From the NCBI GenBank assembly GCA_973895155.1, contig OZ316899.1, positions 4,777,241-4,841,240 of the forward strand: a stretch of 64,000 bases of DNA. The letters run 5' to 3'. Positions 1-64,000 of this stretch are shown here, in pieces. Each line of letters starts with the position of its first letter. Within the stretch, counting starts at the first letter, position 1. The notes beneath the pieces are model-generated. The model searched no databases and was not told the DNA's origin. It saw only the letters and a program-made list of their open reading frames with translations. The DNA comes from Marsupella aquatica (lineage: Eukaryota; Plantae; Marchantiophyta). A program made the translations under genes and the position numbers.

Positions 1-1904
1 TCAATGGGGAAATTTCATTCGTTTGGTGAGTTTCAACATCCATAAACAAGTAAACACACGAATCAACATTTTAAAAGAAGGAATCAAACAAAGTCATACT
101 AGCGCTTGGCGCTATCATTATTTCCAGTGACTTCCGTGTCCTAGTTCCACTCCAATATTTGCTCGAGTTTTGATACTAGCGCCCGACGCTAGTTTTATGA
201 ACCACTTGTTACTCGTATTTGTCCATATTCTAGTGTGAATGGTGGTAGCGCCAGGCGCTGGCATTGATTAAACCCGAAAATCTAACCAAATAATTTGGTT
301 CAAATGTTTCTTTATTGAATGCAGTGACTAAGCCATATTTCCTAAACTGTGCTCCAAATGTTTTATGCAGAACAAAAGCATAGAGGAAAGCGCTATGATT
401 CCTAACTGTACTACTTCACAGGCGGCACATTCCATAATGAAGGCTTGGCAAACTAAGAAAAAGGCTGGTCTATTTGAAGCATGTGAGATGGATCAAAATA
501 GGGCTCTGTCACAAGTTGCTGCGTATACGGCGTATAAGAGAGGTCTTAACCGAGGAACCAGACCTACAATTTGGGAATTGGCTTTCCGTTCGGCAGACCA
601 GGCAGGTTCTTCAAAACTTTTCCAAGATGCTTCCAATATGCTTCTTTCCGGTGCGGCTGAATTCGACCTGGAAAGGAGTGGCCCTCTCAATGGGGATGTT
701 ACCACAAAGTCTATGAAGAGGAAAGGTAAGCCTCTGGGAACATCTCGGCACAAGACTCCCATCAGCATGACACTATTCTTGTAACATCACCATATACTCG
801 AGGCATGAAAAGGAAAAACTTAAACAAGACTGAATTCTCCCCCGTTGCATCGGGTCCTGTTCACCATGACATTGGCGTTGTGGACCTGTCAGAAAGTGAA
901 ATTGAAGAAGGCAGACATTGGAGTACTCCGCCCTGGAGGAGGTCAACAAGGTCGTCTGCAGCCTCCCAACCTCCCAACCTCCAAAAGGTCTGCACCTCCC
1001 AACCTCCAAAGGTTGTCCATGACTCAACTGTGTTGGAGACAGATGTGCGACCAGGGGCGTGGCACCTACAAAGAGTGACGAGACATGGTGCAGGGCCTCA
1101 GTGTAATGGATCTCTTGGTGGAAAATTGGATCGAGATGACTGTTGCAATCATCTTAAAAAGGTTGTTTACCCGTCAACGGATGGTGTAGTTGGCATTGTT
1201 GTCAAAGAATATCGCGTGTTCAGGGGAGAACCACACCCTGAGATGATTTGGTTTTGTCCCAATAGTGCATGCTATAAGAGCCGGCCCCGTCGTAATGTGG
1301 TGAATCTTCCCCCATTTCCTCATAGCCTGCCCGTTTTGAAAGGAACTAATCTTTCCGAGGCTGAGGTCCAATTCTTGACTCAACAAGGGATTGCTATCAA
1401 TCTAGAGGCCGGATGTCAGGCTGCTCCATCTCCTTTTGACTTGCGAATCAATGTGAACCTTTTCCCGGAGAAAATCAATCTCCTTGAGCCAAATATCCGC
1501 CTTCGGAGCAGGAATGGTAATAATACAATCCCACGTTCAAATCTTTCGCAAGGGCACAACAAAAGAATTGAATCCGCAAACAAGGAGTCGATGACCCTCG
1601 TTCAACAATTTGATGTTTCTGTTGGGAACTCTTGGGGCAAACAATTTCAGATCCAAACCCAAGAGAGACTTCGCACGGCAAACACTTATTGGTACAGATT
1701 TGCATTTTCCCATGTTGTTCTTGTGAGGACTTCTATCGTCGCCATTCTCATGGTAGGCCCTTCATGCCGTGCAAGCATCTCTATTAGGTGTATACCAACG
1801 TCCTAAAACTAGATGTGGTGGATTCAACTTTGGCTAGTCAGCCAATTCTGACTGTAGGTGAGGTGAGGCTCATTCTAGCTAGGCAGAATTCTTTGGACTT
1901 ATAG
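1..1904 (+). pseudogene. MULE (Mutator-like) transposase 3' part with C-terminal SWIM zinc finger, copy 1 (window starts inside the gene)
   Basis: An exon ending QWGNFIRL (2-25) is followed by a GT..AG intron (26-370) and ORF pieces 365-784 and 805-1806. A shifted frame gives CSCEDF...PCKHLY*V (SWIM CxC...CxH) ending TAG at 1904. Colinear with the minus-strand copy at 4512-7209, same intron position. Confidence 0.8.
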
Positions 1905-4109
1905 ACTAGACATTTAGTAACGTTCAACGGCTCCAAACTGATTTGTCGCATTGGAACGTTTCAATCTTTTCAATGATACCTAATCAAATACTCATTTTCT
2001 TTACACATTTTGTTATAACATATGGCTAGCGTCGGGCGCTAGCTTCAGTTTGTCCCTTTCTGAGTGAATCTTGTTTGATTATGGTCCGAATGCTTTCCAG
2101 TACTTATCTTTGCGATCGGAATCTCCGTTTGTGAACTTTCCTATATTTGAGTTCTTCTCGTGGGATATAAATCTTCCCCTTCCAGGTCACACTTCATTGA
2201 AGTGTACTTAATTATTTATTTATGAACACCGTTCAATCCATTTGGTCTCATCTTAAACCCCTTGGTTTTTTGTTAGCGCCTAGCGCTATTACATAGTACC
2301 CTTACCGATTCCGATGATATTTTTAAGATTGGTATTTTTGGAGTGTGCCTCGCCTGAGTAGCCTGTGTATGGTGGGACCCACTCTATGGTTTACGCATAT
2401 ATGGTGGACAAGTAATTCAGTTACAGAGACAGCATGTGAATTTTGTTGTTGCAAGGAACCCGATCAAGTCTTACCTTTCCATCAAAAATGGGCCGAAAAC
2501 TTCATATCTTTACTGGTAACAGTTCCTGTTTTCCTATTTCCTGTCTTGGTGGTGATGCCCATGGCGGCCTGCTAGGCGGATGGCTTTCTTGTACTCGCGT
2601 TTGATCTCGTATCGTCGCGGGTTGGCATGTTTCAACGAGTCGGCCAAGTGTCCTCCGATAGACACGAACTGCGTCCAAAATTGTATGGCCGAACTGGAAA
2701 GGATCGTGTGCGACATTCAGAGGAGATGGAAGGCGACTAAGGATAAGCAAGAGAACTGGGGTCAAAGTTGGCGCGTGGATTGAAGAACTGGTGCACTGCA
2801 AAGGATTGGCCCCCTTTTTATACCCTCAAAGCTCGTCGATCGCTCGTCACCTCCTCATTGCTTATAGGCTGAGACTTTCACGCTTGCAGTGTACCAGCCA
2901 CTCCGCCAGTTTGGGTCAGCGCGTGTCAGTGGCCGCCTCCCAAAATTTGTTATACGGACCCAAGGGGAAAGAGTGGAGGGCCCCTTACACGCTCGCAACC
3001 CGGGCGTGCAAATGGCGACCCGCCACCACCCCGAACACGAACGCCCCTTATTGACTAATGATTTCCTACTCATAATGGCTATCTAAATACTATCATTATG
3101 CTAATAATTACGACCTAAGATACCCCCAATGCGCGTGTTAGGCCAAATCACTCATTACCCACCGTACCGACGACATCACAAGTCAGAGTGGGGGAGGGGG
3201 GAGGGGGGAGGGGTGGGGGCTGCCTCATGGCTTTGTTTGGCATCAATGGCTGAGCGTTCACAGAGTCGGAGCTTGAGTCACCCTCGACGATCTCTTGGCG
3301 CTAGCAGATTTGTCCCAGAGTTGGAGACTAGGACTAATTTGTCTTCATTGTGCCATGGCCAGGGACTCTTTCAAGCCCAAAAGATATATCTTTACCTTAC
3401 CTCTTAGTGGTGGACCTAGCCATCCATTGCCCGCACCAAACCCAGTACTCTTGCATTGGGTCTTGCCTAAGTGCCCTTGGTGCCCAAACGCCTCCGCGGA
3501 ACTCCACAAGCAAGCAATTGGTGCCTCTATCACCACATGCGATAACTCCCATACAAAGCCACACTTGCTCCTCAGCACAACCATTGCTCAATGGTCCCTA
3601 TTATCCACACAAGTAACCAAACCCATTGGGACGATCTTGGATCCCAAGGCCATTGTCTTGCCTCAAGCTCAATAGTCATTAGTGAGTAGGTCAATGAATA
3701 GAACCTCTTGGGCCCGCATGGCCTTGCCATAAGCCAAAGTGAAGACACCCACTGTTGGTCTAGAACAGCCCCTCTACTAGGTGCCACCCAAGCTTCCCCA
3801 TTGTTTATTTGTCACTGCCCTGTCCATGCCGATGGCCCAAATAGCTAGATTGTCCTGAAGCTTGTCCCAAACGCCGGGACCAGTTCGGCCCCTCGGGGGT
3901 TTCACTTCCACAAAAATGGCATATCACGTGCAACGAAGAATAGGGTCATTTTATTGGTTCTAGGGAATAACTTAAGAATTTTTGCAGAAGAACAATAGGG
4001 TCTTTTAAATTCAATTTTGAGATTTATAAGAACATTAGGGACTTTTTAATCCAATTTTTGGAATATTCCAATGGATATAACCACAGTGACAACAAATAGC
4101 AAATAGATG

Positions 4110-4245
4110 TGCTCATACAAGCAAAATTTTCCTCATATGAGAAAACTTTTGTCTCATATGAGTAAACAAATTACTCGTATGAGCATATCTATTTACTCGT
4201 ACGAGATTTTGTTTTCTCATACGAGTTTCTAGTTTTCTCGTATGC
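4110..4245. repeat. About 7 palindromic CTCRTAYGAG units at roughly 21-bp spacing
   Basis: Units ctcatatgag, ctcatatgag, ctcgtatgag, ctcgtacgag, ctcatacgag plus partial copies, separated by A/T-rich spacers, 3' of MULE copy 2. Confidence 0.7.
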
Positions 4246-4511
4246 ATTTTAGTTTCTTCTTTTTATGGTATTTAGCATCCATATATATGCAATAATTGTT
4301 CGGACAACATTGTGGTGGGGCCCGCTACTATACAACAACATAGGAATATTTTTCACAATTTCAACACAAGGACTCAAATACATTGCAACCAATTGCGTCG
4401 GCGAAACACAAGTGAACATTACTAGTGCCCGCCGCCAGTATGGAATTATGTTAGGAAAACAGCACTAAAAACACTTACACTTCTACCCGTCAGAAAAGAC
4501 AAACCACGATT

Positions 4512-7209
4512 CTAGTTGTTCAACGTTAAAGCAATAGTATAAATTCCCGTTCCCGATTGCCTATCAAGTATATAACGGACTTCTCCCAACGTTAGAATTG
4601 GTTGGCTACATAATGTTGAATTGTGCACATCCAGTTTGAACACATTCTTGAACACCCAATACACATGTTTACGAGGCATGTAAGGCTTCCGATAAGTATG
4701 ACGATGGTAGAAATCCTTGCAGGAGCAACATGGGAAACAACATATCTAGACCCAATAAGAGGCAAGTGATCTCTCATGTTCATGGGTCTGGATACAAGAT
4801 TGTTTCCCCAACGCATTTCCACTTGTGATCTCTCTGTGACCAATGACGCTCATGACTTCATTTTCAGAGGCTTCAATTTTCTTCAAATGAGTTGGGGTAA
4901 GCTGCACCCTTTGCAAGAATTTCTTCCCATTCCTTGAAGCGCACCTCACAGTTGGGTCAGTTAGGTTGATCCTCTCTGGGAAAAGATTGACATCAATCCG
5001 TAACGCAGATGACAACGGTGCTTCAATTTAATCTCCACGGCCTTCGGAGAGAAAGTCCTTGTTCTTTCAAGAATTGAATCTCTGTTGCAAAAAGATTGGT
5101 CCCTCTGGCAATTGGGAGATGTGAAGGAACATTCAGAATGTTCAAGACTCCTCTCCTTGTTGTGCTTTGGTGACAATTGTTGTTGGGGCAAAACCATATC
5201 TGATCGTTATAAGATTGTCCCCTGAATATTTGGCATCCTCTCACAAAAATTGCAACAACACCATCTAGATTCGGAAACCCAACCTCCTTCACTCGATTTT
5301 GACATTCATCACGACTCCCTCCCCGGCCAAGGGTTCCGTTACACACTGAACCCGCACCCCATTTTGAGGTCCGATGCAACTGCCAGGCACCAGGAGGTAC
5401 CTCACACTCTATTGGGGAAACTGATTGACAATATGCAATTTCGACAGTTCTTGCAGGGGTCAGTGGAGGGACAGAAGATCTCGACGCTCGACACGAAGGA
5501 GTGTCAATGATTACAACTTCCTTAGAATCATCGCTTTTGGACAAATTAAGGACCCCGTCAATTCCACCGGTTGAAGGCGTGGAATCTTACATCTTCTCAA
5601 AATCAATGGAATGGAGGTTTCTCCTTTTCAAAACTTTTGTATTTGGTGAAGTAAGGATGGTATCATGCCTCTACAAGTCTTGTGCCGAGACATTCCCAGT
5701 TGCCTGTCCTTTTTGTTTCACCGATTGCGTTACAACATCCCCATTCAATGGAACGCTTCTTTCCAATTCAAACTCCGCAGCGTTTGATAGGAGAAGATTG
5801 GTGGCTCTCAAAGGGACGCGGTGACCCCACCAGGTCCACCGATCTGAAGGCAAGCTCAAAAATAGTTGGGCCAGTTCCTCTATTCAATCCCCTTTTGTAT
5901 GCAGTATAGGTAGAAATTTGAGCATCAGCCCTATTTTGGTCCGTTTTGCATCCTTCAAATTGATCAACCTTCTTATTTTGTTGCCATGCTTTCATTCCAA
6001 CATGCCTAAATTCCAATCCAGTACAGTTTGGAATCATACCAGCTTCTATGGCACTCTTGCTCTGAAATATTGCACGCAAGTGTTTAGTATGTATATAACA
6101 AATTGCCCCACTAGTGGAAATAAAAATGAATTAACAGTAGCGCCAGGCACTAGTATATCATATTTGATGGGTATGTTTCCATTCAAAGTACAATTGATCA
6201 CAGTGTACTTCAGCCCTAATATCAATCACAGTCCAAATGGATTACTAGTGCTTGGCGCTACTATTGTGAATGAAGAACTTTGCAGTTTCATACAAGTTTC
6301 AGTAGCGCCATGCGCTATTAATTAGCCAATGTCTGAGGAGAATAGCCTATAACTCACCAGTCTTATGAAGTTCCCCCATTGTCTCCATCAGACAACCCAC
6401 CAGGATAACCACCCTTGGAGCATCCAAAGTTTGCCTGAGTGACAATTTCCTGACCTCCACCAGTCATCAATTTCTCTCAAGATTCAATATGCTTTCAGGA
6501 AAGTTGTCGCGTTCCAAAGGCGATCCCACATCTCCTTGTGCTCTCCATGATTTCCATCTTTCACACCTTCTCTTGAATGACAATGAAAAGATTGGAAAAA
6601 ATGGAAGGCATCTGATCTTTCTTGCTCTGGGTCGGGGAGTCTGTCAAAAAACATGTTTTGAACAGCATTCCAATCAGCCTAAGCATTGTCTGCCATGAAT
6701 CCCCGAATTGTAACATCTTTTAAGCCATTTTCATCGGCAACCTCAAGCATCAACCGCCAGGCTCTCTTGAGAGATTTTGCATCTTTGGCCTTTAGCTCAC
6801 AAGTGAATATTGTGCAAAGTGCCTGGTAATGATGATCATATACATGGGCACTAAAAGTAAGCCAATCTGTCGTGCTTCGATGCATCACGTCAAAACTTAC
6901 CCATGAGCCCTCTAACGACCTTCCAGGTTTCATTCTTTAGAGCAAGTCCAGACCTCGCCCGTCACCTTTTATGGTCATTTTGAAGATATGAGCACTCTCG
7001 TCCCGACAGCCTTGACCAGGGAGCAAGAACCTTTGAAGAAAAGGCAGTCGGATACATTTTTGCATCCTGACAAGAAATTCCAGTTCCCCTTTCCCCTTCT
7101 AATCTTGATGAACACTCCTTAACACGGATGCAAACTTCTGAGGAGATGTGACGACCATCAGGGACTCCCAGATTTCCTTCTCTTCTTCAAGAGAGATTTC
7201 TTCAACAGA
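4512..7209 (-). pseudogene. MULE transposase (DDE core + SWIM), copy 2, cut at 7209 by a CACTA insertion
   Basis: Core reads WVSFDVMH...FMADNA*AGWNAVRNMF...DAFHFFQS (MULE-type DxxxAxxNA...FH). Intron 6357-6062 follows WGNFIRL. C-terminus CSCKDF...PRKHVYW. Several stops and frameshifts. The reading frame runs right up to the CACTA TIR at 7210. Confidence 0.8.
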
Positions 7210-9015
7210 CACTAGAAGAAAACCTGTGTTTTACTACTACAGGCCCTGCAACTACTTTGCCTAAACAACTCATACGTGGTGCCAACCACTATTTTTTTAA
7301 TGGGTTGTAATAATCTGCATTTTATGACTCTACTTGGAACTATGTTACCTTAATCATTGATTACAACTCTTTTTTTGGCCACTAAAATTTAGATCACTTG
7401 AATTAGAGTTGTATATTACACAAATTTGCAAATCACTACAATCCACCGTCCACTACACCGTCAATGTTTCCAACTCTATTTTCAACTAAGATTTTACTAT
7501 TGGCCGAAACCACTACAAATACAAATACCACCAATATTTAAATGGTAAGGTGTTTTTTCAATCAACTCCCAATCAAGTGAATCTTTTCCAAGTGATCTTA
7601 ATTACTTGAATAATATCATTTATGAGCACACCTTTTGTTACTATAAATATCACCAATAGTGGAGTCACAAATGAAATTTGGCAAAATCATTTAAAATATT
7701 TTAGTGACAAGGAAATTCTTACAAACAACTTAAGATTGAGTGAATTAATTGTCAATGCATGTGAGCCACTCAATTAGTGGGTTAAATTAGTTTTAGGTTA
7801 GATTTTTTTTTTTGGTTCTAAGTAAGCATATTAAACCTGTAAATGAGTGGGAAGTAGAAGTGAAACTGAAGTAAACTCTCTTCAGTAAAGCAGAGTAAGA
7901 AAGTTTAATTAGTTTAAACCACGGTTAACTTAACAGTGGATTAGTGGATTAGATAGGTAATCAGATCCTTAGAGTTTTTAATTTAGGCTGGGATTTTTTC
8001 TGAAGGTTCTAGGCAGGCCCTGGAGAACCCTTGTAAAAGTGCAAGTCATCTCGACCGTTCAATTAGAAGCTATTTACAGTGGAACAAAACTTAAAATAGC
8101 CAACTTGCAGGACCTAGGGAAAATAGCCATAGAGCAAAAAATGTATTTTGAAGGCTAGCCACGGTGTTACTATACCTAACACTATCCCTTAGAATTACTA
8201 AACCTAGTTTTGGACTTATAGATACTTTTTGGGAGTGGTCCGAATTCTGTAAAAGTAGCTATGAATTATGACGGATTGCAGACTTTGAACAATTATAGAA
8301 AAGCCAAGTTTAGTTATATATCAATTCTAAGAATTGTTTTAGGAAGCCCTAGGGCTAGGAAAGCCAGGAGTATGTTCATAATAGTTTTTTTCTAATGAGT
8401 GAGTTTTGAGCTATAGGCGAAGATGGCTATGTTAAATGCCATAAGTAGCACTTAAAGGGAGACTTAAAGGGAGGAATGTTCTTTGTGCATACAAAGGGGT
8501 AATTCAGCTGCGTAGAGAAAAGTAGTGGACTCATTTACATCTGTAAAGGGCAGGGTTACAATGTAAAAGAGCTAGCTAAGGCCAGGTGTCGAGCCCAGAA
8601 TTCAATAGAGCAAAAATCAAAGTGAAATTGAAGGGAGAATGGAGCTCAACGCTGCAGCTGAATGGAGAGCCAATACTCCACCAAATCAAGTAAGAAGAAC
8701 TGGGCTGGAATGCTGGGCTCAAGGAGAATCAGAAGACCTGAACTAGAAGAGGAAATTCTGGAGCACGAATTAAAGGAGGAGATTGAAGGGAAAGCAAAGG
8801 CTGGAAGGGAAATTAATAGAGAAGATTGAAATTTCTGAATCAGAGAGAATATTTTACAGAAAGGAGAAGTCATCGACTGCTAACAAGGGGGCTCTTCAGG
8901 CGAAATCAACTTGCACCTTCTATAGGGGAACTTCGAGGTGGCAACAGTGGACAGCTAGAAGACCATTTCCTCAGCTAGGGTGATTGACAAGAAATCTGAG
9001 CTGTGGCCCTTAACT

Positions 9016-9170
9016 TCAAGAATTGAATGCAGGATCAAGTCCATAGAGATATTTCTGAAATTAGAATGGCTGCTCTTTGGACTCAAGAATTGAATGCAGG
9101 ATTAGTATCAAGTCCATAGAGATATTTCTGAAATTAGAATGGCTGCTCTTTGGACTCACAAATTGAATGC
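9016..9170 (+). repeat. Local tandem duplication of ~67-73 bp (about 2.2 copies)
   Basis: tcaagaattgaatgcaggat...ttagaatggctgctctttggactca repeated. Confidence 0.8.
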
Positions 9171-9229
9171 TCAACCGACAATCGAGAGAATAACACATGG
9201 AAGGGAGATATTTTTTGTGAGAATGGAGG

Positions 9230-11810
9230 TGTCACGCGATTGACATGGGTCTTAACACCAAAAACGTCACTATGGGTGCCAAAACCATCTCCTTGTACCT
9301 GAGGATCACGAAGGGATGTTGTGAAGGCCGGTAAACACCAGTTTATGCCCTTAACACCAGACTATCATAGCAAGACTCTATCACACATCATCGAAGCTCA
9401 ATCCCAAGGAACCAGGGTTGGGGATAAGATTTGCGCTCATGATAGTTCTGGGGAGAAGGGGTCTTCATATCGGGCCCGTACACACAGGGCCTAGCGCTAC
9501 GGTGCGCATAGGTCTATACGTATGCTTACTGTCATAGGTATGTTTCTATTCCGCCGCTGGAATGTACCCATAAACCAGTGACTCCTGACTGATTCCCGAC
9601 TTAGGGACTTCTAAGCCATTGCCCCACCACTCTGCCATTCCACTCTCAGCAATCAGAGCTATGACAGTCCTTACCCAGCCCGCTTCAATGCACCCTGTAC
9701 ACCTCTCAATGGCGCTGCTAGTCCCATCTACACTCAGATTGCCTCACACACACACACATCCATGAGAGAAATGAGGCCTGAGAGGAAAACTCAATTAGAT
9801 TCAAAGATGTGCACAATAGTTCACTGAGAACACTTGATCCGAACACTAGGGCTGAAGGCTGTCTCCTCCAGATTGTGACGTGCTTGCCCCGCAAGCCCCA
9901 TGCTTGCCATGCAAGCTCAATCCTGAACCTGAGCCCGACTCACTCCAGATTGCGATGGCAGATTGGACTCGAACCAATCCCGTACTTGCCTTGCAAACTC
10001 AATCCTGAACTCAACCTCCTTCACTACACTTCATTCTTGGGGGCACATACAGATCTCACACCTCCAATTCAGAACGTCAAGTTATGCATGCATAGTTGAC
10101 TCGACTTCAAAGCTGGTACCAGACCTAACGACGATCTATCCCAGACTGCAATGAGGCCCGGCCTCACGCTTGCCTTGCAAGCTCAGCTCTGGCCATAAAT
10201 CCCTTAGTGCTCTCTACCAAACAAGGCCCGGGACTCCCCATGGATCACGTAGCCTTGCCAGACTGAATTGTAAATGCTCCTTCTGCTGCCCCTCAATCAG
10301 TATCTCAGCCTCCCTAATGTGCTCACCACAAATCAAATTGACATCCTCCCCACAGTTTACAATCACCAATACATCACCTATCACCAAGGCTATGTATCGG
10401 GAGAAAAGAACCCAGTTGTGCTGCCCACTAGAAAGAGCCACAATCCAGCTCGCAAACCTAGCAACCCGTTGCAGCTATGAAGCTTGGCTGATTACTCCCT
10501 GAGTAATAGCACAGCCAAGCTCTCCCCAACACGCAGCGTCCAAGTCCAGCCTTGCTTGCACAGAGCTCCTCCCTACTGCTCAGTCTAAGTGAGATCACAC
10601 AACTGAAGTTCCCCCCCCCTTGCCTCTACCGGGGGGCTGCTCTATATACTCTCATACTGAGCCCAAATGGGTGGATACTACGCTGCTGGAGCCCCATCCC
10701 AGCCCTAACAGAGCCGCCACTATCTCTAACTATTGAACCCTAACTCGCAATTTTATTTCTATCTCGAATTGGCTATGTACTTCGGAATTGGCCCTCCTCC
10801 ATGGTTTTCGGGAGCTTACGCCTCCTCTCCCGATTTCTCTATTCAACCATTTGCTGCGTGGATAGCAGCGTTGGAAGCGGCTTGAGCTCCTCTTTCCAAC
10901 GAGGTCAATTATAGACGATTTGGCCAAATACATAGAAAGTTATGCCCCCGCAACCGAGAGAAGGTACTCATTGCTAGGCTAACCCGAGTTACATAGCTAA
11001 CCCGAGTTTGGCTAGCCTAGCTATCCTATCTAACCTTAGAAGAGTTAACCCGTGGCCTCGGGCTAGGCCGCTATCCGTGTCCGTTGTCCGCTATCTGTGT
11101 CCGTTGTCCGTGTCCGCAATCCGTGTCAGTTGTCCGTGTCCGTTGTTCGTGTTCGTTGTTCGTGTCCGTTATCCGTGTCCGCTATCTGTGCCTGCTATCT
11201 ACTATCCGTGTCTGTTGTCCGCTATCCGTTGTCCCGGGTTTAGTCTAACCCCAATCTAAATCCGCTAGCCACTAGCCACTATCCGGTATCTGTATCCGCT
11301 AACCTCTATTCGCTATCCGCTATCCGTGTCCGCTAACCTCTAGCCGTATCCGCTATCCGTGTCCGCTAACCTCTATTCGTATCCGCTATCCGTGTCCGCT
11401 AACCTTTGTCCGTGTCCGCTATCCGTGTCTGCTAACCTCTATCCGTATCCGCTATCCGTGTCCGCTAACCTCTATCCGTATCCGCTATCCCGGGTTACAC
11501 ACTAACCCATCACACTAATAAGATCATATCTTTCCTAATACACCTCTGTTTTGAGAGTGTTTTATATCGATTTTACTCGCCTTGACCAGATCTTTCCAAT
11601 GCTCTTTACAGATCTGGATTTGGTGACATATTGAAAGAGATATGGTCGCCGACCACCCGCGACATAGCTTTTATTTCCCTACTCTTAATGCCATGATTGC
11701 CCTTATTCTTGCCATCTTGCTAATTGTTATGCAATATCAATAGCTACTCCTTGCATACAGCAGCCTAGTTAATCAGATTAAAGAATAAGGACCATGTCAT
11801 CGGCGTCACA
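9230..11810. mobile_element. Solo LTR, 2581 bp (probably Gypsy), family copy 1
   Basis: TGTCAC...GTCACA ends; perfect 5-bp TSD GGAGG (9225-9229 / 11811-11815); homologous end to end with 59501-62160; no gag/pol. Confidence 0.9.
11068..11490 (+). repeat. Minisatellite inside the solo LTR (CCGCTATCCGTGT units grading into ~33-bp units containing GCTAACCTCTAT)
   Basis: Directly visible tandem units. Confidence 0.85.
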
Positions 11811-12011
11811 GGAGGGCTGGTATGAACAGAAGCACCAGCCAGACTTCCTTCAAATAAGCCACGATCCCTTCAAACAAGTTCAGTTCTCTAAGTCCTAGCT
11901 TAGTTCTCTCCTTGCTCCAAACTGAATCAGGCAGTTGACTCTACCATAGATGGGAAGCATTCATTCTCCTATTTCCATGAGTTCTTTCTCTCCGTTCACC
12001 CATGCACTTAC

Positions 12012-12946
12012 TGTCAAGACCAGGGCTTATATTTCACAGGAGTACTGGGCCTTTACGTTTGTAGTCTCACGGGGTTCCAATACCTAGCTTGCTCAAAGGT
12101 GGACAAGAGGGGCAGAAGTTCAAATCTGAGGGCTTTCACCAAGGTGTACCTCAAGCATTTCAGAGAGGACAACCAGATTACCAAGCCACTAACCAGTACG
12201 GTAAGGAGGTACCATGCTTGGGTCATTCGCAAGGCCCTAATCAGATGGGTGAGGCCTGGAGAAGGGCTCTTTCATGTCAAGGGGACCTAGGCTGGTTCTG
12301 GAGTCCAGGAATAAGGAGGGTAAGGAGTGGAGTCCTTAAAGCCAACATGGAGGGTACCTAAGGACCTGAGTTACATGGAGACTTTGGAGGAACTTGGAGG
12401 GCCATTGGAAGTTGATCCCTCTACTATTTTTAGAGCTATTTGGTAGATAGGGATGACTGTACTTTGGAGGCTGACTTAGTCCATGATTTGGAGGGATAGG
12501 ACAGCCAAGTCAGGAGGTGAGGTGGACCTGAATGAAGGGCAAAATCAAGGAGTTGATTTAGGCTTTCAAAAGGCCACCAACTAGCTCATTAGTTAGGTAA
12601 GACAAACAAGTGAGTTAGTGAGATAGTTAGGAGGATAAGTAAGGATCTTTGACCCCCTTGAAAGGTGGGCTGGTCTTTTTTAGTGATGAGTCACTTGCTG
12701 GCCTTTGGGGTGGTTTTGGACTTTGTGATGAGTTGGAGCCAAGCAAGGAGTACTTAAGTTGGTGTGAGTTACTTTGTGTGGGTCCAAGTATGGAGAATCA
12801 AGGAGTAGCACTAAGAGACCTTAGGGGAACTAAGGTAGATGTTCTAGGGGTACTAGAACTCAAGTGTATGCCTTGAGGCTTGAAAGGACCATAGTGTTAA
12901 GTAGTAGGAGTTGAAGAAGCTAAAGTATAGCAAGTAGGTAGTGACA
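12012..12946. mobile_element. Putative 935-bp solo LTR
   Basis: TGTCA...TGACA inverted ends; flanks ACTTAC / ACCTAC (one mismatch). Confidence 0.4.
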
Positions 12947-13394
12947 ACCTACCCATGTACTTCCCTTGAAATTCTTATGAAATTTCAGCGCGTTTCTAGG
13001 AAAGAAATTGTTGATGTGCACTCATCTGAAATCTTGAGGCCCTTGTGGTCTAGCATGTTGCTCATATGATTGTTGTGAGTCCAGAAGTCTTCTCTTTGGG
13101 AAATGGAGACCTAGATTAGTTGTCTTGCCGGGTAAGGGGACATTTCCAACGGTGGAAACCAAAGAATACCCATTTCTGGTGACGGAAACCAAATACATCT
13201 GCACAGTCTCAAGGAGAAGCAAAGGCTTAATGGAAATAGAGGTAGTTCCTTCTTATGGAGCGTCCCTCCCGTAGTTCCTGGTGATAAAGAGCTATCAAGT
13301 GCAAGCTTTTAGTACAATAAGGCTTATTAGCTCATAAGCGAGGGTCTGACAATGTACAAATCTCTTTAAATAAATTCATTATTATCACAAATTG

Positions 13395-13680
13395 TCTGAC
13401 TACAAATGCCACTAATATTAGAGTCCCATAAATATTATTTGATGCAATAATTACAAACCAAGTGCCACATCCTCCTTAGTCCAAAATCACTCTAAAGAAT
13501 GTCATTCTCTTCGCACATTTTAGTGACTCCAAATGCCACTAAGAGTAGACTGTCAATGCAGGGCCTTGCAAATGACTTGAAATGAAGTAGATCATTTTCC
13601 ATTCTCAGAAATCACTATGAATAATGTCATTCTTTAAATACATTTTGCAACTACAAATGCCACCAACATTAGAGTGTCAA
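13395..13680 (+). repeat. Three degenerate ~125-bp units with core ACTACAAATGCCACTAA
   Basis: Core seen near 13399, 13526 and 13650. Confidence 0.6.
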
Positions 13681-15172
13681 AACAGTTTTGACAAATGACT
13701 GAAAATTGAAAGGATTATTTTGTGATGTCCAAAACCTCTACCAATGATGTCACAATCAACACACATTTTCAATCATGATATGCATGCCACCGGAATTACA
13801 GCGACAAACAAATTCTTTTTTACAAATTGTACCCAAACCACTACAGAACAGGTGGTTTGAGGGTTTTGGGCACTGGAGTGATTTGTGTGGAGTTCATGAT
13901 GGTGCATCTCTTGGGTGCCTCAAATCTCTCCACCTTGGCAATTTATGCGTCACAACCTCATTGTCGTTGCTATAACTAGTTGGCACACGTGATGGGGGTG
14001 TTCCATGGCTTCACCATGGGGGGGCTAACACGGAGGAGTTGTGGTGGTGGCGGGCCCAACCCTCCTCCTTTAATCGTGGCCCTCCGAGAATTGCCGCAAG
14101 GTGGATCCACTTCTCATTATCCATTGTAAGTCTGTCACTCCGAAAACCACTCGAAACAATATGCTTCAAAGCCCTCATTTCTAGCGACTAACATAGTCAC
14201 TCAAGTTGGGTTGGTACATCACGCATCCTTCTAAACAACTTCTCATGAAGTGGTAGTCCTAGGGTGATTGGGGGGCAAACCACTACAAATGAGGTGGTTT
14301 TAGGGTTTAGGGCAAATGCAACTTAAGATACCACCTTTATTTGAGTTGAGAAGTAAATTGGGTGCGAACACTTGCAATGAAGTGTATTTATATGTACACG
14401 CCCAATTGACTCAAAAAAGGTCCTTTCAGGCCCTTGCCTTTTGGCGACTTCAAATTGCACCCATATTTGAGTGATGCAGCACACTTTAGTGTGATCCCAA
14501 ACCATGAACTAGTGCTAAAAGGAGTGAATTGTGTGGATGCATCACATATGCCCCATATTTGTAATTCCGTAGAGTCTTGGAGTGATTTGTGTGGAGTTCA
14601 TGATGTTGCATCTCTTGGGTGCCTCAAATCTCTCCACCTTGGCAATTTATGCGTCACAACCTCATTGTCGTTGCTATAACTAGTTGGCACATGTGATGGG
14701 GGTGTTCCATGGCTTCACCATGGGGGGGCTAACACGGAGGAGTTGTGGTGGTGGCGGGCCCAACCCTCCTCCTTTAATCGTGGCCCTCCAAGAATTGCCG
14801 CAAGGTGGATCCACTTCTCATTATCCATTGTAAGTCTGTCACTCCGGAAACCACTCGAAACAATGTGCTTCAAAGCCCTCATTTCTAGCGACTAACATTG
14901 TCACTCAAGCTGGGGTGGTACATCACGCATCCTTCTAAACAACTTCTCATGAAGTGGTAGTCCTAGGGTGATTGGGGGGCAAACCACTACAAATGAGGTG
15001 GTTTTAGGGTTTAGGGCAAATGCAACTTAAGATACCACCTTTCTTTGAGTTGAGAAATAAATTGGGTGCAAACACTTGCAATGAAGTGTATTTATATGTA
15101 CAAGCCCAATTGACTCAAAAAAGGTCCTTTCAGGCCCTCGTCTTTTGACAACTACAAATTTCACCCATATTT

Positions 15173-17805
15173 CCTTGAAAGGGGAGCTTTTATAAAATAA
15201 GCCACAAAAACCCCACGACGGGGGGAAGCAAGCAGAGAATGTACATTCACAGGCCAAAATACAATATAAGAATCCAGATAGGGACAGTTGTCAAAATCTA
15301 TTGTCCCCTAGAACAACCTCATCTATCCTATATATGGTGCCAGCAAGGGCAACATGCCCCATGAATCAGTTATGAACTGATGAGCAATCTCCCTTGTGGT
15401 ATCACAAGCATAATCTCCTAAACTTTATTCTAAACCGGGTCCCTAGATCTCTGTAAGTGAACAATCCTAAAGTCACTTCTATAATTTAATCTCAACCGTT
15501 CAACATTCATCCAGTCCCTTGCTCTTTGCAGTCTTCCATACTTCCTACCTTGAGAGAAATGCCTGCTGACAACAAACAAGTTTGACACCGTTTCTGAAAG
15601 CACAAGTTTAAAATCAAAGGTGCGCTTGTTCAGTTTGTTGAAAACTTGTTCGTTCCGTGCTAGCCATAAAGCCCACAGTAGCTGAAATGTGAGAAACAAT
15701 CTAGTAGTGTGGGTATGTGCTCGTCCAACAGAGGCCTCAAGTAAATCCAAAAGACCGTGTCCAGAACTGAACTAGAAACCCTGACCCACTTCGAGCCCAA
15801 AACTCCAACATGTGGATGCAAATGGACAATGAAAAAATAGATGGGGGATCGTCTCCAAATGCTCCAAGCAAAAAGAGCAAATCCCCGGGTCCACCCCGAT
15901 GGTAAGAGCTCGAGAGCCCGTGAAGAGACCTCCCACAATTATCAGATCAGATTGCCATAGATTTGCCCAGCATTTCAGCCACTGTGTCTCCGTGTACTCA
16001 GATCCCCAAATCCTATTCCATCTCTAATAGTCAGCCCCTTTTGGCCTCTGCATCTGGTAAATGCAATGATTGGGTATTTTAAAATACATTGAAGATCGCT
16101 GATCATCAGCCCAACGCCACATTCTCGCACCTGGTTTGTATCCCCATTTGCAGTTAGTTTGGTCCTGTATCTTTTGAAGAAAGAGCCTGCTACGGTCCCG
16201 GTAAGCCAGGTCAAAACCACGTAATCTGTGCCACCGTTCTCTTAAAGATCTCCAGGAGTGGGTTGCCTCATCCCACAGGTCCACAATAACCTTAATTCCT
16301 AGCTTCCCAAGTATCTCTGTAGTAATTTCCACATGGTCCTATGGCCAGGACTGGAAACCCACTATACAGCGGAGAGTATCCCCGATACTCCAACGACCGG
16401 GAAACCCAGCAGCACCAGGGACAAAACACAGATGCGCCCAGAAAGAGACCCAGGCCTCCCATAGGCCACCAGAGTAGGGCATCCCTCCGCCGTTTCGCAA
16501 AGAACACAACAGTAACTTATCTTTGACTGTGTGACAATTTCTTCTAATCGTCCGGAAATTTTGCCAGCCCACAAGATTTAGATTCACCAAAAATAGGCAG
16601 GCCCATTCGGAGTTGAGGAGTCAAGCACTTTTGTGATTAACTGGATTAATAGCGCCTCTGAATGGCATCTGAAGTCACAAAATCCAAGTCCCCCCTCCAC
16701 CTTGGGTCTCACCATCTTGGCCCACGCAACCAGGGGGAGCTTCTTGTTCTGCTCAGTGCCCACTAGGTTTATACCCCATAAGAAATCCCTACACAGAGCA
16801 ATCATCTTCCGCTCACAGAGGGGCAAGTCAAGGGGCGGGGCGCAATGGACGTGCGGTAGGGCCAGGGATTGATGGTCCAGGTGTGGCATGGGATGGTCGT
16901 GGCAGAGCCCCCAAGGCGCGAGCAAGGGCCATGGGACGGAGGCAGACGAGGGGTGACGGGGGGCAAGTGGCATGCCTGCCACCAGCCAAGGGCGGTCCAA
17001 GTGCGGGGCAAGCCAAGGGGCAGGGCACAATGGGCGTGCGGCAGGGCTAGGGGTCGTCGGGGCTGGTCAAGAGCTGGGATTAGTGTGGCCTCGCCTGGAC
17101 CAAGGGCAAAGGGCAGAGCGGAGGGGAGAGTCACGGAGGGTCGGAAGGCAGTATATAGGGATTGCAAGCAACACATGTTTGATGAGCAGAGTTCTGCCGG
17201 TAAATGAAAGCATCTTGCTCGACCATGAAGCCAGACGAGAGGCAATTTTATCTAAACAAAAGCTACGGATATGCTCCACCTGCAGCCCAATACCAAAAGG
17301 GGCACCAAGGTATTTCAGTACTTCTCCTTCTCTGCTTATCTTACATCATGTTTCCACAAGCCAGGCTGGAACTGCCTTCAGAGCCAATGGGACGATATTC
17401 AATTTGTGCAGATTCAACTTGGCCCCCGAGGCATTCTCGTAGCAGCTGAGAGCCACAGTGGTGTCTGCAAAACTCCCAGGATCCGCCGGGATAAACATGC
17501 CAACATCGTCCGCAAAGAGCCTATAACATATTGTCATCCACTCAGAAATTTTGATACCATTGAGTCTATGTCCAGCCAGCTCGGCATCCAGGAAATCCAT
17601 GAGAGGCTGAGTTGAGATCACAAAAAGAAGTGGAGAGAGAGGACATCCTTGTCAAACTCCCCACCTAAGTTCGATAGCCCGGCTTAGCCTCCCATTGACG
17701 TAAACTTGGGAGGAAGCATTAGACAGCAAAGCCTACACCAGCTTGGTGAACCATGCACTAAACCCCAAGAGTCTCATAGTTTCCCATAGATACTTCTAGT
17801 CAACG
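15173..17805 (-). mobile_element. 5'-truncated L1-clade LINE (RT C-terminal half + zf-RVT), degenerate
   Basis: QGCPLSPLLF, LFADD, ASGAKLN, KYLG.P, GRTLLIKHVL, FLWG...VAW...PKVEGGLG, CSFC...ETIPHLFFHC, WALWLARNEQVF. TATTT is duplicated at the junctions (15168-15172 / 17806-17810) and the 704-bp unit rejoins across it. Confidence 0.92.
16823..17130. other. GC-rich ~310-bp insertion inside LINE ORF2
   Basis: Interrupts IPIYCL...ERKMIAL; flanked by TCACAGAGGG / TCACGGAGGG; contains an internal ~48-bp repeat about 185 bp apart. Confidence 0.55.
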
Positions 17806-20800
17806 TATTTGAGTGATGCAACACACTTTAGTGTGATCCCAAACCATGAACTAGTGCTAAAAGTAGTGAATTGTGTGGATGCATCACATAAGCCCCATAT
17901 TTGTAATTATGTAGAGTCTTGGAGTGATTTGTGTAGAGTTCATGATGCTGCATCACTTGGGTGCCTCAAATCTCTCCACCTTGGCAATTTATGCGTCACA
18001 ATCTCATTGTCGTTGCTATAACTAGTTGGCACACGTGATGGGGGTGCCCCATGGGTTCACCATGGGGAGGCTAGCACGGAGGAATTGGTATGGCGGCAGG
18101 CCCAAGCCTCCTCCTTTAATTGTGGCCCTCCAAGAATTGCGGCAAGGTGGATCCACTTCTCATTATCCATTGTAAGTTTGTCACTCCCCAAATCACTAAA
18201 AACTATGTTCTTCAAAGCCCTCATTTCTAGCAACTAACACTATCACTCAGGATGGGGTGGTACATCATGCATCCCTCTAAACAACTTGTCATGAAGTGGT
18301 AGTCCAAGGGTGATTGTTCCAAACCACTACAAATGAGGTGGTTTTAGGGTTTAGGGAAAATGCAACTTAAGATACCACCTTTATTTGAGTTGAAAAGTAA
18401 ATTGGGTGCAAACACTTGCAATGAAGTGTATTTATATGTACATGCCCAATTAACTCGGAAAAAGGTCCTTTGAGGCCCTCGCCTTTTGGCGACTACAAAT
18501 TGCACCCGTATTTGAGTGATGCAACACACTTTAGTTTGATCCCAAACCATGAACTAGTGCTAAAAGGAGTGAATTGTGTGTCACATCACATAAGCTCCAT
18601 ATTTGTAATTCGTAGAGTCTTGGAGTGATTAATTTGTGTGGAGTTCATGATGTTCCATCACTTGTGTGCCTCAAATCTCTCCACCTTGGCATTTTGTGCG
18701 TCACAACCTCATTGTCGTTGCTATAACTAGTTGGCACACTAATGGGGGTGTCCCACGGCTTCACCATGGGGGGGCTAACACGGAGAGATTATTATGGCTG
18801 CCGACCCAATACGCCACCTTTTCTTGTGGCCCTCTGAGAATTGTCGCAAGGTAGATCCCCTTCAAATTCTCTTTGTAAGTTTGTGACTCCCCAAACCACT
18901 CAAAACAATGTGCTTCAAAGGCCTCATTTCTAGGAACTAACACTATCACTCAAACTTGGGTGGTACATCACGCATTCCTCCAAACAACTTCTCTTGAAGT
19001 GGTAGTCCTAGGGTGATTGTTGTTCCCAAACCACTACAAATGAGGTGGTTTTAGGGTTTAGGGCAAATGCAACTTAAGATACCACGGTTATTTGAGTGAG
19101 AAGTAAATTGGGTGTGAACACTTGCAATGAAGTGCATTTCTGTGTACTCGCCCAAACCACTTGACATAAGGTCATTTCAGGCCCTAGTCTTTTGGTGACT
19201 ACAAACGGCACTTGTATTTGAGTCATGCAACACACTTTGGTGCAACCACTTGCCATGAACTAGTGCTAGAAGGAGTGAATTGTGTGGACACATCACATAA
19301 GCCCCAGCTTTGTAATTCCGTAGAGTCTTGGAGTGATTTGTGTGGAGTTCATGATGTTCCATCACTTGTGTGTCTCAAATCTCTCAATGTTGGCATTTTA
19401 TGCATCACAACCTCATTGTCGTTGCTATAACTAGTTGGCACACGTGATGGGGGTGTCCCATCGCTTCACCATGGGGGGGTTAACACGGAGGAATTGTGGT
19501 GGCGGCGGGCCCAACCCTCCTCCTTTAATTGTGGCCCTCCAAGAATTGCCGCAAGGTGGATCCACTTCTCATTATCCATTGTAAGTCTGTCACTCCGGAA
19601 ACCACTCGAAACAATGTGCTTCAAAGCCCTCATTTCTAGCGACTAACATTGTCACTCAGACTGGGGTGGTACATCATGCATCCTTCTAAACAACTTCTCA
19701 TGAAGTGGTGGTCGCTACTACCATCACCTAGTCAGTAGTGATAGATGACATAAATGTTGTAATTTACAAATAACTGACAATCAAGTAAGGGATGGAGAGC
19801 TTGTAAATACCACTACAAGTGATGTAGTACGTATCGGACTCTCACCAAAGTGCAGCAACTATGTCACCAACATTTGAGTGATACATTGCTTAAACCACTT
19901 GCCACCAGGTAGTGGGTTCACAGGGGATTGGCAAAAGCACTTGGAATGTGGTGATTTTCCGAAGTGCGAGCCATTAAATTGCCAAAGAAGTTTAGTGAAT
20001 GGTGCCAAGGGTAATTAAAACATAGAGAAAATTAAAGCAACATCCTGACCGGAACACAGTTTAGGGTACATAGAAGCTTGGGGTTTCTGGACACTCAGCG
20101 TATCTCTGAAGGGAGTGTCATAGAAAATGTATTATTTTGTAGCACCACTAGCATTACTTCTCAAGCTTTGTATGATTTACACACTTTCAAGGAGTAAGGT
20201 ATTAAAATTGGCAATAGACAAAAAGTGATTCACATAGGGTAGTCTAGAAATGAAAAATTAATGTGGGTTTAGGATAAATGGTTGGCATTAGGACCCGCAT
20301 TAGGACTCACATGGATCATGTCATTTCTCACTTAAAAAAGTGTTGCAAGAAATTAAATGTTTACTACCCAAGTAATTATACCACCTAGGTAACATTGTTG
20401 GTGGCATATGGGAAGTTCTTCATTTTTTGCTTTACTTTGAAAGAGTCAGGTAGTCACCACTTAGCACTTATTTGTAGAGGTTAGACAAGGGGCAACGTTG
20501 GGGTGAAACTACATTACAAAAAAACTTGGGGGTGAGTAGGTTGGCTTCATAACATAAGGGATGGATGGGATGGCCTGGGGGCTTGGGGTGTAAATTTAGA
20601 CACCGTTAAGTAGAGGGAACGGAGGCCTTGGGTTAACATCAAATTCCCCCACGTTGATGGCTGAGATTGCTCGGGGCAATCTCCCTTCATCCGATGGCTG
20701 AGATCACCCTAGGCGCTTCCATGTCAGAGTAAGTCTAGAGTACGGGTTTGCGCCAAACGGCTATTTGCACCCGCCTTACGTTGGATGAAGAGTTGCGTTC

Positions 20801-23800
20801 CACTTTTCCAACAAAGTATCAAGGTGAAACGCTGAATGTTGTGGTTACTCTCTAGCACAAAGGGTTTAGGAGAAGAGAGCGAAGGGGTTTAGCAAGGTTG
20901 CACTGCTTTTTTTTGCCTCCAGAGCTGTGGAGTTTAGGGTTGCAATCGCAGCTCATGGATTGAGTCTGTGAAGTGCAAAGCTGCGGGAGTGAATGTGGGC
21001 ACGGTGCACTGGAGTTAGTGCTGCGATCAAGGCTCGTGGCTTTTTTCTGACGTGGAGTGCAGAGTTGCGCGGCAGAGCTATGGGAGTGCAAAGCTGCGGG
21101 GGCACAAAGTTGTGGGAGTGCGCGAGTGCGGAGTGCAGGAGTGGCAAGAGCTACAGAGTTGCAGAGCCACAAACTGTGATTGAGTGCGGAGCGATTGAGT
21201 GCGGAGCTGCGATTCAGATGTAGCCAATCGGATCTCAAACAGAGGAGTGCATTTCCCCACTGGAAACGTCGAGGCTAATCGAACAATGTTAGGTTTTGAT
21301 CTCTAACATAGGCTGAATGTGCGCACATCTATAGACTGACGGGAGTATTGCTTTCAGGAAATATGGAATTTGTGCCTTTCAGTTTGACTTTTGGCTGGGC
21401 TGCTGCTACTTTGGGGAACTGAGATGCGACCTGCAGTTTGGGAGGCATTTAGGGTAACTCTTGCTGCCAGTGCTGATTGATCGAGTGTGACTTGTTTAGA
21501 AATAGTGAGCTCAAATGCTATTGTAGGTCTAAGGAATTTCATGGTACTAAGGCTTCCAGGCGGCCGACCTCCCAGGATGCGCGCTGGCGGAGCTGTTAGA
21601 GCTGGACTTGAGGTGTGAGAGTTGTGAGTGCTCGTTGGGAGGTCGGCCGCCTGGCTTTGCTTGGCTTTTCTTGGCTTTTATTGGTGCGTTTGTTTCCCGG
21701 TTTGTTTTTGATTATGCTTGGAAAAATCTATGCTAGAGTCTGTGACTTGTTAGCTTTTGAAGGCGTGCGTTGGGGGGGGGGGACTTTGGAGAACTATTCT
21801 CCCGCTTTGCTCTCTCCTTAAGACTCTGCACTAAGATTTTTAGAAATGATTGCTGATGGTGTGAAGTAGGACTGTATCCCTGCCCCATAGATTTTGGATT
21901 GTTGGGCTGTCTTGGCTTTGTTTACACTGCTGAAGTCAAGCATCATTTGGCTGCGGAGAGATTGGAAGCGTGCGGTGAAGATGGGAGAACTCGCAACGGG
22001 GAAGGAATTTGGCTATTGATTGTTTAGGCTCGATGCCTCCTCAATGAGATCGTCTGTCTGGTAGTTGCTTGAATTCTTTGACCCATGGTGGATCATTCAG
22101 ACCTTCTCTGTTGGAGAAATGTTCTCAGCTGCATGATGACTGAAGATGGGCTGCAATGGGCTATATTTACAGAAGGGTAGAATTGTGAGTTGAATGGTGA
22201 TCTTGGTGATGGGGGTGTGAGGAAGACTCATGGATTGCCAGTTCTAAGGGAATGAGCACGTTGGCAATGGATTCAATCTTGTTTTGTATAAGAGATGGTA
22301 CACTCTGATCAGATTTGAATGGCAAAATATTTAGCCAACTCATTGGATGAGATATTCTGGTCGGCTTTTAGGCATTGTTGCCTTGTTCTTGTAGTTCTAC
22401 TATCCTTCTATGGTGCCCAAGTTAGATTAGTGTAGGAGTAGTATGTTGGCCCATCCTGGGTTTGATGGACTCTGGCCACAGGTGCTATTGTGCTCGGTTA
22501 CTCACTGACGTTTGGTGATCTGATTATCTAGACTGGGTGTTGGCATAAGAATCCTTTCATCTTGTCTGCTTGCTAGGCCCTGTGCTTTAAATACTCATCA
22601 AATGATTGATTAGTTATGACTCTTATCAGATTGATCAGAGCTATTGGTTAGCTCTTGTGCTGGTTGTTATTTGGTCTTTTCACCTTGATCTCCATGTTGG
22701 AGTTGTCCTTTGGTGATTTTTTCCCTAAACTTCCCCCCTGCTGTGGGGGTTTTGCGGCCTTATCAGTTATATGAAAAAAATCCAGGAAATGCTATTGCAA
22801 CCTTTCAGTTGATGTCTACTTGTAATGCTATTGCAAGCTTGGCAGTGACCTTAACTCAGCCCTTTATGCTGCAAACTGCTGCGACGGTCAATGAGGTTAT
22901 TAATTGCAACTGAGCCTGGAACGTGCGCATGTTGTGGTTGCATCTGATTGAGCTGGTAAGGTGTTGCTCTGATTGAGTTGCTACCTCCAATCGGGCAATG
23001 TGAGCTTTTGGGCAATGTTAGTGACATTTCTGCTGTTGAGTTTGACTTTTTGGGCTTCACTGACATTGCTGCTTTGGGCATCTGAGATGTGACTTGCAAT
23101 TTGAGGACGCGCAACTCAATTTGTTTTAGGAGGCGCCACAACATCAGTTTGAGGCTCACGCGACTTGACACGCGACTTGCAGTTTCAGGAGGCGCATCAA
23201 GATCAGTTTCACGAGGCGACTTGAGATGCGACTTGCTGTTGCTGATCAAGTTTGAGTAACAGTGAGCTAAAATTCTGTTGCAACATTTGATTTGGGCTAC
23301 ATTTGTAATGCTGCAAGGTTTGAGGTGACCTGTACTCAATTGAAGCCTGCCAACTGCTATGACGGTGAGTTTACTTGCGCTGCAAATTGTTGTGAGTTTT
23401 ATTAAAAGTTCTTCATTAAAATTTGTTATGAATTCAAAGTCTGTTTCAAGGTCTGTTTTGAGTTTCTTCATCTTGTCTTGTGCTGTTGCTTCTCTTTCTA
23501 TGAATCTTGGATCAATGCTACCTGCTTTCTAGGTCGGCCTCCTATTTTGTACTCTGGTATGGTTAATGGAGTCTTGTTTGTGTGTGCGGTAAATAGAATT
23601 ACCAATTGTTGGCATTGGGAAAGTCTTGAGCTTGTCTGAGCTTGTCCTTTAAAACGTGAAGGGATCCATCCCTGTATATAAACTGAAATTTAGGGTCAGT
23701 CATGAAATCTCCAGTTTTTTAACCATGGTCTTATAGTTTCAGGAGCAAGTGGACCTGCTGTGGACATGAGCAAAGCAGCACAGGACGTGATCAAGAATAG

Positions 23801-23802
23801 CT

Positions 23803-24255
23803 ATGGTGAGGACTCGCGGTGCTCATTCTCAGAGTCTTGCAAGCACCACAAAGAGATTGCGTCTGGAATCTGTCAAACGTGGCACATGGCCAGCCCACTC
23901 TGCATGGTATTTTCGTTATCCAGTTGTAGTCCAGAATGACTACAGCCGGCCTCCACCTGTGGCATTACCCTTTCTCACATCCGTGGTGTATGTGTCACTT
24001 ATTGGCAAAGTGCCACAAGTCAAGGCCATCCTAGCACATGGATGTATCCATTCTTGCCAGTATGACTGCGTTGCTTGTAGGGTGGTCAACCCAACAACCC
24101 TAGTCAATGCTGACAAAGTCGCTAAACAAAGTAGGAGGATATGCATCCTTTGGAACCACTTTGCATTGTTGAATGGTGTGGATAGTGATCTCGGGTGTCC
24201 TTCCCTGCCAAACCCCGCTATTGGGGGTTTCTCGGACACATCATGTTTGATTTGA
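23803..24255 (+). CDS. CACTA cargo gene 1: 150-aa Cys/His-rich 'MVRTR' protein, unknown function
   Basis: Intact ATG ORF, homologous along its full length to 50146-50595 (SAWYF.Y.V, RP.P...PF.TS.V.VSL, GC.HSCQYDC.ACR, CI.WNH, CP.LP.P..G.F). Confidence 0.75.
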   Translation: MVRTRGAHSQSLASTTKRLRLESVKRGTWPAHSAWYFRYPVVVQNDYSRPPPVALPFLTSVVYVSLIGKVPQVKAILAHGCIHSCQYDCVACRVVNPTTLVNADKVAKQSRRICILWNHFALLNGVDSDLGCPSLPNPAIGGFSDTSCLI

Positions 24256-25305
24256 AGTTAGTTTACACCTGCAGGAATTCCAACAAAGTATGCACGTACC
24301 AAGATGCAATGAGATAAGGCATATTTTTGGATGAAATAGTAACTTAACACTGAGAAATAACTTATGCTTTGACTTTTTCTATATTCGTACAATTTTGGAT
24401 TGAGGGTTTGAACACCTCAGTGGAATTAAAGTTTTGAAGTATATTGCGAAACCCCTATCTACTAAGCACAACATTTTAAATAATCTAAGATGTCACCAGT
24501 CCACTCAACATCTCTATTCAATGACTTTGTTCCAAAAGTCCCACAATCTATTGTTAAATGAAAGTTGAATCCAATAGTTAAAGTCTCTGTCAATGACTCC
24601 CACTCCCCCTGGCAGATATGCCTTATGGCTCTAGATCGGGTACAGTGAATGAAGAAAGTTGAAGAGTGTCCATGTGATGTTTTTCCATGCATAGTCCTTG
24701 CCAACTCAAACCAGTGCTCTGTGTAGTGGCTCCATTTAAATGATACAGGATTCATTGACCATGGCTTAGCTGCTCACTAATCCTTTGGTAGCAATTTGAC
24801 CCTGGCTCTGTAATCTGCTGGTCATTTAAATGGTATACCAATTGTTTGGTAGTTGTCTGAGTGTAGCTATGTAATTTGCTCTAAAACAAAACTAGAGAGC
24901 GATTATTATTTTGAGTTCAATGGCGAGCCTATAGTCCTTTGCATAATTGGAATAGTATTGAATGAGTCTGAGGCAACCTTTAGTTACAGAAGGAGTTTGA
25001 AATGAAACATCAGATGCATGTATGTAGTCCAATGACTATTTTGTGTCACATTTGTGCTGTTGCAGATTATGAATCCTTGTTTTTACATCTTGTGACGTGA
25101 GAGGGGATTGAGATCTACATCTGAAACCAATCAAGACAATCTCCAAATTTCATTGCCTTCCTCTTGGTTGAGTACAGTTGGCGAGTCCTCTGCATTCTGG
25201 CCCCACATTGGATTGCAATATGCAAGTGGTAGTATGTGTTTTATGACAGCCAATTTAACAGTTTAATAACTCTTCAAGTTTTCTTGTTCACGTCTAGTGG
25301 TCATA

Positions 25306-25961
25306 ATGGCTAGGACCAAGCATAAATCCAGAAAGAATGATACTTGAATGAGAAAGGAGGAAGATGTGTTGATGATTGAATTGTGGTCAGACATTGAGAA
25401 GACAGTGTCGGTGTAGTCCCCAACTTTGTGGCATTTGTGACTGGCATGGAGATCTGGCCATGTGTGATGGGGCTTGCCATCGGCACTTCCACCATGTTTC
25501 CAAAGTTGGTGAGGCCGTTGGTAGGTGCCCTACCGTATTTATTGCACCAGGCAAGGATGATGATCCTTGGTATTGTCCAGAGTGTAAGGATAAGACATAC
25601 GTGTTTTCAGTGTGGCATTGTCTCTACTACAGCCAGGCAGTGCCCCCAGCCAGATTGTGTTTGTTTTTATTGTCATGGATGCTTGCCACTTGATGTGGAG
25701 TCTTGCCCCACCCATACATGTGTTGCATGCCAGCAGGACCATGGTGACCCTCATCTGGCAGAGGCAGTGCAATGTTTGAGATGTCCCAAAACTTGGCATT
25801 GTACTTGCCTAGCCGAGAGTCAACGTCAAGGATTTGCACCGGACAGAGTGCCCTGGCATCATACTGCACATGACCAGGGACGTTGGATGATTTACTGTCC
25901 TGACCATCCTATTGACCCTGCTCTAGGCACAGCGGCTCATGATCACATCTCTTGGCTTTGA
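25306..25961 (+). pseudogene. CACTA cargo gene 2: EDM2-like composite PHD protein with H3-tail-like N-terminus (1 stop, 2 frameshifts)
   Basis: ATG at 25306 gives MARTKHKSRKNDT*; then CGICDWHGDLAMCDGACHRHFH...WYCPEC, CFQCG...CPQPDCVCFYC, CPTHTCVAC...CLRCPKTWHCTCL...WMIYCPDHPIDPALGTAAHDHISW. Confidence 0.85.
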
Positions 25962-26556
25962 TTCACCTGGTCCATTTTGGTTCATATACATCATTACTAC
26001 TATAGACATCGATACAGTTAGTTAATGGAACAATGACGTTTGTCATAATCACACATTTTGTGAACTGTGTGAATGGCTAGCACAAGCATGGAGACAGTGC
26101 TTTGGGTTTAATTGACCAAGGCTTCCTAAAACATCTAAAGTACTCAAACTCTATTTATTTATTTGGTAATTATTTTGTATACCAGTATGAGGAACATTCC
26201 CATTGATGTTTATGCATGGATGTCAATATTGTGGATGTGATTGAATTGTTTGGACCCAGTGTTTATACAATTGTCTTGGATGTTGGCTGTCATGGATGGG
26301 GCATTGTCAATGGGATATTTTCTTCAACCTACTGTCTGTGGGTAGCAATAGAGTTTCAGGTTTGAAAGAAGCATCCTAAACACATGAAACGTAAGAGATA
26401 AAACGTAAAACCTTTCTGCAACTAAAAATGCACAGTATGAACTTAAAGAGACACTATAGAGTGGCAAGTACAGATTATGAGGGAGCTGAGCTTATTGTTG
26501 TGTCCATATTGTAGGTTCTCACCAGTGAATGTTGGAGGTGAAACACTACACTCGGT

Positions 26557-27083
26557 ATGTCGATTTTTCCAGACTACCACACCATATGTAGACACCTCAT
26601 ACGGGTGGCTACATGGATGTATGTTGTGGTGGTTTGGTTGGTTGGTTTGGTAATCCGACAATTTGTACCCCCACTTGGCAGAATCATTGTCAACCTTGAA
26701 TCTATTGTACAGTATTGTAGGGCAGATGAGGAAGAGGTTTACTTTTTGGCAGATGAGTCTGAAGTCGGGTGTGAAGAGGATGACGAGGAATGTACAGTAG
26801 TTTGCTACATGTTTTGCCATATGATTTAGTAGTCATAGATGTATGGCCTAGGGTTCTTTCCATGTCGTCAACGCAAGATATTTGCCAATATTGACTCATT
26901 AGTACCCAATGGAGGGACTTGGTAGCCATGTCCCCACAATGGAAGGCATTGAAACCACTACTTGTAGGCACAGGTCGTAGACCACCATGGCATGATCTTG
27001 GGTTAGACATAGATGACTTAATGTACTTGCCTGAGTATCTGAGGGTTGACTATCATCGAGCACAAGATTGGTATTTGTACTGA
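26557..27083 (+). pseudogene. CACTA cargo: F-box-like protein (frameshift and stop)
   Basis: MSIFPD...CRHLIRVA...EEEVYFLADE, then a shifted frame LPYDLVVIDVWPRVL...DICQY*LISTQWRDLV...RPPWHDLGLDIDDLMYLPEYLR; aligns with 46644-47177. Confidence 0.8.
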
Positions 27084-28234
27084 TCTGATATCACTCTAGT
27101 GGAGTGGGTTTCTATGACTATAGGTGATTGTATTCTGATATGGTCATGGATGTACGTGCAGAGTAGCCTAGAGGTGTGGAGTCTAGTGCTAGTACCATTA
27201 AAGTGGAGGATTTTGCAGTATCCAGAGAGCTTGCAGAGCTTGCAAGGTACGTGGGTCCTCTGCATTCTGGCAAATTGAGTGGAAGACATTGTTTGGGTTG
27301 TCTTGAAGTGGCTGAAACAATGTTGAGGAACTTTTGTGGTAGTCAAGATGACTTGAATAGGAGGGATGACAAGTTATCACTAGTAGAAACCGGGGGTATT
27401 TAGACCCCATTAAACGACTATTCAGTACCATATAGGACTTGGAAACGATTGGGAAGGACTCCAGTCCTTTATAGGACTGTGAGTCGTATGTTTTGTTACT
27501 ATAATCAACTGAGTCCTTTATAGAACTGGTTTATAAGTCGTTTAATAGACTGGATTTTCAGTCTATTTTAGTCTTTGTGTGGGTAGCTTTGGTGAGTCAT
27601 TTTTAGTCTTTTATGGGCTGCGATGGTGAGTCGTTGGGAACGACTAAAAGGTTATGGAGGGTAGTCTTTAAATATACTTTGTGTGTTTATAAAACGACTA
27701 AAGTAGACACTTTGTGGGGTATGTATAAGTCTTTCATGTCAACTGGATATGAGTGATGAAGACCCCACTATACTACTTGGAATGAACTCACTCTTGTGCA
27801 CAAATAACACATTCCATTCATGTTTTATTGTGTACTTGGAATGAACTCACTCTATAAGCTCACCATTCATCATGTTCACATTAGAACACATAGAGTTTCA
27901 TAAAGCCATCTTCTATACCATGTACACTAATATGAATTCACAGATTCAAACATCATAAACTACAAAGGTCACAAAGTATTTCTCTATACCATACACACTA
28001 TACTGAAATGATACAAAACAGATTCAAGTATCATAGACAATCACCATAGAGCCATAGTTTGACATCAATCAATTGTTTCATACATACAGAATTCAGAAAT
28101 ATCAATGTCACACACAACGGCTCCTTCATCCTCTTTACCAAATGGAAAAATTGGTACAGATATTTCTTGGATCTTTCCAAGGCAATGTCAAAATGTGACA
28201 CAATGCACATGATTCTATCTCCACTTGCATTCAG

Positions 28235-31200
28235 TCACTGCAGACTAACACACTCTAATGGCCAGAGCACAAGAGATCCTACTGCATCTGCAATTATTTC
28301 CTGAGGTGGATCATCGTCTCTATTCGGAAATGGCAAATTACAATCAGATACAATCATTGTAGTCAACAACACTACTACATGGTCATCCAGGACCACTTTG
28401 CCATGGAATTTAGCATGATCCGGTCGCAAAATGCATGTACCCACACATACTTGTGAGTCATCCTCCCATGATAGAAGATTATGGATTGGCTCTGCTGTGG
28501 CTATCACCTCCACCTTACCCTAGCTGTTTTTCTTGACTTTCCTGGGTGGCTTATACATGACATTATTCATACCTTGGTTGCAAGTCATGACTTTGGCACG
28601 AGTGTTTTGTGCTGGTGATCGAGAATTGGCTACACTCTTCTTCAAAGAATCTGCATCCATATTTGACACTTCCGATTGTGTAGCAGGATTTCCCTGCGAC
28701 ATCATCTCAGTATCTGCCAACATTGTACTTGCTTCAATTGAAGCATCTACAATCTTACTTGCATCCAATGTTGCTCCCAAGTTTTGACATCGCTTCACCC
28801 TGCTCCCACTTGGTTGAGAGTCTGTCAACTCTACATCAACTACTATTCAGTGTCATGTCCAACATAAGTCAATCACTCATCACATGTGCTAAATGTACAT
28901 GTCACCAACCACAAAGTTGTCACTATCTCCTTACCATTATGAACAGCCTTCTTTCCCTTCTTTGCCATTGCCATATCCTCCATGTCTGCTTCTGCTGATC
29001 AATAAACACACCACAATATTCAGGTTCAATCTATTAACCACTGAATTGTTTCTCAACATTCATATAGAGGAATTTAAAGCATCAGCTTACCTGATACCTC
29101 CTTGACTATGGTCACTGAGGCATTGGGCACATCTTTTTCATTATTTCTCTTTGAATCACCTGATACATCAATCATGATGTCACTTCAGATCCCAGTTGAT
29201 CCAACCAGTTCTTACAGAAAAGATTACCTCCAACCGGCTTAAGCTTCACAAACTCCATGCACTTTTCAAATGATTCATACTGGATCATATTAGTAGGTTA
29301 CTTGTCTCAGCAACCTTTTTGCCATTCTGCTTACTGATTATAGGGTCCTTCTCTGCCTCCACTCTTCCTGCATTCAAACCATTCACTTACTGATTACAGG
29401 GTCCTTCTCTGCCTCCACTCTTCCTGCATTAAAACCATTCACTCAATTCATGAAAACTTACTTCTAACATTTGAACATAGGACACAATGAACAATGGGCC
29501 GGTGTCATTTCCATACCTGTGTCAGATTTGCCAATTCCCTTTTTTGTTAACAAGGGCACACTTTGTACAATGTTGCCCTCATTGTTTGGTTGGGAACCAC
29601 CCAATTTTTCAATCACAAGCTTGAAATTAGATTCCACTGATGCAAGAAGGTTTCCTACAGATGCCTCCACAATATCCAAACGATCAGCCAATTTACTTTC
29701 CACTCAAGGGAGTCCACAGTCTAATGACTTCAACCGTTCACACATCTCTGTGAGAGTTGTAACAGTTCCCTGTCATAACACAGCTTACATATCTCAGATA
29801 ACTGTCCCCAAGAACTGGTTGCTTACTTCCTACTACATTTCTTTTTGATGCTCAAGGCCAAATAGTCACAGACCATACAAAATTACAACATAATCACCTG
29901 TTTGGAAGTCACACTTGTCACCTCACTCCTTTGTTTCATGAACTCCTCTCTCACTTCTTGTGCTGATGGTCCTTCACCTGTCAATTTCTTCTGCAGTCCA
30001 CATCAACATACATATGAATGAAACCAAGTGTTGATTGTCAATGAAAATGTAATAATGGTAGCAAGATGATAAGTTTGAGGCTTACTATCAGGCATGTCAC
30101 TGCCTTACCAATTGTTCTTTCACTGGAGCATAACTTCCTCTCCCAGCCTGTGACAGGTGTTTCACTTTGCCTCGAGCATTTGACATCAGTTCACTCTTGC
30201 TCTGTCCAGCCTCCGACATGAACCCTTTGATTAACCGTGTCCATTGATCCAGTTCCAATGATGGGGGTGGTGGCATTCTCCTGTTAGAACCATTGTCTAT
30301 CCACATCCTTTTCAACCTATGCCTCTCTTGTTTCAAAATCCTCATTGCATAATCTGATATGAAATCTTCAACTGGGCCCTTACCATCATTACCAACATAG
30401 TCCCACCATTCAAGAATGTCCTTGCAGATAGCAGCCGAATCAGCTTTGTTCTGACTCCTAAACTTTGTAATGCTCAAATCTAACCAACGCAATACTTCTC
30501 CTCTTAGGTCAAAATGCCAACGGTTCTTACCATCACATGTGGGAGTTATCCAACCATCGGAATTCACTTCTACTTTACCAAATTTGTTACTGTCTCCTGC
30601 CTTGGTACTCCCTGAAGCGCTACTAGGTGTCCCTCCACGGCCTGGTGTCCCCCCACGGCCTGGGGTCCCTCCACGGCCTGATCTCCCCCCACGGCCTGGA
30701 TTGCATTGTCCAAACCTCCTTGGAGTCCCTGCACATTTACGGGATCCATTAGGTAAGTATGAAGCATAAATTTTGCTGCCAAATATACACTGGACTTCAG
30801 AGCAATTTTGCAATGACCAAGTTACCTCTCCCTTGGCGCATAGATGGTTTTGGACCACCTGTCCAATTGCTTTGTCTTGATGAATTAGGGCCATTTCTCT
30901 CGCCTGTGAATGATTGCCTCCTATCTGAACGTGGATGGCCTTTGTTGTTTTTGTGATTGTCCCAATCAAAGTCTGCATACCAACATGTACATGCCACACT
31001 GATGGACCGTAAGATTAACTCTTTGCCCTAGCTAGAGTTCAGATAAGTCCATATTGAGCTAAATCTCTACTACCATCACAAAATCACTAGCACAAGGCAC
31101 TTACTTGTCCAATCATCCTCCTCACCTTTCCATTGCCCTCTATACCCGTCTCTACCATGCTTTGGGTGTTCATATTCATCCCATCCATCTTCTGCTCCAT

Positions 31201-31447
31201 CATAGTCATCATCATAATCATTAGGCGTCCCTTGCCAATAACTCTGGCTCCTTCTAGGTTATGGATTATGTGATTTCTCTCTAGCTGCCCGCCTGCCTGG
31301 CACTTGATGAGGGCCCTGTGCATCCTGCATAGTTGCATTTTTCTGTGAGCCCCCTGCATCTGGATCTCCATCCATATCCAATCTTTCCTCTTCACCCCAC
31401 TCTCCAAGCCCCATGTCTGTCTCCATGTCATCCCCCTCTTCCCCCAT
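28235..31447 (-). pseudogene. TnpA-like multi-exon gene of B1
   Basis: Exonic ORFs 31259-31447, 30097-30999, 29464-29703, 28520-28828 and 28235-28513, homologous to the B2 exons, with extra stops. Confidence 0.75.
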
Positions 31448-31624
31448 AGCTTATGCACAACACCCACAACCAAACAAGGAGAATCAGCACACTAAATTCA
31501 AAGTATCAATCAATTTCATGCATATCCAACTATCCTAAACATCATTCCAGGGAGCAATTCCCATTCTGTGACTCTGTGCAGGTAGTCATCCTCAACCTCA
31601 TACTTGCCAATCGCCAGTTGTTGC

Positions 31625-34600
31625 CTATTGCACATCATCAACCTCATCATATTCCATCTCCCCAGGTTCATCATATGTCTCTCTCAATGTTAACGGGATG
31701 TAGTCGGTCCCTGCCCGAGTTGGAACTACAGTCTCCTGACTAGGATGCTCGAATGCAGCATGGTTGTCCAAACTGAACTCTACTTTACTTCCATCCATCC
31801 GCCTGTTCCATGCTTGGCTATGGCATACCACCCTCCAGTCATGTGACCCCTCCATATCTAGAAAGAAAGCCTGTTCAACTTGGCTAGGGAAAACAAAAGG
31901 CTCAGACCATTCTGGTACTCTGGACCTAAAATTGGCCAACAAGAACCCATCAGGATCACGCTTCATGGTGGCCCTTGGCCTTTGCCATTCTGATTTCACC
32001 CATGCTCCCTTCATCAATATTATAGGGACACTTGTGTTACCATAATTCAAGACCCAAATGTTTGGCAACTCCCCCACATAACCCATCTTCATCCACCCCC
32101 CCTGTTCTTCAGAGTTTCTCTGCTCAAACACAGATATCAATCCACAATCATATGATACACAATGGTCACCCTGCTCATCCCTCACTCGATAATGATTTCC
32201 ATAAGCTCTCATCCGTTTGTAGGTCAGAATAGACAATCGTGGTGGCACAGATAGAAGATACAAATCCTTCTCCATATTTGGGTGATGTCTACTATGCTCT
32301 CGAAATTGCCACCCAAATCCACTGCTTGAACTGTGGGAAGGGATCCTGCTGCCCAAAGTGTGCAACTTTTTGCATATCATATTCCCTGCAATATGAGGTA
32401 CAGGCATAGTTAGGTCTAAACAACACATGACAACCTAAGATCACCCTTGGAATAGACAAGAAGCATCACAACAAAGGCAAGTCAATTCAATCACTCACCT
32501 CCACCATGGTTGCATAGGCTATGTGTTCGCCAGCACATATGAATGAGCCTTGTCTCAAATCGCAACAGACAGCTGAACAGCACGTCCCACACCTTCAACA
32601 ACCTCGCCACTCACTCCATCATCTTCACCAGATTTCCAAACTCTTGTCATAGCTTCACCAGACCCAGCCATGTATTCTGTTAGGAACCCAATGTCTCATC
32701 CTTAATGTACCCCAATGCCATGGAAGCCTCTGGCCTGTAGTATGTTCTCACATGACCTTTCAACAACTTCATGTATCGCTCCATAGGGTACATCCATCTC
32801 GTACTGACTGGCCCATACTACCCTAGCTCTTCTACCACATGGATTAGGAGATGAGTCATAACATCAAAGAAAGCAGGGGGGAAGTATATCTCCAAGTCAC
32901 AGAGGACATAAGCAGCATCCTGTTTCAACTGCTCCAATCCTTGGGGATCCCACACTTTCACACATATACGGCAAAATACATTGCACAGTCAAAGAATGAC
33001 ATTACGGACTGGTTTTTGCATGAGACCTCTAAGGCATAGGGGCAAAATGTGCTGCATCAACACATGGTAGTCATGTGTTTTCATACTGCCAAGTTTATTC
33101 TTTGTAATATGCTTCTTGAAGGCACCAACATAGCCAGAGGGTACTTTCAGACAACTCAATCTATACAAGAATGTCTTCCATTCTTCCTGTGTGCACACAT
33201 AGGGAGCTTGGAACTTGAGAAGTACATTGGGATTGCTTGCATGGGGCTTCAAACAAAGGTGAGGGCGAATCCCCTTCTGTTGCATATCAGCTCGAACTGC
33301 TCCTGTATCTTTCTCACCCGACAAGAACTTCAGCAAGCTCTCACAAATATTTTTCTCAATGTGCATGACGTCCACATTGTGTTTGCTGGGCTTGAATTCC
33401 TGCACTCCACAAAGCAAAGAATTCAACAACAGAAACACTAATTAACCAAATAGGAGGATTGTAACCAACATCAATCCACCATTGCTCCAATCTAAAATTG
33501 CAATCATATAGGGGCTGGAGGCTAAGTACATTACCCTCCAGTACTCCAACTCCAAGTCCATCAAGGTCTGTCTTTTCACACCGTGTTTCACCACTGGATC
33601 CTCAGGTTCTTGATCAGTGATACTTCTCTTGTCCCAATCAGCCTTCCTAGCTGCCCACCTCAGGACTTGCTCTCTGGTGACCCTCTGTGGTGGGCCACAA
33701 AGCTCTGTTTTGTTGTTGAAGTGTGCAATTTGCGACCGTGTGTGCCTGTAAGGATGATCAGCAGGCAGATACCTTCTATGCCCCTGAAATTTCATACTGT
33801 GCAGGGCATGCAACCACTCACTTGTCACATTTTTCCCACATGGTGTGCACCCCACATAGCCCTTTGTCACTCGTCCAGATATGATGCCATGGCCTGGGTA
33901 ATCTGCTATATCCAGCAATCAAATTGCATGCAGTCTAAAGGGGCTGGGTTGAAGAAGCCCCTTCAGAACATCATGGGTTAACACCCCTTCTATCCACAAA
34001 GTCTTCCACTCTTCCACTGCTGGAGCCAACATGATATCTATGAATTGATCGGTTACAGAAGCTGGTCCAGGGATTAGCAGCACCATCATGACAAAAAACC
34101 TCTTTGTAGTCATCCATGGGGGAAGGTTGTAATTTAGCAGCGTAACCGGCCAACATGAATAACGGTTGTTTTTGTCTCCAAATGGGTTTACTCCATCCAG
34201 TGATAGACCAAATCGAAAGTTCCGCTTCTCTGCAGCAAACTGTGGCCACCTCTCATCAACAAATTTCCAATGGTTGGAATCTCCAATGTGACGCTGCAGG
34301 CCATCACTGCTCTTGTTATCAGGAGTCCATGTCATCAGCTTGGAAATGGCAGGGCATCTAAACAGACGTTATAGTCTAGGAATGAGAGGAAAATGACGAA
34401 GAACCTTGGCAGGGTGTGTACATTTCCCTACATTCTTGTACCTGTGCTTACCACAATGAGGGCATGTCAATTTATGTACATGCTCTTTGCGAAACAGAAC
34501 ACACCCATCAGGGCATGCGTCAATAGACACATAGTTCAGCCCAAGGTTAGACATCAATTTCCTAGCCTCGTACATATTTTTTGGAATTGAATTACCATTT

Positions 34601-35323
34601 GGTAACACATTTCGGCACAGGAAGGTCAACAACTCTATCACAACTATATTGGGAACATTGTGATTGCCACAGATGTTCAACAACAACACCACACAACCCA
34701 ACTTGGAGCAATTTGACCCCTCGTAGATAGGAATGCAAGCTTCTTTGATGTGTTTTGGGCCCCCAAACACCCACTCCCTCTCTGCTGCACCTTCCCTAAT
34801 GTCAAAGTCAGGTTCAGGTGGGCCGTGTCCAATGTGTGGCTGCAATTCATTGTCCTCTTCTGATTCCATTGTCGTAAAAAGCATCAAGGTCTTCAAAAAT
34901 CTCTTGAACCATTCTTGGGACATCCATCCCACCTTCCTCAGTGACTGTCTCTGCATCTCCATCTTGGTCATCCACGTTCTGATGTTGTACCCCAGGACCA
35001 TCCTTTGCACCGTCTATGTCCTGCTCTACGTAGTCTCTACGCCTAGCTATATTAGACTCCACAAAGTCAGCTTTCCACTCTTCATCAGAGGAGTCTTCTT
35101 CTACTGGTACATTCCAAACCCTCCACCGAGGGTGCCTTTCATGCCGCAGCAGGTGAAGGTGCACAGTGTTCAAACTCAACGACTTGAATCCTTGGCATTG
35201 TGTGAATGGGCATCTCATCCTCCTACTCTTACCTTGGGCGGCCCGGGCTTGTTCACGCATCCACAATTTAGAATCATGATGCCTAATCCTAAATGGGTTC
35301 TGAAGAGGCAACCTTGGAGCCAT
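31625..35323 (-). pseudogene. CACTA TnpD-like transposase of B1 (degenerate)
   Basis: RCPFTQC...HLLRH; IDACPDGCVLF; LSLDGVNPF...SCWPV..LNYNLPPW; DYPGHG; HNVDVMHIEKN; LGSMKTHDYHVLMQ; EPFVFPSQVEQAFF. Multiple stops and frameshifts. Confidence 0.92.
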
Positions 35324-35655
35324 CACTATAGACACGCACTCAGCGCCCTGTCATTTTATTATGCAAGTGAAAAATACACTCCCTGTTAAGGATTTCACCC
35401 CCGACTGTACTTGCCAAAAGATGTAGCATAACATTCCAAAAAAACAAAAAAAACAAAAAATATAGGTGCCTGAGTCATGTACCTATTCTCAAGTGAATGA
35501 GACAAAATTCCTAAATGTTTGAGGGTGTCAACTCCTCCGCTGTCCTCACATGTACTGCCTCTGCACATACATCCATGACCATATCAGAGTCCAATCATGT
35601 ATAGTCATAGACACAGGTGCCAGGTGCGAGACCGGTGTGAGATGTCCTCATCTTA

Positions 35656-36189
35656 CTACCACATAAAATACGGATACCAATCCTGTTGTTGATGCCACTC
35701 AGCCCTGAGGTACTTAGGCATGTACATTAAGTCATCAAGGTCTAAACCCTGCTCATGCCATGGTGGTCTTTGATCCGTGCCTACAAGCAGTGGCAACAGT
35801 GCCCTCCACGGTGCACACGTTGCTACCAAGTCCCTCCACTGGGTACTAATTAGTCTATATTTTCAGATATCTTGTGCGACAGACATCACAAGAACCCTCG
35901 GCCAGACATGTGTAAGAACTATATCATCTGCCAAATCAGGCAACAAGGAACCACCTACAGCATCGTGCTTGTCTAACTCATCTGCTGAAAAGTAAATGTC
36001 CTCTTCGGACTGTGCATCCTCATTCACCACAGCATTCACAACACATCCAAGGTCTGCAGGCATTATCTCGGATGGAGCTACACTCTGTCTGGTTACCAAT
36101 CCACACATGTAAGCCCAAGTAGTAGCCATGCACGATGCAACCCGTAGGAGGACCCTACATAGGGCCTGTCGGTTTGGAAGAGGCAGCAT
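35656..36189 (-). pseudogene. F-box-like cargo gene of B1 (premature stop at 35863)
   Basis: Near-identical to 46644-47177; DIC changed to DI*. Confidence 0.8.
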
Positions 36190-36365
36190 ACCCACCAAAG
36201 TCTTCTGCCAAACAGAGCCCAGCAAGTAGATTCACAATCACACCCCACGCAACAGGAAACAACAATCACTTCAACTGCGACCAACCATGACAAGATGAGT
36301 TAGTTCAAGGATCACATTTATTACAAAATTGTGATTTATACAAAAATATGAGGGACTCCTACTCC

Positions 36366-37196
36366 TCACTCTCTCCCACCATTGCTAATCATACATCTCC
36401 GCTGAAGCTTGGAGGGCCAGGCCTCAAAAATACCAAAGTTCCAAGCATTCTGTTGCTTCCCTGTCGCTGTTGATTCCAGAAGCCAATCAGGGGAAAGCAC
36501 CCAAAGATTGTTGTTCATGACAAAATCACGCACTGTTGTCTTAAAGAATTTTCTGCATATTTTCATGTATGACAGACCTACAACATGAGTGGAGGTTTCT
36601 GTTAGACTCTCCTCCACTGTCCCACCTAGCTCAACAACTATGGACTTGTAGAGTCTGCACTTAGTCTCCCCAATTCCCTCTTCTGCAAATACCACACTAA
36701 ACCCCTTCATAATGGTATTTCTCTCCTTGCCATGCTCATTCAATATAGCATCTGCAGTCATAGGATGGTGTCCTATGTTGACAACAGGTCCATATTGGAC
36801 AGAAGCAAAGTTGGGTTTCTCTGCCGCTGCTTCATAGGCTTCCTAAAAGGCCTCCTCACTCTCCCACAATTCATATTGCTCAGTACTCTGTACACACCTA
36901 TGTTTAACAGAATCGGTCAACCAAGAGACTTCAACTACTTTTAGACCTTGGTTGGTAATGGCAGAATCAATGAAGGACCATGACCACTTGTTCATCACAT
37001 CCAGCCATGTCCCCGCAACAACATGTGTAGTCTGTGGAGTGATGTCCTTGACTTCAGTCCCATGGAACTCTGAGAATTGTTTTTGTACGATTGGCCAACT
37101 CACTTGGGTGAACCCATAGTGGCCAGGAATCAAAATGGCTTTGATTCCAGCCAATAGAGGCGGGTGGTCAACCTTTGTACATTTCCTAGAGGCCAT
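36366..37196 (-). pseudogene. Tandem-BRCT cargo gene of B1 (linker deletion creates an in-frame stop at 36843)
   Basis: ORFs 36843-37211 and 36366-36761 are in the same frame and match 47354-48202. Confidence 0.8.
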
Positions 37197-37625
37197 GTAC
37201 ACAGACCCCACCTAATCACTGCAGACCGGAAGATAATGCGTTCACCTGATAATCGGAGGGCCCCTAAAATGCTGCGTTTATAACTTGGTCCAGTCGAGTC
37301 GTCTGGTGAGTCTCTGCTCCGATTCCAAACGGGAGAAATATTGGGACAAATGTACTAGACACCTGCAAGGATGCACCTCATAGTTTGAATATGTGCCTTC
37401 ACAATATTGAAGGTGACAAGTGCAATTGTTTTGTGATGCCACATACAGATGTTGTAAATGGGCAGACATTCAATGAGAATACAAAATGTTGGTACACTTT
37501 AAGGGAATTCTCGCAATTTAAATAGCCTTGTAACTTATATGCTCATAATCAGAAGTCCTGATTTAATTTAAGCATTGTCATGTAAGTCGTGATCAAAATG
37601 ATTGCAGAGTTAAAAAAGTTCCTAG

Positions 37626-37784
37626 TGTTACAAGGAGGACACCATAGGCAAGAGTTGCTCCACCTCCAACTTCACTAATGATCATAATCTTGGATACACT
37701 TGTGGGGTTATAGGAAGGTGGTTATAACCACTCCTTAACCCATCTACCTAGGGTTAAATCAAGGGTTAACTTTAACTTATAACA
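37626..37784 (-). repeat. 159-bp 3' LTR of the Copia element, with PPT at 37785-37793
   Basis: TGTTA...TAACA ends; minus-strand AAGGGGGAG directly precedes the LTR; starts exactly where B1 homology to B2 breaks (expected TSD CCTAG). Confidence 0.85.
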
Positions 37785-39225
37785 CTCCCCCTTGGTTGAT
37801 TTCAGTATAGCTAAAAATCAACCACACCAAGGGAAAGTTTAACCCGTATTGGTACCCATTTATTTGTGGTTTGGTCTCATCAAAACCCTTCTTCTTACTA
37901 TAAGGGAAAGAGTGCCACAACCATTACATGATATGGGGCCAAATATTTCTAAATGTCAGATATGTTATTCTAATGCAAACTGCACTAGTCTAGACTGAGT
38001 AATTTAAAGTTATTCAAAGTTGAATTTGAAGTCTATAAACGAACAGTTTTGTACTGCTAAGTATCATTTAATGTGGGCTTACACTTCGTGTGTATGTGTG
38101 TAAGGTAATTTTTTTTTGGGGGGGGGGGTTTGTAAAGTGTTGAGTCTGGCCGAAGGTCGCAGTGTGTTTCTCCCAACAGAGTGCTTCTTGGGTGGCAGGA
38201 TCGATCGGGTGGGGCTCCGTTTCATCTTTGCTGCATTGCCGTCTTGCATCGTTCGCTGCACTACACCGCTGCTTTGCATCGGGCCTCAACATCCTCGTCT
38301 TTCGCTATGGTTCTTCTTTCCTCTCGCTTTTCACATAAGTCGGCTGCCACAGCTCTGCTTACACTAGTAGAAACCGGGGGGTATTTAGACCCCATAAAAC
38401 AACTATTCAGTACCGTATAGGACTTGGAAACGACTGGGAAGGACTCCAGTCCTTTATAGGACTATGAGTCGTATGTTTTGTTACTATAATCAACTGAGTC
38501 CTTTATAGAACTGGTTTATAAGTCATTTTATAGACTGGATTTTCAGTCTATTGTAGTCTTTGTGTGGGTAGGTTTGGTGAGTCTTTTTCAGTCTTTTATG
38601 GACTGCGATGGTGAGTCATTGGGAACGACTCAAAAGGTTATGGAGGGTAGTCTTTAAGTATACTTTGTGGGTTTATAAAACGACTAAAGTAGACACTTTG
38701 TGGGGTATGTACAAGTCTTTCATGTCAACTGGAAATGAGTGATGAAGACCCCACTATACTACTTGGAATGAACTCACTCTTGTGCACAAATAACACATTC
38801 CATTCATGTTTTATTGTGTACTTGGAATGAACTCACTCTATAAGCTCACCATTCACCATGTTAACATTAGAACCTCACAAATTTTCAGAAAGCCATCTTC
38901 TATACCATGTACACTAATATGAATTCACAGATTCAAACATCATAGACTACAAAGAAGGTCACAAAGCATTCGTCTATACCATACACACTAATACTTAAAT
39001 GATACAAAACAGATTCAAGTATCATAGACAATCACCATAGAGCCATAGTTTGACATCAATCACTTGTTTCATATATACAGAATTCAGAAATATCAATGTC
39101 ACACACAACGGCTCCTTCATCCTCTTTACCAAATGGAAAAATTGGTACAGATATTTCTTGGATCTTTCCAAGGCACTGTCAAAATGTAACACATGTCACA
39201 TGATTCTATCTACACTTGCATTCAG

Positions 39226-42200
39226 TCACTGCAGACTAACACACTCTGATGGCCAGAGCACAAGAGATCCTACTGCATGTGCAATTATTTCCTGAGGTGG
39301 ATCATCGTCTCTATTCGGAAATGGCAAATTACAATCAGATACAATCACTGTAGTCAACAACACTACTACATGGTCATCCGGGACCACTTTGCCATGGAAT
39401 TTAGCATGATCCGGTCGCAAAATGCCTGTACCCACACATACCTGCGAGTCATCCTCCCATGATAGAAGATTATGGACTGGCTCTGCTGTGGCTATCACCT
39501 CCACCTTACCCTGGCTGCTTTTCTTGGCTTTCCTGGGTGGCTTATACATGACATTATTCATACCTTGGTTGCGAGTCATGACTTTGGCACAAGTGTTTTG
39601 TGCTGGTGATCGAGAATTGGATACACTCTTCTTCAAAGAATATGCATCCATATTTGACACTTCCAATTGTATAGCAAGATCTCCCTGCGATATCATCTCA
39701 GTATCTGCCAACATTGTACTTGCTTCAATTGAAGCATCTACAATCTTACTTGCATCCAATGTTGCTCCCAAGTTTCGACGTCGCTTCACCCTGCTCCCAC
39801 TTGGTTGAGAGTCTGTCAACTCTACATCAACTACTATTCAGTGCATTGTCCAACATAAGTGAATCACTCATCACATGTGCGCCATGTACATGTCACCAAC
39901 CACAAAGTTGTCACTATCTCCTTACCATTATGAACAGCCTTCTTCCCCTTCTTTACCATTGCCATATCCTCCATGTCTGCTTCTGCTGATCAATAAACAC
40001 ACCACAATATTCAGGTTCAATCTATTAACCACTGAATTGTTTCTCAACATTCATATAGAGGAATTTAAAGCATCAGCTTACCTGATACCTCCTTGACTAT
40101 GGTCACTGAGGCATTGGGCACATCTTTTTCATTATTTCTCTTTGAATCACCTGATACATCAATCATGATGTCACTTCAGATCCCAGTTGATCCAACCAGT
40201 TCTTACAGAAAAGATTACCTCCAACCGGCTTAAGCTTCACAAACTCCATGCACTTTTCAAATGATTCATACTGGATCATATTAGTAGGTTACTTGTCTCA
40301 GCAACCTTTTTGCCATTCTGCTTACTGATTATAGGGTCCTTCTCTGCCTCCACTCTTCCTGCATTCAAACCATTCACTTACTGATTACAGGGTCCTTCTC
40401 TGCCTCCACTCTTCCTGCATTAAAACCATTCACTCAATTCATGAAAACTTACTTCTAACATTTGAACATAGGACACAATGAACAATGGGCCGGTGTCATT
40501 TCCATACCTGTGTCAGATTTGCCAATTCCCTTTTTTGTTAACAAGGGCACACTTTGTACAATGTTGCCCTCATTGTTTGGTTGGGAACCACCCAATTTTT
40601 CAATCACAAGCTTGAAATTAGATTCCACTAATGCAAGAAGGTTCGCTACAGATGCCTCCACAATATCCAAACGATCAGCCAATTTACTTTCCACTCGAGG
40701 GAGTCCACACTCTAATGACTTCAACCGTTCACACATCTCTGTGAGAGTTGTAACAGTTCCCTGGCATAACACAGCTTACATATCTCAGATAATTGTCCCC
40801 AAGAACTGGTTGCTTACTTCCTACTACAATTCTTTCTGATGCTCAAGGGCAAATAGTCACAGAACATACAGAATTACAACATAATCACCTGTTTGGAAGT
40901 CACACTTGTCACCTCACTCCTTTGTTTCATGAACTCCTCTCTCACTTCTTGTGTTGATGGTTCTTCACCTGTCAATTTCTTCTGCAGTCCACATCAACAT
41001 ACATATGAATGAAACCAAGTGTTGATTGTCAATGAAAATGTAATAATGGTAGCAAGATGATAAGTTTGAGGCTTACTATCAGGCATGTCACTGCCTTACC
41101 AATTGTTCTTTCACTGGAGCATAACTTCCTCTCCCAGCCTGTGACAGGTGTTTCACTTTGCCTCGAGCATTTGACATCAATTCACTTTTGCTCTGTCCAG
41201 CCTCTGACATGAACCCTTTGATTAACCGTGTCCATTGATCCAATTCCAATGATGGGGGTGGTGGCATTCTCCTGTTAGAACCATTGTCTATCCACATCCT
41301 TTTCAACCTATGCCTCTCTTGTTTCAAAATCCTCATTGCATAATCTGATATGCAATCTTCAACTGGGCCCTTACCATCATTACCAACATAGTCCCACCTT
41401 TCAAGAATGTCCTTGCAGATAGCAGCCGAATCAGCTTTGTTCTGACTCCTAAACTCTGTAATGCTCAAATCTAACCAACGCAATACTTCTCCTCTTAGGT
41501 CAGAATGCCAACGGTTCTTACCATCACATGTGGGAGTTATCCAACCATCGGAATTCACTTCTACTTTACCAAATTTGTTACTGTCTCCTGCCTTGGTACT
41601 CCCTGAAGCGCTACTAGGTGTCCCTCCACGGCCTGGTGTCCCCCCACGGCCTGGGGTCCCTCCACGGCCTGATCTCCCCCCACGGCCTGGATTGCATTGT
41701 CCAAACCTCCCTGGAGTCCCTGCACATTTACAGGATCCATTAGGTAAGTATGAATCATAAATCCTGCTGCCAAATATACAGTGGACTTCAGAGCAATTCT
41801 GCAATGACCAAGTTACCTCTCCCTTGGCGCATAGATGGTTCTGGACCACCTGTCCTATTGCTTTGTCTTGATGAATTAGGGCCGTTTCTCCCGCCTGTGA
41901 ATGATTGCCTCCTATTTGAACGTGGATGGCCTTTGTTGTTTTCGTGATTGTCCCAATCAGAGTCTGCATACCAACAGGTACATGCCACACTCATGGACCT
42001 GTAAGATAAACTCTTTGCCCTAGCTACACATCAGATAAGTGCATATTGAGCTAAATCTCTACTACCATCACAAAATCACTAGCACAAGGCACTTACTTGT
42101 CCAATCATCCTCCTCACCTTTCCATTGCCCTCTGTACCCGTCTCTACCACGCTCTGGGTGTTCATATTCATCCCATCCATCTTCTGCTCCATCATAGTCA

Positions 42201-42439
42201 TCATCATAATTATCAGGCGTCCCTTGCCAATAACTCTGGCCCCTTCTAGGGTATGGATTATGTGATTTCTCTCTAGCTGCCCGCCTGCCTGGCACTTGAT
42301 GAGGGCCCTGTGCATCTTGCACAGGTGCATTTTTCTGTGAGCCCCCTGCATCTGGGTCTCCATCCATATCCAATCTTTCCTCTTCACCCCACTCTCCAAG
42401 CCCCATGTCTGTCTCCATGTCATCACCCTCTTCCCCCAT
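39226..42439 (-). CDS. TnpA-like multi-exon gene of B2 (ptta/Transposase_24-like middle, Tnp1-like C-terminus, GRGGTP repeats)
   Basis: Exonic ORFs 42068-42439, 41088-41990 (RHRLKRMW...PPP...DQWTRLI...KSELMSNARGK...GRGSY), 40455-40772 and 39226-39819 (FHGKVVPDDHVVV...LPFP...AVGSLVLWP). Exact splicing not resolved. Confidence 0.72.
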
Positions 42440-42616
42440 AGCTTCTGCACAGCACCCACAACCAAACAGGGAGAATCAGCACACTAAATTCAAAGTATCA
42501 ATCAATTTCATGCATATCCAACTATCCTAAACATCATTCCAGGCAGCAATTCCCGTTCTGTGACTCTGTGCAGGTAGTCATCCTCAACCTCATACTTGCC
42601 AATCGCCAGCTGTTGC

Positions 42617-45600
42617 CTATTGCAAATCATCAACCTCATCATATTCCATTTGCCCAGGTTCATCATATGTCTCTCTCAATGTTAAGGGGATGTAGTCAGT
42701 CCCTGCCCGAGTTGGAAGTACAGTCTCATGACTAGGATGCTCGAATGCAGCATGGTCATCCAAACTCAACTCTACTTTACTTCCATCCATCCGCCTGTTC
42801 CGTGCTTGGCTATGGCATACCACCCTCCAGCCATGTGACTCCTCCACATCTGCAAAGAAAGCCTGTTCAACTTGGCTAGGGAAAACAAAAGGCTCAGACC
42901 ATTCTGGTACTCTGGACCTAAAATTGGCCAACAAGAACCCATCATGATCACGCTTCATGGTGGCCCTTGGTCTCTGCCACTCTGATTTCACCCATGATCC
43001 CTTCATCAATATCACTGGGACACTTGTGTTACCATAATTCAACACCCAAATGTCGGTCAACTCCCCCACGTAACCCATCTTCATCCACCCCCTCTGTTCT
43101 TCAGAGGTTCTCTGCTCAAACACAGAAATCAAACCACAATCATATGATACACAATGGTCACCCTGCTCATCCCTCACTCGATAATGATTTCCATAAGCTC
43201 TCATCCGTTTGTAGGTCAGAATAGACAATCGTGGTGGCACAGATAGAAGATACAAATCCTTCTCCATATCTGGGTGATGTCTACTATGCTCTCGAATTGT
43301 CACCCGAATCCACTGCTCGAACTGTGGGAAGGGATCCTGTTGCCCAGAGTGTGCAGCTTTTTGCATATCATATTCCCTGCAATATGAGGTACAGGCATAG
43401 TTAGGTCTAAACAACACATGACAACCTAAGATCACCCTTGGAATAGACAAGAAGCATCACAACAAAGGCAAGTCAATTCAATCACTCACCTCCACCATGG
43501 TTGCATAGGCTCTGTGTTTGCCAGCACATATGAATGAGCCTTGTCTCGAATCGCAACAGGCAGCTGAACAGCACGTCCCACACCTTCAACAACCTCGCCA
43601 CTCACTCCATCATCTTCACCAGATTTCCAAACTCTTGTCATAGCTTCACCAGACCCAGCCATGTACTCTGTTAGGAATCCCAACGTCTCATCCTTAATGT
43701 ACCCCAATGCCATGGAAGCCTCTGGCCTGTAGTATGTTCTCACATGACCTTTCAACAACTTCATGTATCGCTCCATAGGGTACATCCATCTGGTACTGAC
43801 TGGCCCATACTGCCCTAGCTCTTCTACCACATGGATTAGGAGATGAGTCATAACATCAAAGAAAGCAGGGGGGAAGTATATCTCCAAGTCATAGAGGACA
43901 TAAGCAGCATCCTGCTTCAACTGCTCCAATCCTTGGGGATCCCACACTTTCACACATATACGGCGAAATACATTGCACAGTCAAAGAATGACATTACGGA
44001 CTGGTTTCTGCATGAGACCTCTGAGGCATAGGGGCAGAATGTGCTGCATCAACACATGGTAGTCATGTGTTTTCATACTGCCAAGTTTATTCTTTGTAAT
44101 ATGCTTCTTGAAGGCACCAGCATAGCCAGAGGGCACTTTCAGACAGCTCAATCTATACAAGAATGTCTTCCATTCATCCCGTGTGCACACATAGGGAGCT
44201 TGGAACTTGAGAAGTACATTGGGATTGCTTGCATGGGGCTTCAACCAAAGGTGAGGGCGAATCCCCTTCTATTGCATATCAGCTCGAACTGCTCCTGTAT
44301 CTTTCTCACCCGACAAGAACTTCAGCAAGCTCTCACAAATATTTTTCTCAATGTGCATGACGTCCACATTGTGTTTGTTGGGCTCGAATTCCTGCACTCC
44401 ACAAAGCAAAGAATTCAACAATAGAAACACTAATTAACCACAGAGGAGGATTGTAACCAACATCAATCCACCATTGCTCCAATCTAAAATTGCAATCATA
44501 CAGGGGCTGGAGGCTAAGTACATTACCCTCCAGTACTCCAACTCCAAGTCCATCAAGGTCTGTCTTTTCACACCGTGTTTCACCACTGGATCCTCAGGTT
44601 CTCGATCAGTGGCACTTCTCTTGTCCCAATCAGCCTTCCTGGCTGCCCACCTCAGGACTTGCTCTCTGGTGACCCTCTATGGTGGGCCACGAAGCTCTGT
44701 TTTGTTGTTGAAGTGTGCAATTTGAGACCGTGTGTGCCTGTAAGGATGATCAACAGGCAGATACCTTCTATGCCCCTGAAATTTCATACTGTGCAGGGCA
44801 TGCAACCACTCACTTGTCACATTTTTCCCACATGGTGTGCACCCCACATAGCCCTTTGTCACTCGTCCAGATATGATGCCATGGCCTGGGTAATCTGCTA
44901 TATCCAGCAAACAAATTGCATGCAGTCTAAAGGGGCTGGGTTGAAGAAGCCCCTTCAGAACATCATGGGTTAACACCCCTTCTATCCACAAAGTCTTCCA
45001 CTCTTCCACTGCTGGAGCCAACATGATATCTATGAATTGCTCGGTCACAGAAGCTGGTCCAGGGATTAACAGCACCATCATGACAAAAAACCTCTTTGTA
45101 GTCATCCATGGGGGAAGGTTGTAATTTAGCAGCGTAACCGGCCAACATGAATAACGGTTGTTTTTGTCTCCAAATGGGTTTACTCCATCCAGTGATAGAC
45201 CAAATCGAAAGTTCCGCTTCTCTGCAGCAAACTGTGGCCACCTCTCATCAACAAATTTCCAATGGTTGGAATCTCCAATGTGACGCTGCAGGCCATCACT
45301 GCTCTTGTTATCAGGAGTCCATGTCATCAGCTTGGAAATGGCAGGGCATCTAAACAGACGTTGTAGTCTAGGAATGAGAGGAAAATGACGAAGAACCTTG
45401 GCAGGGTGTGTACATTTCCCTACATTCTTGTACCTGTGCTTACCACAATGAGGGCATGTCAATTTATCTGCATGCTCTTTGCGAAAGAGAACACACCCAT
45501 CAGGGCATGCGTCAATAGACACATAGTTTAGCCCAAGGTTAGACATCAATTTCCTAGCCTCGTACATATTTTTTGGAATTGAATTACCATCTGGTAACAC

Positions 45601-46317
45601 ATTTTGGCGCAGGAAGGTCAACAACTCTGTCACAAATATATTGGGAACATTGTGATTGCCACAGATGTTCAACAACAACACGACAAAACCCAGCTTGGAG
45701 CAGTTCGACCCCTCGTAGATAGGAATGCAAGCTTCTTTGATGTGTTTTGGGCCCCCAAACACCCACTCCCTCTCTGCTGCACCTTCCCCAATGTCAAAGT
45801 CAGGTTCAGCTTGGCCGTCGCCAATGTGTGGCTGCGGTTCATTGTCCTCTTCTGATTCCACTGTGTCGTAAAAAGCATCAAGGTCTTAAAAAATCTCTTG
45901 AACCATTCTTGGGACATCCATCCCACCGTCCTCAGTGATTGCCTCTGCATCTCCATCTTGGTCATCCACGTTCTCATGTTGGACCCCAGGACCATCCTCT
46001 GCACAGTCTATGTCCTGCTCTACGTAGTCTCTACGCCTAGCTGTATTAGAATCCACAAAGTCAGCTCTCCACTCTTCATCAGAGGAGTCTTCTTCTGCTG
46101 GTACATTCCAAACCCTCCACCGAGGGTGCCTTTCATGCCGCAGCAGGTGAAGGTGCACAGTGTTCAAACTCAACGACTTGAATCCTTGGCACTGTGTGCA
46201 TGGGCATCTCATCCTCCTACTCCTACCTTGGGCGGCCCGGGCTTGTTCACGCATCCACAATTTAGAATCATGATGCCTAATCCTAAATGGGTTGTGAAGA
46301 GGCAACCTTGGAGCCAT
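42617..46317 (-). pseudogene. CACTA TnpD-like transposase of B2 (Transpos_assoc, Transposase_21, DUF4218 and DUF4216-like regions) with in-frame stops
   Basis: MAPRL...RCPCTQC; intron 44526-44392 joins EYWR to EFEPNKHNVDVMHIEKN; FPPAFFDVMTHLLIH...GPV..RWMYPMER. Stops at 45886, 44677, ~44270 and 43981. Confidence 0.93.
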
Positions 46318-46643
46318 CACTATACACACACACTCAGCACCCTGTCATTTTATTATGCAAGTGAAAAATACACTTCCTGTTAAGGATTTCACCCCCGACT
46401 GTACTTGCCAAAATACGTAACGTTCCAAAAAAACAAAAAAACAAAAAATATAGGTGCCTGAGTCATGTACCTATTCTCAAGTGAATGAGACAAAATTCCT
46501 AAATGTTTGAGGGTGTCAACTCCTCCGCTGTCCTCACATGTACTGCCTCTGCACGTACATCCATGACCATATCAGAGTCCAATCATGTATAGTCATAGAC
46601 ACAGGTGCCAGGTGCGAGACCGGTGTGAGATGTCCTCATCTTA

Positions 46644-47177
46644 CTACCACATCAAATACGGATACCAATCCTGTTGTCGATGCCACTCAGCCCTGAGGTA
46701 CTCAGGCATGTACATTAAGTCATCAAGGTCTAAACCCTGCTCATGCCATGGTGGTCTTCGATCCGTGCCTACAAGCAGTGGCAGCAGTGCCCTCCATGGT
46801 GCACATGTTGCTACCAAGTCCCTCCACTGGGTACTAATTAGTCTATATTTGCAGATATCTTGTGCGCCAGACACCACAAGAACCCTCGGCCAGACATGTG
46901 TAAGAACTATATCATCTGCCAAATCAGGCAACAAGGAACCACCTACAGCATCGTGCTTGTCTAACTCATCTGCTGAAAAGTAAATGTCCTCTTCCGACTG
47001 TGCATCCTCATTCACCACAGCATTCACAACACATCCAAGGTCTGCAGGCATTATCTCGGATGGAGCTACACTCTGTCTGGTTACCAATCCACACAAGTAA
47101 GCCCAAGCAGTAGCCATGCACGATGCAACCCGTAGGAGGACCCTACATAGGGCCTGACGGTCTGGGAGAGGCAGCAT
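46644..47177 (-). CDS. CACTA cargo: F-box-like protein, 177 aa, intact
   Basis: LLPDLADDIVLTHVWPRV...KYRLISTQWRDLV fits the F-box pattern. Start MLPLPD aligns with MSIFPD in element A. Confidence 0.72.
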   Translation of the reverse strand: MLPLPDRQALCRVLLRVASCMATAWAYLCGLVTRQSVAPSEIMPADLGCVVNAVVNEDAQSEEDIYFSADELDKHDAVGGSLLPDLADDIVLTHVWPRVLVVSGAQDICKYRLISTQWRDLVATCAPWRALLPLLVGTDRRPPWHEQGLDLDDLMYMPEYLRAEWHRQQDWYPYLMW

Positions 47178-47353
47178 ACCCACCAAAGTCTTCAGCCAAA
47201 CAGAGCCCAGCAAGTAGATTCACAATCACACCCCACGCAGCAGGAAACAACAATCACTTCAACTGCGACCAACCATGACAAGATGAGTTAGTTCAAGGAT
47301 CATATTTATTACAAAATTGTGATTTATACAAAAATATGAGGGACTCCTACTCC

Positions 47354-48202
47354 TCACTCTCTCCCACCTTTGCTAAGCATACATCTCCGCTGAATCTTGG
47401 AGGGCCAGGCCTCAAAAATATCAAAGTCCCAAGCATTCTGTCGCTTCCCTCTAGCTGTTGATTCCAGAAGCCAATCAGGGGAAAGCACCCAAAGATTGTT
47501 GTTCATGACAAAATCATGCACTATTGTCTTAAAGAATTTTCTGCATATCTTCATGTATGACAGACCTACAACATGAGTGGAGGTTTCTGTTAGACTCTCT
47601 TCCACTGTCCCACCTAGCTCAACAACTATGGACTTGTACAGTCTGCACTTAGTCTCCCCAATTCCTTCTTCTGCAAATACCACACTGAACCCCTTCATAA
47701 TGGTATTTCTCTCCTTGCCATGCTCATTCAATATAGCATCTGCACGCATAGGATGGTGTCCTATGTTGACAACAGGTCCATATTGGACAGAAGCAAAGTT
47801 GGGTTTCTCTGCCGCTGCTTCATAGGCTTCCTTTTCAGCCAAAGCCTCTGCAGTGGCCTCCTCACTCTCCCACAACTCATATTGCTCAATACTCTGTACA
47901 CACCTATGTTTAACAGAATCAGTCAACCAAGAGACTTCAACTACTTTTAGACCTTGGTTGGTAATGGCAGAATCAACGAAGGACCATGACCACTTGTTCA
48001 TCACATCCAGCCATGTCCCCGCAACAACATGTGTAGTCTGTGGAGTGATGTCCTTGACTTCAGTCCCATGGAACTCTGAAAATTGTTTTTGTACGATTGG
48101 CCAACTCACTTGGGTGAACCCATAGTGGCCAGGAATCAAAATGGCTTTGATTCCAGCCAACAGAGGCGGGTGGTCAACCTTTGTACGTTTCCTAGAGGCC
48201 AT
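47354..48202 (-). CDS. CACTA cargo: tandem BRCT-domain protein, ~282 aa, intact
   Basis: Two repeats: G.V.....TTHVV...KVVEVSWLTDS and GG.V.....STHVV...WVLSPDWLLES. Basic N-terminus MASRKRTK. Confidence 0.85.
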   Translation of the reverse strand: MASRKRTKVDHPPLLAGIKAILIPGHYGFTQVSWPIVQKQFSEFHGTEVKDITPQTTHVVAGTWLDVMNKWSWSFVDSAITNQGLKVVEVSWLTDSVKHRCVQSIEQYELWESEEATAEALAEKEAYEAAAEKPNFASVQYGPVVNIGHHPMRADAILNEHGKERNTIMKGFSVVFAEEGIGETKCRLYKSIVVELGGTVEESLTETSTHVVGLSYMKICRKFFKTIVHDFVMNNNLWVLSPDWLLESTARGKRQNAWDFDIFEAWPSKIQRRCMLSKGGRE

Positions 48203-48797
48203 GTACACACGGGCCACCTAATCACTGCAGACCGGAAGATAATGCGTTCACCTGATAATCGGAGGGCCCTTAAAATGCTGCATTTATAACTTGGTCCAGT
48301 CCAGTCGTCTGGTGAGTCTCTGCTCCAATTCCAAACGGGAGAAATATTGGGACAAACGTACTAGACACCTGCAAGCATGCACCTCATAGTTTTAATATGT
48401 GCCTTCACAATATTGAAGGTGACAAGTGCAATTGTTTTGTGATGCCACATACAGATGTTGTAAATGGGCAGACATTCAATGAGAATACAAAATGTTGGTA
48501 CACTTTAAGGGAATTTTTGCAAATTAAATAGCCTTGTAACTTATATGCTCATAATGAGAAGTCCTGATTTAATTTAAGCAGTGCCATCTTAGTCGTGATC
48601 AAAATGATTGCAGAGTTAAAAAAGGTCCTAGAAGGCTTAAGGGGAGTTTTTGAAGGCATGTACCCAGGAACAAGTAATGAACTTAGGGTACTTGTTGCCT
48701 AAGCATCCTCTCCTACAGAGGTCCTTCTCAAAATTGGAATGTCTGCAATCTCCAAGGTATCCACATCAGGTGCACTATGCATGTACATTATTCAGGT

Positions 48798-49478
48798 TCA
48801 AAGCCAAGAAATGTGATCTCTAATGGGAGTGTGCAAAGTAGGATCTATGGCATGGCAATGACAATAGAAGATCCATCGATCAACACCATGTGCAGAGTGA
48901 TCATAGATGTGTCTGTCACAAGCATAGCCTTCTGCTTGACGCTCCTTCAAACAATGAAAGTGCCACATGGTGGGACACCTAACACAGTGGACTATGTCCA
49001 CCCAGAAATCTTCATCGTGCTGACCACATGCCTTGCACTTATGAAGTGGGCAAGCTGTGGCAAGATCGGGCAAACATGAAAAACAAAAGAACCTCACACA
49101 ATATCTGTCAGGGCATTTCCTAACAAGTGGTGGAGCATCAACAGAGCCCTCATAAGACCCCAACTTCCCACATTGTGCACACTTAGCCTGCTTCTCCAAA
49201 CAATCAGTGCACATCCAGCCTCCCTGGTGTGCTGACGGGAGGCCCACCCCTGGACAGTTGTTTTTTGCAGCAAGGTCAGACTCCGGGTTGAGGTGGAAAT
49301 GCCTCATGCAAGGGCCCTCACATATGGCTAAGCCCCCACCATCGTCACAAATGGCACAACAATGAGCTGCCTTCTGGAAAATCTGACTTGCAGAGAAGTT
49401 ACTACCATCTGGCCCAACTACACCTGTGTTGCTCACCTCTGTCCCCCGCTTCTTGGCTCAGATTTTAGGGCGTGCCAT
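48798..49478 (-). pseudogene. CACTA cargo: EDM2-like composite PHD protein (single TGA at codon 7, probably CGA>TGA)
   Basis: ATG at 49478 gives MARPKI*AKKRG in frame with CAICDDGGGLAICEGPCMRHFH...CTDC...CAQCGKLGS...CPLHKCKAC...CVRCPTMWHFHCL...RWIFYCHCHAIDPTLHTPIRDHISW. Confidence 0.88.
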
Positions 49479-50145
49479 GCCTACGCATGAGACAGATAGT
49501 ACAATTTAGCAGAGTGCATAGACATTACAATTTAGCAATGTACAAAAAGTACAGTGTAGCATATAGACTAGAGTGGCAATTGCTACTGCAATGAAATGTT
49601 CACACACATGTGCAGAGTAGACATACTTTTTGGTTTGTTGAGCCCACTCTGAAAACTGATCCCCTAGTACAATAGCTCCACCTACACCTCAATTTTGTGG
49701 CTATGATTCACCAAAGGAGATCTGCAACAAGATTTAATGCATTTGAATCACATACAATAGTCGTGACATGTAAAACAGGCATTTTTTGAACAGGATTGGT
49801 ATCAAGCAGTGTGATCAGGGTTGTAATTTATACATCCTAAATAGGCTATGATAGTGAATGAGACAAATAAGTTAGGCATAAATCACTTTTTCCAGGTTAT
49901 CACATGGCCCATTAATTCCAGTCTTTGAAAGGAGACTTTTAAGTGAGCTTGCTAGCCTCTTAAATTAGGATATTGTACTTAGTGCAGCCATAATAGGATA
50001 AGTTATGTACTGTTGACCCTAAACCCTGGACCCAAAATTGCTCATAATTCAAAATTTTAAGTAAATATCCTCTCTGTTCAAGTCAGAGTGTTAAGTTATA
50101 GGTCAATGGTCTCTGGTCTGTGCATGCGGTGAGACAAGTTGTCCT

Positions 50146-50595
50146 CTAGAGCGTGTGATCCAAACATGTGTAGACACCAAAGGCACCGGTGTTGGGGTCT
50201 GGGAGGGCAGGACAAGTGACATTGCCAGGCACACTGCAGGATGGCGAGTGGTTCCAGATGATACATTGTGCTCTGTGCAAAAACCGACATCCAAGAGAAC
50301 GGTCATCCAACTCTGGGCCAGAAGCCCTACAGGCAGGACAGTCATATTGGCAACTATGCACACACCCTTGGCACCTAATTTGTGGTGGGTCATGTACAAG
50401 AGACACAAATACCAAGGATGTCGGGAAGGGTACTGAAGCAGGTAGAGGCCGCCTGTAGTTGTTCCTGGCAAGAACAGAGTACTCAAAGTACCATGCAGAC
50501 TGGGCTGGAAGGATCCCCAGTCTGACATACTCAAGGTGCAACATCTCTGCCTTGCGTGCAAACCGCACATGTTCAGCATTGCGGGTCCTCACCAT
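50146..50595 (-). CDS. CACTA cargo: 149-aa Cys/His-rich 'MVRTR' protein, intact
   Basis: Full-length homologue of 23803-24255 in the same cassette position. Confidence 0.75.
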   Translation of the reverse strand: MVRTRNAEHVRFARKAEMLHLEYVRLGILPAQSAWYFEYSVLARNNYRRPLPASVPFPTSLVFVSLVHDPPQIRCQGCVHSCQYDCPACRASGPELDDRSLGCRFLHRAQCIIWNHSPSCSVPGNVTCPALPDPNTGAFGVYTCLDHTL

Positions 50596-52539
50596 AAGTG
50601 TTGCTTTTGTTGTGATGTCCTCTGTTCACGTCCTTTGATGAGCAAGGCGAGCAAGAGGTCGACTTGCCTTGCCCACAGCAACCAACCTGCACTTATCAGT
50701 TCCCACTCACTAAATTGGTTCCAACTACATATTTCATGCTGAGTTCCTAAGACCAAGAGCATGTATATAAAACCATGTTCCCTATGGACATGTACATAAA
50801 TCATATTTGGATCCTGTTTTTTCATCCAGAAAGATCGAAAGTCTCACCTTGCAGGTTGCAGCAAAGAGAAAACTCACTGGTTGTCGTGTTCTGCAAGTGA
50901 ACCTCCACTGAGGTGGCAGAAAGCAGACAAAGCTTCAGGAAGATGGGAAAGAAAAAAAACTGCTCACAAGCTCAATTCATCCATGGCCCAGTTCAAGGCA
51001 AGACAGGCTAAAACATTCACAAAGAGTCAACTCTACACTTGGTTGTCCATATCAAAATGCAGCACACACCCTTCGCTTGCTATCCACACTATACTGACAT
51101 GATCTGATCTGATCTGATCATGGTGTTCAGATGCCTGCGCTCCTGATGTGCACAACAAAGCACAGAGAGCAACAAAACTCCAGCAAAGTGGGACTCAAGC
51201 AAGAGATATGAATTTCAGGCAGTAGCAAAATCAAATGAAGTCAGATGCTACATAGCAATTAAGCACAAAGGCTACTTCATGTCTTTTTACATAGAATTTT
51301 GGATTGAAGTAATACCAAAATTGTGTTATCGGAAATTGTTCTACAAACGAATATCTAAAAGCAGGAACTATGACGGAACACACAACAATCAACAGGAGCA
51401 TTCAATGCAGCACAACAGAGAAACAATGTACTACCAATGAAATGAAATACCAAAATTTAATACCAATTAACAGACTTAGCAGTTACAAGCTCCGACAGCA
51501 ACATACTGGCAAGAATAGCAAAGCAAACGACTGAGCAGTTGAGAAAAAAAGCACAATGAACAATGGTAACCTTCCCTGTCTCCTCTCCAAATCTAAAACG
51601 GCCGGGCAGAAATACAGACTTGTCAGTCAATGTGAAATTATACATGGACAAGAAACAACAAATACAAACTGCTATGCTGAGGCCACATGAAGCAACAATG
51701 CGAAGAGCAACTTAAAGAAAAGGGACCAGAGGATCAAACATAGCAGGATATATGGTGCCGGTGGGTAATATATGGGGTTTCAGTAGACTTGGGGCCAGTT
51801 TGAGGAGGATTAAGAAGCGCGCACCCCACGTTCTTGGGTGGTGGTTGGATGGGGTTTTGTTTGATTGAAGAAGAAATCACCATTCTCTTCTGGACGACTT
51901 AAACAAAATTCCAGGAAACAGTGGACGGGACAACAAGGCATGTAATAGAGAACCAGATGTAACAAGGCAATTTGCTTGTCTCACAAATAAACCTGACCAG
52001 ATTTCTAAAGGAATTTTGCAAGACTGTACGCGTGCTCACAGCGCAGGGCAAATCAAACCACCAAATGCAGTAGAAGGAAAGCCCAAACTAGGACAAGTCA
52101 AACAAACCTGATAGGAAGAAACATGGACGTGAATGATAACAAACAAAAGACAGAAGACAAACAATAAGCTAAACTCTCACATGAGAAATGTGCAGCAGAA
52201 GGTAGGTTCAGAGCTTCACATTGGGCTACAAAAATGGAGAAACAGAGCTGAATGGGAACCTCGGCCACGACAACTTTGGAAGAAGCAATGAAGATCTTAC
52301 GTTGAAGCCAAAATCAAAGGCAATTCATGTCTTAGCTTGGAATTTCCACTTCCCACAAAAGGACAGAGGACAACATCGAAAAGCCCACTCGAAAGCTGAA
52401 CACTAGAACACTGGAACACACTCAAACAGGTTTTGCAGGGATGGCTCTCTATCAGATCGGCTAGAGAATCAGGCAGGCTTCCTATTACGGTCTGCTCAGA
52501 GCCTTACACTCTGGATTAGACTCTGAATCCAAACGCGAG

Positions 52540-53110
52540 TCTACGCTTTCCGTTGCTGGTCACAGCGATGGGCAATCAGGATGATGCCATGCCGAGTAGA
52601 AGAACAAGAAAGCATTCCATAAAAGGCACTGAGATGAACCGTATAGTAAAAGTGGTAGTACAAACCCACCCGCAAGCTGAATGTAGAGGATAGAGATAGA
52701 GAAAATCACCGGGGCAATGAAGTCGGATCACAGGGTGCAAAACTAGTACTCAACAGGGTAAGACCAATCACAGCAAACAAAGCACAGAGCTAGACCACCA
52801 AAACTCCAGCAAGACAGTGTCATGTCCATTTATTTGTAGGGAATGAAGTCGGATCGCAGAGTGTAAAACTAGTACTCAGTAGGGTAAGACAGATCACAAC
52901 AAACAAAGCTAACACAACAAAGCACATAGAGGAACAAAACTCCAGCAAGACATAAATCAGACCTCGCAGCTTTTTGACTAGCAAGGGTCTACGCTTTCCA
53001 TTGCTGGTCACAGCGCGACGGGCAATCAAGATGATGCCATGCCGAGTAGAAGAACAACAAAGCATTCTATAAAAAGCACTGAGGTTGGCGTTATAGTAAA
53101 AGTGGTAGTA
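52540..53110 (+). repeat. A-B-B-A arrangement of two direct repeats (~120 bp and ~100 bp) in the B2 leader
   Basis: ctacgctttcc...gtaaaagtggtagta at ~52540 and ~52989; aatgaagtcggatc...aaaactccagcaagaca at ~52716 and ~52842. Confidence 0.8.
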
Positions 53111-55249
53111 CTTCCAGTAGCGCGACCAACTCGCTAAGTGACAGTCCGGAGTAGCTTACCTCCGAGAAGAAAGCCAGAGCAGTTTAGCAGAAATCCCCAA
53201 GAAAATCCCCACTCTGAAGATGGTAAGCTTGCAGTTGCTCCCCCGGGTGCTCCCCTCAACCTCGCCACTTCTATTCTGAGCAACGCAGGTCTTCTCCACC
53301 CTCTCACCTTGCACCTACTGAACAGGTGACCAGCACTATCCACTCCCACCGCAACTGTGGACGGTCCCTAAAAAAATGCAGATGACAGCGACCAATAGAC
53401 AAAGGATTACAGGCGTAGACCTGGCAGAAATCTTCTTCCGAAAAGCTTTCCTCAGCCCGATTCCTGTGCACATCAGAAAAAACTCAAACCATTTAGAAAT
53501 GAGATCACAGATTACTCTTGACAATCTCAAAAATGCCACAACCTAAGCACTCATAGCTCCGTCCCCCCATTCTAATTTCTCTGACGAGTTTGCCTTAAAG
53601 CACATCCACTCGCGGTTCAAGCAGATTCAGAATCATCATAGACAATAGAGTGTTCCACCATAGCCCACGGTAGGTCCACGGCCATCATAACCAACCCTCA
53701 CACCCAGCTCCCTCAGTACCCGCAGCTCCGCCCAGCTCTGCGCCTACCGGGATTTATTAGTATTTCTCACTTTTAAGAAGGGCAGTTTTCTCAAAAGCAG
53801 TCTAATTGCCTAGACGACACTAGAAAAGTTGGAGGCAATATCACAGCGGAGCATTCTGCGTCTAAGGGCCAGCGACAAGTTGCAAAGGTGGGTTAACCTC
53901 GTTCTGAGTCAAGACTGCAAGCTTTAGATCCAGTCATTCCGCGATTCCTTAAAGAAAAACCCGTGATGGACATGCAATGTTGTGCTACTGCAATGAACAG
54001 AGTAAGGCAATGCAGTGGTCATCGTAGCTATGAAGAAGAAATGGTAGTGGAAAGTCTAGCTCAAACAATGGAGTGTATGAATCAGCGCTCAAGAAGGTCA
54101 CCTGAAAGTTGCGCGTACAGCTTGAAGATGGAGCAGCCCAATCAGCTTCCAATCGATGAGCAGCGAGCACAACTCCACTGTGAGTAGACTGTCTTTGCAA
54201 TGCCTCCGCGAGCTTAAGGAGCCACTACAGTCCACCTTTCGCAACAATCGCCTTCCGCATGGATCGCCTTCCTCAGCGATTTCCTTCCGTAGTCCACCTT
54301 CCGCAGGAGCATGCAGGTCCACCTTCCGCAGCAGCAGGTTGGTCACTTGTGGATTAGTCAAACTTGGAACCTTAGCTCTCCTCCCACCAAACTCCCACCA
54401 CTGTCTGACCACACAAGCTTTGGTCCGCAACCGCAATGGCGCACAACTCCTCCCCTCAGCTAAACCCTCAGCGCCTCAGTCCCCAGATCACAGCTCCTCT
54501 CGGACTGCAACTCACTGAAAATGTAAGCACTCAGGACTGCCCTTGACAATGTTGCCGTTGTGCTACACATTGCCCTTTCGCAGCCACAACCTTCTTCGCC
54601 CTACCAGCACAACCCTCTTCGCCCTACCTCACATTACGCGCGGGAAGGGAAGTCTGCAATCATCGCAAAAGTGGGCAACATGAAAAAGAACCCTACGTAA
54701 AACCCCGAACCTTGGACCCCTCACGTTCTAAGTCCAATGACGATGGCCCGAACACTCCAAAGTCACTCCCAAAGTGAAGTTTAGTGCCTCTTTACCAAAT
54801 TAGGGGACTTAAGTCATTAAGGGGAGCCTTACCGTTTGAGTGAGCCGTTGAGTGTCACCCAAAGTGAGACACCACTACAAAGTGTTACTGCATGGCCATC
54901 TTGGATATGTTACTGATTTTTCTTGGCTTGGAAAACTTCAATAAAGCGGGATCATGCTAGCCCAAAAATCTTGGGTATGCGTGCACACCGGTTCTTGGCT
55001 TGGCAAACTTGAATAGAATGGGATGTTGGTGAAGCCCAGCACCCTTTGGAAAACCCCAAACGCCCGACCCAGGACCCCACCCCCTTGCTTAGGCCACCAA
55101 GTAATCAATGAGATTCTCCCATGCCCACAAGTTAAGCGTTAACCCACGCCCTTAAACTTGATTAGGGTAAGAAGGCCCTTACCGTTGGGGTGTGAAGTTG
55201 ACCACAACGACTCTAAATGTGAAGCATGAGCCCCTCACCCCGTGAAGAT

Positions 55250-55500
55250 GTAACCCCCCCCCCCCCACGCTTGACATATAAACCCCCCTAAACCCCATTT
55301 AGTGACCCCCCACACCCTTGACATATAACCGGCACACCCTTGAGATATAAATCCCCTTTATTGACCCCCACCCCCAAGTTGTATCCAAACCGACTCACCC
55401 TTGACATATAAACCCCCCTAAACCCCTTTAGTGGTGACCCCCCACACCCTTCACATATAACCGGCCCACCCTTGAGACGTAAACCCCCCCTAAACCCACT
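55250..55500 (+). repeat. C-rich 130-bp duplication with recurring CCCTTGACATATAA motif near the 5' TIR of B2
   Basis: ttgacatataaaccccccctaaacccc at 55271 and 55401. Confidence 0.8.
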
Positions 55501-56162
55501 ATGGAGTATATGAGACATTAGGGCATTTAGACATTTACTGAGTTTGTACGTGTTCAATATAGCGGGACGTAAAGTCCCCCCATATGGCCATTATCAAATT
55601 AAAGTTGACAACTAAACCCTACAACCATCATGTGTGAGAGTGTTCACCCTTTCACAAACTAGGGTACGTGGAAACTTTTGATAGTCTTATCCTAAACCAA
55701 AAAGCACTCACAGTCTTTTGTAGTGTTCATGTGAACCGGTGCAATGGTTTTGAGTCATTTGAAGTTGCAAAAAAGGACTTAGTGGCCTTAGTCCTATAAG
55801 GTTTGGTCTAAATTGCCCCGGTTTCTACTAGTGTTAGTTGGTCCCACAGAAGACGGTGAATTTGGACCAACTTAAATCTGAGGATTGTGTCGAGTAGCCC
55901 AGTGAGATTCAAGATTTTAAGATCAAGAATGTATCCGCTTTTCCTCCCTTTCCCTCCGATTCATTTCGCATTGTTAATTCCTTGTCTTTGATTCTATAGT
56001 TGACTAGAGGAGGTACGGGAGTCGTTTCAAGCCGCAGGGTGATTGTTGTTGGTTGACGTTGGTTCTATTGTGCCGAGGGGTCGCAATGGTGCGCTTTTTT
56101 GGAGGGCTCTGCATATTTTTGATAAGTACTTTTGTCTCCTCCTTTGCTGGTTATGCTGATTC

Positions 56163-59100
56163 TTATCGTAAGAAATCTCTCAACTGGCGCATTCCTATTC
56201 CCAATGAGTGTTCTTTATGAAGTGCAGGGGGTAAGGGTTTCATGAATGTATCAACTCTGTTTTCCTTTGTTGATATCCACTGAACCTGGATCTTGTCTCC
56301 ATGTTGCTCATGTGTGTAGAATAGCTTCGGTGCTATGTGCTTTATCTTGTCTCCCTTGATAAAGCCTTGTGTGATTTGGTCCACACGGGGTTTGTTGTCT
56401 TCATAAAGAATAGTAGGCTTGTCCAGCAATGGTTTACCTGTGCTCTGGTTGATGTGGTCAATTAAACTTCGGAGCCATACACACCCGCATACACATTCTC
56501 TTGTTGCTTCATATAATGCAATGATTTCAGCATGGTTAGACGATGTAGCTGTTAATGATTGTTTCATGCTCTTCCAGGAAATCGCTGTGGTTCCTTGCAG
56601 GAAAACGTATCCCGTCTGGGACTTCGCATCGTCTGGGTCGGACAAGTAGCTGGCATCCGCATATCCTGTGAGGGTCGGGTTTGCATTCTTGGGGAAGAAT
56701 AGTCCCATATCCATAGTCCCCTGTAAGTACCTGAATACTCGTTTTATTCCGTTCCAGTGCCTAATTGTTGGCTGTGATCCGTGTCGTGCAAGGAGGCTTA
56801 CCGCAAAGCTTATGTCAGGTCTTGTCTGTTTGCCAGGTACAGTAATGCTCCAATCGCTGAAAGGTAGGGCTTCTCAGGTCCCAGTACCTGCTCATGTTCT
56901 TGGCATTTCTTGAACATGTCCTTTGCTGGATCAAGTGAACGCAGGTCCATTGGAGTGCTCACGGGATGGGAATTCTGCATGTTGAATTGCTTGAGAATTT
57001 TCTTTGTGTAAGTAGACTGATTAATGAGAATGCCTTTATCAAGGTGATTGAACTGAATGCCTAAGCAATAGCTCGGTATTCCAATATCTTTCATTTCGAA
57101 TACTCTTTTAAGTGTTGAGATTGTCTGTTTTGTTAACTGCTTTGTGCCGAAGATATTAATATCATCTACGTAAATTGCAAGTATTACAAACTCTGTGCCA
57201 AGCTTCTTAAGGAATAAGCAAGGCGCAATTTCTGCATTTGTAAATTGTAAAGCTAGCATTTCATCACGAAAGCGTTTGTACCAGATGCGGCCGCTCTGTT
57301 TCAAGCCGTTTATGGATCTCATTACCTGTACTGCATATGTTGGTTGCTTTCTGTGTTTATTCAACTGTTTGGGTGGAAGAAGTCCATGCTCTTTTGGGGA
57401 TGAATCTCCCTGGTTGTTTTGGTACCATTTTAAGGTCTCAGTTGGAGTAGCCTTTTCTTTTAACTCAGCAGTAGGCTGGTTTGCTTTAAGATGTATCCCA
57501 TGGGTATTGCGGACTGTAGGTCCGTTTTTACATTTTTCAGTAATCTGCTTAATCCCTGATTGTAGATCTGGGTGTAAGCTGTTTTTCTCCCCTTGAATAT
57601 GGAACTGTACTCTTGTGATTAGTTCAGGGGGTGCCTGCATATATATTTCAGTGTCCATAATGCCATACAAGTATGCCGTCACTACGTCTATCAAGTGCAT
57701 TACAAGGTTATAAGTCAATGCAAATGCAATCATGTAGCGGTATGTTATGGAGTCCATGATAGGCGAATAAGTCAGGTCGTAGTCTCTGCCATAAATCTGT
57801 ATATCATTTGGCCACCAATCGAGCTTTGTATCGGATGACCTCTCCTTTGGCATTCCTTTTTCATACAAAGATGAATTTGTATCCCGTTAAGCTCATGTCA
57901 GGTGGGGCCTTCTATATTGGGCCAAAAATGTGTTGTTTGATTAATGAGTCTAGCTCCGAGTTGATTGCTTCCTGCCATAGTGGGCAGTCGTCTCGGTTCT
58001 GTGCCTCCTGGACAGTCAGTGGATCTGGGGCTTCGTTAGTAATTTCTTGTGCGATTAATGAGATAAATTGGTCTCTGGTGTGTGCTCGCTGCCACACTTT
58101 TCCAGTATGCATATACTGGATGGAGATCTCCTCATTATCCTGTGATAGGTTTGTCTCCGGTCCTTTGGTATTCCTATTTTCATTCTGTATCCCAGTGTTG
58201 GGGTTTGAGTTCTTCTTTTGCCTGGGTCTTATATCTTTGGATCCGAGGGGGCGGCCCCTTTTAGCTCTAGGTGGGGCCTCTACTGCTTCGGTTTGCTGCG
58301 GTTGGATTCATGCAGGTACATTTGCAGCTTCGATGTGGGAATGAGTTACAGCAAGCAGCGTCGTTGAATGCATCTGGTAAAGTATTCAGCATTTGGTTTA
58401 AATGTAAAACACGTCTTACCTCTTCATCTGCTTGCCTCATCCTTGGGTCGTTAAGCAGTAAGTCTTTTGTTTCCCATTGTAACTGTGAGACTCTTACTGA
58501 GTCTTCTTGCTTGCCAGATGTGAGGTGTGGATAGATGTTTTCAAAGAAGTGGCAATCCTGGAATCTCGCTTTGTAAACATCTCCCATTGTCGGTTCTAAG
58601 AACCTTATAATAGATGGGGAGTCGAAGCCTACATAAATCCCTATTTGGCGTTGGGGACCCATCTTGGTTTGTTTAGGGCCCAAGATGGGTACTAAGACTT
58701 GGCATCCAAATGTTTTTAGGTGGGATAGATATGGCGGTAATCCATATGCAAGGTGATGGGGAGAGAGGGAGTTAAAGGATGAGGGCCTATACTGTAGGAG
58801 GGATGCTGCATGGAGGATGGCATGTCCCCATGCCGTCGCTGGTAATTTAGTTTGCATTAACATTGGGCGTGCGATAAGCTATAATCGTTTGATGACAGAC
58901 TCTGCCATTCCATTTTGTGAATGGACATATGGGACAGGGTACTGAGCTTCTATCCCAGCTGTGATACAGAAGTCATCGAATGTATTAGAGGTAAATTTGC
59001 CTGCTCCGTCTACTCGCAGTATGCGGATGGGATTTTCCGGGAACTGAGTCCTCAACTTCAGTATATTTACAAGGATTCGTGAAAATACTAGGTTTCTTGT

Positions 59101-59500
59101 GGATAGCAGCGACACTTGTGACCATTTAGATGATGAGTCAATCATAACTAGAAAAAATCTAAATGGGCCACTAGGTGGTTCAATGGGGCCACAGACATCA
59201 ACATTCAGGTGTTCTAAAAATTTGGGGATTGCATAGACTGTCTTTGTGATTGTTGGGCGTGTGATAAGCTTACTTTGTGAGCATGCAATGCAGGGTTGTT
59301 GTTGTGCAGGTGTTTTTGCTACTGGTGGGATTCCCACTAAATCTTTTATAATTTTCTGGTACATTGTCGTACCTGGGTGTCCCAGCCGGTTATGCCAAGT
59401 GATGAATATACTTTGTTTGCTAGGTTCAGTATAATGTGATTGTATTCTGGTGACATATAATCCTGGTGGTTTGGCTGAGAATGTTTCTTGGATCTGTAAT
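56163..59500 (-). pseudogene. Copia pol: pre-integrase, integrase, RT and RNase H (frameshifts and stops)
   Basis: WHNRLGHP, CIAC, VDVCGP, RVDGAG, QNGMAE, GLKQSGRIW, YVDD, GYADASY, AEIIAL, YEDN. Confidence 0.95.
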
Positions 59501-62160
59501 TGTCAAGCGATTGACATTGGGTCTTGACACCAAAGCTGTCACTATTGGGTGCCAAAACTATCTCCTTGTACCTGAGGATCACGGAGGGATGTTGTGAAGG
59601 CTGGTATACACCGGTTTATCCCCTTAACGCCAGACTATCATAGCAAGACTCTGTCACACATCACCCAAGCTCAATCCCAAAGGACCAAGGTTGGGAATCA
59701 GCTCTTGCACTCATGATAGTTCTGGTGAGAAGGGGTCTTCATGTCGGGCCCGTACACACAGGGCCTAGCGCTACGGTGCGCATATGTCTATACGTATGCT
59801 TACTGCCATAGGTATGTTTCTATTCCGCCGCCGGAATGTACCCATAAACCAGTGACTCTGACTGATTCCCGGCTTAGGGACTTCTAAGCCATTGCCCCAC
59901 CACTCTGCCATTCCACTCCCAACAATCAGAGTTATGACTGTAGCCCTCACCCAATCCACTTCAATGCACCCGGTACACCTCTCAGTGGCACTGCTAGTCC
60001 CATCATACACTCAAATTGCCTCACACACACACACATCCATGAGAGAAATGAGGCCTGAGAGGAAAACTCAATTAGATTCAATGATGTGCACAATAGTTCA
60101 CTGAGAAGACTTGATTCGACCAATAGTCCCGTAGGCTGTCTACTCCAGATTGCGACGTGCTTGCCCCGCAAGCCCCGTGCTTGCCATGCAAGCTCAATCC
60201 TGAACCTGAGCCTGGCTCACTCCAGATTGCGACGGCAGATTGGACTCGAACCAATCCCATACTTGCCTTGCAAACTCAATCCTGAACTCAACCTCCTTCA
60301 CTGCACTTCATTCTTGGGGGCACATACAGATCTCACACCTCCATTTCAGAATGTCAAGTTACGCATGCACAGTTGACTCGACTTCAAAGCTGGTACCACG
60401 CCTAACAGCGATCTACCCCAGACTGCAATGAGGCCCGGCCTCATGCTTGCCCTGCAAGCTCAGCTCTGGCCATAAATCCCTTAGTGCTCTCTACCAGACA
60501 ACGGCCAGGACTCCCCATGGATCACGTAGCCTTGCCAAACTGACTGTAAATGCTCCTCCTGCTGCACCTTGATCAGTGTCTCAGCCTCCCTATTGTGCTC
60601 GTCGTAAATGCAATCAAAATCCTCCCCACAGTTTACAATCACCAATAGGTCACCTATCACCAAGGCTATGTATCGGGGGAAAAGAACCCAGTTGTGCTGC
60701 CCACTAGAAAGAGCCACAATCTAGCTCGCAAACCTGGCAAACCGTTGCTGTGAAGCTTGGCTGATTACTCCCTGAGTAATAGCACAACCCAACTCTCCCC
60801 AACACACGATGTCCAAGTCCAGCCTTGCTTGCACAGAGCTCCTCCCTGATGCTCAGTCTACGTGAGATCACACAACTGAAGTCCCCCCTGCCTCTACCGG
60901 GGGGCTGCCCTATATACTCTCACATTAAACCCAAATGGGTGGATGCTACGTTATTGGCGCCCCATCCTAGCCCTAAGAGCGCCGCTACTATATCTAACTA
61001 CTAAACCCTAACTCGCAACTTTATTTCTATCTCAAACTGACTATGTATTTCGGATTTGGCCCTCCTCCACAATTTTTGCGAGCTTGCGTCTCCTCTCCAG
61101 ATTTCTCTATTCAACCATTTGCTGCGTGGATAGCAGCGTTGGGAGCGGCTTGAGCTCCTCTTTCCAGCGAGGTCAATTATAGTTGATTTGGGCAAATACA
61201 GAGAAAATTATGCCCCCGCAACCGAGAGGGGGTACACACTGTTGTGCTAACCCGAGTTACATAGCTAACCCGAGTTTGGCTAACCAAGCTATCCTATCTA
61301 GCCCGAGTAGAGCTAACCGTGGCCTCTGGCTAATCTGCTAGCCGCTTATCCGCTAGTCTGCTAGCCGCTAGTCTGAGCCCGAACCCGAGCTGACCTATAA
61401 TTATGCTAACCCTGGCCCGAGGTCAGGCTAACCCAAACTTGGTCTAAGCCTAAGCTGAAGCCGGGCTGACCTAAGCTAAGCCGTGGCCAAGCTTAGGTTA
61501 ACCCGAAACCGAAGCCAAACCCGCTAATTCCGGTCACACGTTAACCCGACACACTAATCAGACCGTATCTTTCTTAATGCACCTCCGTCTCCCAAGTGTT
61601 TTATATTGATTTTACTCGCCTTGACCAGATCTTTCCAATGCTCTTTACAGATCCAGATTTGGCGACACATTGAAAGAGATACGGTCGCCGACCACCCGCA
61701 ACATAGCTTTTCATTTCCCTATCACACTAAAACTAGACTATGAATCACTAACCTAAGTAACGAAATGAAGATACACACCCAAGACATTCAGATTTCATCA
61801 TGATAACAATCACCATACCACACAACCATTTTCTCAATTGTGGAGACTTGCTTCCCCTTGCCCCTACGTCTTGGAGAGCCTCCATGCTCCATTGTGCCCG
61901 TTAGCACGGTAGTATGGTAGAGGAGGTGAATCCTCTTGTCCTCTAGCTGCTTATTTGTGGCCCTGACAATGACTGTGGCCGTTATGTCTGTCTCGGCTGT
62001 GCGCTCTTCAAGCTAAACTGCCCTAGTCCTGCTCTCAACGCCATGATTGCCCTTATTCTTGCCATCTCGCTGATCGTTCTACAGTCTGACAGTTACTTAC
62101 TGTGCACAGCATACCAATTCCATCGTATTATTGAATAAGGACCATGTCACCGGCGTCACA
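59501..62160. mobile_element. Solo LTR, 2660 bp, same family as 9230-11810, inserted in Copia gag-pol
   Basis: TG...CA ends; perfect TSD GTAAT (59496-59500 / 62161-62165). Removing it restores the frame ...TDTGLQIQETF...WHNRLGHP. Confidence 0.93.
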
Positions 62161-63532
62161 GTAATCCTGTGTCAGTTTTCTTTGTGATATGGAGGACTTC
62201 TCTCTTGTTGTGTATGCTTGTATGAATGTGAAAGTTATTTGCCCTGATGTCATGGAAACTGATCAGGTTTCTGGTGGCTGTAGGTGCATAGATTGCTGAT
62301 TCAATATGGAGGACTGTCCCTCTTGGGAATATGACAGTAGCTGGTCCGTGGCCATGTTCTATCTGTTTCTGGCCAGAGATTGTGGTGATAGTTCGGGATG
62401 ATGGTGTGATGTTTTTGAAATGTTTTCTTTCTTTTAAAATGGTATGTGAGGTGCCGCTGTCTAGTATACAAATGGTTGGGTCTTTTGGGTAGGTTGTATT
62501 GTTGCCATAGGTAGTGGTGTGGGCTTCAGGTGAAGGAGGGTCTGTCACATATTGTGTTAGGTCTTGTGGTAATTCGAGAAAATTTCCCTGGGGTTCTCTC
62601 TGGGAATTATTGATACTATTCTGATAAAGTCTGACCAGGTGGGAGGGGGCCCTACAATCTGTTCTGGCATGTCCAAGTGTACCACATCGAAAACATTTGG
62701 TGGAGTTGTTTTGCTTATCTGATATGCTGTTGTAGTTGGTTCTTCCGCGCCCTCTACCTCTGTCATTTCCTTGATTCTGCCATTGTTGCCTGTTGTTTGC
62801 AGGATCATACATGCGTCCTCCACCCCTTCCTCTTTGGGATTGGGTTTTGCCTCTTCCTGCAAAACGTCCACCTCTCCCCCTGAAAGTACCCCTCCCCCTG
62901 AATCCTCTTTGATTTTGACTATTATATTGTGATTCAGGTTTTGGTATAGGTGGGAGGGTACCTGGGGGTCTTGTCTTTGAATTTTTGAGGAGTAGTATTT
63001 GGTGCTTTTCGGCTAATAGCATTTGTGCGATTAGTTGAGAGTATCTTTCAAATGCCATGTTCCGGTATTGCGCAGCTAATACCAGATTTGCTGCATGGAA
63101 TGTTGACAGGGTTTTCTCGATCTGCTCCGCATCATCTACCGGTTGCCCGCAGACCGCGAGTTGTGCTACTATTCGAAACAGTTCGTTGTTATAGTCGGCA
63201 ATGGTCTTGTGGTCTTGGACCCTCAAATTTATCCAATCATGTCTCGTAGCTGGTAGAGAGATTAGCCGCATATGATCAAATTGAAGTTGCAATGATTCCC
63301 ATAACACTCTTGGATTATATTCATTTAAGTATTGTGTTTTCAAGGCATCTGCTAAGTGATGCCTGATGAAAACGAGTGTCTTTGCTTTCTCTTGAAGTGT
63401 GGGCCCATTATCAGTAGTTATAGATTCTTGTAGCGTTTTAGCGGATAAATGTGCCTCCATGTCTATAGACCATGTTAAATAATTTGATCTGTCAATAGCT
63501 AATGCTCGGAAGCTAAGTTTTTCTAGAGCCAT
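62161..63532 (-). pseudogene. Copia gag (zinc knuckle) and aspartic protease
   Basis: NYLTW..D.E.HL; CFRCGTLGHARTDC (CCHC); ILDSGTSHTIL. The ORF is open but severed by the solo LTR. Confidence 0.93.
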
Positions 63533-64000
63533 TTTGCTCTATCAATGTGGAATAAGACTTATCCTTTTCTTATGTTGATATTGCAATTCCGATTAACAAT
63601 TCTGATCAGCAATCATGGATGGATCAATTGAAGTTATTGGCCTGTGATTGAGTTGTTTGTATGCACAACTGTAAGTCGAACTTCCCTTTGTAGGCCAGAT
63701 CCAAATTTGAAAGGTCTTGCTCAAAGTGTTGTCTTTCCCAATTTCTTCCCGGTTCAATTTGAGAGTATCCAGAGGTACAGTCTTCAATAATCTGTGCGCT
63801 GTGTCTATTGCTTCCGGGCAATTCCAATCTCCTTTATTGAATTTGAATGTGGAATCAACTTCGGGAAATCCATCCAATTTCAATTCGTCCTGGTTTCAAT
63901 TTCATTCTGATTTTGGGAAATCATATGCTGGATCTGTAAGGGTAGTGTATTGGGAGAAAGTATGATGGGAATTTTCTATTCCCTCGCTTGGCCTACATTC

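Follow-up and report, generated by a model that had tools for sequence, protein, structure and literature searches.

What is the role of the short basic peptide, similar to the N-terminus of histone H3, with which two copies of a stand-alone PHD gene begin in the window (the whole stretch of 64,000 nucleotides analysed here)? One of the copies, B2, belongs to a CACTA transposon, and the other is denoted A. The relevant features are the following.

25306-25961, plus strand: copy A, a stand-alone EDM2/NSD-type PHD gene, now a pseudogene
25306-25335, plus strand: start codon of copy A and the nine codons that follow it, encoding the H3-like basic motif (aligned with the relatives P0157 and P0162)
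25345-25347, plus strand: in-frame TGA at codon 14 of copy A
25399-25408, plus strand: zone of the first frameshift of copy A, from frame 1 to frame 2, as delimited by tblastn pieces
25596-25600, plus strand: zone of the second frameshift of copy A, from frame 2 to frame 3, delimited in the same way
38362-55833, minus strand: CACTA element B2, with matching inverted termini, which holds the PHD-gene cassette
48798-49478, minus strand: copy B2 of the PHD gene, 226 codons, with one nonsense codon as its sole defect
49449-49478, minus strand: start codon of copy B2 and the nine codons that follow it, encoding the H3-like basic motif
49458-49460, minus strand: TGA, private to this copy, at the seventh codon, which is CGA (Arg) in the family

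Re-reading of the DNA reproduces the start codons that the sequence-only reading had located at 25306 (+) and 49478 (-), as well as both of its residue lists. In a comparison by eye with the reference string ARTKQTARK, copy A agrees with H3 at A1, R2, T3, K4, R8 and K9, and copy B2 at A1, R2, K4, A7 and K9. A tblastn search with the nearest intact relatives splits copy A into three pieces, 25306-25398, 25409-25600 and 25596-25958, which lie in frames 1, 2 and 3, respectively; its defects total one nonsense codon and two frameshifts. The arginine that had been supplied in brackets for the nonsense codon of B2 is the right residue: read along the gene strand, the codon is CGA in every contig that was compared over 46600-50700, a set drawn from four public runs and three organisms. 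Given that position 49460 is G, not A, in every one of these contigs, the stop in B2 is a private C-to-T change at a CpG. Neither copy A nor copy B2 can make the PHD protein. The H3 likeness, for its part, goes beyond these two copies and is a property of the whole gene family.

The PHD gene holds only a triple zinc-finger module of the EDM2/NSD type, which follows a leader of approximately 35 residues. The NSD-type PHD models of Pfam match it below their cut-offs only. A profile search against 1.84 billion representatives yields 347 hits that include short stand-alone relatives along with many proteins of 700-1,600 residues in which the module occupies approximately residues 225-435, that is, an EDM2-like architecture; the named members among these relatives are plant proteins. 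The relation to the EDM2-like proteins spans all three zinc fingers, and hardly any variation is seen in the Cys/His columns. For P0001, an intact relative, the AlphaFold model (pLDDT 87.8) has its best solved matches in the PHD5-C5HCH tandems of NSD3, NSD2 and NSD1; the similarity to NSD3 (4gnf) is moderate, with a Z score of 5.5, an rmsd of 2.6 over 83 residues and 28% identity. The NSD3 matches include crystals with H3 1-15 and with an H3K9me3 peptide. The first finger shows a weak likeness to those of AIRE, TRIM66 and ATXR5, which were solved with unmodified H3 (39-44% identity), and to PHD2 of CHD4 (35% identity). Thus, Arabidopsis EDM2 and the PHD5-C5HCH tandems of NSD1-3 are related to the transposon module both by profile search and by fold, but the cellular EDM2/NSD proteins are much longer, have no counterpart of the basic motif and carry an acidic stretch ahead of the fingers. 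Since the cellular EDM2-like proteins are acidic where the transposon family is basic, the leader would seem to have been added when the module turned into a stand-alone gene. A separate clade of short EDM2-like proteins (P0042, P0069 and P0033, 320-386 residues; two of them are named Eleusine coracana proteins) starts with Met-Ala-Arg-x-Lys followed by a long basic, helix-like stretch, and may be a second case of such a start on a stand-alone module of this type.

Whether the peptide is indeed N-terminal depends on what precedes the ATG. The sites immediately upstream in the two copies are these.

25279-25297, plus strand: acceptor-like tract, rich in pyrimidines, whose closing AG precedes the start codon of copy A by 8 nt; L006 and L028, two relatives of the A type, have the same layout
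49481-49496, minus strand: tract of the same kind, likewise rich in pyrimidines, whose closing AG precedes the start codon of copy B2 by 2 nt

The splice-acceptor-like site that had been noticed upstream of each ATG is therefore present in both copies, and it recurs in the family. In nine of the ten loci read, which cover all subfamilies, the distances from AG to ATG are 2, 2, 4, 6, 8, 8, 8, 8 and 8 nt (the exception is L007, with the nearest AG approximately 34 nt upstream), and the ATG is conserved just behind the acceptor-like site across the loci. Because these lengths are not multiples of three and the AG of L001 belongs to a TAG that is in frame, the interval from the AG to the start codon is non-coding. 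En/Spm-type elements have a spliced non-coding leader, and the simplest reading, we infer, is that such a leader lies upstream of the PHD ATG as well. None of the runs listed for the stretch is recorded as RNA, and the contigs of the four runs over 46600-50700 are all colinear with genomic DNA, and hence uninformative as to splicing or the start of the transcript. The opposite arrangement, in which an upstream coding exon would be spliced in frame onto the acceptor and the motif would end up inside the mature protein, would also fit an acceptor-like site before the ATG in nine of the ten loci. However, the distances of 2-8 nt leave no frame that is conserved across the junction, and the start codon that comes right behind the site is a conserved one, so that we regard this as the least probable of all the explanations considered. 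The upstream in-frame coding exon foreseen as a pitfall by the sequence-only reading is thus not supported, and yet the motif is internal in part of the family, as detailed below.

Among 26 diverged family representatives that were examined for the motif, 23 carry the core [AS]-R-[PT]-K-x-K-[AS]-[KR]-K in the leader. Arg-2 and Lys-4 were fixed by the search pattern; the residues in the 23 instances are as follows.

Position 1: Ala in 14, Ser in 6
Position 2: Arg, fixed by the pattern
Position 3: Pro in 12, Thr in 3
Position 4: Lys, fixed by the pattern
Position 6: Lys in 12
Position 7: Ala in 16, Ser in 6, i.e., a small residue in 22 of 23
Position 8: Lys in 9, Arg in 7
Position 9: Lys in 14, Arg in 3

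The kept positions, 1, 2, 4, 7, 8 and 9, are exactly those that the family has in common with H3. In P0003 and P0158 the motif is absent, and P0135 retains only a degenerate internal trace. A scan of metagenomes with a 17-nt pattern across the A-type start found 19 loci, all of them chance matches without a PHD frame.

A resemblance to H3 could arise without any function, the peptide being a relic of the sequence that supplied the start codon: for basic peptides rich in Ala and Ser, composition is in itself enough to give agreement with several positions of the H3 tail, and this H3-like start was picked out among very many screened reading frames. Against such an origin, the residues are kept while the synonymous codons turn over, with five different codons for Arg-2 and all four GCN codons for Ala-7 across ten loci, which shows selection on the peptide and not on the DNA. 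In addition, the leader outside the motif cannot be aligned between subfamilies, and the motif pattern has zero matches in 118,669 residues of the non-family, EDM2-like relatives. Chance resemblance is, accordingly, quite improbable, although less so than an upstream coding exon.

A further candidate function is suggested by the R-P-K followed by lysines that is seen in 12 of the 23 instances. AT-hooks consist of a G-R-P core with basic flanks and bind the minor groove, and an element of this kind could tether the reader to AT-rich transposon DNA. However, every instance has Ala or Ser, and never Gly, at the first position of the core, copy A and two relatives have Thr in place of Pro, and there is no match to the Pfam AT-hook model. 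This possibility ranks between the two preceding ones and, like them, is very unlikely.

The placement of the motif is far more variable than its sequence. It directly follows the Met in 11 of the 26 representatives, and would do so in P0007 and P0170 as well if the second ATG is used. It lies 2 residues inward, after Met-Pro-x, in the intact relatives P0004, P0156, P0159, P0160 and P0171, where the third codon resembles a mutated ATG; 3 residues inward in P0155, the closest relative of copy A; and 7 residues inward in an entire clade (P0005, P0010, P0153, P0154, P0163 and P0164). All these inward-shifted motifs are in open reading frames. The expectation that alignment of the copies would show the lysines in register is borne out for Arg-2, Lys-4, the small residue 7 and the basic residues 8-9, whereas the position of the motif relative to the Met is not constant; in at least four intact lineages it is not N-terminal but 2, 3 or 7 residues inside the protein. 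A further protein search yielded only P0170 and P0171, which were examined in addition to the 26 representatives. Phylogenetic trees, for which an X was placed at every break of a broken copy, unite the transposon family in one clade with a support of 100. Seven placement changes are needed among 28 rows. Direct N-terminal placement occurs in the basal rows and in both clades represented in the window, and is probably ancestral. Since intact lineages carry the motif 2, 3 or 7 residues inward, a free Ala-1, which classical PHD binding requires, appears to be dispensable for the maintenance of an open gene, with the core nevertheless kept. The residue after the second Cys of finger 1 is Asp in 11 of 13 rows with the direct motif and Glu in 13 of 15 rows with a displaced or lost one; this link comprises three independent pairs only and is not significant.

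The survival of the motif on inward moves, together with the seven changes of placement, fits a signal that depends on charge and not on position. The explanation that we place first, if tentatively and at somewhat less than an even chance, is that the peptide is a selected basic leader for nuclear import of a PHD reader carried by a CACTA element. The proposal that the ATG is the real, ancestral start of the PHD gene is made jointly with it and has the same standing. Under the import explanation, a small PHD protein would be made from the ATG, with the selected peptide motif as its first nine residues; the motif would act as a basic targeting signal for import receptors, which may be identical to those that carry histone H3 by its tail; and these receptors would bring the reader into the nucleus. 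The basic composition of the motif, its tolerance of displacement and the basic start of the BRCT frame in the same cassette (see below) all fit a nuclear import signal. The monopartite rule K-[KR]-x-[KR], applied by eye, holds for P0001 and does not strictly hold for A or B2. Several observations weigh against import: it leaves unexplained the conservation of the small residues 1 and 7 as well as the coincidence of the kept positions with those common with H3, and a protein of 25 kDa may enter the nucleus without any signal.

True mimicry of the H3 tail comes second and, in our estimation, is unlikely, albeit well ahead of the chance, AT-hook and upstream-exon alternatives. Here, the peptide would be bound either by the PHD module of the protein itself, within one chain (in cis) or between chains (in trans), or by the writers and readers of H3K4 and H3K9 in the host. 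Removal of the start Met would present A1-R2-x-K4, with a second [AS]-[KR]-K unit at positions 7-9, as a pseudo-ligand gate or a decoy, a detail that shares the low probability of mimicry as a whole. The two explanations are not exclusive, given that the H3 tail is itself a nuclear import signal. A nuclear localization signal had already been named as an alternative in the sequence-only reading, and it is at least as likely as mimicry.

H3 N-terminal mimicry has been defined by the start Met-small-R-x-K, which is found in 48 of 20,996 human proteins, the small residue, one that permits Met removal, being G, A, S, T, C, P or V (PMC8166343). Copies A and B2, with Ala after the Met, Arg-2 and Lys-4, have this start, as do the 11 representatives with direct placement and, via the second ATG, two more; moreover, the match with H3 runs on to positions 7-9, with two small residues conserved. 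Mimicry is also favored by the relatives of the module, namely, by the NSD3 structures that contain this part of H3, by the identity of 35-44% between the first finger and the fingers of AIRE, TRIM66, ATXR5 and CHD4, and by the reported binding of H3K9 methylation by the PHD fingers of EDM2 (PMC5364540). In the AlphaFold model of P0001, residues 2, 6 and 7 form beta bridges, with a pLDDT of 67, whereas the ten residues that follow have 44. For P0157, a relative of the A type, the model has, in contrast, no docked tail, so that one of the two models docks it. Furthermore, about half of the family does not keep the free N-terminus, 12 of the 23 instances have Pro at position 3 and only 3 have Thr, the H3 residue, and both copies in the window are dead. 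More doubtful still, although less so than the minor alternatives, is the full scheme of a transposon-encoded H3 tail mimic fused to an H3-tail reader, in which the tail would fill the PHD groove of its own protein until modified or displaced, or else would soak up host H3K9 and H3K4 enzymes, resulting in switchable reading or in blunting of the element's own silencing marks.

Viruses and a few cellular proteins are known to mimic histones; a literature search identified neither a case of transposon-encoded histone mimicry nor an account of this PHD family. The closest parallel is provided by the H3 N-terminal mimicry proteins, such as VRK1, BCL11B and PCLAF (Chen et al. 2021, PMC8166343), which are chromatin-related proteins with the Met-small-R-x-K start and a basic disordered tail. 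These, however, are cellular proteins of animals, and their tails are ligands for PHD or Tudor domains located in other proteins, whereas here the tail belongs to a transposon gene, resides in the same chain as a module similar to H3-tail readers, extends its likeness to positions 7-9 and does not have a fixed N-terminal placement in the family. The ARKT of G9a and the ARSK of influenza NS1 are likewise short A-R-x-K or A-R-K units that imitate the H3K4 and H3K9 sites, but they are internal or C-terminal and are proven to be methylated or bound (PMC8166343), in contrast to the likeness in sequence described here. VANC of the VANDAL elements is comparable in that a plant DNA transposon encodes it as an accessory protein with a possible effect on chromatin silencing in the host; unlike the PHD gene, it binds DNA motifs of its own element, is unrelated to PHD fingers and has not been described as a histone mimic (PMC5735166). 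If the peptide is a true mimic, it would represent a new route by which a mobile element engages the host machinery of silencing, and the protein would be a small natural instance of a reader that carries its own pseudo-ligand; a 12-residue peptide and a 190-residue domain would suffice for a direct test. If the peptide is an import signal only, the result is an ordinary one, yet it still establishes where a conserved accessory gene of the transposon truly begins and how this gene is organized.

The genomic context of the PHD gene is that of a mobile element. Element B2 is 17.5 kb long, and its inverted termini match over 18 nt. A partial second CACTA copy (27378-37625) adjoins B2 head to tail and is 96.6% identical to the corresponding part over 10.3 kb, stopping before the PHD gene and the gene whose product starts with M-V-R-T-R; identical 18-nt termini are found at 27378 and 38362 and, inverted, at 55816-55833. 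The metagenome contig L003 has the same gene order, namely, a small Cys/His protein, the PHD gene, a BRCT protein and a 190-residue protein. Given this gene order common to the window and L003, the PHD gene is a member of a conserved accessory cassette.

Several other features of the cassette and its surroundings can be recorded. The Cys/His frames of approximately 150 residues that start with M-V-R-T-R are intact in both elements (23803-24255 on the plus strand and 50146-50595 on the minus strand), and the codons that follow their ATG resemble a splice donor. The possibility that this Cys/His protein is a PAF15-like mimic was considered and dropped because its relative in L003 starts differently, i.e., the start is not conserved. 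A tandem-BRCT frame (47354-48202, minus strand; Pfam BRCT, E-value 4.8e-14) has a basic run right after its first ATG, and a pyrimidine tract with an AG is found upstream of it as well (48218-48260, minus strand). In L003, such sites are located at 700-742 and 2940-2982, including one before the first frame of the cassette. This distribution suggests that several accessory frames are reached from one leader by alternative splicing, as in En/Spm. Elsewhere in the window, a tandem array with a repeat unit of approximately 704 bp (13874-19717) consists of two blocks with 80-98% mutual identity. Direct repeats at 9230-11681 and 59501-61721, 50 kb apart and approximately 90% identical, are adjoined by an array of 13- and 20-nt repeats of the subterminal type (11067-11523), and are probably the ends or copies of another element.

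Follow-up and report, generated by a model that had tools for sequence, protein, structure and literature searches.

CACTA transposons in a stretch of liverwort DNA carry a cassette of accessory genes that is, judging from sequence, maintained by the elements and modular, with up to four intronless genes lying just 5′ of the transposase. The accessory genes are very probably element-borne and selected, and the keeping of such helper genes by selection in distant relatives suggests a transposon-borne toolkit for host chromatin. The explanation we favour, and consider probable, is an autonomous-type CACTA lineage with a selected modular accessory kit, which we propose as a host interface against silencing. 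The window analysed here is 64,000 nucleotides from Marsupella aquatica (contig OZ316899.1, positions 4,777,241 to 4,841,240 of the forward strand), and coordinates are given within it.

Element B2 and the other copies in the window

Element B2 (38362..55833, minus strand; 17,472 bp) is a structurally complete CACTA transposon. Its terminal inverted repeats (TIRs), CACTAGTAGAAACCGGGG, lie at 38362 and, inverted, at 55833 (18 bp perfect; 18/20 match), and TTA is present on both sides as a 3-bp target-site duplication (TSD). The CACTA/G-type TIR start, the 3-bp TSD and a TnpD-type transposase place B2 among CACTA/En-Spm elements. On its minus strand four intronless ORFs, all inside the TIRs, are followed by TnpD and then by a TnpA-like gene. 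The decayed TnpD gene (42620..46317, minus) contains Transpos_assoc, Transposase_21, DUF4218 and DUF4216 domains by Pfam (PF02992, 1.1e-57; PF13960, 7.7e-26; a third match at 2e-5; PF13952 and PF13963 also matched), its frame being interrupted by two in-frame stops. The TnpA-like ORF (41091..41990, minus) matches Transposase_24 weakly (PF03004, E=0.022 in B2 and 2e-4 in the homologue of the relative L004, both under the cut-off), and a 3′-proximal ORF (39229..39837, minus) is kept in L004 (tblastn, 38% identity to L004 12273-12572). The subterminal stretch 38409..38512 holds three 16-bp palindromes like AGTCCTTTATAGGACT; a motif count gives 11 in the window against 0.5 expected, every one at the 3′ end of B1 or B2. 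An Rfam search of B2 gave no match. An earlier note had called B2 complete, which holds for its structure (TIRs and TSD) but not for its coding content, given a TGA at codon 7 of the PHD gene and the two stops in the transposase frame.

Element A lies on the opposite strand. Its ORF1 (23803..24255, plus; 150 aa, 44% amino acid identity to that of B2) is its sole intact cassette gene, followed by a frameshifted PHD gene that starts MARTKHK (25306..25961, plus; 34-43% identity to B2 over 25306/25376-25958) and an F-box-like gene broken by a frameshift plus an in-frame stop (26557..27083, plus; 38-67% identity to B2 over 26542-27080). The three homologues that had been noted before from the sequence are thus present, in the same order as in B2; BRCT is missing, and a search of element A for a BRCT remnant found none. 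The ends of element A were not found within the window. As also noted before, the proteins align while intergenic DNA mostly does not: DNA of A and B aligns only in coding regions and in one 56-nt block, and tblastx and blastn found nothing in common between the 5′ regions of the two elements. No motif was shared upstream of all five genes, with just one 8-mer found 3′ of three stops.

The 56-nt block is a conserved non-coding hairpin between the F-box-like stop and the transposase start (46547..46602, minus, in B2; 27108..27163, plus, in A). It is 89-91% identical between A and B, compared with ~74% for coding DNA, and has a folding energy of -23.6 kcal/mol (z -1.96). It was not found in L004 or in the relative L005.

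Element B1 (27378..37625, minus) is a truncated older copy, 96.5% identical to B2, that stops within the spacer between BRCT and PHD; its BRCT, F-box-like and TnpD genes are all broken. Coding and non-coding DNA are both ~3% diverged between B1 and B2, the differences being spread over all codon positions. Inactivating lesions (stops or frameshifts) affect PHD and TnpD in B2, PHD and F-box in A, and BRCT and F-box in B1, and all element copies within the window are dead. The possibility that a Copia element next to B1 split it and holds B2 within its LTR was also considered and is unsupported: a matching LTR was not found at the end of the window.

The four accessory genes

ORF1 (50146..50595, minus) is intact in B2 and encodes a Cys/His-rich protein of 149 aa with an MVRTR N-terminus. 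This start is invariant in five ORF1 homologues, whose alignment has 49 invariant columns including C-x-H-x-C-x3-C-x2-C. No match was found in Pfam, the PDB or protein atlases (a PDB profile search returned chance matches only), and hhalign gave no relation between ORF1 and the PHD family. AlphaFold models of ORF1 and of the F-box-like protein reached a mean pLDDT of 36, too low for a fold search. ORF1 does fit the sequence pattern of an H3-tail/PAF15-type mimic, a free [AV]-R-T-[KR] N-terminus after Met removal. PAF15 begins MVRTK, and its VRTK binds the UHRF1 PHD finger as H3 ARTK does (PMC7060239). The likeness of ORF1 to this PAF15/DPPA3-UHRF1 PHD system (PMC7060239) lies in its MVRTR start, as against MVRTK in PAF15, and is confined to five residues; the proteins are otherwise dissimilar, and docking of ORF1 is hypothetical.

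The PHD gene (48798..49478, minus; ~226 aa) encodes three NSD-type PHD fingers by Pfam and a family profile. In B2 it has the in-frame TGA at codon 7 (49460-49458), where other copies have G at 49460. Pfam matches are to PHD-1st_NSD, PHD_NSD and PHDvar_NSD (E 5e-5 to 4e-3), single-sequence scores falling slightly under the cut-offs (23.7 vs 27). The family profile finds NSD3 (2e-9) and NSD2 (2e-8), over 140-185 positions, and AIRE PHD1 (1.4e-4), and the three consecutive fingers match NSD PHD1 to PHD3. By its profile matches to NSD3 and NSD2, the protein shares this three-finger layout with the PHD1-PHD3 cluster of NSD1-3; a likeness to the PHD repeat of plant EDM2, as put forward in the earlier note, is putative. 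Unlike those proteins, it stands alone and lacks a SET, a PWWP and a methyltransferase-like domain. Fingers of the EDM2 type reportedly occur widely among eukaryotes and bind the tails of H3 (PMC3632883). When metagenomes were scanned with the PHD alignment, no relative turned up. In both B2 and a further copy, L002, an AG dinucleotide directly precedes the start codon of PHD.

The tandem-BRCT gene (47354..48202, minus; 282 aa) matches PF00533 over two stretches at 52.8 bits (cut-off 21.3), as expected of a tandem BRCT family, and its profile covers both repeats of Lig4. Profile matches are to repair-type BRCTs: BRCA1, REV1, TopBP1/Rad4, Rtt107, Lig4 and Pol lambda. Descent from Pol lambda is disfavoured, since its match (1.6e-3) comes after those of PARP4, BRCA1, REV1 and TopBP1. 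In repeat 1 of tandem BRCT domains, the phosphoserine pocket is formed by Ser-Gly after strand 1 and by a Lys of helix 2. When the family was aligned by hand to what we take to be the corresponding residues of BRCA1, the Gly and Lys/Arg were kept and the Ser was replaced by Pro or Asp. An AATAAA lies 3′ of the BRCT stop.

The F-box-like gene (46644..47177, minus; 177 aa) owes its label to sub-threshold Pfam matches: PF00646 at 13.3 bits (cut-off 20.5; E=0.08-0.1 in B2, 0.0011 in the best homologue) and PF12937 at 0.017, also under threshold. The label is weak at the level of sequence similarity. Two homologues are known, at 51-56% identity, and a PDB profile search gave chance matches only. 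Polerovirus P0 is a small viral F-box-like host-manipulation protein carried by a genetic parasite. The cassette protein resembles it in being small, in having a minimal F-box-like motif but nothing recognisable as a substrate-binding domain, and in being borne by a genetic parasite; it has no homology with P0, and its binding of SKP1 is hypothetical.

Relatives, linkage and selection

Relatives of the cassette are very rare in public protein sets: the four proteins have 2, 2, 5 and 15 (F-box-like 2, BRCT 15), and for BRCT a search of 1.84 billion representatives gave only these 15 with E<=1e-3. No host parent gene was found. Cassette copy number is high, with thousands of contigs in the runs of two organisms and a pile-up that is greater on ORFs than on spacers. 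In L004 one strand carries PHD, BRCT, TnpD and a TnpA-like gene in that order, with PHD and BRCT both intact (38-41% and 27% identical, respectively, to those of B2); remnants of F-box and ORF1 were sought in L004 and none was found. L005 and L006 have BRCT followed by TnpD, and contigs from other samples have PHD followed by BRCT, BRCT followed by three ORFs, or F-box followed by a 463-aa ORF. The idea of a conserved cassette, put forward in the earlier note, is thus upheld in that the genes adjoin CACTA transposases in other samples, but has to be modified: the cassette is modular, with four, three, two or one gene depending on lineage. The claim that it had not been described before agrees with our literature search, in which no paper combined CACTA with BRCT, PHD and F-box.

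Selection was measured as omega with bootstrap intervals, which lie below 1 for PHD, F-box-like and ORF1. For PHD omega is 0.23 between B2 and L002 (0.15-0.34), and 0.25 between B2 and A for the C-terminal part; for F-box-like it is 0.29 between B2 and A (0.16-0.52). ORF1, at 0.57 (0.37-0.86), is only moderately constrained. Between the PHD gene and the copy of another sample, coding DNA is 84% identical and ungapped, while the flanks are 53-69% identical and gapped; PHD differences fall 25/27/57 by codon position. These values bear out the proposed selection on element-borne ORFs (0.23-0.29 for PHD and F-box-like, 0.57 for ORF1, intervals <1), and the comparison of A with B that had been suggested as a check gives values not near 1 (0.25 for the PHD C-terminal part, 0.29 for F-box-like). 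While the lineage is active, purifying selection acts on the cassette genes; once a copy has inserted, its genes decay neutrally.

Possible roles and known systems

An anti-silencing role for the cassette is something that we purely infer. The cassette proteins would form a host-interface kit that keeps up the element's expression and mobility where chromatin is silenced. In this kit the PHD module may bind the tails of histone H3; the BRCT pair, together with the F-box-like protein, could serve as adaptors that reach host proteins of phospho-signalling or repair and an SCF ubiquitin ligase; and ORF1 might present an H3/PAF15-like free N-terminus (VRTR, Met removed) to a PHD finger. That counter-silencing or host manipulation is the main role we put forward tentatively, as a possibility somewhat short of even. 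If functional, the genes are clonable candidates for how DNA transposons of early-diverging land plants handle silencing or the repair of excision breaks.

The cassette could instead mainly aid transposition, through repair or targeting rather than anti-silencing, a reading we hold possible though rather doubtful. The PHD protein would anchor the transpososome to chromatin of a preferred state for integration, BRCT would bring in or direct double-strand break repair at the excision site, and the F-box-like protein would adjust how fast a repair or cell-cycle factor is turned over. Such a role fits the position of cassette genes directly 5′ of TnpD in every context seen, the match of the BRCT profile to repair-type domains, and the standing of BRCT as the most consistent TnpD neighbour in distant lineages (L004, L005). 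Yet BRCT is dispensable in the lineage of element A, and in the hand alignment the canonical pocket Ser is Pro or Asp across the BRCT family.

The ORFs might also belong, as exons, to a single transposon gene with alternative splicing, as in maize En/Spm, where TnpA to TnpD share a leader; we judge this unlikely. Short spacers (177 bp from BRCT to F-box and 327 bp from F-box to TnpD), the AG just 5′ of the PHD start in B2 and L002, and the En/Spm precedent (PMC13547354) speak for it, but each family has a conserved Met start and a conserved stop in every homologue, AATAAA follows the BRCT stop, and no joints skipping from splice site to splice site were found in the runs, none of which is recorded as RNA and which may be DNA.

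Within the favoured reading of a host interface against silencing, a more specific form is improbable as it stands: a counter-silencing system of an undescribed kind, in which the ORF1 VRTR end would act on a PHD finger (the element's own, or a host UHRF1/ORTH-type reader of maintenance methylation) as decoy or as substrate, the F-box-like protein would pass a silencing factor to SCF, and BRCT would link to phospho-signalling, together freeing cognate elements from methylation or from H3K9-type silencing. Least probable is a passive cargo of host genes, captured once by a Pack-type event or retroposition and hitchhiking without function for the element, for although the PHD and BRCT domains are host-type, the lack of introns fits retro-copies, gene content differs among lineages and every copy in the window is broken, PHD and F-box-like have omega values far under 1, full-length intact ORFs exist elsewhere at 27-50% identity (~270 open codons at saturation would arise by chance at ~2e-6), start and stop positions are conserved, and TnpD and the TnpA-like gene are retained, unlike in Pack elements.

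Autonomous En/Spm (CACTA) elements encode TnpD and TnpA, among them EN/SPM families of Arabidopsis whose two genes lie in tandem (PMC13547354). B2-type elements share with them CACTA TIRs, a 3-bp TSD, subterminal repeats and Transposase_21/DUF4218/DUF4216, have a downstream gene that may be of TnpA type, and differ in adding up to four conserved genes between the 5′ subterminal region and TnpD; in the literature searched, none of the four is described for En/Spm. Pack-CACTA and Pack-MULE elements are non-autonomous, with fragmentary and mostly decaying captures (PMC13317346). The cassette resembles them in having host-type domains within TIR elements, and differs by its full-length ORFs, omega of 0.23-0.57, conserved order and accompanying transposase genes. 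It does not belong to the Pack type because its ORFs are full-length, the omega intervals lie below 1 and transposase genes are present.

To our knowledge, very few plant transposon-encoded proteins act on host chromatin, VANC being the main case. VANDAL Mutator-like elements carry this anti-silencing protein, a sequence-specific DNA binder (PMC5735166, PMC10398659), and VANC is the best precedent for element-encoded counter-silencing. Both are DNA transposons that keep lineage-specific, fast-evolving accessory genes beside the transposase, but VANDALs belong to another superfamily and VANC is unrelated in sequence, while the cassette would consist of histone-reader, BRCT and F-box-type adaptors. 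Where VANDALs have VANC, the CACTA elements have a modular set in which a histone reader is joined by a tandem BRCT, an F-box-like adaptor and a zinc-type protein, and which selection keeps in several deep CACTA lineages.

Structure of element B2 and the copies beside it

The four accessory ORFs described in the earlier note lie ahead of the transposase on the same strand of B2, a minus-strand CACTA element of 17.5 kb (38362-55833) with inverted ends CACTAGTAGAAACCGGGG and a TTA duplication. Spanning 46644-50595, they are ORF1 (50595-50146, 149 aa), a PHD gene whose true start is the ATG at 49478 (the ORF lister had taken a GTG at 49436), a tandem-BRCT gene (48202-47354) and an F-box-like gene (47177-46644). 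The transposase TnpD follows directly, with Transpos_assoc from 46317, then Transposase_21 (E=1e-57), DUF4218 and DUF4216. 3′ of these domains comes an ORF that weakly matches Transposase_24 (TnpA-type), a final ORF after it is conserved in a foreign element, and the 3′ end region carries three 16-bp palindromes. Since the ends, the TTA duplication, the transposase genes and the palindromes were all found, B2 is an autonomous-type CACTA element, complete in structure, and it carries the four ORFs on top of the usual pair, TnpD and TnpA. Its completeness does not extend to coding: codon 7 of the PHD gene is an in-frame TGA (position 49460 is G, giving CGA, in all other copies from public runs), and the transposase frame holds two in-frame stops.

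The 8-mer CAATTTTG occurs 50-110 nt past the stops of ORF1, PHD and BRCT (about 50040-50060, 48710-48730 and 47300-47320), and also after the PHD stop of L002, a copy from another sample (about 885-895). It may be a 3′-end signal, or chance given AT-rich DNA. A Copia-type retrotransposon (gag, integrase, RT and RNase H; minus strand, 56163-63532) directly adjoins B2; 2.6 kb within it (59501-62161) is 90% identical to 9230-11811, a segment with short repeats of 13, 20 and 33 bp at 11067-11523.

B1 (27378-37625), a truncated copy 96.5% identical to B2 across 10.3 kb, ends in the BRCT-PHD spacer, and its BRCT and F-box genes are both broken. The diverged plus-strand element A has the three homologues attributed to it, in the order of B2 without BRCT: an intact ORF1 (23803-24255, 44% identity to that of B2), a frameshifted PHD gene (from 25306) and an F-box-like gene with a frameshift and a stop (from 26557). 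A is met by B1, which ends at 27378, close to the point where the transposase of A would be expected to begin; neither that transposase nor the ends of A were seen in the 64-kb window. Upstream of its genes are arrays of a ~704-bp tandem repeat (13874-15172 and 17804-19713; at least five units, 79-98% alike).

B1 and B2 differ by 3.0% in coding and non-coding DNA alike and on all codon positions, and their omega (dN/dS) of 0.42-0.47 has intervals that reach 1. CpG observed/expected is 0.26-0.36, with 0.26 in the cassette. Given the disabled genes, this low ratio and the even divergence, all cassette copies in the window are decaying relics. Between B1 and B2 (38362-48631), C/G in B2 faces T/A in B1 at 132 sites and T/A in B2 faces C/G in B1 at 64; the asymmetry suggests more methyl-cytosine deamination in B1, the older copy.

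Selection on the cassette genes

Judged from sequence comparison, the cassette genes are under selection. As the earlier note held, the proteins align and the intergenic DNA mostly does not: DNA alignment between A and B is confined to the coding parts and one 56-nt hairpin. A comparison of the kind that it proposed, between A and B2, gave omega below 1 for ORF1 (0.57; bootstrap 0.37-0.86), the C-terminal part of PHD (0.25; 0.12-0.52) and the F-box-like gene (0.29; 0.16-0.52). For PHD in B2 and L002, omega is 0.23 (bootstrap 0.15-0.34), with 25/27/57 differences per codon position; the coding sequence is 84% identical with zero gaps, whereas the flanks are gapped and 53-69% identical. In the distant element L004, a 13.4-kb metagenome contig, PHD (38-41% identity) and BRCT (27%) remain open over their whole length, and they begin and end at the same points. 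Synonymous sites are saturated in that comparison, and by our own arithmetic some 270 codons would stay open by chance at saturation with a probability of roughly 2e-6.

The 56-nt non-coding block lies just past the F-box-like stop (46547-46602 in B2, 35559-35614 in B1, 27108-27163 in A). It is 89-91% identical between A and B, above the surrounding coding DNA, and its fold is an imperfect hairpin (-23.6 kcal/mol, z -1.96); it was not found in L004 or in L005, a second foreign contig. The block may serve as a site of regulation or binding ahead of the transposase.

Linkage and abundance outside the window

Beyond the one window, the data comprise a dozen short foreign contigs. Linkage to CACTA genes is seen in three: L004 reads PHD, BRCT, TnpD, TnpA-like on one strand, and L005 and L006, which come from another study, both have BRCT followed by TnpD. 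Known by gene listing alone are contigs with a PHDvar_NSD protein then BRCT; with BRCT then proteins of 63, 158 and 265 aa; and with an F-box-like protein then 43 and 463 aa. Because gene sets differ among these contigs and elements (B has four genes, A three and L004 two, while L005 has at least one), cassette content is variable; order is constant and the site always just upstream of TnpD despite the varying number. The cassette genes are element-borne, selected and syntenic with TnpD. Linkage does not extend to P0028, a 266-aa BRCT relative (about 32% identity over 100 aa) on L008 (1-2628; likewise L009-L012), which has a chlorophyll a/b-binding gene as its neighbour on environmental contigs where no transposase is in view; a photosynthetic eukaryote may carry it as a host copy or a domesticated one.

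Relatives in public protein collections number two for ORF1, two for the F-box-like protein, five for PHD and 15 for BRCT (among 1.84 billion representatives), and none of those listed bears an informative name. Contigs from two organisms' runs match the cassette stretch by the thousand; ORF1, PHD and F-box-like collect more of them than the spacers do, and BRCT fewer. None of the runs listed is recorded as RNA. In the two richest runs, summed depth over the BRCT gene (47306-48211) is three- to eight-fold below that of the other three. The pattern fits an abundant BRCT-less subfamily: were A-like relatives numerous, low depth over BRCT would be expected.

Protein identities and possible role

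The BRCT protein has two repeats (PF00533, 52.8 bits), and its family profile matches PARP4, BRCA1, REV1, TopBP1/Rad4, Rtt107 and both Lig4 repeats. A specific Pol-lambda origin is disfavoured, Pol lambda scoring only 1.6e-3 with that profile. The PHD family profile hits NSD3 (2e-9) and NSD2 (2e-8) across their PHD1-PHD3 cluster, and its finger 1 resembles AIRE PHD1; as a single sequence the protein matches three NSD-type PHD Pfam models slightly below threshold. Matches behind the F-box label of the earlier note are weak: Pfam F-box reaches E=0.08 in B2, F-box or F-box-like models match the same region in two of three family members (best E=0.0011), and no supporting match was found in PDB. 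ORF1 showed no relation to Pfam, PDB or protein-atlas entries, nor to the PHD family; nine Cys/His and the N-terminus MVRTR are invariant in five homologues. The AlphaFold models for ORF1 and for the F-box-like protein both had pLDDT 36 and were set aside.

We prefer to read the four proteins as a host-interface kit, in which the PHD module would read H3 tails, the BRCT pair would be an adaptor to phospho-proteins and the F-box-like protein an adaptor to SCF. Such a kit might counter silencing, or it might instead assist in repairing breaks or choosing targets; the evidence does not tell the two readings apart, and both are live. Some PHD-gene copies start MAR(T/C/P)K, which is not conserved across the family; the H3-tail-like starts are MARTKHK in A (25306-25335) and MARPK in B2 (49478-49440).

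The earlier note knew of no description of this cassette, and our literature search likewise found no paper combining CACTA with BRCT, PHD and F-box. In Arabidopsis there are earlier examples of transposons whose accessory proteins evolve fast and contact the host (PMC13547354, PMC5735166). For ORF1, the host-interface reading draws on a likeness to PAF15, a known PHD-finger ligand that starts MVRTK, where ORF1 starts MVRTR in 5/5 homologues (50595-50581 in B2). After Met removal the ORF1 N-terminus would be VRTR, close to the VRTK peptide of PAF15, which binds the PHD finger of UHRF1 in the manner of H3 ARTK (PMC7060239).
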